Assembly: GCF_001194135.2 (NCBI RefSeq)
Contig: NC_068990.1
Coordinates: forward strand, 85,142,556-85,206,555
Source: Octopus bimaculoides
Lineage: Eukaryota
Length of the DNA: 64,000 nt
Direction of reading: 5' to 3'
Shown here piece by piece: positions 1 to 64,000 of the stretch; within the stretch, counting starts at the first letter, position 1; every line of letters begins with the position of its first letter. The notes beneath the pieces were generated by a model that saw only the letters and a list, made by a program, of their open reading frames with translations, searched no databases and was not told the DNA's origin. The translations under genes and the position numbers were made by a program.

Positions 1-97
1 TCTGAACCATCAACACAACAATATTTATTTACAGAGGAAATAGGCAGCACTTCGCCCTTTGGTTGCTGAGACGCCGTCATTGATGTTGAGTGGTTAC

Positions 98-186
98 TTG
101 TCTAGCTCCAGAGTTGGAATGTTAGAAAGAGCTGTCTCCAGAGTTGGAATGTTGGAGAGAGACTGCTTGAAGACGTCAAGGCTCAT
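98..186 (-). CDS. candidate first coding exon (or uORF) of an unidentified downstream gene: MSLDVFKQSLSNIPTLETALSNIPTLELD
   Basis: gaccATG in good Kozak context ~60 bp from the NRF1 site; AA|gtaacc candidate donor at 97-96; internal 30-nt duplication with synonymous differences. Alternative ATG at 78-80 (MTASQQPKGEVLPISS, donor at 32-31). Confidence 0.45.
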
Positions 187-239
187 GGTCGGCCGGCGAG
201 AAAAGAGAATGAATAAGGGCGCGAAACTTGTATGTCGAA

Positions 240-325
240 TGACCACGCATGCGCATGAGACTCTTCCCGTGTTCCTTCCGGAACTAGTCCCTGCGCATGC
301 GTGGATAAGCTTACCGGAAATGTCG
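240..325 (-). promoter_or_regulatory. CpG-rich housekeeping-type promoter of a neighbouring gene: two NRF1-like sites and two ETS/GABP sites
   Basis: acgcatgcgcat 245-256, tgcgcatgcg 292-301, palindromic ttccggaa 276-283, accggaaat 313-321; CpG density far above the rest of the window. Confidence 0.7.
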
Positions 326-717
326 TCTGCTATTAATGCGTTACTACATATTAAATGCATTCACACTGGCCGCCAACACTTTTTTCTGCAAAATAGGGGT
401 AGCTTGTTCTGTTCAGGCTATATTATTAGCATTATCCTGCGTTTGAGAATTTAAAATCACTTCTTTAACTTTCTAAGACATCTCAACGCTTCTAAAAGCA
501 AACTTTGTTTGTTTGTTTACGTTCATCGTAATTTGAATTTAATATATATATATAATCACCTTATGGGGTACCTATATAGAAATGCATGGATTGTAGTATT
601 CTTAAATCAGTAGTCTGTAATTCTACAGTGTATCTATAGATAGATAGATAGATAGATATGTAAATATGGATTATGTATATGTGTGTATGTACGTGTGTGT
701 TTGTGTGTACAAGACAA

Positions 718-1625
718 TGATAATTTCTTTTGTAGGCACAGAATGAATTTTGGACGAGGGCGGTAGTTGGTTACATCAGTTCCAGTAATCGACTGGTATT
801 TATCGACCCCGAAATGATAAAAACCAATAATCAACCTTAGTGGAATTTGAACTCAGAATGCAAATCCAGAAGAAATGCCGCTAAACATTTTATCTGGCTT
901 GCAAATGGTTCTATTAGTTCGCCGCCTTTAGATGGAATAATAATAATTCTTTCTACTGGAAGCACAAGGCCTCAAGTTTGGGGGAAGGGATTAAGTCGAT
1001 TACATCGACCCCAATGTGTAACTGGTACTTATTTAATCGAGCCTGGAAGGACGAAAGGCAAAGACGACCTCGGTAGAATTTGAACTCAGAACGTAACGGC
1101 AGACGAAATCCCGCTAAGTATTTCGACCGGCGTGCTAACGATTTTGCCAGCTCGCTGCCTTTCTTTTTATTAATAATAATCTTTTCTACTCTAGGCACAA
1201 GGCCCGAAATTTGCGGGGAGGGGGCCAGTCGATTACATTGACCCTCAGTATACAACTGGTACTTAATTTATCAATCCCGAAAAGATGAAAGGCAAAGTCG
1301 ACCTCGGCGGAATTTGAACTCAGAACGTAGCGGCAGACGAAATACCGTTAAGCATTTAGTCCGGCATGCTAACGTTTCTGCCAGCTCGCCGCCTTTGGAC
1401 GGAATAAGAATAATAATAATAATAATAATAATGATCATACAAAGAAGAAAATGGTGCTATTTCTTTTCGTTGCAGTTAATTAATTCCAAAGTACATTATT
1501 ACTATCAAATCATTTCATCCTTCAGGTTCGATAAAATAAGTACCAGTTAAGTACTGGGCTCGATGTAATCAACTTACTCCCTCCCTTGAAATTATGGGCC
1601 TTGTGCCAAAATTTGAAGCCGATAT
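718..1625. mobile_element. cluster of four tRNA-derived SINE family C copies (~718-930, 941-1161, 1170-1395 on minus; ~1510-1625 partial on plus)
   Basis: shared core gtcgactttgcctttcatcc...gtcgataaa...agtaccag; A-box ggcgagctggcagaa, B-box gagttcaaattcc; (TAA)n spacers. Other copies ~23050-23220(+), 57340-57545(-), 63630-63850(+). Confidence 0.85.
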
Positions 1626-2164
1626 TGTATCTTCTCTAATATTAACCATATTATATTTGGACCAGAATGAATTGTAATCACTAAAGCACACACACCCCCC
1701 GCCGTTAGGGTGTGAAGCTGTTGTAATTGAGATATGTCACCTGGTGAGATGGCAGTTGATGTGTGTGTTATATTAATGTTTCATGTCTCTACATTTTTCT
1801 TGTATGCTTTTATTTATCATGTGATGTCCACTATTCGTTTTTTTAGTGTAGTTTGTAGTATCTGCGTACTGGATGGATGATTTGAAGAATGTGATATGGT
1901 CTTCCCAATTTCATAAGAGTATGATTTGAGATTTTAGATATCCTGCAATGTAATTTCTGAAATGTTTCCTGCGTGTGTGTTGTTTTTGCTCCATAAATGT
2001 AATTTATTATGTTAATATATTTGTATTGTAGTATTTTTAAATTCTATTTAAAATGTATATGTAATTGTGACTTTAGGAACAATACTTCTGTGGGGTTTTT
2101 TTTCCGATTCTTACTAGTGTTGTTGTTACTGCCAATGTTTTTGTGTCTGTAATAGCACGTATTT

Positions 2165-2494
2165 GTGGAGGGGCAATGACCCAGTTGCTAGGGTAGCGGA
2201 CTCGCGGTCGGAGGATCGCGGTTTCGATTCCCAGACCGGGCATTGTGTGGGCTTATTGAGCGAAAACACCTAAAGCTGCACGAGGTTCCGGCAGGGGGTG
2301 GTGGCGAACCCTGCTGTACTCTTTCACCACAACTTTCTCTCACTCTTTCTTCCTGTTTCTTGAGTAACTCTGCGATGGACTGGCGTCCTGTCCAACAGGT
2401 GGGGAACACATACGCCATAGAAACCGGGAAACCGAGCCCATGAGTCTGGCTAGGCTTTGAAAGGGCACATAAATAAATAAATAAATAAATAAAT
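2165..2494 (+). mobile_element. tRNA-derived SINE family B, variant tail, ends in (TAAA)n
   Basis: head ggcaatgacccagttgctagggtagcggactcgcggtcggaggatcgcggtttcgattcc; core shared with 8568-8948 and 59431-59690. Confidence 0.85.
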
Positions 2495-2732
2495 AGAATA
2501 GCAAGTATTTATGAAGGGTCTTGTAAATGGTATTCAATGTATTTGTCTGAGTATTTTCAGAAGTTTTTAAAGTTTTTTTTCACCCAGAGTCATCACGTTT
2601 ATTGCTTTCTAAGGCAACAAACGTGACGACTCTGTTTCAGTATGTTTCTATGTGATGAACTGACAGCATTTAAACAGAATTCAGACCATCGTTATCTCAC
2701 ATCTTCTTCTGGCATATATTCTGGTTGACATT

Positions 2733-2922
2733 ATATCTGCTGTTGATGACTTTTTTGACCTACAAAATGAAAGCTTCTTCATCAATGGGATCCAAACACT
2801 GCAACACTGATGGAAGAAGTGTGTGGACCACAAAGGGGATTATGCTGAAAAATAAACCTTATTTGACCACATTCCGTCAAAGTATCTCGGTTTGCTTATG
2901 AACTTTTCAGCCGACCCTCATA
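2733..2922 (+). mobile_element. mariner transposon 3' remnant with terminal inverted repeat end
   Basis: decayed translation ISAVDDFFDLQNESFFINGIQTLQH*WKKCVDHKGDYAEK*, then cttatgaacttttcagccgaccctca-TA. Confidence 0.8.
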
Positions 2923-4975
2923 CATTGGAAAAGAATTCTTATTGCATGGGTTTGTACCATTTATGTCATGTGGAATTTGGCTTCTCTTTCAACAGTGACA
3001 TGTACTTCCCCATGAAACCTGCTAACAACTAGGAGTTCTTCTTACAGCAGTGGACCTGTATAACCGTAGGGCACCAATATGCAGCTAGATGGATTGGTCT
3101 AATCTTGCCTCAGTGAATATCTTTTCATTGTATCTTTTACAGATACATGGACGGTATGATTTTAAAAGTTATGATCTATGCTGTCTCATGATGCCAATTT
3201 GCAACTGGATGTATTGTTGTTAAGTGTCAATGCTAATAAACTGAAAATATATGACCTTTTGGTTAGCCTTATCAAAATATAAGGGGAAACCCTCCTACCT
3301 GGTGAGATATATATGGTTGATGCTTAGTTTGAACTCCTACGATTTGATGTTTGTTGATGATGGTTCTGTGGCTGGAAGGTAAGAATGAATTCTAGTTCTA
3401 AAATAAGGGGTCAGGTGCAGTGCTTAACAGACTATCTGGGTGTTAGAATACAGAAAGAATGAAAGGGTGATCCTGATAATGTTTTCTCTGAGCCAGGAAT
3501 GTGTATGTATAAGTTTTGCAATTGGTGCGCAAAAGAGATTAATGTCTTCACAGGATATTGTATACAAAAGAATCAATTCAAGGTGACTGGTAAGGAACTG
3601 GCAGGTGTAGTGGATGGGTTTATGTAGATGCAATGAAACACAGATGATAAGTTCAGAAGAGCAGAGACTATTGTAGTAGTGGCTGCAAAGACAAATTGAG
3701 GGTACAATATACTGTAGGTTGAGTAATTTAAAAATATTTCTTTTTCCTTACATGAGAAGGATGAAATTCAAGACCTGGGCAGAGTCTAAACTAAAAACTA
3801 AGAGATGTAGAGAAGTACCAAACCATCAGATTCTATTATCCACTGCCAGAAACTCCAATTTGGACCAATTCCTTTTCCTTCTATGTCATCATTCAATAAT
3901 TTACCAATTTATTGTGAAGAGTGGTAGAAATGATAGGGAGCTAAACTAAATATTTGGCACTATTTACTTGCACCTTTCTATGATCTGAATCCAAATTTGG
4001 CAGAATTTGAAAGTATCAGATTTATCTTTATGTTCATAAACAAATTTTAAACGGGCATTTCTATGCCTTTTAGTCAACAGCAGAGGTTTTCTAGGAGAGC
4101 ATGACTTCAGTTCATTCCCATGAAGTTCATTGCTGATTGTTCATAGTGTAACACTAGTCCCTGAAGCTAACAAATCTTCTTGCAACTCCTTTCTGGTAAT
4201 CATTGCATTTTTTTCGATACTTCACTTCATTTTTCTTAAAGATCTAGGGGAAATCTTGCGTGGTGCACCGGATCTTATTCTGTTTTCAACAGTTCCCGAT
4301 TGTTTATATCTTTGAATAAATGAAGATANNNNNNNNNNNNNNNNNNNNNNNNNNNNNNNNNNNNNNNNNNNNNNNNNNNNNNNNNNNNNNNNNNNNNNNN
4401 NNNNNNNNNNNNNNNNNNNNNNNNNNNNNNNNNNNNNNNNNNNNNNNNNNNNNNNNNNNNNNNNNNNNNNNNNNNNNNNNNNNNNNNGTTTTGAGACTCA
4501 AAAATGACCACTGATAAGATTATTGGAACAAACGAGAAAGTTCTAGTAAAAAAAATTATTTTAACAGTATTTTGTGGCATAGAAACTCATAAATTTATTC
4601 TGTACGAATACTTTTTTCACCCCTAAATATTTATAATTGTATATAAATCCATTAGTTACTATAATTTATTAGTTTCTTTTGCATATTCTTGGTTTATGTA
4701 TGTGTATGCAAACATAGTATTGGTATATCCCATTTATGTTCATTAGAAATTAAATAGATAAAGAATTTTGACATGTACGAATATTTATTTCTCCCCACTG
4801 TATATGGACTGCATTTGTATATATATGAACTGCGTTTACTCCCCATACCAGATCATACACTGTTTTTTTTACAGTACAAGGTTATACACTGTCTGTATAC
4901 CGTAGGGCCATATAATTACTGGGGGGGGGAGCATATAATTACTAGGGCCATATAATTACTGAGTCAAATGGCAGT

Positions 4976-5300
4976 AGTGGCTGTGTGGTAAGTAGCTTGC
5001 TCACTAACCACATGGTTCCAGGTTCATGCCCACTGCGTGGCACCTTGTGCAAGTGTCTTCTACTATAGCCTCGGGCCGACCAAAGCCTTGTGAGTGGCTT
5101 AGGTAAACAGAAACTGAAAGAAGCCCGTTGTATATATGTATATGTGTGTATATGTTTGTGTGTCTGTGTTTGTTCCTCCCAATATCGCTTGACAACCGAT
5201 GGTGGTGTGTTTGCATCCCCGTAACATAGCGGTTTGGCAAAAGAGACCGATAGAATAAGTTCTAAGCTTACAAAAAATAAGTCCTGAGGTCGATTCTTTC
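4976..5300 (+). mobile_element. SINE family A (3'-incomplete)
   Basis: agtggctgtgtggtaagtagcttg...ggttc..cccactgcgtggcacc; same family as 16577 and 49370. Confidence 0.85.
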
Positions 5301-5559
5301 CTGTGGCATTCTAATCACGTATCTGTAGTAACAAAGATGCGATTCACAATGCAGTGAAGTAATGACTTAACCAGGAAAGACGTCTTGATCTCCAAACTAC
5401 ACATCCTCTGAAGTGAACCTCTTGAATACACGATGCCCTTATGACTTCAAACAACTTCTACCATGCACCTCCCCACCCATCCACGTAATTTGTTACCATG
5501 GTAACCACATATTCTACATTTTATTTAATTTAAGGCAGGAATTAATTGCAGAATAAAAA

Positions 5560-5790
5560 GAAATTCCAAATAAAAAATAACTTCTTTTATTTTGCCAAAT
5601 CATCTATATTCAATTCACGTTATTTATCAGATTTTGCTTTTCTGATGACTCGGTGACCTTATTGCAGCTGTTGGAGCTGCTGGTGTGGCCAATGTTATTT
5701 ATTCTTTCCTCTGGCTAGCAAATTCTGATGTGACATGACACACAATGCACACTTACATATATACACAGATATGTATACATACATACATAT

Positions 5791-5825
<35 letters not shown>

Positions 5826-5972
5826 CACATATGTACACACACATATATATGTATGCATATGCGTGTATGTATATATACATATGTACACACATATGTATGC
5901 TTGTATGTGCATGTATATATATATATACACATACACATCCATGCATACATATATATGTGTGTGTATATATAC

Positions 5973-6004
<32 letters not shown>

Positions 6005-6829
6005 TATATATATTTATAGCATACACACACACACATACACATATATATACATATATATATGTATATATATATATATATATACTACATACTACATAATGCA
6101 ATAGAAAAACTTAAAACAAAGTAATAATGAAAAAAACAAACAAACAAGCAAAACAGAAAAGAATTATAGATCAGAGAAAGAGAGAGAGAGAGAGAGAAAC
6201 CCAGCTTTGCTAGTTGGGTAATCGTTTAATTTCTTTCTTAATCAACTTGGTTCTTTACGATAGAAGAATTTTACAACTCAAAAAAAAAAAAGGAAAGAAA
6301 AATGTCTTATAGTTACAAAAAAAAATAATGATTTTATAATAATGATTTCATAATCTAATGGAAACATTTTCTTTTTCATTTGTGTTATTTTCTATAAAAT
6401 TGACGTCTTCATGGCTTAAGGAAACACTAAATCTAGCATCACGAGAATTGTTAGTCTTTGTTTCTTGATTATAAATTTTTTCTTTTCTTTTTCTTTTTCC
6501 ACCACAGAAGCATAATAGACAATGTGAGGCTTAACATACATACACACACATACAACAAAACAAAAAAAAAAACAACAACAAAGAAACACCAACATAGTGG
6601 GAACACAGCTAAATGTTTTCGATGTTAGACTGGTCATCCATTTTGTTCACGGAGAGTGCAACTGTCTTCATTGAAAAAACTGAAAGCCTTTTTTGGAGGC
6701 AGTTAACTGGTTTTTTTATTAACGCTCCTTGAATATAAATTCTCTGTACAAAAATTATTTATAAACAGTTGTGATACTCAGCCTGGTGATCGTTGTTAAC
6801 AGTGATTGTTTTCTTCTCTTTTTTTTTTT
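5560..6829 (-). other. probable collagen 3' UTR with candidate AATAAA signals (minus strand) at 6715-6720, 5698-5703, 5586-5591
   Basis: directly downstream of terminal exon; hexamers seen; actual cleavage site unknown. Confidence 0.45.
5750..6200. repeat. compound (TA)/(CA)/(GA) microsatellite
   Basis: direct reading; source of HTHT/IYIY pseudo-ORFs. Confidence 0.95.
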
Positions 6830-7092
6830 NNNNNNNNNNNNNNNNNNNNNNNNNNNNNNNNNNNNNNNNNNNNNNNNNNNNNNNNNNNNNNNNNNNNNNN
6901 NNNNNNNNNNNNNNNNNNNNNNNNNNNNNNNNNNNNNNNNNNNNNNNNNNNNNNNNNNNNNNNNNNNNNNNNNNNNNNNNNNNNNNNNNNNNNNNNNNNN
7001 NNNNNNNNNNNNNNNNNNNNNNNNNNNNNNNNNNNNNNNNNNNNNNNNNNNNNNNNNNNNNNNNNNNNNNNNNNNNNNNNNNNNNNNNNNNN

Positions 7093-7116
7093 TGTATACG
7101 TGTTCGTCCGGTGGCT
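7093..7116 (-). CDS. collagen terminal exon W48, visible start SHRTNTYT; remainder and stop codon inside gap 6830-7092
   Basis: ttttacag acceptor in phase 0 after DGCK; frame runs into 263 Ns. Confidence 0.75.
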
Positions 7117-7573
7117 CTGTAAAAGAGGGGAAAAAAGGTAAAAAAAAGAAAAAAAAAGGGAAGAAAGTGAATTAATTATTCTGTTCAATGGTTCTTTAAA
7201 AAAAGATAAAACAAACAAAAATACGAAAGTATGCAAAAAAAAAAAAAATCTCGCCCTCTCACAAAACAAAGACAGGCATAAACATAGAAAAGTTCCACCC
7301 AACCATACACAAACATTAATTATTCAACTTACCTTGCATCCATCAAAAGGCACTGCACTACCTACAAGATCTCTCGTCTCAAACTCATGCGCGCTGCTTC
7401 CTAGTAGAGTCAGCGCGTGTTCAAATCCTTGAGAATCCTGGTCGTACCAGGCCGCAGAATTCGAGCAGAAGTAAGTGAAGCGTTGTGTAACAAAGTTGCT
7501 GTTTAATCGCAAGAGACCTAATTGTACTCGGGAACTGTATTCAATCTGGTGGAAAGAAAAAGAATATATACAA

Positions 7574-7614
<41 letters not shown>

Positions 7615-7660
7615 AATATATAAATATATGTGTGTGTATTTATATATATGTACACAGATA

Positions 7661-7701
<41 letters not shown>

Positions 7702-9446
7702 CTCATAATGATGTGTATAGACATAATATAGTTTAATACTAATGTTTTCTAATGAAGACACAAGACCACAAATTTTATAGTATAAAGCAGTTAATTAAAT
7801 GAATTGTACTTATTGACTGGTAGTTATTATTTTTGGTTAGTTAATCGAAAGCAGAAGCAAAAATGAAAAAACCAACTTCAATAGGAATTGAACTCATATT
7901 ATATCTAATGAATGTTAACATTTAGTTCCATCATAGATGTATCATCGTTGTATCTGTTGCATCTAATACAATTTAGTCCTATCATAGATATGCCTGAAGC
8001 ATCTTCTGTGTGTAATCAGGGTAATATTTACCTTAAATCCATTTTCAATTTCGCTGAACCATTTCAGTTCCTTTTTATCTCTGTCCCATTTTCTTGGTAT
8101 AACCTTTGAAAGGAAACATAAAAATAAAGCATAAAATAAAAGGCAAATATATATAGATAAAAAGAAATACATATTAGTTTTCTGTGACTGTAAATCAAGG
8201 CCACAAATTTGTAAGATTCAACTGATTTGAACTCAGTATATAGTCAACTTTATATGGAATCTGTATATATATATGTATGCATACATACACACATACATAC
8301 ATACAGACATACATACAGACAGACAGACATACAGACATACATACATTCATACATACATACATACATATAAGCAAAAATAGCCTGTTGATGTTGTTGATAT
8401 TCCAATGAAGGAGCCTTGGATCTAGGTTAGAAATCAGCTCTTTCCTTTCTCTATTGGCAAGAATTCTTGAAATAAACCGAATAATGACATACACACACAC
8501 ACATATCTCACTATCTTGTCTCCAGCTCAGGGACAATGCCACTTTTTTCTTTCTTACATACATACATGTTGGCACTCCGTCGCTTACGACGTCGAGGGTT
8601 CCACTTGATCCGATCAACGGAACAGCCTGCTCGTGAAATTAACGTGCAAGTGGCTGAGCACTCCACAGACACGTGTACCCTTAACGTAGTTCTCGGGGAT
8701 ATTCAGCGTAAAACAGCATGACAAGGCTGACCCTTTGAATTACAGGCACAACAGAAACAGAAAGTAAGAGTGAGAGAAAGCTGTGGTGGAAGAGTACAGC
8801 AGGGTTCGCCACCATCCCCTGCCGGAGCCTTGTGGAGCTTTAGATGTTTTCGCTCAATAAACACTCACAACGCCCAGCCTGGGAATCGAAACCGCGATCC
8901 TATGACCGCAAGTCCGCTGCCCTAACCACTGGGCCATTGCGCCTCCACTACATACATACATGCATGCATGCATCAGAATTTTAACTTACAAATGGGGAAA
9001 AACACTCAGTACTTATAGTAGAGGTAATTCATTTACTGAAAGGTAAATAGATGTTGCTAGGCTGATTTTCTACTCTTATTATGTTTTTTTGTTTTGTTTT
9101 TTTTTATTAGATAGATTGGATAACATCTTACCATTCTTCTTTTTCGCAGAGGATAGACACAGGTCTCTCCATGGGCCGTCAGGTTACACCATACATGGAT
9201 TGAATCATTTAGAGCACCCATGTTAGGATCAATCCAATACCATCCTAAATTAAAACAAAATGTAATTCATTCTAAAATAAACAAACACCCATTGCAATCA
9301 TAATGTATTTTTTATGAATGTTAGAAATCAATATCATTCCTGTATTATGTCAACAGAATAACACCATCATTGTCAGCAGCAGTAGCATTGCTTTAACATC
9401 TATTTGTCCTCATCTTGTTTGTAATAATAGTAATAATAATAATAAC

Positions 9447-9501
<55 letters not shown>

Positions 9502-10285
9502 GAAATGGGAAAACTTTCAAAATACAAAGACCTGGAAATAGAGGTAACTCAAATGTGGAATCTAAAAGCAGAAACAATTCTTATCCTAGTAGGTGCCTTA
9601 GGTATAATAAAAAATTATTCAGACAAATACATAACAAAAAGACCAGGACTTACAAATATATATAACATACAGAAAATTGCACTACTGGGCACTGCACACA
9701 TCCTATGCAAAACACTTTCAATACAGTAACCATAAGAGCATCACAGCAAACCATAGCACATACCCAAGGCACACAGAGCTGCGCTCGGTAGTGCAGTGAA
9801 AGCATGTTATAATNNNNNNNNNNNNNNNNNNNNNNNNNNNNNNNNNNNNNNNNNNNNNNNNNNNNNNNNNNNNNNNNNNNNNNNNNNNNNNNNNNNNNNN
9901 NNNNNNNNNNNNNNNNNNNNNNNNNNNNNNNNNNNNNNNNNNNNNNNNNNNNNNNNNNNNNNNNNNNNNNNNNNNNNNNNNNNNNNNNNNNNNNNNNNNN
10001 NNNNNNNNNNNNNNNNNNNNNNNNNNNNNNNNNNNNNNNNNNNNNNNCTAGTAGGTGCCTTAGGTATAATAAAAAATTATTCAGACAAATACATAACAAA
10101 AAGACCAGGACTTACAAATATATATAACATACAGAAAATTGCACTACTGGGCACTGCACACATCCTATGGAAAACACTTTCAATACAGTAACCATAAGAG
10201 CACCACAGCAAACCACAGCACATACCCAAGGCACACAGAGCTGCGCTCGGTAGTGAAGTGAAAGCACGTTATAAATATAAAACTA

Positions 10286-10319
<34 letters not shown>

Positions 10320-13300
10320 GACCAGGACTTACAAATATATATAATATACAGAAAATTGCACTACTGGGCACTGCACACATCCTATGCAAAACACTTTCAA
10401 TACAGTAACCATAAGAGCATCACAGCAAACCATAGCACATACCCAAGGCACACAGAGCTGCGCTCGGTAGTGCAGTGAAAGCATGTTATAATAAACATTG
10501 AAAAATACCTTAAGAATGAGAACCCAGGTTTGAAATTTCCCCAAGACACCTGATGAAGGCTGGAGGGTATATCAGCCGAAACGTTGTGTTAACAACAAAC
10601 AAGATGACAAATGTAAATAATGTAAATAATGATCTGATAAAGTGTTAAAAGAAATTGAAAATAGTCAGAGTGACCTCATTTCTGACCCTTACTTCACCAT
10701 TCTATTCAGGGATGAGTATCAAAAATGTTATATTGCTTTTTGCATTCCTGATCACTACCAAACTTACTGATGCCACATAATCACACATAAGGTGTCAAAG
10801 GAATTGTCTGTATTTAGTTTGCATTTATAGTGTACCTATAAATTCATTTTTGAAATATAAACATGAATCCTGCCTACAAAGTGTACAAAAAGGAATTCAG
10901 TCCATCATAAAATATTTTCAGAATGTTTTCAGTTTAAAGCAGGATAATTTTAGCAAAGAAAGTGTTTTCTATAAGGGAAAAATTCCATGAAATATTTAAA
11001 GGATTTTAGATAGAATTAAATTTCAAATATGGTGTAGTAGTTAAAAGCGCAAGCTATTAACCCCAAGATTCTGAGTTCAATTCCAGGCAGTGAACTGAAT
11101 AATAATTATAATAACAGTAATAATAATATCGAAAAATACCTTAGGAATGAGAACCCAGGTTTGAAATTTCCCCAAGATACCTGATAAAGGCTGGAGGGTA
11201 TATCAGCCAAAACATTGTGTTAACAACAAACAAGATGAGAACAAATATCTGTCAAATGTAAATAATGTAAATAATGTACATAATTCCTCATCTCTTAAAT
11301 ATAAAACTGTACTTTAATGAAATTAAACTTTCTTACCATCTTGGAAGGTAGGATGTCCTAGATAAATATCTCTACATGAAACTGCTGGATTTTCTTTTGT
11401 TCCTTTCGGATACTTGAAATTTTTGATTTCTTCTGCAAGCTCATCAATTTCTTCAAACATTTTATTAACCACATCCTCAAGACCTTCCTTGATGGTTATC
11501 TTCTGGTTGGCCATTTCCTTAATTATTCCTTCTACTTGTTTCAATCCATCAATGGTTTCATTGTCATCATCCTCATCAACTTCTTTACTATCAAGTGATC
11601 GCTTCTTCCTCTTCTTCTTCTTCTTTCTCTTCTGGTGTCTTGGTCTGCCACCCAAGTAGTCAAGAGGAATGGCCTGAGCTTCTCCAGGAGCTCCTGCTGG
11701 TCCTGCTGGTCCCTAGGCAAATCAAGAGTCACCAGTTTTAAAGTACATGATACAAATATAAATAGCCTCCACCTGTGGTCATTAGTAGACTTATTATAGA
11801 AAACCTTTCACACAGTACCTTTAACCCTTCTGATACCAACTTTCCTGAGACTACCCTGTATTAAAGTGTTCTAAATTTAAGCCTTCCATGAAAATTTCAT
11901 GTTAATCTCTGTTCTGAACACTTGCTTAATAATAAACAAATTTAGCTTACATGATTCTTCATTGTTCTTAAAAATAATAAAAACAATTGAAATATAGTAA
12001 CAAAAAAGTTAACAAGATGATATCATGGTAAATTCTCCTCCTCTTGTATTCTTGGGACTCTTATAGAAGAAAAGATCTCACATAGTAACTCCAAGTAAAT
12101 GACATTACTATAAAGCGATAACCTACAGGTGGGTTTCTAGTGGACCCTATTAAGGTAAAATTCTTATACAGAAACTTTAAAAGATGATAACTTAATTGAA
12201 TTTTATGCCACTTAAACAATGAAAACATCAGCTTCCAGAGTTGTTACTAGAAAATATCAATTTTGAGATTCACATCTAAAACTGTAGCCTTGTTATCATT
12301 ATTCAAAACTATTTATTCCATTAATATGCATAATTTCACTGCATTTCTATCAAAAACCAATAAGCAGAGGAAGGAGATTGATTAACCAATAAAGAAGGTT
12401 TGCATTACAGTCATCACTGACTGAAATTGTGGCAGCTAAGTATTATTTTGTGTTTATAAGCCATTTAAAATAACACATAAAAACCATTAGATTTACTTCA
12501 ACATTTAAATTTAATTTGTCAAAATATTTTCGTCGCTTTGAATGTTGAAGTGAATCTAACGGGTTTTTGTGTGTTATTTTAAATGGCTTATAGACACCTT
12601 CCACACTGCAATTGTTTTCGTTCCAGCACACAATCTCAGATTAGGTCGCTTGCTATGCAAGTACATCTTCGTAATATTTTGTTTGTTGATCTGAAAATTA
12701 GCCTATTTTCTATGTACAGTAATGGTTATTAGATTTCCTTTGGTCACCAGCAATGTGAACCAGATCAAATAAAGGAGCCTCTAGTAGTCATTTGATCTGT
12801 TAGAAATAACAGTCAAATCTTTCTCAAATCACCCACAACATAGTTAAGAATAAAAAAAACTGCATATAGTCTTACTCGTAGACACCCTTAAAAAGTGGGC
12901 TGATTATAGCTGAAATGCATTTCATCATAGGTCCTTTCAGCCATAACTGATCTGGGATTAAATCAAGAACCCTAATACCAACAAATACCTAAACACTAAA
13001 ACCCCATTTTTTATTCCCTTAATCTGTTAGATATTTGCTTGTCCAGGAAATGAATAAATAATGGCTTCAATCCAGCGTTCTTTATGGAGGTTATTTCTTG
13101 TTCATTTTAACAGTTAATATTATACTTACAGTATGTCCTTGTTCTCCTTTGGGTCCAGTCATTCCCTATAAAATAAGGCAAAAAAGAAATATTGAATTGT
13201 ATTGTATTCTTAATAATTGTTTAAAAAGTAAACATGAAGGAAAATAATGAACATTTTATTCATGAAAACCCCCCAAGAATTTTAAGGTTTGCTAAAGAAG

Positions 13301-15705
13301 TGTTAGAATTTATTTCATTAATTAAAGAATCTAGAACATTTCTGACAATTTCTATATTTTCAGATTGTAGGTGACTTACATATTAGATACTCTGCAGCAA
13401 TTTAGCTATTTTCTAGTGAAAACTGTTATTCTACCATTTTACAGAAGTGTTCCAATTCTGAATTCCTTTGTAACTGCTATAAAGGCTACAATATTGAAAA
13501 ATAAACCCACAAAAGAGTCCCTATATAGATGCTCAATCTGCTAGAAAAGCAGTTAAATCTTTTTTATATCCTACCCAATAGTCTTCAATAAGGAAGGTCA
13601 TATTTAAAGATATAATCCTAGATAATTCTAGAACAACAAGATAGTCAAGGCGAAAATGTCTTTGATCCCAGATCTACTCAATCTGGCTTGGCATGGAGTT
13701 ACACAATAACTACAGTATTATTGTAGAAAAAGAGGGAACCTCTATGTGTTTGTTAAACCTGCAAGGAATAGCAAACAAATATCTCTCATATCATGTCCTT
13801 CTACCTCAATCCCGTCATGCCATATTCCCACTATTGTGGGAAGAGATTGAATATCATCTTTGCTAGATTCCTGGTAAAACAGTAATGAATGGCACATATA
13901 GAAAAAGAAGATGCAGCCAATTTTGTCCATTAGTTTGCTTGCAACCGTTACTTTTGAGCTGTATATGCAACTATTTATTTAATTTTTGGTCAGGAGGTCC
14001 AAATGGAGGGTACATTAAGACACAACAGCCCAGGTCTGAGTGAGTGAAAAAGGGAATGAAATAATGACTAATGTTATACTAGATTTATAAATACGACAGA
14101 ATAGCTGTGTGGCCATTGTTGAAATGCCTTTGATTACAGGTCTACTTCAATAAAACTGACCTGGAGCTAAACGACACGATGACGTTCTCCACCAGATTTC
14201 AGAATATGGGAAACTACATTAACATGATGACCTTTTTCTAGATCTTTCTACTCACCAACAAACAGTTTTACAAATTTTACCTTATTACTTTTTATGTCTT
14301 GGCCTTTCTTTGTTGTGGTTGCATTTAACTGTTCACCTTGATCTTGGGACATCATTAACAGCATTGATCTCAACACCTATTTTTACCTCTATTCATTAGC
14401 CCAGAGGAACTGAAACAGCTACAGGCATTACTTCCAGTGACTAATGGATGGAAAACAAATCCTCCAACAAAAACAAAGAATATCAAATAAATCTGTCTCA
14501 ACATTCACAGCAAATGTTCTGGCAGAAACATTTGATTCTCTGAGATAATTATTAGCAAAATCATACTTACACTTTCTCCTTTAGGTCCTGGTGGTCCTTC
14601 CAATCCCTGAGAGGCAAAAAAATGATATATTTAAACATTTTAGTATAGAATTTATACATATCCAAGTGCCTGAAACCAAAAACTGATATTGTAAAACAGA
14701 ACATTTAATATACACTTTAGATAATCTTTTTTTTTGTTCTTTTTAACAACAAAGGTTTATTACAATAGGCACCAAATCAGCTCGTTAAAGCAACAAACTG
14801 GGTCTACAAACTTGATTTTGATATGTTACTATGGTACAAACATGTAGGAATTATTTGAAAGTTCCCCTCCGAGGCACAAGTCTGGGCAAGGTTGTTTATG
14901 GAAGACCAGCAGTTGTCCATGCATACCAGCCTCCCCTCTCCACGCCACTGATGTTATCCAAGGGAAAGGCAAAGGCCGATACAGTTTGGCACCAGTGACG
15001 TCGCAACTCATTTCTACAGCTGAGTTAACTGGAGCAACGTGAAATAAAGTGTCTTGCTCAAGAACACAACACGCAGCCCAGCCCAGGATTCAAACTCACA
15101 ACCTCACAGTCGTAAGTTCGACGTTCTAACCACTGAGCCATGCATCTTCACAACGTATATATATATATATATATATATATGTACATATTTACATAGGTAC
15201 ACAAACACACATATGCAACCATATGGTATAGTATTTGTGTGTCATACAAATCCCTTGCCTATTTTCCTAGTAATTATTCTTATGTGTGCATTTATGTATG
15301 TGTCTGTGTGCAGGTTTCTGTGTATGTATGTGTGCAACTTTGCATGTATACTGGTGCATACTATCACTTATGTACTAGTTCTAGTGACTATGTTCTATTA
15401 TCTCATAAGAGGTACCAAGATAGAAAAATGTGTTTTATCAGTACAGTAAAATTAATGTAATGCTTACCTGTGGTCCAGGTGGTCCATCTGCTCCTGGTGG
15501 TCCTTCAGGTCCAGGTGGTCCCTATAATTGTAAAAAGGTAAAAAAAAAAATGATAATGAATTGATTATAGAGTATGAGAGAGTGGAGTAAAAAAAAATCT
15601 TAAATAAACTGAAGCCCTTCTGAAGTTGAAAGACAGATAAATCTAGTTTCTAATAATATTCAGTAAATGTATCTCTCTATTAATACTGTACTGCAGCAAG
15701 CTTTT

Positions 15706-15749
<44 letters not shown>

Positions 15750-18376
15750 GAAATTGAAGTCGCATAGCAAGTCAATGAAACTCTCCTTGATTCCATCATG
15801 TTTCTGCTGCTTATTATGCTAAGTCATGTCATTCAGCACATGCTGATCCTACATTATGTAAAGAAAGTTGTTATAAATGACAAATAAACTACTAATTATT
15901 TTCTTAAGCTCCAAAGTGCTTGAGCTATTAATACACATATACATATTAGAATTAAGAACAAGTGAGATAAATCTCTCTTTGTATAGGATCTACTTCAGAG
16001 ATTTTCCCTGTCAATGAAATGAAACTCAACACTACAAGCCAATAAAATAGTTGATAATTCCATAGCGATGCCACTGCTTCTCAATTTCGATTGGTGGATT
16101 TGACTGTTGCATTGGCTCTAAGCACATTATACTTTCTACGATAGTTTATTATTTATTAACCTCTTACTCTGTATTATAAATTGGAATATAATATTTAAAC
16201 GCTTACCATTGGTCCTTTGCTTCCTCTCTTTCCAGCTCTGCCTCTCTTTCCTGGTTCTCCTTTGGGTCCGATAGGTCCTGGTGATCCTAAATCTCCAATT
16301 TGTCCTTGATGACCCTAAATTAGAACACTTAATTAGATTATCATTAGAACTGGCACATGTCTTTTATGTCAAACATAATCTGCAGCATTTGAAAAGGGAG
16401 AATAGATGTGAGTCACTTCAGCAACGGTTAGTTGTAGATGTAGAACAGAAATATGGACTAAGACATAAGGGAGTTTTATTAATGATGTTAGAGAGACGAG
16501 AAATAATTCTTATTCAGTTTAAGTCACCATTCTATCAGAGATAACATTCCCAAATGATTTGGATCCTATTTACACTGGAGTGGCTGTGTGGTAAGTGCCT
16601 TGCTTACCAACCACATGGTTCCGGGTTCCATCCCACTGCGTGGCACCTTGGGCAAGTGTCTTCTGCTATAGCCTCGGGCTGACTAAAGCCTTGTGAGTGG
16701 ATTTGGTAGACAGAAACTGAAAGAAGCCCGTCGTATATATATATATATATATATATATATATNNNNNNNNNNNNNNNNNNNNNNNNNNNNNNNNNNNNNN
16801 NNNNNNNNNNNNNNNNNNNNNNNTATGTGTGTGTTTGTGTGTCTGTGCTTGTCCCCCACTCCCCAACATCGCATGACAACCAATGCTGGTGTGCTTACAT
16901 CCCCGTAACTTAGCGGTTCGGCAAAAGAGACCGATAGAATAAGTACTAGGCTTACAAAGAATAAGTCCTAGGGTCGATTTGCTCAACTAAAGGTGATGCT
17001 CCAGCATGGCCGCAGTCAAATGACTGAAACAAGTAAAAGAGTAAAAGAGTATTGTCTGAATGAAATGAGTTAAAAGGAAATAGACAGTTCTGATTAGAAG
17101 CTGTATAATATCTGCAGCAGTTCTGAATTTGAGATCCAGGAACATGCACACTAATATCACATCTATAGTTCGATATCTTGCCTCTACTATAGATTCAATT
17201 CATAAAAGGTTAAACTTTGGAATGTGGCATGAACAGGTTCATGCTATTTTATTAGCATTATCCTGTGTTTGAGAATAAAATTATTTCCTTATCTGTATCT
17301 TTCAATACATCCCAACGCTTCTAAAGCAAACTTTGTTTGTTGACTTTCAATCTAAGTTGAATTTAACATTGGAATATGCAATGTATATGAAAAAGGAAAC
17401 ACATGCACATTTATGGCTTTCATTGCTGTCTTTCTTTACTTGACATATAACTGTTTTTTTTGTCTTCTGTTTTACTATTTTCCCAACAAGATGTAATGCA
17501 CTTAAGCACTGTATGCAATAAACTCCTTATTATTTAACATCTAGGCTTGCATGTCCACTAAAACCTAGCTAATGTCTAGTTACTATACCACATCATGGAG
17601 AATAAAACATAAATTATTGACCCTGTTGTTAGTAATTTGATATCCAATCAATTGCACCAACTTCAAATTTCTTTTCATTGTGTTAATATAAAGTTTCTTT
17701 TCTTACCCAATACCAAATTACTTGTTTTTAAAAACTAGAATCATAAGCATATAACTGAATTATTTAAACATATTAGGGTTTCTTTTTAAATTAACACAAT
17801 ATATGTGATAGAAGGGAAGAAGAGATTGGGCCTTATACAGAGGAGAACTGGGAATTTCTGTGAGTAGGCCTATAACCAGCAGCAGATGAGATTTATGGCT
17901 GGTGAAAGGTTCTAGCTAAATGGAAGGTGACATGGTGGTTGAATAGCATGTGAGATAGAGATAATAAAAGATAAAAGAGAAGAGTGTAAACATTAGAAGA
18001 AAACTAGAGAAGTTAGGTGTTAGGCATTCTTAGCAAAGGTGAGAAGCTAAAAGTAATTCTTTGATGAGAGAAGAATTAGAAATATGAGATGTTTTAAATC
18101 GCAAAACAATGTACAAAGAGGATTTGAACGTCATTGGAGAGAAATGCATACAACATGACAGTAGCACTTATGATCTCACTGACGCTGAGAAGAGAAAGAG
18201 ATGTGGAAATACTTCTATGAGACGTTGTTGGATTAAAAGAATGCATAGCAAGAGGGAGGGAGGGAGAGAGAGAGAGAGAAAGATAGAGAGAGAGAAAGAA
18301 AGAGAAAGAAAGAGAGAGAGAGAGAGAGAGAGAGNNNNNNNNNNNNNNNNNNNNNNNNNNNNNNNNNNNNNNNNNN

Positions 18377-18418
<42 letters not shown>

Positions 18419-19989
18419 ATGCTCCAAATAGACCCAATAATGGGACCAGCCAGTGAAGTTGACAGCAGTATGGTCAAAAGCACGAATATGGATATGAAGG
18501 CAGAAAAGGCAGCTGGAACATCAGGGACAGTCGTTGAGATGCTGAAAATATATGGTGAGGTAGGTCACATATTAAACATTTGCATATTCAGTCATATAGT
18601 ACAGGGAGGTGTTGTACACAATGATTGATGTAAGAGTGTCATCTCCAATTGTTGCAAGGGTCAAAGAGATGTTCTGGTGTAGTGGTTCCCCACATTTTTT
18701 CTTTTAATGTTCTGCACCTCTCAGAAATGTTTGATTCATTTGTGCACCTTCTAACAAAAGTATTATCATAGGGAAATGAAAATTACCTAATTTATTTCTT
18801 TTTAAATCGAACCGCACACTGTACTGTGGGTTAAATTGAACTAAAAGAAAATGTGAACTGAGAAATTAGGAAAAGCTTCACACAATGAAATCAATCATAA
18901 TTTTTAACAGAAAATGCAATGACTTGTTTGTTCCTGTTTCTTGTTCATGCTTTTATTAAAACATGGAATTGTTTTGTTGATCGTGATCTTCAGCTCTGCT
19001 TTGTGGATTCAGGTGATTCCTAGCTTTTGTCTTCATTAGAACTGAATCCAGATTCACAACAATATGACATTGTGAATAGAATAGAACAAAGTTCTTTATC
19101 ATAATCACTTAAGGATTAACTCTACATCTATAGAATAACAACATTTTTGGTGTTTTTAATAAGATAATGTTATTTTATCAAGAGATAATTAATTTTATTC
19201 TGAAAAGCAATTTTAATGATGTATATACTTTCTCTCTTGAAGCAAACCCTGAAATATCTCATGCCCCCAGTAGGTGCATGATGGCATTTCAAGGAATACA
19301 ACCAAAAGAAAATGTATATTTTATACCTAAATGGCTTTGATATGGCCAGTAAGACTCTAGGCTTCCTCCAGGCCATAACAGAGCTGCTTATGTCAATGAT
19401 CTAAGTTCTTATGATTTGGAATACCTGCACTGGAAAGTGGCAAGTACAGAAGTATTAAACTGATGGACCAGATCATGAAAGAGTGCAACTGGTTAGAAAG
19501 AAAAATGAGATGCAGTTCAGGTTTGTGTTGGGACAAGATACCATCAATAGCCTTTTCCCAGTGAGACAACTGCAAGCACTTTGCTAGAAGTAAGCCGCTA
19601 TGTTTGAACATTCATTGACTCAGAGAGGGACTATGACAGAATGTCACGTTCTGTAATCTGGCGATTGCAAAGAAACTTAAAGGTAGATGAATGGTTTTTA
19701 TGCTAAAGACCTCATGGTTGGCTCTCTGTCAATAGTTTATAAATGAATTTTTAAATTTAGAAACAAAGCTTAGAATGATGAGGTCTATGTATAAAGTTGA
19801 TATAAATTTTCATAATATAATTTTTAACAAAGGAATATTAGTCATATATTTATATAATCTCTATACTGGATAAACAAGTTTCTTTATACTAACATTTTCA
19901 ATATATTAAGCAATTATTTCACACACTTATATTTATCTCACTCTAGCTGGTGATAATATGAGTAATTTACTTGTCTTTCACCTAACACG

Positions 19990-20050
<61 letters not shown>

Positions 20051-21786
20051 TATATTTATCAATTACACATTAGCCCAATTTGCTTTAGAAAAGTGATACT
20101 ATCTTTCTTTTTATGCTATATTTGAGTTAAGATTTGAATCCCACATATCAGGACAACGAACACTTGGCCTCTAATATATGTGAGGCACAGAGCTGTGCCT
20201 CCACACTGTAACCTATATACGGTTGTATATTAGAAATGAATGCATCTTGCTATAAATACAGTGAAACACTAGTGACATGATTTCAATTCCTCCAAGAGTT
20301 TGGGAAGATAGGAAAATACTCCACCAGGCGGCTACTTGTGATTCTTTAAAAGAACTAAAACTCCATATGTACCTTGGCACCTTTCACTCCGGAGTCTCCT
20401 TTAAGTCCTGCTGGGCCTCTGGGTCCCTGAAAAGTAAAGAATGAACAGGTTAGTAGAATATAAGGATATAAATATGACATAGAAACCAAAACAAAATATG
20501 TGTGTGTGTATGTATGTTGATATATATATATATATAGGTAATATCCAGGGATCCATGTTTGTNNNNNNNNNNACGATGATGATGATGATGATGATATATA
20601 TATATATATAAGTGGTAACCTTATGAAGCATGTTCAGTTTCCCACCTGCGTAGGATCGATGCAGGATGGATTGAAACAATCATTGTGAGTAATAAAGTTT
20701 GTCATATATTCCATTTTCCATGTCTATCGTTTGTTTTATATATATATACTTCCCCACACAACACACATAAACATATACATATAACATATGTTGTACACCT
20801 GACAAGATATATCTGCAGTGCCGGATGTTCCTGAACCAGTTGTTGAGTGTTCCACCCATGAAAGATTAATGCTTGATGGGTCAAAACAATTGTTGCGATT
20901 AATAATAATAAATTCTCCTATATTCCATCTTCCACCTTTTATTTGCCACACACACACACACACACACACATATTAGTATTTAGCAGAAGTAGTAGAGTGG
21001 CTCAAGGTCTGAGAGTTTTGGGCATTGCCACCCCACCTAACAAACTATAAATATATCTACACACACATATATACATATATGTATAATATATGTGATGGTT
21101 GTACACTCATGACCGAGGAAGACGATCACTGACCATTAAGAACATTGTGCACACAGACAACTTTATACTTTACATTTATGGTTTCAATGGTGACTAATGA
21201 GCCCAGTTTTTAATGAACAAATACATCCACAGATATTGTCAAGCAAGCTCCCCACTACACACACACATTATTTGTTTCTATTTTCTAATCAGTAGAAAGT
21301 TACAAAAATCAAGAATTTCACACACACCACTTTGATCATTAGAGTATTTAATAGGCAAACAAATAGACATACTATTATGTCCTTCAATTTAAAAGTCAGT
21401 GACCAAAGCTGGCCCCTTGAATTACTAGCACAGGCCATGAAAAGGGCTTCTATAGAGCTTCTGTGTATCCAATTTTAGTTGCAGTCCTGAATGAAGAAAT
21501 CCACATGTAATGTCATTGAATCCAGGACCATGTAATTATAAAGTAAACTTCTTATTGTTTGCCCTATTAATAAAATGTATATTTATATATTTTTATGCAC
21601 ATGATCTCCCATACTTACTGGCAATCCTTTCATTCCAGGTTCACCTGCTGGTCCAATAGGTCCACTCTCACCCTAGAAAAATACAAAATAAAAAATACAT
21701 ATTTATTGTGGTAAAACAGTATTATTATGATAACATACAAATTACAAGGGAAGTATATTTACATTTATATACGTATATCATTTCCG

Positions 21787-21865
<79 letters not shown>

Positions 21866-24800
21866 GTTCCATTTACATTTAGTGATCAGTACTTCATTAT
21901 GCAGCTGTCTTCTCTCTTGCATACAACATCTGATTCCTCTTATGTCCAATTACTAATTTTTTTTCTGATTATATTTGCACTTTGTTGAATGTGTACCCTG
22001 GCATCGTATATCCAGCAGATCATTTTAGCTTCATTTCTTTCTAGTCTTCATTTGTCCTTTGTATTTACATGCTGTTCATACAGAAGCATCATACAATCTG
22101 CTTTTCACTACAAGAACAAGGTCATCTCATTAGTACAGAGAAGTTCCCATGGGCCACTGGTCTTTAATTCCTCTGTTATGACCAGGATAAATTGGAGGGA
22201 AATGAGAGTTGAGCCCTGGTGAACTCCTACCTGCACACTAAATTTACTGCTGTACTCATTGCTAACTCTCATCTTACTGACAACATCCATGTACATGGCT
22301 TGAATAACACCAGATTTCTCCACACACTTTGATTATTTTCATTCCTGCATTTGAAAAAAGGTAATTTTTTTCTGAAATATTGGATCATTAGGCAATCTAG
22401 GTGAGGTAATACAATATCTTTTCTTTTTTTTTTTCATTCATTGACATCATTTCACATATTTTGTTTAGCTCTTTGCCTGCATCGATTGCTCAAAAGGTTT
22501 TGCAAACATTTATCGTTTCCACACATGGCAGTGCTGCAAACAAATTACAATACTCACATATTCAATATAATTTTCCTCACTTATAATTTTTTGTGCATTT
22601 TCAATTGTGTATTCACAATTGTCAGCGCTCATATTATTATAATTTTCAGTATATTTTACTATGTTTTAATTTTAATATAATTTTTAGTAATCTTATAGCT
22701 TTTCATCTGATTAAACTAAGACAAATAACAATGATATAACTATTGTTAAGGAACACCAAATAGAAACAGTTATTGATAAGACAAACACATCTGTAGATAC
22801 TGATGATCAGTTCACTTACCACTGGTCCTGGTTGTCCACGAAGTCCCTTGTTTCCTACTGGTCCAAGTGGTCCCTATTTTTCAAGGAAGATTAAAGAATA
22901 GAAAATAAAAATGCATGTAAATTATTGAGTACTACTAGCGTAGTTAATAATTACAACTCACAGCTAAATTTTTTTGTTAATTTAGTGTTTAAACTAAAAG
23001 ACTCAGTAAAAGTATGTGAATGGTTTATCAAGAGAATAATATGATAGTCTGAGCATCGGATAAAATGCTTTGCAGTATTTGTTCTAAGTATTTATGCCCT
23101 AAGTTCAAATTCCACATAGGTCAACATTTCCTTTCATCCTTCTGGGTCGATAAGAAAAAGTACTGTAATTGACCAATCACCTCCTCTCGATATTTCTCAC
23201 TCCGTGCTTAAATAAGAAACCATTATCTGAAAGCAACTGACCAACTCAATGTTTACTGTTAATATGGAAGTCACGTAGGATGTTTTTAGAGAAAAACTTA
23301 GGTGCTCAAATGAAGTTTTGCTATTTCCCAAGCAATCTCAAAAGAATCATCTTTGAAAAGATGCATTTACATTTACTTAAATGGCTTCCTATGATTTTCA
23401 AAAGTAGTCTAAGATGGAGGGTCCTGGAGCTATGCAAAGTGTATAATTCAGAGCAGGGTCAATGTCTGTCAAGTGACTATTATATGGTCCTTGTATCACT
23501 ATACAGCAGCAGAAGATATCTATATAATCTGGAAATCAGTATACAGCAGCAAGTGGATGATACATAATCCATGTTTGTTATATAGTTTCCATATCATAAT
23601 ACATTATGCACCAGGTGAATGTCATATAATTTCTGCATCTTTATACAACACTAAGCGAATGTTATATACCTTTTGTGCTATAAAGCATCAAGTGAAAGTT
23701 ATATAGTTACTCTGTCATTAAACAGCATTGGAATAATGTTAAACATTCTTTGTGTCATCAAATGGTACCAGGTGATATTTATATAATCTAGGTGTTAGTG
23801 AAGAGCACAAGATGATCGTTATATAATCCTGCCCTTATGTGGTCTGTTATGCACCATGATTCCTGGAGATCATGACATTAAGGTATAAGACTATAACATG
23901 ACGAGTTCAAAGTTATACTAGAATTATTGCAAATAAGAAGAGAGGATAATAATACATACACTAGGTCCTGGTGGACCTTGCTGTCCCATAGGTCCAGGAA
24001 AACCACGGTCACCTTTCTTGCCAATTTCTCCAGCGACTCCTTGAAGTCCAGGGCTACCAGCTGGTCCCTATGAACAAAACAAACAATTATAAAGACTAAG
24101 GGTAGATGATTTTTCAGAGACAACATAAACTTTTATTTGACAATTATTTAACAGAAATATTAAAAAAAGAGCCTTCCTACATGTTTGCATATTTGCCCTA
24201 GTGGGGGAATGTACAGAACAAAAAAAAAACCCTTTGAAGTCATGAATCTTCATTCAAGAATTCATAAATAAATGTGGGTTCATTTTCTACATCGTCTTCC
24301 ACATCACAATGTGATTTAACATTTATTATCTGGAATTTGTTAAAATAGAAATGGTTTTTATATATGGTATTTGAAGGCATATAAGATGCACTTCTTTCCT
24401 CCAAAAATGTCTCGAAAGGCATCCTGAATTCTATATATGAAGTTGGGCCAATATTATAAGCCTAAATATGCTTTAAAATTTTTTTCCTAAATATGCACTG
24501 CATCTGATATGCCAGTGCGTCTTTTATGCCATCAAATATGGTAAATTGCATATATTATTTTGATAATCTCCAAAGCCTTTCATTTAAAATTTTAAAAACA
24601 GATGGAAGAAAATAAGTTTACCTGTTTTCCTGTTAAACCTGGTAATCCAGTTTCACCTTGGGCACCGAGTGGTCCCTATAATATAAAAAGTAAAGAATAC
24701 ATAAAGGGAAAAATAAAGTAATTGAAGAAGGTGCTGTAGATCAGGGGTTTTCAAACTGTGGTCTGCAAACCACAGGGGGTCCGCAAGGACAAGACAGGGG

Positions 24801-27800
24801 GTCCATGGACAGCAAATACTTTTTATGGGCAATTTGATTTTATATATGTTTTTTAATCGAAATCTTTTAATTGACAATAAACCTATTTGTTAAATACTGT
24901 TAAATAAATAAATGTAAAAATATATGTTATTTTAAGCAAATATTTATGTATAAATTTCATAAGCATTTATAAGGGGGTCCCTAAGGTAAAGCCTAAAATA
25001 TAAAGGGGTCTGCAAGTCAAAAAGTTTGAAAACCCCTGCTGTAGATCAAGTCAATTTAATAAAGGATATACATGTGCTTGAGCACTGCTGGTATTTAGCA
25101 TGGGTAATCATCAGTGATGGTCTTCCTTGGTCACAAGTGGACACCCATTATCATCCATCATCATACATATATATACGAGTTGCCATGATTAATCAATAAA
25201 TCCACAACTTTTTTTTTATTCTCTTTCTGTTTATTTCTTCTGTTAAAGAGCGTAGGCTCGAAATGTAAAAGACTTTCTCAGTTTCCTGATCATCAAAGTA
25301 ATACACCTGCTTGTTGTTTATACAACTGTCTTCGCCTTTTGTTTTTCTGTAAATTTCAACTATATATATATATATATATATATNNNNNNNNNNNNNNNNN
25401 NNNNNNNNNNNNNNNNNNNNNNNNNNNNNNNNNNNNNNNNNNNNNNNNNNNNNNNNNNNNNNNNNNNNNNNNNNNTATATATATAGTTGAAATTTATATA
25501 TGTATATGTGTATATGTATGTATGTATGTATGTATGTGTATGTATGTATGTATAACATGGTATACTATTCTGTGAAGATAAGATTAAAAAAAAAAAAAAG
25601 TACTCCATCCGGCAAGAGATAAATATTGTTTAATGCACATATTTTTATGAACTACTTCAGAGCCTGAAGATTGCATGAAATCTCTTGTCGTGAACAACAA
25701 ATGAAGATTTAGTAAAATAAAATATTGATCATGTTCTATGGACATGAATGTCTCTTGAGGCCTGCTGGCGCCTTGCAAGCCTTTTGGCAAATGGAACAAG
25801 TTGAGGACTCAGTTTGCTTGTGTGCTTGTGGGTCATTTACTATATATGTTTATGTATATATATATAAATCTCCTCATCATTACTTTTGTAACATCCACTT
25901 CTCCATGGTTTGCATAATGGTGTCACTTATTTACAGCCACCTCATCATGTTAAGAGAAGGAGTAAACACATGCAGACACACATACACAGATAGACACACA
26001 CATAAAAATATATAAATGATGCTTCTGTCAATCAAAATCACTCACAAAGCTCTGATTGAACTGGGGCTATAGCAGAAAACACCTGTCCATGATATTCATT
26101 TTTGGATTGGTATTTTAGAGAAATTTTAAGAGTAAAAACAAAACATTTACTAGTAAAATAAACTGTGGCAAAACTGATTTTATTTTATTTATAAAACCTT
26201 TATTAAGTACATTTAGTGTGTTTTACTTACAATAGTTCCTTGTAGTCCATCTTTTCCATCAGTACCAGGTCGACCTGCTTCACCCTAAACAGGAGAAAAA
26301 GGACAAATGATTAATTGTGGCATCTGATATATATATACATATATGCTTAGATCATCATCATCATCATCATCATCGTTTAACGTCCGCTTTCCATGCTAGC
26401 ATGGGTTGGACGATTTGACTGAGGACTGGTGAAACCGGATGGCAACACCAGTCCTCAGTCCAGAATTTTTTAACGGTTTGTTCTGGAGAAAGGGGCAGTG
26501 CTCATGTCCCTTGCAGACCATCTGAGATTTGAGAAAGATGTGGATATGAATCTTATACACAAAGAAAAAAAGCAGAGCTGAGAAAATATTACAGACCTGT
26601 TTGTTAGTTATAACATCTATAATTTTGTCATTGATTTGAGTATAATTTACTGAATTAATCACAAAATTGTAATGAGTCTTTCTTCTTAGCCACTCTAGAT
26701 TAATAAAATACGGAGATGATTTTTAAAATGAGAATATCTGAAATAAACCTGACTGCTCTCACAAACGAGAATACTAAAAATGAACCTGACCACTCTCAAA
26801 AAAATTAAGTAAAAAAAAAACAGGAAAAATAATCCAGAATTCTCGTTCGGTACTGGATTGATCTCATAATCAGTTCATGCCAGTCATGACTTCAAACATC
26901 CCTGGAAGTTTCATACGAATTCATCCAGCAGTTCTTGAGAGATCTTGTCCATGGAGAAACAAACAAATATGACTGAAAACAATATCTCTGCCTTTGCTAA
27001 GGGGGAGGTAACAACGCAAGAAATGCCAAAAAGGAGGTATTGTGTACTTTAAGCTTAGGAAGACAAAGCGACAAAGGTCTCAGGGGTGTTGAGCACCACC
27101 ACTCTCACTGATTGCTTGATGTTATCATAATAAGAAGAAAACCACCCTTAAATCACACCTACCCTCATGCAGGTGGAAAGATATGCTGGACAGTGTCGAG
27201 GAAAAATTATTTTAAAAAATAAAAGAAAAAATTATCTTACCTTTGCACCAGCATTACCGAGGGGTCCAGGTGGTCCAGGATAGCCAACAACACCCTAAAA
27301 TTAAATGACAGGAAGAAATATATAAATCAATATTAAAATAATATATAGGTGATGTAGTTATAGATAATGGGGATTATTATTGTTGAAATATAAATAAACA
27401 GGAAGAGAGACAAGCTAAGCATGGAATGCCTACATGATTGCATAATCAGTTAGAACATAAGGCAATGTAGCATATTCAATAAAGTTATATAAAAAATATC
27501 TAAAAAATGAAAGAAAATTTCCTAATGACTATGAGGTTGAACAGGGAAACAACGGCAAAATCTTAAACTTACAGGTTCTCCTTTCGGTCCATCAGGGCCT
27601 CGTGGTCCTCTGGTACCAACTTTTCCTTGCAGACCTGTCTTACCCATGTCTCCTTTTTGTCCAATATTACCCGGAAGACCCTGAAATATAAGTGTAAATA
27701 ATAATAGAAAAAAAAAAGATGAGAGGCTGAGAAAGAATGGAAAATAGTTGAGAAGAACTTTGGGTAAAATATTTTGCACTGAGGACATTTGTTATTTCCA

Positions 27801-30228
27801 ATTTGATATATAATTTGAGAATTATGCAAGGCCCCTTCCTTCAGTTCTTCAAAGAAGTGAAAGTGTCTTCTTCAAAACATTTTTTCCCCTGTAAAATGAA
27901 TTTAAACTTATGAGATATGTTAACTCTTTCCTGAATGACCAGAATCTATTGTGTTGCTGCTTAAATATGGCTTTTGTACAAATAAATTAATGTAATATAA
28001 GTTGCTGTCCTTTCTGGAATAGGAAGCTAATCCACTACAAATAACTTCACCCAGCAGCTAAAAGACCTTGCACTTTCCATAAGTAATAATTAAATTAACA
28101 ATAAATATCTTCCTTTCTCTGGAATACAATGCTAACTTCATTGCAAGTAAATTATTTTCATACAGTTAAGTGCTAAACTTTGGTTCCTGTAGAATGAAGC
28201 AGATAAGTGACAATTTACTCTTCCACTACTAGGATACATATATATGGGTTAGAGGAGAAGGTTAATGGCACAGTGGTTAGAATATCAGGCGCAAAACTAT
28301 GAGGTGGTGTGTTGATTCCTGGATTGGCCAATGTATCGTGTTCTTGAGCAAAACACTTTATTTCACATTGCTCCAGTTCACTCAGCTGTAGAAGTGAGTT
28401 GCGACATCACTGGTGCCAAGCTGTATCGGCCTTTGCTTTATCCCTTAGATAACATCATTGGTGTGGAGAGGGGAGGCTGATATGCATGGGCAGCTGCTGG
28501 TCTTCCATAAACGACCATGCCCGGACAGGACTTGTGCTTTGGAGGGGTACTTTTTAGGTGCAATCCCATGGTCATTCAGGACCGAGGAGATGGGCATACA
28601 TTAGTATGCAACCACTAACAATATAGATATATTAATAAGTGACCTCTAGCAAATGGATTATATTTACAAGTAGGCCTTTGAAAGAATATGTTAATAGTTC
28701 ATGTCAGGCATGATGTTACCATGTGACACTTGCCAGAATATATTAACACATGAAATATGTCTGACTTTTGACATTTAAAATATATTTACAGATAATCTTT
28801 GGCATAATATTAACAAATGACCTCTAAGAAGATACCAACATGCAACTATTGACAGAATATGTCAACGTATGAGCTAGAATGTTAATATGTGACTGATGCC
28901 AGAATCTGTTGACATTTAACCTTTGACACATTATGTTAACACTTCACTTTTGATGGAATATATCAACATTTGACCTGACATGTGTTAATATATAATTTAT
29001 GACTTTAAGAATATTATCATCTTCAATGCTCTTCCTCAACAACCAAATACTTACAACTTCTCCTTCTTTTCCGGGTATACCAGGAGGTCCTGATGAACCA
29101 GGGGCTCCTTTCTCTCCCAATGGTCCTTGAGGGCCAGTATTTCCAGGTACACCAGGTGGTCCCTGAAATGAATAAAATTAGAATATATTGTAAGTTATTA
29201 CAAAAAATTTATATAGAAGATGCCTGCATGAACACACACACTTTCCTACCATTTGAACTCTTAAACATGGCGACTAATGAATGTACAACAACAGCAAAAG
29301 TTTTTGACTCCTCATCTACGATCCACATATAAAAAAAAAGAGAAGAAAAAGAACACTGTCTTGAAAGATAACATAAAATGCAGGCTCACAAATTCCCTTT
29401 CTGCCACCAAGTATATGTGTACAAGAATGACACTTCCAGAACTTGCAATTTCTCAAATGGAGTACCCTAAGGAATTTTCCCTTCATCTACTCTTTTCATC
29501 TTATACTTACATGATTTTCCAATTCCTCCACAGACAGACAGTCTTGCATGCAGAAAACATCATACACACAGTCTTCTTGTATTCTTCAGACACTGCTGCA
29601 TAACTGCTAATTAACATGGCATCAAAATACATGGCTTGCATATCTCTAATTTAAGGCTTCCAGACAATACTGCTCTACTTGGCAAGACTGAAGCTGGACT
29701 ACAAGAAATGACAATCGAAACACTATCAAACACACATGGTCTTTATCTCAACCACAAGAAAACAAAAGCCATAGTAGTAAGGAAAGAGAAGGTAAATGCT
29801 AGCATTAAACTGGTAGGGACCATGGTGGTAGTGTTATCAGGTATCTCCTCCTTTGGATCATATCAGAGACTCTGGATATTATTCAACTGAGACTGGATAT
29901 TATTCAACCGTTTCATTCTTGGTCTACCTTTAAGTCTCCTGCTGGTTGTCTTGACATGAAGATTTCATCTTGCAATGATTCTTTCCTGTAACATTCTTAT
30001 CATGTACCTGTAGTGCTGGAGCTGTGACCTCTCAATGCAAAGATGTAGTGGATCAACCTGGAGAGACTCTTTGATCTCCAAACTATGCACCAAAATACCC
30101 TTTGAAGGAACCCCATCTCAGCCACTTGCATTTATGATTGCACTCTTTCAGCCTTTATCCAACATTCATGACAATAGGTGAGTTGCATCTGGCTAAACAT
30201 ACATTTACACACACACACACACACACAT

Positions 30229-30312
<84 letters not shown>

Positions 30313-31596
30313 CCATACATAAGCATACATATATGCACTCATAAAAAACTCAAATATGAGAAATAGAAATAAAAATAAAAATATGTCTTACCATGGGGCC
30401 ACTTGTTCCTGGTGGTCCAGTGGGTCCGGCAGGTCCAGGTGGGCCCTGTAAAGTAAAAGAAACATTATATTAAAGTTTGTGGTGTATCAGTGTGACCAAA
30501 ACCTATTTTTGCTTTGTTCAACTTTTCAACATCTTCTCTTTTCTAGTTACTACCTTCTCTTTCTCATCACCTTCTCCTTCCCCCCTTCTGTCTCAACTTG
30601 GACCCAAGCCTATCATAAAGACTGACTCACTAATTTTCTTTGGTAAGGAAGAGCAAATATTCTTTCTCTGTTTGGTAGGGGTATGATGAAGGAAATTTTG
30701 TGCTGGACACAGCTGAAAGAAGGTTGAAGACAGAAAAAACCCCCTTAAGGAGGACTTATGAGGGTGGAGATGTTTTATGAAAGGTGAGTGAGATTGGTGA
30801 AATTGGAGCCCATAAGAGCCCACATTGATTATATGGCAGCAGATTTTTGGAAAAGAACTAGATGAAGCCATTTGGTTTTGGTCTATCAGGGTAAGTTGTG
30901 TTTTATGTAGTTAACCTCTGATTTCAAATCTAACTGGAAATATCTTTTGACTTAATTTCATTAAAGTTTACAGAATAAAGTATTACTCATATACAGGGTA
31001 TTTTTTTAAAATGAATATGCCCCTTCTTCTTCTTCACAACATCTGTGGCTTCATTCTAATGTAAGAAATCCTTATTAGCCCTGTCAGGTTGATGAAGGTT
31101 AGTTTTTTAGATTCATTTGCACCAAATCACTGTAAATCTTCTGTGCTTAGTTTAACATTAAGGGCAAAAAAAACTAAAACTTATTTTTTCCATTTTTCAT
31201 AATATGGAAGTGAAAGGGAAAAGATTTCACCAACTAAAATATGTCACAAATGATGTCTTCATTGATCAATCAACCAACCAACCAGTCAGTCAGCCAAAAT
31301 GACCAACTGACTGACCGACCCACCAACCAACCAACCAACCAACCAGCCATTGCAGAAAAGGACTTTATATAAATATAAAAAATGTTTACCTTGGGTCCTT
31401 GATCTCCAGCTTCACCTTTTTCTCCTGGAAGTCCTGGATTACCCTGAAGTCCTGGAGTTCCAGTTTGACCTCTTAATCCACGTGGACCATCACTACCCTG
31501 AATAAGGGGGGAGGAAAAAAGAAAGATTACATTGAGTGAAGGGACAAACCCATAAGGGAAAATATTGACATTACAACACTTCCAAATGATGATGAC

Positions 31597-31629
<33 letters not shown>

Positions 31630-34600
31630 GATGATGATGATGATGATGATGATGATGATAGTAATAATAATAAAAATAATAGTAACAATAGTAATGATGA
31701 TGATGATGATGACAATGACAACGATGACAACGATGAGGACAATGATGATGATGATGATGATGATGATGATAGTACGCATACATATTATATTATATTTAAA
31801 ACTTTAAATCAGGTTGTCCCATAAATAATGTCCGAAATATCATACGTGTAATTTCTATTAAATTTTACAGTATTCTAAAATGTCAAATGATAATGATTGA
31901 TATTCATATGAATTTGGAAGCCATTAATCTAATATAATTCCTTTCTACAGAATAATTCGACTGAATTAATTACTAATATTAATCCCTCAAAGATGGAAAT
32001 ATTGAAGGAACATTTAGGGCACATAATGCTTTATGATTTCAAAAAAGGAAACAGTACAGAAGTGACCTGACATATCCATTCTGTTTACTAGAAAGAGTGC
32101 TTGAATGAAAGCAGTTGCAGAAGATGGTTTGCAAAGTTAAAAATTGTGATTTCTACTTAAAAGAGAGGCCATGAATAGGCCGACCTATAGATTTTGTCAG
32201 AGCTTGAGAAGGATAAAGCTGTGTTAGTTGAAGAATTGGTAAGTAAGCTCAATTAAAGCCATTCAACTGTTCACCACCATCTTCAATAGCTTGGAAAGGT
32301 GCCCAAACTTGGAAAATTATTGGTTCCCCATAATTTGATAGAAGCTAACTGAAAATCATAAGAGGACATTAAATTTAATAAAATGTAAAATTAGATTACT
32401 TTTTTTTTTCGCTTACCCCAAATTTGGACATTACTTATAGGATGACCTGATGTATTTGTGAGATTTTACTTACTTTACGTCCTGTTGGTCCTTGAACACC
32501 TGGGGCACCAAATTCACCTGTTGGTCCCTAGAATATAAGAAATATTGTGACTTGAACAGAACTAAAGAGTAATGTACTGATAAAGACTGCAAGTTGAGTT
32601 GATTAAAGAAAACTACAAAAACATTAGAGCACATACGATAATTATATGGCCCTATGACGGAATATACAATAGTGTACATGATTATTTGGTATATGATGTA
32701 TATAAATTAGAACATAGAACAGAATGTATATGATAGACTATATAATAGAGAATATGGTTGTGTATATTATGATGTAAATGATAGACTGTATGAGAAAGTA
32801 TGTGACAGAGAATATGATAGTGTATTTTAATTAGAATATGTGAGAGGGCAGAATGAAGAGAATCTTAGATTATGATAGAATGGTTGGTTATATGATAGAT
32901 GATAATATAGTGCATATGACAGAACTTTTGATAGGACTATATGTTAGTTTATATGATACAAAATATGACAGTATATATGAATTGACATATATGCTAGAAT
33001 ATCAGATAGTGTATGATAAAAGGTATGAGAGAGCATATGATATGTATATGAATATGTATATGAATATGAATTAGAGAATGTAATAGAGAGCATGATAAAC
33101 TATGCAATAAATTATATGGTAGTATATATGAATTAGAATATAGAATAAAGTATATAATTTGTCATAAATGATAGAGAATACAATATATACCGTAAATCCT
33201 CAAGTATAATCCGCATTTTTTCCCCAAAATTTAAAGGTCAAAATCCCTAGTGCGTACTATATACGAGGTTAAAAATGAAAAATATTTTCTAAACAATGTC
33301 CGAGTCTCTATTTACTGTCCAGCAATGTTTATTCAGACGCATTTTGTGATGTCAGGCTTGTAACTGATAGTGATAGATATATGTAAAGGTAATTTACTTA
33401 ATATTTATTTTTCACTGACGTTATTACTGTTATTTCTTTACTTTCTGCCAACAAAGTGCACAAAAAAGCTACACGTTTGCATTATATTATATATGCAATA
33501 ATAATAAAGGATGTTACCGTATATATGTTTACAAACCAAGGACGTTTATAGACCTCCTTAACTCAAGTTAGAGAAGAGGTGCGTATTATACACAAGGTTT
33601 AGGTTTTTCAGAGGTACAGCCCCTTAAAAATCCCCTGCGTATTATACTCAAAGGTCGACTATACTCGAGGATTTACAGTATATATATATACATATAGAAA
33701 AGCAATATAGACAGAGCATATGAATAACAGCATGATAGAACACAGTGAAATACTTGTAGTAGTTCAGCAGAACCATATTGTATTATGATCTCAAATGGTA
33801 ACAGCAGCAGGCTTTAGTTACCCATGGCACCTAAGATGCAGATAAAAATATGGGTAAATTGACCAAATATACACATCGATGGACTGTGTCACTGAGAGTT
33901 GAACATTTTTGCTGGTGATAAACACACAAACATTCAACCCTTTAGAAATGACCTAAGGAGAGTGTGAAACATACTAAATAATGAGGTTTCCATAGTTAAA
34001 TGAAGTTGAACCCCAAACTAGTTGGCAAGCTGGTGCTTTCCATCTCCCAATAGTGCTCAAGTTTTGCCATGTGTAGGGTTTATGCTTGCAGTAAGGACTA
34101 CATTGGTTACTCATATCATAGTGTTACAGGAAAGTGAACTTACTGGTGGTCCTGGTGCTCCTTGCAAACCTGTTGGTCCTTGAGGTCCAATTGGTCCCTG
34201 AATTTGAAAAGAAACAAAGATATTATGTGCTGTAATCATATACACAAATACTGAATTAAGTAGTGATTTATAACTTTGATACAAGGTCACAATCGTTATT
34301 GTTTGTTTATTTATTTTTTGTTTAGGCTGAAGTTGATTTGATTAATTTGACTGGCAGTTATTTTATCACTCTCAGAATGAGAAAAGCCAAATTGACATTA
34401 GTAAGATTTGAACTCATAAGGCAGAGAGAAGTAATTAGATACCAAAAAGGAAATTATTCAGCACTTTACCATTTCTGCAATTCCAGGCTAGTGTGCTAAA
34501 CTAATGAAAACATGGTTCAAATCTTCCTACCATAGTTATTGCATTATGAAATAATTATTCCAAGAAATATTCTTAAAATTAGGCATAGAGCTCTTGTTAA

Positions 34601-37600
34601 ATTGTTAAGGTTTTTTGTGAAATAGGAATGAAGTTGATAAAATTGATGTTTATCAGTTTTTAAAGTTGTGTGATTTGTTTTACTTGGTTTTTTTCTTTTT
34701 TTTTTTTCGTAAGAAATAATTCCTGATATGATAAAAGATGGATTTAGATTTTAAGTTCCAGATTTTATAATAACGAGCTTATTGTGCTGAGTTGTGTTCT
34801 TAATTTAACCATTCTTAAACTGAAAATTGATTCCTGACTGATATGGAAAATATTTGCCTTTCTCACAGAACAGAAATTTAAGAATGGGTCGTCAGAAATG
34901 GCAACTGTTTTGTAGAGGGAATATATGCTGTTTTCTTTGAAATATTACAGATGATTGACCCATTGTATTTGGGAGTTGCTTTCATCCTCCTCTTAGGATC
35001 AACTGATCTGAGTTTGGATGATCTTCAAAGATCTGGTTGTGTCCAAATATGTTACCCAAAGCAACAAATCAAAATAAAGATGAATTGTGTCACCATTTTA
35101 TATTCCTACGATGTCATCTTTTATATTCTTCTTACCTTCCAAACTACAACGAAACATTTTGGCTGCTTGCTAAAAGAATCTCTGTCAACTTTATGGAATT
35201 CTTCTTTACACCACTTCTCAGCTAAGATAGTTCAGTAAACAGTACTCTCGTGTGAAAAACCTCCACATGAGCCGACCATTTTTCATTCAAGTCCATACTG
35301 TACACGTTAGGTAAATTTTCTTCAAAGCTATCCATTTCCACTTCACAAAGATCACCCACTCACATCTACACACACCCATGTATTGGCTAAACACTTCAAA
35401 CACATGCATTGGCTAAACGCTATTGCTAAACACTTCAATCATTCTGCTCATTCTCCCCCTCTCTCTATATGTCTCCCTTTTTCTCTCTTCCATTTTCTCA
35501 CTAACTCACACAGCAGTGATATATCATATGGGAACATGTTACAGTGTATCCTTTTCCCAAGAAGAGCAACCTCTCTGACTTTGACGGTTACTTATCTACA
35601 GAACTCACTTCAGTATTGCACAGATCCTGGACATACCATTATCAATTAACTTCCCCAACCTTGAATCTCTCTTCATTCTTAATGACATTGAATATGGCCT
35701 TTTTTAAAGCCAGATCTACTTGAAACTTACTTGTATGCCACTCATAATCAGGATCTTGTCCTCAAATAATTTGGAGGCAGTTTTGTTGCCATCAACATTC
35801 GCAAAACTTTTAATCATGTCAGGAATACATATCTGTTATCAGAAATATCTGTCTAATAATAAACAAACCTTTGTGCCACACATCCTCTCATACAGAACTG
35901 ATTGGGGGCTATGCATTAAAACTCTCTTACTTTGGAGAAATTGATAGGTCTTAAATGCTTAAGTATTAACTGATAGGTCTCAAATGCTAGAATGATATGT
36001 ATAAACTGAGAGGTCTTGAATGATAGAATATGAGTAAACTGGTGGGTCTTAAATAGCAAAATATATGTGTATATAGATAAATTTTAAATGGTGGGATATA
36101 TATAAATTGATAGACCTTAAATGATAATATAGGAGTATAAACTATTAGGTCTTAAATAGAGAAATATAAGTTGTGTTACTTACCATGCTACCTTCATCTC
36201 CTTTGGGACCACGTTCTCCTGAAGGTCCAAGGTCTCCCTGTAAAAATTTTAAAATAAAATTTTGTTTTTATTCATGCATCAATATGTTTTTTTCTCATTT
36301 CTTGTTTGTTGATATCACACACCTTTCAATAGATTATAAAACATTCTATTAAATGGAGTACAGAATATACTGAAATGTGATCAAGTGGCTATGAGGCTAT
36401 TGTGCTAGACTATTGACAACATAGTTCAAGTCTTCCTACCACAGTTATTGTATTATGACTTTAGGTGAAAACACAAAATTTCATTTACTTTGCTCCGTCC
36501 TTACTAATATCAAGATTTATCTTAGCTGATAAATCTTAGCTAATAATTTATCTTAGCTAATAAGTGTGATTGAACTCAGGAAATGAGTTGATTAGAGATG
36601 GGGAATGGGTGAGAGAGTGAATATAGCAAAGAACAAATACTAAGGGTTGATAAGTAGGAAAAGTAGAGAAGAGTAGGTGACAACTGTAGAAATTCAATAG
36701 AGTTGAGGAGCGACCAATGATACACATGAGTTTGTAGTAAGGGTACTACAAGAAGAGATGACTGACAGTACACAAAAGAGGAGGGGAAGAGTAGCAGGAT
36801 AGGACAAGGGGATGCTGAGAGATGTGACAAAGAGAGAAGCAGAGAGAGAGAGACAGACAGACAGATAGAGAGAGATGACTTGTGGTTGGGTAGGTTGTAA
36901 GAGTGCTGGGCAGGTGTAGTAAATGAGAAGGACAGACATGTAATAGTCATAGAGGAAAGATAATGCAGTGGCTCTGGAGGGTGATCTATGTAAAATGGGA
37001 GTGGAGAGGACAATATTAGAAATGAAAGATGGATATCAAGTGAAATGTTTCCAAGTAGCGAGTAAGATAAATAGTATCAGGGAAAAACTGGTGATGTATA
37101 CAGTTCTGTTCACATGTGATTACAGCAGTAGAATACCGCAGTTAGAGAGATGACTGGTGGGGGACCATGCAATGATGTTCTAAAGTTTTGTTAGTGTTAG
37201 AACAGGTTCTGACACTGGCAAAGTTTTCCTTGGTTTAGTTAATGTCATTTTGTGTTAATGTCAGTTTGGTCAGTTAGTACATAGAAGAACATCTGTCCAT
37301 AAAAGAAAAAAAAAAACATTCCAAATCTTGTCTCCATTCTGGGCACCAATGGCACCTACAGATATACAAAAACTAGACAGTCGAGGAAATTCAACTGGTC
37401 TGAGTTGTTGCATTGCACTCCACTCAATTAATTATTGCATGGCATAATAGTACTAGATAACCTGTACTCAAACAGATGGAGGTATGGAATATGCAGAGTA
37501 CTTGATTATTTGTTGGTCTTATCCGGATGTTCAACCACTTACTTGTCATGGATCTGTTTCATCAGGCTTGTCCTGATAATTCAACAAATAACTTAACCTT

Positions 37601-37780
37601 GTCAACCCATAATATGTTGTGATAATGAGATATTCATTGTTAAGCAAAATTTATCACTCACCTTGTCTCCTTCTTCTCCAGGGGATCCAACAGGTCCGGC
37701 TGGTCCAGGATAACCCTAGAAATAAGAAATGAACATTTTTAAGCTTGTTTTGTTGCAAACATTATTATTATTATCCTCAT

Positions 37781-37824
<44 letters not shown>

Positions 37825-40800
37825 CAATATTACACTACTAACAGTGTCTTCTGCATCTATTAATCTTTTGCCTTTTTCATTTCTTGTTAGGAAGAGTCCA
37901 TCAGTATTATTTTTAGGGTGGTGTGTATTGTGCATTGCAAGCAGTTTCCTCGTTCTAAATTTTGTAGCTTGAACACTTTTTAATTCAGAAAGGGAGCAGA
38001 GTATCTTAATACTGGCATTGCCCATGCATTTATTGTTTTAATGATATTCCCTTCATTTAATTTTGTTACAAGCAATTCCTAATTCTTCTCTTGTAATCTT
38101 TCCAAATTTTTCCGTTCATTTCTTCTTCCATTATCCTATTGTCATGCAACACCCCTAGATATTTGTATCCTTCATTATTCCACAATGATCTAAAAATATT
38201 GTTTTGTGATCATCATCATCATCATCATCATCATCATTATTATTATAATTTCACATTGATTGTGCTAACAATCTCGTGTCTTGAGGTATAATGACAACAA
38301 ATCCCCTTTATTTAAAAGAAAAATTTGAGAAAATATTTTTGCAGAGTTGCAAATTACAGTTTTGCACATCTCCATGATCTGCATCTCAATTCCAATATTT
38401 CTGTTCCTTGAAAATTTACCATTCTTATGCCAGCAGGAACAACTTACACATCCTAGTGTTTTGTCAGTTCTTTAACTAAATCTAGAAACTTTTAAATCAA
38501 GGTAAGACTCATTCAGTCACCTGTAATTTCATTCTTTGTAAATCTGTGAATTTGTGCCAATGTTTTCAAGTTGGCACAAAGGAAAAGCATGTTGGCAAAA
38601 ACTTTAAAGTACCTGAAGGATTAGTTTTGGACTTTTCTCAATCTGGGATCATGATTTCTGGTATCATCAGAATAAATACCAGTTATATACCGGATTTTAT
38701 TCAAATTAATGAATCACGTCTATTTAAATTGTTAGCTGTGCTATATGCTCTACAGATCTTCAACTTTGGCCAAGATATATTATTGTCAGACTGCAACTTT
38801 AACAAGAACAACAACTACTTCCATATAAAATGAAAGAATACTTTACTTACTCTTGGACCCTGGGATCCAACAGGTCCAGCATCACCAGGATTACCTTCAG
38901 GTCCCTAAAAAATAAAAAGAAAGAAGTGCATAAATAAATTTGAAAAGGTTTTCTTCTAAAAGAAGTTGAAAATTGATAAAAATATATCCTAAATTTTAAA
39001 ATATCTAATTTAAAATTGAAGCAATATGATGTAAATTTTTGTAGAATTAAAATTTTTTTTTCCTTCAAATAGTCTTTTATAAATTTTGCATAGAAAAGTC
39101 TTTAGAATAATCTCATCAGATTTTTCAGAATAGTGCTTTAATAGATACACATTTTGTAACAGAGAACACAAAACAATAATTACTTACTGGATCTCCCTTC
39201 AATCCTCGGGGTCCTTGAGAACCGATTAAACCTCTTCGTCCCTAGAAGAAAAGAAAGAGTGAAAAACATTGCTGAAAATTATTTTCATAGAGTAATTTTA
39301 ATTATATTTTTGACTATCTGGGTTTGTAATTCCCTAATTACAAAAAAAATCAAGTCAATCAAATCTATCTATCTGTGAAATAAGGCTATGCATAATAAGG
39401 TTGTGTTACCTCACTAATCAAGATTTTGATTAATTGTTTATAATTAGATTTTAAACACTTCTAGGAGTTTTTATTTATTAATTACATGGATAATCTTAGT
39501 TAATCAAAATTGCCCATATGCATTATTTATATTCTTCATTTGTTATATATTTTGTTTTTCCCTTTATATGACTATTTTAATTTTTATTTATGTTTATCAT
39601 TTGTAATCTTTATTCTTATATGTTTGACATATTAGCTCACAGACAACAATCGGAATACACAGGATCAGTGGACTGTGCAATCTTAGAGTCAGAGTCAGTG
39701 ACCTGGGAATCCACATGAGTAATGATGTAACATTCCATGTGTATATTACCAAGAAGGCAAGGTCCTGCAGGTGAGTGGCTGGCTGAATTCTGAGAGCATT
39801 CAGAACCAGGAAAAAGGATAGCGTTTTATTTTTTTTCTTTGTTAGAAATCAACTTCCTGCATGTAGGAAAAAAATTCTAATAAATAAAGAGTAAAACACA
39901 TGGATACATAAATACATGAATATACATATACACACATACATACATACACATACATACATACATACATACACACACACATACATACATACATACATACATA
40001 CATACATACATACATTCATACATGCACACACATATGCAGATATGCATAATGTTTTAGTGTAAAGATGACTTACTGGAACACCTCGGTCACCAGGTTTGCC
40101 AATTTCTCCTCGTTCTCCTTTGTCACCCTGAAATACACAGAAACTTCATTAGCGAACTGCTTATGTTAGTGGTCAGTGCAAATATGTTTCATATATATAA
40201 ATAAAACCATTCTAGTCTCGGCTACACGATGTATTCGGGCAATGTAAAAGTATTTCAAAATAAATAGAGATATCTAATATGAATTAAATGAACTCAGACC
40301 ATAAAGATAGATGAAATGGCCAGCTCACCACTTTAAATAATAATAATGATAATAATAATAATGATAATAATAATAATAATGATAATAATAANNNNNNNNN
40401 NAATAATAATGATAATAATAATAATGATAATAATAATAATGATAATAATAATAACAACTTATAAATAATTAAAAAAATGCAGCATTTCATACTTACTGTG
40501 GGTCCGCGTGGACCAGAGTTACCTGGCTCTCCATTTTTGCCATCTTTGCCCTGAAATAACAAAGAGATAATAGAAATTAGGTGTTTGGAATTAGAAGAGA
40601 GATGAAGCAGGTATTTTTTTTTTGTTTCATTCAATCAGGAGGAAAAGCAGTGCCCATGTTTCTTTTACAGGGCATCTCTAAGACTAAGAAGAGATGAGGA
40701 GAGATGAAGAAAAGTTTCCTCAAACTGGAAACTGGCATGAAATTTTGCAATAGGGTAGACTCTGCTAACAGCATGCAAAAACCAAATGGTGCTGAAGGTT

Positions 40801-43800
40801 CTAGTTCAAAATTTATTTCTGATACTCAGTATAAAACATACACAGGTACACACTCACGTACATGCTTTCACTCACTTTCACTTTTGTATATTAATGGCCT
40901 TATCTCAATCCTCAAATCTAAATTTTTCACACAGATATACAACATACACATGCATACATACATGCATACATACACACACACACTCTCACATGCACACACA
41001 TACATACTTACATACATACATGGATCTCACATCGGTTTCAATGATGAGTGTTCCAATATTTGCTCAACAGAACCAGCTAGACAGTGTGTATACAGTAATC
41101 CCTCGACTATCACAGGTGTTATGTTCCAAAACCTCCCTCATAAATAATTAAAGTCTAAAAAAAATATAAATCCCTTTTGCTTGCAGAAACCTGGATCTAC
41201 TGAGGAGTCTGTGATATAAATTTACAATATATTAGCCAGAAAAATCTGCAATGTACTGAGTGTGTGATAGGTGAACCGCGATATACAGAGTGCACAATAG
41301 GTGAACTGCAATATGGTGAGGGAATGTTGTAATGCCAGTGGCTGGGAATGTCATAGGCACTGGCATGCTTAAATGACAATACTGGCTCTTTGATATTACA
41401 GGTACATGTCAAGGCTTTCCAAACAATTTCCACCCATCTTTCGCATCGAAGATCGGTGATTGTTGTACGATGACAAAAGGTAAATATCCAGAAACCTGGG
41501 TCCGTGCGTATCACGTCAGGTTGACGCTGGGAAGGATGACTTCCCTTTGCAAATACCGACAGGGCACAGAAAGTGTGTCAATAGCCAGCTGGAGGAGATG
41601 TTCTTCTGGGGCTAAAAGCTACAGTAACAGTCACCCTTAGGGTTTAGCTGCATTTAAGTGGCGAATATATTTCATCCACCTCGTTTCACTGATAAGGCTT
41701 GTTGTGGTCAAAGCTTGAGGCTATGATAGAAGGCCTAACCTTAGGTGTTCCACAACGGAACCAAACAAGGAACCTCATGCTTATGCTATGAACTTCTTAA
41801 TCATGTGGCTATGTTTGTGTGTATGCACAAACATACATACATACATACATGCGTATTAGACCTAACATACATACACGTTCCTTATTCCCATCAGGGTAAC
41901 TAGAGAAACATATCAATACAAAAGAAATATACTTACAGGTGGACCTGGTAAACCTCTGTCACCAGGGAATCCAGGGGCACCTGAAGGTCCAACAGGGCCA
42001 TCAGGTCCAGGGTTTCCGGGCGGTCCCTAAAAGACAAAAATAAAGTAAGATAAGTCACTAAGTCAAACATTGAAAAGGCACTGGACCCACCACCCATATT
42101 TATTAAGGCTCTCATAAAATTACACTTTCTATACATATTAGCAGATTTTCACTGCACAGCTAATAGTTTGGATTTAGAAAATACATATCAGTTTCTTTTG
42201 TTCTTTCTTAGAAAATCCTAGCACTTGTAGTGTGTATGTATGTGTTTGTATATGTAAGCAGTGGCAGACTGGTCAGGTTGCCAGCTGGCCCGATGGCAAG
42301 TGGGCCCCTGCACCATTAGAATCCATATATGCAGGCTCATGTTAGTATCTAAGGGGCCCATCCCCTCAAGTTTGAGAATTTTTTATTCACTTCTGGAAGA
42401 ATGCATTAATTATCACAGCCTGGTTGTGTTTGTAGACAGTTGAAAAGTATACTTTTAACAAAAAAAAAAAATGGTAAAACACATGACGCGTAATCACAGA
42501 GATGTGAGTTCGAGTCTCATGGCTGGCCAGTAACGTATTTTTCTGCAATGCATGGATAATTTATCCTGATCACATTATTTATAGCATTATCACGCGTTTG
42601 AGAAATAAATTTATTTATTTCTGTATCTTACAATACATCTCAACGCTTCTAAAAACAAACTGTTTGTTTACTTTCATCGTAAAGTTGAATTTAACATTAG
42701 CATCTTATAAAGCTAAATTTATAAGTTCTAAAATTGTAGAAGAATCCGTTGCTGGTCAGTTTAGTTTAATGGTAAAACACTTGACGCGTAATCACAGAGA
42801 TGTGAGTTCGAGTCTCATGGCTGGCCAGTAACGTATTTTTCTGCAATAAATGGATAATTTATCCTGATCATGCTATTTATAGCATTATCACGTGTTTGAG
42901 AAATAAATTTATTTCTGTGTCTTAAAAAAAAAATTAAATGATAGCATTGGAGTTGAGCCATAATGAAAAGTATTGTGTCTGTTATACCATGTCATCTTCT
43001 TAAATATTTAGGACTATAATGTCCCATGTGTGCTTCTGTTTTTATGGTAGTAATGTTTGGTTTGAGGGAGGTTTGGCAGCTATGTTTTGCAGATTGGGAT
43101 ACCTGCAAGAAATAACTGCCAAATCACTCACAATGCCTCATGGTATATTTAGCTGTTATCATACATGTATTCAACAACAAAGCAATACTTACAGCTTCTC
43201 CAGGGGTTCCAGCCTCTCCAGGTAGTCCAGTATCTCCAGGTGGGCCCTATAGAAAAAGATGTAAATGATCATGAGTATAATACAAACTGATTATAATTAT
43301 GATGGTGAAAATGACAAGGAATATATTACTGTTGCTATGGGTAGTGGAGAAGGAAGCTTTCATAAACAACAAAATATAATATCCCTAAGTGCCATGACAT
43401 GGTTCATCATGTAAACGTACAGGGTCAGATGGTCCCTACAGAAGACCTTTCAGTTATCATACAGTAATTCAAGGAATATTTATATAACAGATCAGGATTC
43501 AGGTGAATCAGGCACTTAAATGGTGAAGCACCATATTGAGTCGAAGAACAAAATGTGTACACAACAAAAATAGTGGAATACAGGTAGAAATAGTGGAAGT
43601 ACAGGTAGAAAGGTATTCATGTTATGTATATGATTAACTGTACCTGACTGAGAATATCAATAGCCCTGAGGCTAAGGAAATGCACATTGCACTGAATGTA
43701 CGTTCCATAATATACATGAGTCTTATGACCAGTAATGGTCATAGAATCATTGAAGGTGCACAAACTGTTGGCTTTTAAATGTTTTTGAATGTTGTGATTC

Positions 43801-43905
43801 ATGTATTTTCACTTGAGGAAAACGGTTTTTTTTACAAATGATGTAATTAATCAATTAAAAATTCCTTGGAAATAGCTGTAGTGGACTGAAACATTGTCTA
43901 TCTGT

Positions 43906-43953
<48 letters not shown>

Positions 43954-46783
43954 GGAATTTACTAAAAAAAAAATAAACAAAACAAAAGATGAAGATGGGT
44001 GTGTAAACAACAAATAGATGTATTAGTTTAACACTTGGGAAGTGAGAAAGTCTTTTATGTTTCGAGCCTACGCTCTTCAACAGAAAGGAACACAGAAATA
44101 AGCAGAGACAGAAAATAGAAAAAAGGTTAAGTGGCAAGCGATATATTTTTTTCTTTTATTTGTTTCAGTCATTTTGATTGTGGCCATGCTGGAGCACCAC
44201 CTTTAGTCGAACAAATCGACTCCATTATATATATATATATAATCTTAATCATTATCATCCTTTAACGGCTGTTTTCCATCTGGCATATATTGATGTATGT
44301 ACATAAAAAGTAAGGATAAATACAAGTTTATATTATAATTCCTATTGTATTTCACCTTTATGGTGGTGGTTTGGAGCCCTACAATAGAAGTCCCAGGTAT
44401 ATCAAGATGCCCTAAATGCATGATGAAAGTATGTATGTATGAAAGTATGTATGTATGTATGTATGTATGTATGTATGTTCTCATCATCACGGATGGAGGA
44501 AACAGGTTAAGGAGGGGATTGACATTTTTGAGAGAGCACATATCCAGCATGAAGAAATTAAACGAGCTGCGCGAAAGCGCGCGGCTCATACAGTGAATGG
44601 GGAAGGCTTGGTCTGCAATGATTGCAGTCATGTATGCTTGTCAAGAGCAGGGCTCATTAGCCACCAATGGAGCCGCAAATACAAAATATAAGTTAGTCCT
44701 AGAGTGCACAATGTTCCCGAAGGTCGGCAATGGTCTTCCTCGGTCACGAGTGGACAGCCATCATGTATGTATGTTTGTATGTATGTATGTATGTATGTGT
44801 GTATGATAAATTTCTACTTACAAGATTTCCAGGTGGTCCAGGATCTCCTGGTGGTCCGGCATCGCCAGGTGGGCCCTACACAAATATATGGAAAGAACAT
44901 GTCATTATTAACATATAAATCATACAGGTCATTTGTCATTTTTACAGCAGATATTCATAACCTTATAGCAGTATATGTAAACAAATAGCACACGACCTAT
45001 CTAGTTAGTGTATATGTGATAATCCAAGATAGTAATTTCTATTTAAGTGTTGATGCACTGCATTCTGTCATTGTCTGACTTCACTGCAGTCTGCTTACTG
45101 TTTTCATTAAATGAGTAAGAATACTTTAATTACATTAAGTCTATTCCTGTAATGAGGAGAAGAAAGCATAAGATGAAATGCAGGGGTAACAACTCTAAAA
45201 TCTCAGGTATTTAAAACCAGTTGATAATTATGAAAATTTGGTAAATTGAAATGGTATCACACTTACAGTCATCATCATCACCATCATCGTCGTTTAACGT
45301 CCGATTTCCATGCTGGCATCGGTTGGATAGATTGACTGAGGACTGGCAAGCTAGAAGGCTGTACCAGGCTCCAATCTGATTCAGCAAGGTTTCTACAGCT
45401 GGATGCCCTTCTTAACACCAACCACTCTGAGAGTGTAGTGGGTGCTTTTTACATCCCACTGGCACCAACCACGCTTGAATGGTGCTTTTTATGTGCCACC
45501 GGTACAGGAGCCAGTCAGGCAGCATTGGCAGCGACAGATGGAAAAAGAACTCATGGGCCAACATTAAATTAATAGTGTAGTTTTTAACTCCAAAGAAAAA
45601 TGTCTTAAGTTTGAAAAATATTCTATACAACCACTTCTCCATTCTTCTTACAAACTTAGGGAAACCAGTTAAAAGTAATATTTTTATTATTGATACTTAC
45701 AGTTGGACCCATCACACCGACAGGACCAACAGCTCCAGGTGGGCCTGGTGGACCCTGAAAGGAAAGAAAAAGAAATTTGAATATTATGATTATCATAAAA
45801 TATATCTGAATATATTTAAGATACACATATAACATTTATATTGTAGAGTTGGTTTTAATATCAAGTATGTATACTGTATACTGATACCTATAAACATATA
45901 AAACAATGTTATAATTGTTATTGTTTTATTGTTTTCCTTCATTTTCTAGCATGTAACATCTGTTGCAAGTGAGAGGTGTAAACCAACTGTGTTGTGATAG
46001 TTCTAAATATTTGAACTTAGTTATCTTATTGTTCTTGGTTTAATTTCATTGAAAGTTTATATAATGGTCCTGTTTGGAATTAATTTATAAAAGAAGTGTT
46101 AGACTCAACTTACGATTTCTCCTCTTTCGCCTGGGAATCCTGGAGAACCATCTTTGCCTGGATGACCCTAGAACGGGAAATATGAGAAAATAATTATAAA
46201 TCAACGAATAGACAAAAGATTAAACATAATTAATACTTTGAAATCAAAGTCTACTAATTTTTCAACACCAAAGGAGTTGAACACGAATGAAGAGAGGGTC
46301 AAAATCCAAAGAGATAATACAGTTAATTAAGCAACATTTTGGAGATAATGTTGATTGATACTTCTAAACTAATGATGAAAATAAATTCATGAGATAAAGA
46401 ATAAGTACTAGAGTTGTTATATAAAAATGTGTACAACGCTCACACACACACACATCCACACACATTATTTTTATGAGAGAAAGACGCAGTCATTTTGAAG
46501 TTTGAGCTATGCAGCCATCATCAGTTACTCTGATAAAGGCTACATGGCTGAAACTTTGAAGCAACTGACAAACCATTTCTTAGTAAAGGTAAAGAGTAAA
46601 TATGTTATTCTGCAGCAAAGTACTGAGTGATCCTTCGATTTAATGTTTTAGTGTTTCATATATAACGTTATATAAAAAGAAACATTAACGCATACATACA
46701 CACACATGTGCATATATATGTGTATATACATCTATATATTTATGCATGTATGTATGTATGCATATATACACATACATATATAC

Positions 46784-46818
<35 letters not shown>

Positions 46819-49800
46819 NNNNNNNNNNNNNNNNNNNNNNNNNNNNNNNNNNNNNNNNNNNNNNNNNNNNNNNNNNNNNNNNNNNNNNNNNNNNNNNNNN
46901 NNNNNNNNNNNNNNNNNNNNNNNNNNNNNNNNNNNNNNNNNNNNNNNNNNNNNNNNNNNNNNNNNNNNNNNNNNNNNNNNNNNCACACACACAAATATAT
47001 ATATATATCTGTGTGTGTGTATGTGTTTGTGTAATATTAATTTTGTATAATTAGTGAATGTTGTTCGAAATGAAAGTGATGATATAATTATACTAACACC
47101 GGGTCCAGTTGGTCCGGGTGGTCCATTAGGGCCTGGAATTCCTTGAATACCTTGTTCTCCTTGGAATCCTGGTGGACCAGGTTGACCATCATCTCCTTTA
47201 GGACCAGTAGGTCCAGGAATACCTCTGGCACCTCTCTCTCCTCGTTGTCCCTGTCAACAATGAAAATTTGCCAAACTTTTAATCATTTGAACTTCTTTAT
47301 TAAATGCAATACAGGAGAATTAAGTATAAAACAAGGATAATAAATATTAGATAATCTTAAAGAATATTAGACAGATAGTATTAAATATTAGATTGGGATA
47401 TTAGATATTAGCTAGATAGTATTAAATATTAAATTGGGACATTAGATATTAGCTAGGTAGTATTAAATATTATATGGAGATATTAATATTAAATATATTT
47501 TAAATAGGAATATCAAATATTATGTAGTAATATTAGATAATGATATTCTATAAGGATGTTAAATCATTATGTCTGCCTTGAAAGGTTCATGTGTGCTTCT
47601 TCTGGATTTTTGAGTTGTTTAGTAGTTTGAGAATGAAGGCTTTTCCTTAAATGTGATACTAGTCCAACGCAAAGTTAAGCCCAACTACAGCAAATACTCA
47701 TTTTTATCTGATTGGACTGGAGCAACATGACACAAGGTGTCTTGCTCAAGGGTATAATGTACCTTCTTGTCTGTAAATCAGTCTTCTGAGTTACCAATCA
47801 TGAACCTATCGTTCTAACCCTTAGATCATGTGCCTACACAAATTAATATGTAGCAATAACAAATGTATTTAACATTAAATGGAAACACTTAATATTAAAC
47901 CAACATGTTAGATATTCAAAGGAATATTCAGTATCATGTTAGGATATTCAACAGTATGTAGAAATATTAAGTACTAAATAGGAATATTAAATTCTATATG
48001 TAAACATTGTGAATAGGTATATATGGAGTTGACTGCAACATGTGAGATGATAATGGAGAAAGTAAGGGAGAGAAGAACGTTGAAAAGTGTGCAGAGGTTT
48101 TGGAAGGGTGCTAAGAAATGAATGACGGGAAGAGCTGTGCTTGATGGAGTTAGAGTGCTAGGCTTGCTGTCGAGAAGTGGGTTCGCGCGTTGAGTGTGGT
48201 TAGATGTGAGATGAAAGAGTAAGTGAGGTAGAGTTATGGGGCGCGCAGGAGTTTGCAAGCAGCACTGGAGGAGGTACTGCACAGGGCATCTGAATGCAGT
48301 ACCAGCCAGCAAGACAGAGATGTACAGTACTTAAATGGCCAAAACATCGATGAGATCTGATATACTGCCAATGATCCTCCGGTGTTGGCAGTGAGGGAGT
48401 TCGCTGTTAATATTTTATTGATAATTCATAAAAATATTAAATAAACATAGAAATATTAGTTATTACATATGGATATTAAATATTAAATATGAATATTAAA
48501 TATTACATGGGAATATTGATATTGATGTAAATATTAGATAGATATACTAAATATTACAGAAGGACATTAATTATTAGATTGGGATGTTAAATATTACATG
48601 GAGACATTAATTATTAGATTGGGATGTTAAATATTACATAGAGACATTAATTATTACAAAAATTTAACAGTGCAGTTTTCATCTTTAAAAGATAATTAGC
48701 TACTAATTAGCATTACAAGATGTCCTAAATGCTATATATATAAACATTATATACATTAATCTCCCATATAGTAATGTGCCCCACCATGTTGATTCAATGT
48801 TTTTCATGAGAAATAAACTCATAAATTAATTTAAAAGAATTAACTGCTAAGATTTTTAAAGCAAAATAGTATTAGATATTGTAAGCATATATCTGAGAGA
48901 AAAATACATGAGGATTCGTTTTTTTTCTTTTTTTATTTTTTCTTCTATTATCTCTAACCAATTGGTTGTGGCATAATAATAAATAATTAAAAACAAAATT
49001 AAAATAAATTAAATATTACTTACAATTGGTCCACGCTCACCTCTCTCTCCAGGTGGTCCAAGCAAACCCTGTAAAAGATAACAAAAATGACAGAATAAAA
49101 GCTTGGAAATGAAAGTCCTTATATAGTAATATGACAATTCAAAATATTGTAGATCATTCAAACTACTCAAAATGCTATACGACTCATAAAACTGCAATAT
49201 TTTGCTTTATGTCTGTGTATATGTAAAATATTATGCAGTTTTACATAGTTACCAATTTATGTCTAGAAAACTACTATTGAATCCAATACTTACTTATGTA
49301 TGCTGATAGCTGTACGAAATTACAGACAAGTATACATACATCTATACATACATACATACATTTATACATATAGGCGCAGGAGTGGCTGTGTGGTAAGTAG
49401 CTTGCTTACCAACCATATGGTCCCAGGTTCAGTCCCACTGTGTGGCACCTTGGGCGAGTGTCTTTTATTATAGCCTCGGGCCGACCAAAGCCTTGTGAGT
49501 GGATTTGATAGACGGAAACTGAAAGAAGCCCGTCGTATATGTATATATATATATATATGTATGTGTGTGTATAGGTTTGAGTGTCTGTGTTCGTTCCCCC
49601 CAGCATCACTTGACAACCGATGCTGGTGTGTTTGCGCCCCCGTAGCATTAGCAGTTTAGCAAAAAGAGACCGATAAAATAAATACTAGGCTTACAAAGAA
49701 TAAGCTCTGGGGTCGATTTGCTCGACTATAAAGGCGGTGCTCCAGCATGGCCACAGTCAAATGACTGAAACAAGTAAAAGAGTAAAAGAGTAATACATAC

Positions 49801-52445
49801 ATTGTAGTTGCAACTCAGTTCCAAACATTACCAATACTCATTTATTCTCTTCAAGCAGCACAGATGTTGCTTTCCAGTCCTGCTAGGAACCTACGCTCTT
49901 TTGCACAGTTGCAACGATAATGGACACCTCTTACAGCAGGTGTTCAGTGAGTTGCTAACCACACTGACAAACATCTTCATTCCATCATGGAATTTTGCAT
50001 TGAGTGGTTTACCTTTTTTGGCTACAACCATTCTTAGTATGAAACACATAATAGTGAGGCCTCTAGTCTTTGCTTAGACACCTCTCTAAGAGAAGGAAAA
50101 CCTTGATGTGACATACATACATATCATACAACACACACACATCTTCATAAGCATTATCCGGTTCCATTTATGTTTCCAAACTTGTATGGTTTGTCTGAGA
50201 CTCTTTCAACACAGTGTCTTTCCATTGCGAAGAATGTTTAGAGAAAATTCAATAATATGAAATGAAATATAATAATAGTAATGATAAAAATAATAATAAT
50301 AATGAAATAATTTTTCAACTTACACCCTTTCCTTTGCTGCCTCGTTTTCCTCGTCTTCCAATCACACCTCGCTCACCCTGAAATAGAGAAATGTTTGGAA
50401 TGAGATTATTGATAATAGAGACAGATGGGGATATTGGTGTTGCTGATGTTATTAGTCCCAGGTAAGCTCTGAATGAGCAGACCTACAATTAAAATCTCTC
50501 CAACTATGGCCATCACATCTCGTTTCCAGATATACTATATGTAAGTACATTATTCAATGTACATGTGACACCTTTTGTGCTGTGGCTGTTAATACAAAGG
50601 AGGTAACTGTCTCTTCACAATCACAAGGCAGGATTAGAAATTTGATTTCGAAATTAAGGAATATGAAGAAGAAACAAAGTTCACATATAATATTTTATTT
50701 TTGCTTTATCTGTTATGAAATTTTTATGATTCCTTGTTGTAAAATGGTAAGGTGTGATCAGAGGGGTATTTGTATTTCCTAGTAGATCGAGCAATTATGT
50801 AGAGGCTCTATCATTGAATTGTTAACTAAGATGAGTTATTTAGGAAGTGAAGTTTAGTTCTGGTCTACTTTACAGTAAGTGGTTAGTGTATTGGTCTGAC
50901 TCCATGCTAAGGAGGTGGAGTGGAAGTTGAAGGCCGTCAAAAGTCAACTAGAGTCAGCGACAGTAGAAGTTAAATGAATGTGAATGGAAAGATGAGATAT
51001 TTCTCTCTCATGCTTGACAGGAATAACAAACAAGGGAACAGTAAGAGAATCTAAATGAGAGTAAGTAACAAAGAGTAGCTGGCCCCTTTGACAACAGTAT
51101 TTTCATTATCAGAAAATACAGCTGTAAAGTATGGTTCAGAGAGGATAGGGTTCAGTCTCCTTGTTTAAAAAAAAAATTGATTTCTTTTATACATACCTTT
51201 TCTCCAGGTGGGCCGGGGTATCCTGGGAAGCCAGGGATTCCGATGCGTCCCTATATGATTTAATAGAAAATTTAAAAAAGTTTAGTTAACATGAATAACA
51301 GATAAACAATGTAAGTGTTAATTTATATGGTTAATAGAAATCAGTCAACTTATCAAAAGAATGGGTTTGGGATCACATAATGTTCTTAAGCCTTTTGAAG
51401 TACACTAGTAGGTAACATAGAGAAACAGAATTGATTTAACTGGCTGTAATAAAATCTGCCTCAGTAACTTCTATTTGAACCATGCATGTGTGGATGATCA
51501 GACATTAAAATGAGGATGATGATTATTGTATACATTTATATATATTGGTTTTTTGGTATCTAAAAGTATCTTTAGAATTTTCTCTTTAATTAATAACAAA
51601 AAATTGGATATTTTCTATGAAAATAGAAATACTAATAAATCTATTAATAACTCTAATAATGAACCTAATAGTAATTATGATAGAACTAAATGTTGCGATT
51701 TAAAGATAAATGTTATTTTAATAATTTATTTATGCAAAATAACTTAGTATATAGATGTAGGGTAGAATCTAAAGGGACAAATTATTTTTACATTGGGTCA
51801 ACTGAAAATCTTATTAAATGATGTGCCACAAATCATGAATGTACTTTTAGGAACAAGGATACGTTAAGTAGTACCAGTTTAAGTAAATGTCTATGGAAGT
51901 TGAAGGATAATAATAAATTATATAACCTTAAATGGCAAATACTTAGTCATACTAGATCTTATAAAATTGCTGTAACCTGTGTGTTGAAGAAATCTATCAA
52001 ATTTTAACATAAAAAAATAGGCTTCTTCTTAATGATAGGCAGAAATTTGTTTTATTTTGTAAGCGCTCTTTGAAATATGCGTTTAGAAAATATTATTAAA
52101 GTGACTATCATCATCATCATCATCGTTTAACGTCCGCTTTCCATGCTAGCATGGGTTGGACGATTTGACTGAGGACTGGTGAAACCGGATGGCAACACCA
52201 GGCTCCAGTCTGATTTGGCAGAGTTTCTACAGCTGGATGCCCTTCCTAACGCCAACAATGTAAATTAATATTACCATTAGCTTATGAATAGTGAATAATG
52301 GGTTTTTAAAAGTGATATCTAGATCTGACAAATGTAAAGAAAACATGAGTAACTCACCTTTTCTCCAGGTGGGCCTGGTTGTCCAGTTTCACCAGGAGGT
52401 CCATATTCACCCTGGAATATAATAATGATAATAATAATGATGATG

Positions 52446-52498
<53 letters not shown>

Positions 52499-52568
52499 GA
52501 TTTCTCTACTGACCATAAAAGGTTTATGTTAAGGAAAACATTATAGACAGTACTAGACAAAATAAAGA

Positions 52569-52607
<39 letters not shown>

Positions 52608-53298
52608 TGTGAGTGTGTGTTGTTGTGAGGATTGTGTATGTAAACAAGCTTAACATAATGAAGGAAAAATTCAACAATATATAAACCTCAGTAGGGAGGA
52701 GACATCTGAGGGCTGCTCATGGAAAAACCCCATAAAATCATGGGTGCCCTACTTACAAACACACATGCATGTGTCCGGACATGATACATAAGTAACAACA
52801 TATAAAGCAAAAACAACACATTATTCAAGAAGTGAATAAAAAAAAGTAACAAAATAAGCCTCACCTTCTTTCCTTCAATTCCTTCAATTCCCATTGGTCC
52901 CATTTCTCCTTTTCTTCCCTTGTCCCCTCTTCTACCTAAGTCACCCTTTTCTCCATCCAGTCCAAATGATCCCTGAAAAAATGTGAACAGAACTTCAGTT
53001 TATCGATACATCAAGATTTCCTTCAACGTTTTATATTCTTTCTACAAGTTTCAGCCCTTGGAGTGTGATCATTCTAGGGTACCACATTTTGACTGGTACT
53101 TCTTTTATAGAATATAGGAAGTGTATGGTAAAGTCAACCTAGCTGTAAAGGGATATGACAAAATATGATGAAGTATTTTTGTTTGATACACCAATGTATG
53201 TATGTATGTATAGATTGTTTGAAGAAGTGTGCAGACTTTATATATAAACAAGAACAAGGCAGTCAGAATTTGGATATATATACATACATACACGTATG

Positions 53299-53349
<51 letters not shown>

Positions 53350-56300
53350 NNNNNNNNNNNNNNNNNNNNNNNNNNNNNNNNNNNNNNNNNNNNNNNNNNN
53401 NNNNNNNNNNNNNNNNNNNNNNNNNNNNNNNNNNNNNNNNNNNNNNNNNNNNNNNNNNNNNNNNNNNNNNNNNNNNNNNNNNNNNNNNNNNNNNNNNNNN
53501 NNNNNNNNNNNNNNNNNNNNNNNNNNNNNNNNNNNNNNNNNNNNNNNNNNNNNNNNNNNNNNNNNNNNNNNNNNNNNNNNNNNNNNNNNNNNNNNNNNNN
53601 NNNNNNNNNNNNNNNNNNNNNNNNNNNNNNNNNNNNNNNNNNNNNNNNNNNNNNNNNNNNNNNNNNNNNNNNNNNNNNNNNNNNNNNNNNNNNNNNNNNN
53701 NNNNNNNNNNNNNNNNNNNNNNNNNNNNNNNNNNNNNNNNNNNNNNNNNNNNNNNNNNNNNNNNNNNNNNNNNNNNNNNNNNNNNNNNNNNNNNNNNNNN
53801 NNNNNNNNNNNNNNNNNNNNNNNNNNNNNNNNNNNNNNNNNNNNNNNNNNNNNNNNNNNNNNNNNNNNNNNNNNNNNNNNNNNNNNNNNNNNNNNNNNNN
53901 NNNNNNNNNNNNNNNNNNNNNNNNNNNNNNNNNNNNNNNNNNNNNNNNNNNNNNNNNNNNNNNNNNNNNNNNNNNNNNNNNNNNNNNNNNNNNNNNNNNN
54001 NNNNNNNNNNNNNNNNNNNNNNNNNNNNNNNNNNNNNNNNNNNNNNNNNNNNNNNNNNNNNNNNNNNNNNNNNNNNNNNNNNNNNNNNNNNNNNNNNNNN
54101 NNNNNNNNNNNNNNNNNNNNNNNNNNNNNNNNNNNTATATATATATATATATATATATTGTAACAGTGTTTGCATGTTCGAGGCTATAAAACTTGAGAAA
54201 AGCAGTGATCCTAAAACAAATCCCAGCTTGGTGTTTAGGAAGCCATTTTTATTTCTTCTACATTTGGAAGTTCAACAGATACAAAAAACTGTTCTCCAAA
54301 TGGGCAGCAACTTCAAGAATGCTATGTGAGAGATCCCCCTGTTCAGAAGTCACTTAACTGCTAGAACCATTATACAACTTGAACTGACCCATAAGAATGA
54401 GATTCACACATTATCCGATATTAATCAGCCTCGTTCAGAAGTCATGTCAGCATCACATCATCACAATCAAACAAGTTTGTAATTTTAGGTCTGTGAAACT
54501 ATAAGTAATGCTTCACGTTACTTATAATTTAATTATAGTTTAAATGAAAACGACTACTTACCACATCTCCCTTGTCTCCCAAAGAACCTCTTAAACCTCT
54601 GTCACCCTGGAAAAAAACAAACAAACAAAACAAATCAGGTTGGCAGAACATTCTGAAAGTAGACACAGTACTGATTATGTAATATAAAAATAGCAAAGTC
54701 AGTGCTAATATATAGCAAAGTCAATGCTAATATATACAGCATGGCCAAAAATGATAGTATGTGATTTGAGGGATATTTAGCTGTTATTACTTGCAGGTCA
54801 AGAGACCAAGTAGACATTTCCTCAGCTTGTCTCTGTTAACATTTTCCCACAACCAATTGAGGTTAATGCTAAATACTAGTCAAATTAATATAATCGGCCA
54901 AAGAGGGTCTACAAAAGTTAATGGTGTCCCCATGCAACCTACTCTAACTTCATAACAAATAAATAAATAAATAAATAGATAAATAAATAAGTTGACCCTT
55001 AGCCAGAAAACGGAAACCCTTTTCATTTAGTCAGCTGTGAGACTTTGTAGATATTTTCTTATTTGTTAATCAGAATAATTAAATCAATAATTAGCTTCAA
55101 ACAAAGAAAATCAACTTACCTTAACTCCCCGTGATCCTGGGTACCCATTAACTCCCTGAGGTCCAAGTGAACCCTGAAGTGGTAGAAGAAAAATAATGTA
55201 TTATTAATACAATAAAGACCATGACAGATGGTATAAATATGATACGGAAGACCATTCAATGTCACACATGCTAGCATGGACAAGCAGATTTTAATATACT
55301 GATAATAATAACGATGATTGGGGCCAACGGTGATGATGAGGGTGATGGTTATGATGATGATAAGGAATATTTACCAAATATATTATCATTATCATAAATA
55401 GATATTGTTTATGCAAACAAGTGATTTTCTTAAAATTAAAATCAAAGCAGTTAGCTTGACTAAGCATAAAAGTTTGAGTTTATGTACCTACACACACACA
55501 CACACACATACACACACACACGCACACACAAGTAATAAGTAACAACTGATGAACAGGTATCAATTCATTACAGCCATTTGTAGCAAATTTTTAATTGATC
55601 AATGAGTACATAATATCATTATGTGGCAAGGACCAACTTTAGAATCACAAAATATGTATGTGCCATGGATTTTAAATGTTCTTGATTATAAAATTCATGC
55701 ATCCATCTGAAGAAAGTGTTTTTTTATAATGATGTAATGTACCCATTGATCAATTAAAAAAATTGTTAGAAACAGCTGTAATGAATTGACACCTGTTCAT
55801 CAATTGTTACTTCTTTATTTTTATTTCACCTATCTCAGAACATGTCCCTCATGTATTCTGAAGTATATCATGGACCATATATTTCATAAAATGTACATGT
55901 CTGAATAGCTCAAGAGAGGATTGTATACTCAGTTGAGTCCAATTAACTGCATACATCACTCAAATATCATTCTGTATTCTGCCAGTACTTCTGTACCAAG
56001 GCTGGTATTCATTTATAATTGTTGTATGCATTTTATTAAGACCTAACCAGATATCTCAGCTTTATGTACCATATTCAACTGAATCTTGTTATATTTTTTG
56101 TTTTTTCTTTTCTAGTTTCAGCTCATGAGCTGTGGCCATGCTGGGGCACTGCCATTTGGTGTTGCTACATAATTTTTACTTCACTAATTCTTCTTAGAAC
56201 TTCACATTTGGTGCATGAGGGAGCTTGATGCTGCAGCCCTCATTTGCACTTCCTGTTGTGAAGTTGGTTCGTCTGTGACTCTTGACAGTAAGAGATCTAA

Positions 56301-59300
56301 TTTTGTTTAGAAGACATCTACATCCACCCCATGTAGGTCTCTCAGGTCCTTCGAGAGGATATTGAAGAGCTGTGAGCCTTTAAAGCCCAGACTCTATCAC
56401 TATCTTGTATATTTTGATGGCAAAGTTGGAGTCTTTGGCACTATGCAGTTGCACCCTGTTCTAGCAATAGTGTAACTCTCAATGCCAAAGTTTGGGACAA
56501 GTCCCTCTGGGATCTTCCAGATGTATATTACTGCATATCTTTCTCACCTACGCTCCAGGGAGTAGAGTCTCAATCCTTTGAGTCTTTCCCAGTAGCTTAT
56601 ATGCTGCATAGAGGCTATCTTCTTTGTGTAGCTTCATTGGATTGCCTCAAGTTCTGCAATTAATTTTACATAGGTTCGTGACCATAGCTGGGTGCAATAG
56701 TCAAAGCAGATTAGGACAAATATCCTCCAGAAGGCCATCATGGTTTCCTGATCTCTCATTTTAAAAGTTCTAAGAATCCCATCTTGTCAGCCACCTGCAT
56801 TTCGTTGCCAACTTAGCAACATGCACATGGAAGGATACATGTAAATACTCAGCTCACACACTGACTGCATCTCTGGGATTGCAATCCCTCCAGGTCCAGT
56901 GTATTTAATTGGTAATGCATTTAGTTTTGCATAACAATAGCATAGGGCTTGAAACTTTTCAGCATTAAATTGCATGCTATTCTTTTTTGCCCACTTGTAT
57001 ATTTCATCTAACTTATGTTGCAGGTGCATAACATCTTCAGGGTTCTGTATTACTCATGAGACTTTTGTATCATCTGCATAATTTGTGAACATGATATATG
57101 TATGTATATTCTCTAATGAATGGTGAGGACAAGATACATACAAGTATATATACATGTGTGTGTATGTGTGAATGAATACATAGTAATATAAGAAATGTAA
57201 AACTTACAGTTTCACCTTTCATGCCGACATCACCAGTAATTCCAATAGGTCCCTGGAAGAGAAATTTTCAAAGAAAGAATAAATTATTTGAATATAGAAA
57301 TAAGAATTTTACTAAAGAATTTTCTAATACTGGTTTCAAATTTTGGCACAAGGCCAGTAACTTTGAGAAAGAGGTAAATCAATCACATCGACCCCAATGT
57401 TCAACTGCTACTTATTTTATAAACTCTGAAGAGATGAGAGGCAAAGTTGACCTCAGCAGAATTTGAACTCAGAGCACAAAGACAGAAAAAAATGTCAGTA
57501 GGTGTTTGCCTGGCATGCTAATGACTCTGCCAAGTCACCACTTTAGAAGAATTATCTCATATTTGGAACTTTTTAATCTGTCTTAACAAACAATAAAGTG
57601 ATAATTTTTTTTATATTGTAGTTAGGTGATTTTTATCTGACATTATGTATTGAAACATGACATAAAATGCCTTGCTCAAGGATGCAACAAGATACCTACT
57701 CTAGGAATAGAACCAACGACTACACTCACGAGTCTATTGCTTCTTCTGACAACTAAGGTCATGTGTCATCATTGTATCATGTTAGAGTCATATAAACTAT
57801 TTTAAATTTGAAAGCACTGTGGTATCAATTTTTGTTTTCGTTTTCTCTGGTCATTTATATACAATAAATATATTACAGTGGAGTAATACACAATAACATA
57901 CACTACTATGAAATAAAACAAAAATTATAAATATTATTGCACATGAGTTATTTAAATTTATAATATAGCTTTATAATGATTCACAGCTATTGCCATTTGA
58001 TGTATATTGAACTTAGATATTGTCTGTTTTTGCAACATATTTCTCTTCACCCTTCTGGACTTCAGTGAGTTTTAAAGATTTAAGGACTGGGACTTTGGAT
58101 TTGCTTGTTACTGTGACTGCTGACTTCCTTTTAATTAGTGCTAAGATCCTGTTGAGCTTTATAATTAGAAGAACCTTATATACAAAGCATCCATATTTAG
58201 AAATGAATCTAAGCTTTACAGTGTCTACCTAAAAGGGAAGCTCCACTTTATCTGCCATCCCTTCCTATCCTAAGTAAAGAGGCAAACATCTGTAGGATTA
58301 CAACAATAGATAAAATAAACTGATAAAGCAGGTATACTTACAGGTGGACCAATTGGCCCTGGTAGGCCAGGTAGACCAGGTTTCCCTTGTGGCCCACCAA
58401 TACCAGGTGGTCCCAAAGGTCCAGTTGGGCCAGGTGGACCCTAAAAAAGCAATGAAAAATATTTATTAATTTAAGATAGACATAACAACAAACATAACAC
58501 ACTTACAGACATCACACACTACATACTGCTTGTGTATGGCTGCTTATCAAATCTTATGAAATCATTTGTAGATTGTTTGATGGCTGAATGACTCTCCCTT
58601 TGAGATATAGCTTCAGTTGTAGACAAGACGATATATATTTGATTGGAGAAGCTTCTCCTGTCTTCTGGTATAATTAGCTGATAGAGCCCACCATTTAATA
58701 TGAAAGTGACTACATTTATAGCTAGAAGCTTCTTTTCTTTGTTCAGGAATTAATTTTCTTTACGATTTGCATTCTATGGTCTTTAACAGGAATACTCTTA
58801 AGTTGTATATTCCACAACACCAAAATTTGTGTAAAATATTACCTCTTCAAATGCTGCTTAATTCATGAACAGTAATGATTATACTACTATAACAAGACTA
58901 CCAATTATGATTGAAGCTATAATGCAAATTGCAATTGCATCGATTGGATTAACTGTCTTTAGATTGGATTGATTGGTCTTTAGATAAACTTAACTGCCTT
59001 TTAGTTTGCTTATTTAATGATGTGGTATATAAACGTAAAGTTTCAACACCACAATGCCTGTTTATTGTAAAGCTTATATAGCAGTTATTACAGCAGTAGA
59101 TTTGAGGTTATGTTTAAAATCCTAATTTTTTATTTATTTTTTTACCTTGCTATGTCATAAAAATCTCTGACTAAAATCAGAGATTTTTCAATTCAGGATT
59201 TTGGGAAAACTTCTTTCTTTTTTTTTCCTTTTATATTTGCACTCTTGTAGTCATTCAAAAATACCTATGTTGAAAGTATATGGGAAAATAAAATAAATAT

Positions 59301-62300
59301 AACTTACATTTGCTCCCTGTGGGCCAGGGGCTCCTGGTGCACCATGAGGTCCNNNNNNNNNNNNNNNNNNNNNNNNNNNNNNNNNNNNNNNNNNNNNNNN
59401 NNNNNNNNNNNNNNNNNNNNNNNNNNNNNNCGGCAGGAGATGGTGGCGAACCCTGCTGTACTCTTCCACCACAACTTTCTCCCACTCTTACTTCCTTTTT
59501 CTGTTGTGCCTGTAATTCAAAGGGTCAGCCTTATCACACTGTGTCACACTGAATATCCCCGAGAACTACGTTAAGGGTACACATGTCTGTGGAGTGCTCA
59601 GCCACTTGCACGTTAATTTCACAAGCAGGCTGTTCCGTTGATCGGATCAACTGGAACCCTCGACGTCGAAACCGACGGAGTGCCAACAACAACAATAATA
59701 TTGATGTAGATCTTATTGTTCTCTAGCATAAGATATTTTATTGTCAGTATGCAGATTCCTCCAGAAGACTGTTGTAATTTAACCCCAGGTCAACTCAGAT
59801 CTCACATACCTATGGTTAAAAGTATTTTAGTTATGACTGTTTTATCTCTTCCTTCAACAACTACACTATCCAATGACTCCTTCCATTGTTTCGATGCTAG
59901 CATGTAATTTTGAGGATGATTTGCTAATTATTTCTAGCAGATCAAGTGGTCTTATTGACATTCCCTCATTAGCTAAAACATCTCTCATTGGATTAAGGCC
60001 TATTATTTTGTTGTTACTGCTGTTGCAGTTTGCTCTGACTGGGTATTTCTGTGAAATAGCAGTAACTGAACTGATTGAATGAAATATTCAGTGGATGCTT
60101 TATACATACAACAGTTACAGGTCTTGAAAATATTTTTCCAAATATGACAAAGAATAAGAGTGAAATGTTTGAATTACATTGAAGATATACTAAAGTGATA
60201 TCATGTATAGAAAATACTTCTTAACAAATCATCATCATCGTTTAACGTCTTCTTTCCATGCTAGCATGGGTTGGACGATTTGACTGAGGACTGGTGAAAC
60301 CAGATGGCTACACCAGGCTCCAATCTGATCTGGCAAAGTTTCTATAGCTGGATGCCCTACCTAATGCCAACCACTCCGAGAGTGTAGTGGGTGCTTTTAC
60401 ATGCCACCGGCACGAAGGCTAGTCAGGTGGTACTGGCAACGGCCATGCTCGAAATGGTGTATTTTACGTGCCACCTGCACAGGCCCAAGCACACCGTTTA
60501 AAATAATAACTCAAATGCTGTATTAATTTGATGAGATAATAAGGAGGCCTGTATGTAGTTGCTGATCCAGAATGATATCTGAACTTGATGATATAGCAGA
60601 TAAATTTCACATAAAACCAGTTTCTTTGCATGAACTTGTTTCCTTTCAACATCCTAAAGATGAAAAGAACTACAAATGAATGTCCCTTCATGTGTTTTTA
60701 TGTCCAATGGCTAGATACAACTTGACAGTAAGTGCATGATCAGAAGAAGGAATTACATATGCTTTTCACACCTCATATAGTATTTCAGGTTAATGTTTCT
60801 TTGATGGAATAGAAACAAGATAAAAAGATTTTCTTACTTGATTTCCTTTGGGTCCAACAGGACCTTCAGCACCAGGTAAACCCTGAAATAAAAATAAACA
60901 TTAGAAATTAGTAGATAAAAAAACAGCATTTTTTAATTGAACGTAATTTTTGCATTTTTATTTGGAAATGTTTAGCTGAAGTAGCCTTTTAATACCAAAC
61001 CATCTGAGACTGCCCATTCTGGAGCTTTATTCAGATTAGAATCTCCACCATTGATTACAATGTGAAAGATAATAAGATTTCAGTTGGTCAACACTGAAAT
61101 AGTTTATAACAATATAGAAGGTTAGAGGAATCCCACAAGGCCCATTCCAAAACCTTAATTATAATGAAAATTAATTGAAACAGAAGCAATCTACTCATTT
61201 AAAATGAATCATGAAAGAGTTTAGATCTGCTTTTTGTATTTCTTTCAATTAGTGGAAAGGAAATAAATCTACTCCTGGATGATTGACATGTGAATTGTTG
61301 TTATCATCTCAAAATGTTATGGTACATGGATTTCAGGTGAGCAAATAGAGCAAATCTGGAATTAAGTGTCATGATGAAAGACCTTGATACTTAATGAATT
61401 TTCTTCAAGACTATATATCCAACTGACCATCTGCTCTATTTATTTAGCTCATGAGGTACATAGATACTGATTGCTTACTAAATGATCTAATGATCCCCAA
61501 GATGGTTAGGACAGATTGTGAAATGTGTAATACTTACAGGTTGACCAACAGGTCCTGGAGGGCCACGTGGTCCCATGAAACCTCTTGGTCCCTAAAATAA
61601 TCCAAATAGAAATGAAATGAAATTAAGACATGTACAAATGTTTATGAAAGATTCAAATAGTAAAAATGTTGAGGGATAAGGGATAAAAATATGTAACTAT
61701 GATTTTGAAAAATCAAAGATTAATGTATAAAGTCCAAGAGACTCAGGTTAATATTAAGAAACTGGAGTCAGTTACTAGAAATAATCATCTTAATTATAAT
61801 TACCATAAAATCTGTAGATAAATCAAATTAATGAATGAGAATGCAAGGCTAGTAATTGAAGGACTGCCATTTAACAAAACTTGAATCTCTTCTCCTTAAA
61901 ATGTGGTTAATGCTAAACATTCTCTTGTCATTTCAAGGACAACATAAATTATTGTATCCGACATTGTAGATTTGACAACACATAGGTGGCAAAATTATGT
62001 AAAGCATCTCACAGCACACATCACCAGATATTGTTTGTTTCATGATGTAAGTTTGACAATAAATGCTTGACAATAATTAGGAATTACACCACCCAGCAAA
62101 ATGATTAAGTTTTATATGTGAAAATGAGCTCCATTCAGTCGAAAAGTGATTTTGAGTTCTCCCACATCACCTAGTTAAAAATAGAAAGTCTATTCACTTG
62201 GAAATTAAAGATTACTTGTTTCAATTTAATCACATCTCCCCAACAATCAGACTTTCTCTCCCAGCAAATTTTAAATCATCATTGTTTAACATCCACTTTC

Positions 62301-62824
62301 CATGCTAGCATGGGTTGGACGATTTGACTGAGGTGTAACTATGAGATTACAGAATATTAGGATTAATTAATCAGATTAATAATTAACCAAATATGAAAGA
62401 TGATTATAAAAATACATACCATTTCACCAGGGGCACCTAAAGATCCCTGTACTCCTTGCTCACCCTGACAAAGAAAACAAACAAAAATATATTGATTTTG
62501 TGTCATTTCAGTCACAGATTTTAATGAACCTGTGTATACAGGTTGTATGTATTTATTTTATTTTGAGGTTTTATTATGATATATAAAAGTATTGTTCATA
62601 AACATTATTGATGCAGTATATGAAAAAGTTAATAGAATTTTATTTCACTCTGATTTTATGAGTTGTCACTTGTCCTAGTGACACACACACACACACACAT
62701 ATACATGTGTGTGTGCATGCCTCTAATCTATGTATAATCTTTAAAAAGAGAAATTCTTCTAAATACTTACTTGTTGGCCTTCATGTCCAGTTAAGCCAAT
62801 AGGTCCTTGTGGACCACCTAAACC
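7093..62824 (-). CDS. Clade B fibrillar collagen alpha chain (type V/XI-like), multi-exon; 5' part outside window, last exon partly in gap (48 exons listed separately)
   Basis: 43 phase-0 Gly-X-Y exons plus 5 C-terminal exons splice into one open frame. Colinear with recalled human alpha1(XI)/alpha1(V), e.g. [18 protein letters not shown] vs [43 protein letters not shown] motifs NPAVSC, YWIDPN, GETC, FTYFC, SAAWYD, DGC. RKKR furin-type site. Confidence 0.96.
7333..7545 (-). CDS. collagen exon W47 (213 bp) [36 protein letters not shown]...PFDGCK
   Basis: accag acceptor, gtaag donor; VQL..LRL, TYFC, SAAWYD, DGC motifs. Confidence 0.96.
8032..8103 (-). CDS. collagen exon W46 (72 bp) [24 protein letters not shown]
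   Basis: ttcaaag acceptor, gtaaa donor; W...WFSE..G pattern of clade B C-propeptide. Confidence 0.92.
8568..8948 (-). mobile_element. SINE family B, full length
   Basis: reverse complement of head at 2165 and tail at 59500-59690. Confidence 0.88.
9132..9244 (-). CDS. collagen exon W45 (113 bp) (G)[37 protein letters not shown]
   Basis: atttag acceptor phase 1, gtaag donor; YWIDPN and GETC COLFI motifs. Confidence 0.96.
9499..10494 (+). mobile_element. three tandem 3' ends of an R4/Dong-like (RLE-type) non-LTR retrotransposon within (TAA)n
   Basis: [37 protein letters not shown]...[20 protein letters not shown]; copies 9499-9813, 10048-10316, 10317-10494; (TAA)n at 9421-9498 and ~10290-10316. 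Confidence 0.8.
10495..10630 (+). mobile_element. SINE family F body (headless) with Penelope-type end
   Basis: near-identical to 11128-11275; contains ctgatgaaggctg...cagccgaaacgttgtg. Confidence 0.75.
10545..10590 (+). ncRNA. minimal type I hammerhead ribozyme-like motif (Penelope-type)
   Basis: GACAC-CTGATGA-A-GGCTG(10-nt loop)CAGCC-GAAA-CG-TT-GTGTT: stems I and II pair, catalytic boxes intact, palindromic ACGU helix III. Confidence 0.55.
11030..11310 (+). mobile_element. SINE family F, full length (tRNA head, internal TAA tract, Penelope-like tail with mutated hammerhead core)
   Basis: A-box tggtgtagtagtt, B-box gagttcaattcc; ends ~25 bp from the W44 donor. Confidence 0.75.
11337..11712 (-). 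CDS. collagen exon W44 (376 bp): helix end, telopeptide, polybasic furin site, coiled coil, start of COLFI ([41 protein letters not shown]...[27 protein letters not shown])
   Basis: cctag acceptor, gtaag phase-1 donor matching the next exon; ORF 11323..11655. Confidence 0.96.
13130..13165 (-). CDS. collagen exon W43 (36 bp) [12 protein letters not shown]
   Basis: AG/GT sites, Gly-X-Y x4. Confidence 0.93.
14571..14606 (-). CDS. collagen exon W42 (36 bp) [12 protein letters not shown]
   Basis: AG/GT sites, Gly-X-Y x4. Confidence 0.94.
14858..15152 (-). mobile_element. tRNA-derived SINE family E
   Basis: reverse complement of the copy at 28267-28590 (ttcttgagcaagacactttatttcacgttgctccag...); degenerate copy ~47630-47835. 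Confidence 0.85.
15468..15521 (-). CDS. collagen exon W41 (54 bp) [18 protein letters not shown]
   Basis: AG/GT sites, Gly-X-Y x6. Confidence 0.96.
16207..16314 (-). CDS. collagen exon W40 (108 bp) [36 protein letters not shown]
   Basis: AG/GT sites, Gly-X-Y x12. Confidence 0.96.
16577..17050 (+). mobile_element. SINE family A, full length with internal (TA)n gap
   Basis: head to tail gagtaaaagagt; matches 49370-49791. Confidence 0.88.
18430..18675 (+). mobile_element. RTE-clade LINE reverse transcriptase fragment
   Basis: [19 protein letters not shown]...[17 protein letters not shown] resembles MK.GKA.G..G...EMLK...P.DW......YKGKGD. Confidence 0.7.
20373..20426 (-). CDS. collagen exon W39 (54 bp) [18 protein letters not shown]
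   Basis: AG / gtacat (weaker donor), Gly-X-Y x6; terminal K plus GHQ of W40 forms the helical K-G-H cross-link motif. Confidence 0.95.
21619..21672 (-). CDS. collagen exon W38 (54 bp) [18 protein letters not shown]
   Basis: AG/GT sites, Gly-X-Y x6. Confidence 0.96.
22030..22330 (-). mobile_element. RTE-clade LINE reverse transcriptase fragment
   Basis: [32 protein letters not shown]...PWELL (ORF 22108..22323). Confidence 0.8.
22820..22873 (-). CDS. collagen exon W37 (54 bp) [18 protein letters not shown]
   Basis: AG/GT sites, Gly-X-Y x6. Confidence 0.96.
23960..24067 (-). CDS. collagen exon W36 (108 bp) [36 protein letters not shown]
   Basis: AG / gtatg, Gly-X-Y x12. Confidence 0.96.
24622..24675 (-). 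CDS. collagen exon W35 (54 bp) [18 protein letters not shown]
   Basis: AG / gtaaa, Gly-X-Y x6. Confidence 0.96.
24742..25038. mobile_element. intact 297-bp hAT (Charlie-like) MITE
   Basis: perfect 16-bp TIRs caggggttttcaaact / agtttgaaaacccctg; perfect 8-bp TSD ctgtagat at 24734-24741 and 25039-25046. Confidence 0.92.
25200..25500 (+). mobile_element. Penelope-like end (family G) abutting (TA)n; opposite-strand copy at ~43945-44140
   Basis: ctgttaaagagcgtaggctcgaaa...gtaaatttcaactata; reverse complement of tatagttggaatttac...tttcgagcctacgctcttcaacag. Confidence 0.6.
26231..26284 (-). CDS. collagen exon W34 (54 bp) [18 protein letters not shown]
   Basis: AG/GT sites, Gly-X-Y x6. Confidence 0.96.
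26351..26460 (-). mobile_element. family D retroposon 3' end with (ATG)n tail; other copies 45269-45540, 52107-52258, 60229-60482, 62276-62333
   Basis: catcatcgtttaacgtccgctttccatgctagcatgggttggacgatttgactgagg shared at one fixed end, variable truncation at the other. Confidence 0.8.
26820..27011. mobile_element. non-autonomous DNA element end, possibly Crypton-like
   Basis: acaaacaaatatgactgaaaacaatatctctgcctttgctaagggggaggtaa resembles recalled ...aaacataacctcc..ggcggaggtaa termini. Confidence 0.3.
27241..27294 (-). CDS. collagen exon W33 (54 bp) [18 protein letters not shown]
   Basis: AG/GT sites, Gly-X-Y x6. Confidence 0.96.
27573..27680 (-). CDS. collagen exon W32 (108 bp) [36 protein letters not shown]
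   Basis: AG/GT sites, Gly-X-Y x12. Confidence 0.96.
28267..28590 (+). mobile_element. SINE family E
   Basis: homologous to 14858-15152. Confidence 0.82.
29055..29162 (-). CDS. collagen exon W31 (108 bp) [36 protein letters not shown]
   Basis: AG/GT sites, Gly-X-Y x12. Confidence 0.96.
29615..30125. mobile_element. RTE-clade LINE remnant in two opposite orientations
   Basis: plus: [31 protein letters not shown]...[10 protein letters not shown]; minus: GRPRMKRLN-like C-terminus; 20-nt direct repeat at the junction ~29867-29910. Confidence 0.55.
30392..30445 (-). CDS. collagen exon W30 (54 bp) [18 protein letters not shown]
   Basis: AG/GT sites, Gly-X-Y x6. Confidence 0.96.
31390..31497 (-). 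CDS. collagen exon W29 (108 bp) [36 protein letters not shown]
   Basis: AG / gtaaa, Gly-X-Y x12. Confidence 0.96.
31586..31772. repeat. (GAT)n/(TAA)n trinucleotide microsatellite
   Basis: direct reading; similar tracts at 37783-37822 (TAC), 40335-40455, 52418-52497; (CA)n 30205-30312; (TA)n 21790-21861; poly(A) 15711-15748. Confidence 0.95.
31810..32370 (+). mobile_element. mariner transposon 5' remnant (TIR plus decayed HTH)
   Basis: caggttgtcccataaataatgtccg TIR; [21 protein letters not shown]...SCRRWFAK...GRP from ATG 31993. Confidence 0.78.
32474..32527 (-). CDS. collagen exon W28 (54 bp) [18 protein letters not shown]
   Basis: AG/GT sites, Gly-X-Y x6. Confidence 0.96.
33190..33678. 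mobile_element. 489-bp pogo/Tigger-type MITE
   Basis: TIRs ccgtaaatcctcaagtata / tatactcgaggatttacag (2 mismatches), TA on both sides, subterminal tgcgta(c/t)tata repeats. Confidence 0.88.
34144..34197 (-). CDS. collagen exon W27 (54 bp) [18 protein letters not shown]
   Basis: AG/GT sites, Gly-X-Y x6. Confidence 0.96.
35935..36165. repeat. degenerate ~36-bp minisatellite (aactgataggtcttaaatg...) next to the W26 donor
   Basis: about 6 imperfect units. Confidence 0.6.
36184..36237 (-). CDS. collagen exon W26 (54 bp) [18 protein letters not shown]
   Basis: AG/GT sites, Gly-X-Y x6. Confidence 0.96.
37662..37715 (-). CDS. collagen exon W25 (54 bp) [18 protein letters not shown]
   Basis: AG / gtgag, Gly-X-Y x6. 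Confidence 0.97.
38851..38904 (-). CDS. collagen exon W24 (54 bp) [18 protein letters not shown]
   Basis: AG/GT sites, Gly-X-Y x6. Confidence 0.96.
39188..39241 (-). CDS. collagen exon W23 (54 bp) [18 protein letters not shown]
   Basis: AG/GT sites, Gly-X-Y x6. Confidence 0.96.
40074..40127 (-). CDS. collagen exon W22 (54 bp) [18 protein letters not shown]
   Basis: AG/GT sites, Gly-X-Y x6. Confidence 0.96.
40497..40550 (-). CDS. collagen exon W21 (54 bp) [18 protein letters not shown]
   Basis: AG/GT sites, Gly-X-Y x6. Confidence 0.96.
41093..41329. mobile_element. degenerate Tigger-like MITE
   Basis: TA-cagtaatccctcgactat left end; degenerate right end atatggtgagggaatgttg-TA. Confidence 0.55.
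41937..42026 (-). CDS. collagen exon W20 (90 bp) [30 protein letters not shown]
   Basis: AG/GT sites, Gly-X-Y x10; 90-bp exon as recalled for clade B genes. Confidence 0.96.
42471..42922 (+). mobile_element. tandem pair of a tRNA-Thr(CGT)-headed SINE; body also at ~366-545 and ~17240-17370
   Basis: about 298-bp offset duplication; cloverleaf-like head 42754-42827; shared body tagcattatc..gtttgagaa...caacgcttctaaa.caaac. Confidence 0.7.
43193..43246 (-). CDS. collagen exon W19 (54 bp) [18 protein letters not shown]
   Basis: AG/GT sites, Gly-X-Y x6. Confidence 0.96.
44152..44222 (-). mobile_element. SINE family A tail fragment
   Basis: reverse complement of gtcgatttg.tcgactaaaggtggtgctccagcatggccacaatcaaaatgactgaaacaaat. 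Confidence 0.75.
44478..44762 (+). mobile_element. 5'-truncated RTE LINE 3' end (C-terminal Cys/His motif) flanked by (TATG)n
   Basis: [16 protein letters not shown]...KRAARK...[17 protein letters not shown] (ORF 44455..44691). Confidence 0.8.
44822..44875 (-). CDS. collagen exon W18 (54 bp) [18 protein letters not shown]
   Basis: AG/GT sites, Gly-X-Y x6. Confidence 0.96.
45701..45754 (-). CDS. collagen exon W17 (54 bp) [18 protein letters not shown]
   Basis: AG/GT sites, Gly-X-Y x6. Confidence 0.96.
46114..46167 (-). CDS. collagen exon W16 (54 bp) [18 protein letters not shown]
   Basis: AG/GT sites, Gly-X-Y x6. Confidence 0.96.
47098..47250 (-). CDS. collagen exon W15 (153 bp) [51 protein letters not shown]
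   Basis: AG / gttag, Gly-X-Y x17 (54+45+54). Confidence 0.96.
47340..48660. repeat. two AT-rich ~39-40-bp minisatellites (47340-47520, 48480-48660) sharing attagattggga
   Basis: repeated tattaaatattagattggga / gacattaattattagattgggatgttaaatattaca units. Confidence 0.6.
48010..48410 (-). mobile_element. CR1/Jockey-group LINE 3' remnant
   Basis: more GC-rich block; decayed HRR.....L....PPP...R and VNSI-like terminal motifs. Confidence 0.45.
49024..49068 (-). CDS. collagen exon W14 (45 bp) [15 protein letters not shown]
   Basis: AG/GT sites, Gly-X-Y x5. Confidence 0.95.
49370..49791 (+). mobile_element. SINE family A, full length
   Basis: taggcgcaggagtggctgtgtggtaag head; tail ggcggtgctccagcatggccacagtcaaatgactgaaacaagtaaaagagtaaaagag. 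Confidence 0.9.
50324..50377 (-). CDS. collagen exon W13 (54 bp) [18 protein letters not shown]
   Basis: AG/GT sites, Gly-X-Y x6. Confidence 0.95.
51197..51250 (-). CDS. collagen exon W12 (54 bp) [18 protein letters not shown]
   Basis: AG / gtatg, Gly-X-Y x6. Confidence 0.96.
52358..52411 (-). CDS. collagen exon W11 (54 bp) [18 protein letters not shown]
   Basis: AG / gtgag, Gly-X-Y x6. Confidence 0.96.
52865..52972 (-). CDS. collagen exon W10 (108 bp) [36 protein letters not shown]
   Basis: AG / gtgag, Gly-X-Y x12; contains an RGD. Confidence 0.96.
53350..54135. other. largest assembly gap (786 N) inside (TA)n; other gaps 4329-4487, 6830-7092, 9814-10047, 16763-16823, 18335-18376, ~20563-20573, 25384-25475, ~40392-40401, 46819-46983, 59353-59430
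   Basis: N runs, mostly flanked by microsatellites. Confidence 0.98.
54562..54606 (-). CDS. collagen exon W9 (45 bp) [15 protein letters not shown]
   Basis: AG/GT sites, Gly-X-Y x5. Confidence 0.95.
55120..55173 (-). CDS. collagen exon W8 (54 bp) [18 protein letters not shown]
   Basis: AG/GT sites, Gly-X-Y x6. Confidence 0.96.
56106..57108 (-). mobile_element. CR1/L2-group LINE, 3' ~1 kb (RT C-terminus, ORF2 end, 3' tail)
   Basis: YADDTK; [27 protein letters not shown]; terminal [12 protein letters not shown]...SSSLMHQ*; 3' UTR with ggcagtgccccagcatggccacag. Confidence 0.85.
57208..57252 (-). CDS. collagen exon W7 (45 bp) [15 protein letters not shown]
   Basis: AG/GT sites, Gly-X-Y x5. 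Confidence 0.95.
58342..58440 (-). CDS. collagen exon W6 (99 bp) [33 protein letters not shown]
   Basis: AG/GT sites, Gly-X-Y x11 (45+54). Confidence 0.97.
59308..59352 (-). CDS. collagen exon W5 (45 bp visible, acceptor in gap; 54 bp predicted) [15 protein letters not shown]
   Basis: gtaag donor and Gly-X-Y x5 visible; 5' end runs into N gap 59353-59430. Confidence 0.9.
59431..59690 (+). mobile_element. SINE family B (head hidden in gap)
   Basis: core and tail match reverse complement of 8568-8830. Confidence 0.85.
60838..60882 (-). CDS. collagen exon W4 (45 bp) [15 protein letters not shown]
   Basis: AG/GT sites, Gly-X-Y x5. Confidence 0.96.
61538..61591 (-). CDS. collagen exon W3 (54 bp) [18 protein letters not shown]
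   Basis: AG/GT sites, Gly-X-Y x6. Confidence 0.96.
62420..62464 (-). CDS. collagen exon W2 (45 bp) [15 protein letters not shown]
   Basis: tgtcag / gtatg, Gly-X-Y x5. Confidence 0.95.
62771..62824 (-). CDS. collagen exon W1 (54 bp) [18 protein letters not shown]
   Basis: ttgtag acceptor, gtaag donor, Gly-X-Y x6. Confidence 0.95.
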
Positions 62825-64000
62825 CTACAAAAAGTAAAAAAGAAAGAATAACAATGAATTCACCATCAAACCTAAAAGTTTCTGGTTAACAATGCTATTT
62901 CAAATCCAATAACCCTCTACTCACCACATAATTTCCTCTCTAGCTTATCTCTTAATATTTACTAGTCACTGGTTTTATATATTGTCATGATGTAAAACTT
63001 TGCATTAACAGAAGGTACAAACAAACAAATAAGCAATGATCGTTCACGATCTGAAAAACAAGCTTTCATTCCAAATATATACATGTTGGTTAGCCCTAGG
63101 CCATCACTAAATGAACAGACTCTGATTATAAGCTATGATCATCTTGTTTTTTCTTTGCCTTCAGGGAATGTGCATTTAAGATTAGATGAACCATTATCAT
63201 ACAACATTTCCTTCCCTTTTTAATTCAGTCGGGGACTTATAGATTTGGCTGCCATTTCTAGTAGCTCAGGTGATCAGTGACCATGTAATGGTTTCCCCAA
63301 GGTCAGTGGGGTTGCATCTTGTTCTGTTATCTTTTTGGCATTATGTTGTGATAGTTATGCTCAGTGGTCTTACATTCAATATTGTTGTGTTTAGTGGTGT
63401 TGTGATGTTGATTTGGCAGTTTTGTCTCCTGTGATATGTTGTGTTGCAGTGTTGTTGTAGTGTGTTGTTGTGTTCAGTTTTGTTGTGTTATAGAGTCATG
63501 TTGAAATGTTGTATTTAGTAACATTGTGCTGCTGCATACATTAGTTTATAATATTGTATTATGAACTGAAACTCACATAAAATTCATTTAATCATTATAG
63601 TGTTGTAAAACAGTTAATATTTTCTAAAGGAAAGGGGGCGAACAGGCAGAAATGTTAGCATGCCTGGCAAAATGCTTAGCAGTATTTCGTCTGTCTTTAC
63701 ATTCTGAGTTCAAATTCCAGGGAGGTCGACTTTGCCTTTCATCCTTTTGGGGTCGATAAATTAAATACCAGTTGTGTACTAGGATCAATTTAATCAATTG
63801 CCCCCCCCCCCCAAAAAAAAATTTCAGGCCTTGTGCCTTGCATAGAAAAGAATATTTTGTTAAGGGGTCTCAGATGGCCAAGTGGAATGAGTGTAATACA
63901 ACCTGAGCAGATGTTTGTTAGCATCCTGATACTGGCATTGTACCACATTTGCCACCATTTCAACTGTTCCTAGTATTTGGTTATTACTTTAGTTTATTAC

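Follow-up and report, generated by a model that had tools for sequence, protein, structure and literature searches.

The DNA analysed here, hereafter the window, is a 64,000-nt stretch of Octopus bimaculoides contig NC_068990.1 (positions 85,142,556 to 85,206,555), which carries part of a fibrillar collagen gene on its minus strand (Table 1). A six-frame scan for Gly-X-Y repeats gave 41 runs upstream of the COLFI domain, all on the minus strand like the domain itself and most of them 18 residues long. The triple-helix exons are mostly of 54 bp, with others of 45, 90, 99, 108 and 153 bp, and the COLFI domain directly follows the long helix that they encode. The gene extends past the high end of the window, which therefore lacks its N-propeptide and some of its helix. 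Rfam and ARAGORN returned nothing in the COLFI exon region; their sole hit was a tRNA-Thr in another part of the window.

Table 1. Collagen gene features and associated assembly gaps, in window coordinates
Feature	Position	Strand	Basis
Triple-helix exons, same gene	15468..62824	-	Gly-X-Y scan, all six frames
Junction exon (C-propeptide exon 1)	11337..11712	-	Translation, AG/GT flanks, ungapped alignment to 5k31 and 4ae2
Intron between C-propeptide exons 1 and 2	9245..11336	-	Canonical GT...AG ends
Assembly gap, intronic	9814..10047		Lies between C-propeptide exons 1 and 2
C-propeptide exon 2	9132..9244	-	AG/GT flanks, translation; junction with preceding exon confirmed by the orthologue transcript L001
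C-propeptide exon 3, 24 residues	8032..8103	-	tblastn and blastn to orthologue, splice flanks
C-propeptide exon 4, IEYSSRVQL...TYFC...DGCK	7333..7545	-	Orthologue match, splice flanks
Assembly gap hiding last coding exon (projected)	6830..7092		Colinearity with L001 3'UTR
3'UTR	5549..6752	-	Four colinear blastn blocks against L001 3'UTR

All four C-propeptide exons that could be read have AG/GT flanks and share one open frame. The junction exon encodes the final Gly-X-Y triplets, the C-telopeptide and a polybasic run (11646-11599), as well as two predicted helices, with the stalk at 11481-11416, and Cys1 (11376-11374), and it ends in phase 1. Exon 2 carries the Asp (9230-9228), Asn (9224-9222) and Asp (9206-9204) of the Ca2+ site, together with Cys4 (9188-9186) and Cys5 (9161-9159). 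Exon 4 contributes Cys6 (7467-7465), Cys7 (7338-7336) and a short chain-recognition region, with 8 residues fewer than in COL1A1. The joined product matches Pfam COLFI (PF01410) with E=1.6e-45 and 155.7 bits, against a cut-off of 26.2, over profile positions 5-185 of 233.

The exon model could be checked against a spliced orthologue transcript from a related species (L001), the product of which is 82% identical to the window chain. In blastn, its bases 7-146 match window positions 11474-11335 and its bases 144-259 match 9245-9130, and the joined window reading frame aligns to the orthologue without a gap over 178 residues. Between the two sequences pN is 0.11 and pS is 0.77, giving pN/pS of ~0.14; pS is saturated, and these values are therefore given in place of dN/dS. 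Judged by its canonical splice sites, the spliced orthologue transcript and the excess of pS over pN, the gene is real, expressed and constrained.

Two of the 11 assembly gaps in the window bear on how this model is read. The first lies in the intron between exons 1 and 2, where the initial annotation had placed Cys8. It is flanked by two copies of a 227-nt repeat that are 98% identical (9586-9812 and 10048-10274); a further copy lies at 10265-10491. Since the orthologue transcript reads across the junction of exons 1 and 2 with nothing missing, no exon has been lost in this gap, and it has no bearing on the state of Cys2 and Cys3. The same intron also contains an (ATA)n microsatellite and interspersed repeat copies. 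The location of Cys8 has instead to be sought further downstream. The last coding exon of the orthologue, of ~143 nt, supplies ...FGFEAGPVCFS, Cys8 included, and the stop codon; tblastn and blastn did not find it in the read sequence of the window, where only blocks of the 3'UTR matched (transcript bases 789-839, 1157-1191, 1196-1229 and 1445-1508 in blastn). The coding sequence of the transcript ends at base 686 and its base 789 falls at window position 6752, which would put the stop codon near 6855 and thus projects the last coding exon into the second gap. Cys8 and the last ~47 residues are thus unread in this assembly. For annotation, the gain is a fixed exon model in which the intronic gap is harmless and the second gap probably conceals the last coding exon.

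The central observation concerns the two cysteines that form the interchain bond of the C-propeptide. A phmmer alignment to the human CPI (5k31) and CPIII (4ae2) sequences, free of gaps from Cys1 through Cys5, puts a Gly (codon GGA, 11358-11356) at the Cys2 position and an Ala (codon GCT, 9215-9213) at the Cys3 position, as the initial annotation had read them. Exactly five cysteines, namely Cys1, 4, 5, 6 and 7, occur in the 258 residues that could be read, again in agreement with that reading, and the complete orthologue protein (P0001) has six, Cys8 included. The intrachain pairs Cys1-Cys4, Cys5-Cys8 and Cys6-Cys7 are thus predicted to be kept, with Cys8 seen in the orthologue only. A merely shifted cysteine can be set aside, since the alignment is ungapped and no cysteine beyond the five is present. 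From the end of the helix to Cys4, a stretch that takes in the C-telopeptide and the stalk, the read sequence holds no spare cysteine beyond Cys1. Because the two positions hold Gly and Ala, and neither the C-telopeptide nor the C-propeptide has a cysteine to spare, the canonical interchain disulfide is impossible; the chain can neither donate nor accept it, as originally proposed, and any trimer must be non-covalent at the COLFI domain.

Faulty sequencing or assembly, a gap that was joined wrongly or a gene copy in decay could mimic such a loss, and a window with 11 gaps, one of them between the two exons concerned and another swallowing the last coding exon, gives reason to consider it. However, the gap between the exons is intronic and bordered by repeats, the four exons keep their splice flanks and a single open frame, and the independent transcript of the related species carries the same two residues, encoded by GGT and GCT. 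In addition, GGA and GCT would each need two changes to become a Cys codon, and pN/pS of ~0.14, with pS saturated, argues against a pseudogene. We therefore regard an artefact as scarcely credible.

An AF2 model of the C-propeptide has a mean pLDDT of 86.9, with helices at residues 18-31 and 36-62, and the top 17 PDB matches in Foldseek were all CPI or CPIII chains (TM 0.52-0.63, E 4e-10 to 5e-8); the modelled domain thus shows the CPI/CPIII fold. The disulfides of the C-propeptide have been mapped, together with its Ca2+ and Cl- sites (Sharma 2017), and roles in the Ca2+ site are documented for Asp67 (Sharma 2017) and for Asp1277, which corresponds to Asp59 (DiChiara 2018, PMC6181919). Asp59, Asn61 and Asp67 are all retained at the aligned positions, which bears out the earlier assignment of the D, N, D residues. 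Arg39 and Gln62, which coordinate the central Cl- in CPI, are replaced here by Val and Met, so that the base interface differs from its vertebrate counterpart. Within the predicted helix 36-62, the stalk carries the hydrophobic residues V-M-I-L-I-F in a heptad pattern, at spacings of 3-4-3-4-3.

The meaning of the double loss depends on how it is distributed. Both cysteines are missing in all 35 of the nearest homologues and in 60 of 117 scorable COLFI domains from the 150 nearest 50%-identity representatives, the remainder comprising 32 that lack Cys2 only, 7 that lack Cys3 only and 18 with both; the states were scored by regular expression, proteins with several COLFI domains count more than once, and because sampling went by similarity to the query and most of the sequences come without a taxon label, the fractions describe the relatives of this chain and not all animals. 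One regular-expression match, in P0023, was spurious because the predicted protein reads through an intron, and the protein was scored from alignment A1 instead. Among the protostome sequences recovered, all that carry a name, from molluscs, an annelid, a mite and insects, show the double loss: Mytilus edulis COL5AS, Pinctada, Ridgeia, Medioppia (mite), Rhamnusium (beetle) and Timema (stick insect). Every named vertebrate sequence recovered retains at least one of the two cysteines. Of the relatives that have a name, bivalves and an annelid are the nearest.

A neighbour-joining tree of the COLFI domain, built from numpy distances with bootstrapping, gave a consistent picture. The window chain falls within a protostome clade with 100% bootstrap support that is uniformly double-loss and includes Mytilus, Pinctada, Ridgeia, Medioppia and arthropod-type sequences. 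This clade is separate from the V/XI group (99%) and the chain is not nested in the latter, in a tree that is midpoint-rooted and whose deep branching is poorly resolved. The tree therefore does not confirm a clade B (type V/XI-like) assignment; a TSPN-containing N-propeptide, another mark of that clade, would be encoded in the 5' part of the gene, beyond the window. The database names of its relatives, such as 'COL5AS' and 'collagen type V/XI/XXIV/XXVII alpha', are automatic labels. Literature searches found no paper on cephalopod C-propeptides; the cysteine patterns of invertebrate chains go back to a primary report by Exposito et al. 2008 (JBC).

The initial annotation implied that the double loss is rare, and allowed for either a non-covalent trimer or an unusual heterotrimer. 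The non-covalent trimer stands at the COLFI domain; the rarity and the unusual heterotrimer are not supported. That the loss is a lineage-specific feature marking an atypical heterotrimer partner would follow the human precedent, where fibrillar chains without either Cys2 or Cys3 are obligate partners in heterotrimers (DiChiara 2018, PMC6181919) and no chain lacks both. But no partner could covalently capture a chain with neither cysteine, so that a heterotrimer is not to be expected from the vertebrate code. Moreover, the double loss is common to the 35 nearest homologues and all of the named protostome sequences, is uniform in the 100% clade and has been recorded for invertebrates, and the survey largely refutes this explanation, which we consider highly improbable. 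The invertebrate norm is the very state of affairs that the initial annotation had set against its own reading, and it is what the homologues and the clade display. The absence of both cysteines appears, from the sequences compared, to be the usual condition among the protostome relatives of this chain, and it was already on record in reviews.

The best explanation, to which we would assign a probability of roughly 85%, is that the gene encodes a protostome fibrillar procollagen of a six-cysteine type, in which the double loss goes back to a deep protostome ancestor and is maintained under purifying selection, and is not a local peculiarity. Assembly of such a chain is likely to proceed by Ca2+-dependent non-covalent trimerisation, as suggested by the missing cysteines and by vertebrate biochemistry. 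Three chains would come together in the Ca2+-rich ER by non-covalent contacts of the base region and of the coiled coil of the stalk. This association would set the register and nucleate the triple helix, and the helix would then hold the trimer together, with the propeptide presumably removed at the conserved polybasic (furin-type) site.

The trimer might nonetheless be covalently locked by interchain disulfides elsewhere, in the N-propeptide or the part of the helix outside the window, and not at the C-propeptide. The N-terminal part of the gene does lie beyond the window, and fibrillar N-propeptides often carry cysteine-rich modules (Exposito 2010). However, no cysteine was found in the listed Gly-X-Y runs within the window, nor in the C-telopeptide or stalk. 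Folding also runs from the C-terminus to the N-terminus, so that N-terminal bonds would form after chain selection and could not replace the lock at the C-propeptide. A lock of this kind seems rather unlikely.

Returning to the inherited double loss and non-covalent assembly, a broader proposal can be put forward tentatively, although we would not expect it to hold: protostome fibrillar procollagens may form a class without a covalent lock in the C-propeptide, a loss that in this lineage might be offset by a remodelled threefold axis, with hydrophobic Val and Met in place of the Cl--coordinating Arg39 and Gln62, and by a longer helical stalk. If true, the vertebrate 'cysteine code' would be a derived layer over an older, purely non-covalent mode of assembly. 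As a discovery, the double loss itself carries little weight, being known from reviews and the default across the protostome clade of this chain. What it brings to mind is that the requirement of vertebrate chains for interstrand disulfides in helix templating appears not to extend to protostomes. The window chain, or better its complete orthologue, could serve as a test protein for trimerisation of a six-cysteine C-propeptide.

Several known systems provide a frame for these interpretations. The human alpha1(I) and alpha1(III) C-propeptides (5K31, 4AE2) are ~32-36% identical to the window chain and share with it the fold, the stalk helix, Cys1, 4, 5, 6 and 7, the Ca2+ ligands Asp59, Asn61 and Asp67, and Arg42. 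In contrast to them, the window chain has Gly for Cys2 and Ala for Cys3, so that the Cys47-Cys64 interchain bond is impossible, as well as Val/Met for Arg39/Gln62, a chain-recognition region shorter by 8 residues, an additional predicted helix N-terminal to the stalk, and a polybasic site at the boundary of helix and propeptide where the human chains have one of the BMP1 type. Vertebrate chains found only in heterotrimers, for example pro-alpha2(I), are likewise without an interchain cysteine, and transient non-covalent trimers of such chains still form in Ca2+ (DiChiara et al. 2018, PMC6181919). Chains of that type lack one cysteine and are covalently captured by a partner with both, whereas the window chain, lacking both, cannot be captured. 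The same work reported that C-propeptides are driven by Ca2+ to trimerise non-covalently even when Cys2 is absent, and argued that vertebrate chains under native expression cannot template the helix without interstrand disulfides (DiChiara 2018, PMC6181919).

For invertebrate chains, Exposito et al. 2010 noted that Cys2 and Cys3 can both be missing. The COLF1 domains of Monosiga brevicollis also lack the two (Exposito 2010), but they are in addition without Cys5, Cys8 and any triple helix, whereas the window chain keeps Cys5 and its orthologue keeps Cys8. A further parallel is with the six-cysteine protostome chains of Mytilus edulis (COL5AS, CAG2206030.1), Pinctada imbricata, Ridgeia piscesae, Medioppia subpectinata, Rhamnusium bicolor and Timema monikensis, and with the invertebrate chains described by Exposito et al. 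2008/2010, which show the same double loss with six cysteines left. In these chains, as in that of the window, the chain-recognition region is short, the helix is followed by an R-x-K/R-R site, and position 62 is occupied by Leu or Met. The window chain is only 40-47% identical to the named members. It and its 82% orthologue also differ from them at position 39, where both have Val, and in a polybasic run of much greater length.

The window consists of AT-rich eukaryotic DNA interrupted by 11 assembly gaps. On its minus strand, four C-propeptide exons can be read as a single 258-residue open frame, and their joined product matches the Pfam COLFI domain (E=1.6e-45). Upstream, the Gly-X-Y exons are chiefly of 54 bp, with others of 45, 90, 99, 108 and 153 bp, as is classic for fibrillar collagen genes with their 54-bp exons. 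The gene continues past the window's high end, and further helix exons may be hidden in several of the gaps (16763-16823, 18335-18376 and others).

Features of the collagen gene and of the repeats within and around it
Feature	Position	Strand	Remarks
Gly-X-Y runs (n=41), mostly 18 residues	15468-62824	-	upstream of C-propeptide exons
Polybasic run, 16 residues, then S and an acidic stretch	11599-11646	-	just past triple-helix end
C-propeptide exon 1	11712-11337	-	AG/GT flanks; carries Cys2 position
C-propeptide exon 2	9244-9132	-	AG/GT flanks; carries Cys3 position
C-propeptide exon 3	8103-8032	-	AG/GT flanks
C-propeptide exon 4	7545-7333	-	AG/GT flanks
tRNA-Thr (CGT) gene or tRNA-derived element	42754-42827	+	within collagen-gene intron, opposite strand; ARAGORN and Rfam (38.5 bits)
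227-nt repeat, three copies	9586-9812; 10048-10274; 10265-10491		first two 98% identical
117-nt intronic repeat, two copies	10494-10610; 11125-11241		93% identity
~196-nt interspersed repeat, two copies	2165-2360; 8753-8948		inverted, 88% complementary
Degenerate (TATG/TACA)-type simple sequence, long runs	5724-6082; 7553-7713; 8244-8388		introns and 3'UTR

The initial annotation had placed Gly at Cys2 and Ala at Cys3, and this reading is borne out by phmmer alignment to the crystallised human C-propeptides 5k31 (alpha1(I), CPI) and 4ae2 (alpha1(III), CPIII), which is gapless over Cys1-Cys5 (kmCh = ylGh, nqGCnld = nmGAlnd). The disulfides of CPI are Cys41-Cys73, Cys47-Cys64 (interchain), Cys81-Cys244 and Cys152-Cys197 (Sharma 2017). 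At the position of Cys47 (Cys2) the window chain has Gly (codon GGA, 11358-11356, minus strand), and at that of Cys64 (Cys3) it has Ala (codon GCT, 9215-9213, minus strand), so the canonical interchain bond is impossible for this chain, as had been supposed. Nor have the cysteines merely shifted: the read product contains exactly five, at the Cys1, 4, 5, 6 and 7 positions already assigned to them, and the complete protein of the nearest homologue, the orthologue P0001, contains six. No cysteine is displaced and none is left unpaired. The Ca2+-site D, N and D, likewise noted earlier, are kept at the aligned positions as Asp59, Asn61 and Asp67.

Between the two exons that carry these positions, intron 9245-11336 contains the assembly gap 9814-10047, in which Cys8 had been thought to lie. 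Copies of the 227-nt repeat edge the gap on both sides, which marks it as either a break caused by the repeat or an overlap left unmerged. The 1618-nt JGI sample contig L001 encodes P0001 without introns and is therefore a spliced transcript. Its bases 7-146 map to window 11474-11335 and bases 144-259 to 9245-9130, so the transcript is continuous across the 11337/9244 junction; the window frame aligns with P0001 without gaps over 178 residues (82% identity). The gap conceals no exon, and the frame runs unbroken through normal splicing. The read sequence of the window does not include the last coding exon, which carries Cys8 and the stop codon. Since the 3'UTR of L001 matches the window colinearly from 6752 down to 5549, this exon is projected into a different gap, 6830-7092, and any gene model built on the present assembly will be 3'-truncated. 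As to the repeats themselves, the ~196-nt element, one copy of which occupies part of the intron that immediately follows exon 9244-9132, is probably SINE-like, and the (TATG/TACA)-type runs give YVCMYVC-like pseudo-ORFs on translation.

The orthologous transcript has the codons GGT and GCT at the Cys2 and Cys3 positions. Window and orthologue, compared across 178 codons, give pN 0.11 and pS 0.77 (saturated), and 68 identical residues are encoded by differing codons. These values indicate that the two species diverged anciently, that the domain is under purifying selection and that the Gly/Ala state is older than the species split. The missing cysteines are real biology.

The double loss is not unusual among the relatives of the chain. 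In the first search, neither position is a cysteine in any of the 35 homologues. When 1.84 billion representatives were scanned exhaustively with HMMER, 319 proteins reached E<=1e-10; the best 150 of these gave 117 scorable COLFI domains (60 without both, 32 without Cys2 only, 7 without Cys3 only, 18 with both), and another 103 proteins came from a profile search (45, 27, 4 and 22, respectively, with 5 unscorable). These samples are mostly unnamed and ordered by their similarity to the query, so that the fractions describe the relatives of this chain and not animals at large, which is nevertheless the comparison proposed in the initial annotation. All named protostome sequences lack both, namely Mytilus edulis COL5AS, Pinctada imbricata, Ridgeia piscesae, Medioppia subpectinata, Rhamnusium bicolor and Timema monikensis; the complete chains (Mytilus, Pinctada, Ridgeia, Medioppia) have six cysteines each. 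Every named vertebrate sequence (CO5A1, COBA1, CO2A1, alpha1(I)-like and others) keeps at least one of the two. In a bootstrapped NJ tree of COLFI domains, the chain falls not within vertebrate V/XI but in a separate protostome clade with 100% support, all members of which lack both, and double loss is thus the norm among its protostome kin. With the N-propeptide beyond the window, the clade B membership supposed in the initial annotation is tentative.

Outside that clade, an invertebrate-looking pair of homologues, P0027 and P0065, is placed with vertebrate clade A (96% bootstrap) and also lacks both cysteines. Together with P0028, which is assigned to this grouping as well, these are abundant marine-metatranscriptome COLFI sequences without Cys2 and Cys3, in clusters of up to 56 members. 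Double loss is therefore not limited to the V/XI-like protostome clade. Three giant proteins from the HMMER scan, P0052 (4172 aa), P0055 (4522 aa) and P0066 (1564 aa), each have 6-13 separate COLFI-like stretches, carry motifs such as SGRYWIDPNGGE and miss Cys3; they look like non-collagen multi-COLFI proteins.

That both cysteines can be missing from invertebrate fibrillar chains has already been described (Exposito et al. 2010), and their absence here is ordinary and inherited. The premise that Cys2-Cys3 is the only interchain bond, and that chains missing one of the two form heterotrimers only, is sound for vertebrates (DiChiara 2018, PMC6181919; Sharma 2017) but cannot be extended to protostomes.

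Ca2+ drives C-propeptides to trimerise non-covalently, also when Cys2 is missing (DiChiara 2018). Besides the COLFI fold and the Ca2+ ligands, the window chain retains Arg42. Its AF2 model (mean pLDDT 86.9) shows two helices, residues 18-31 and 36-62, ahead of a globular domain, and CPI or CPIII chains make up all 17 of its best matches in the PDB; the hydrophobic residues of the stalk helix (V, M, I, L, I, F) are spaced 3-4-3-4-3. Three chains would assemble non-covalently, through the Ca2+-loaded base and a stalk coiled coil; the assembled C-propeptides would set the register, the helix would then zip, and the propeptide would afterwards be cleaved at the polybasic run, before S. P0007, a related genomic contig, keeps this run (RRRKKKKKRRRRS), and most relatives have R-x-K/R-R there. 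The run looks like a furin-type, not BMP1-type, C-propeptide cleavage site.

In one respect the base region differs conspicuously from the vertebrate one. Among all retrieved COLFI domains, Leu or Met occupies position 62 in 102 of the 154 with double loss, and Gln does so in 75 of the 100 that keep Cys3; this association of Leu or Met with Cys3 loss is confounded by phylogeny and so only a lead. The central Cl- ion of CPI is coordinated by Arg39 and Gln62 (Sharma 2017); compared with human CPI, the window chain has Val (11380-11382, minus strand) and Met (9219-9221, minus strand) in place of these two ligands.
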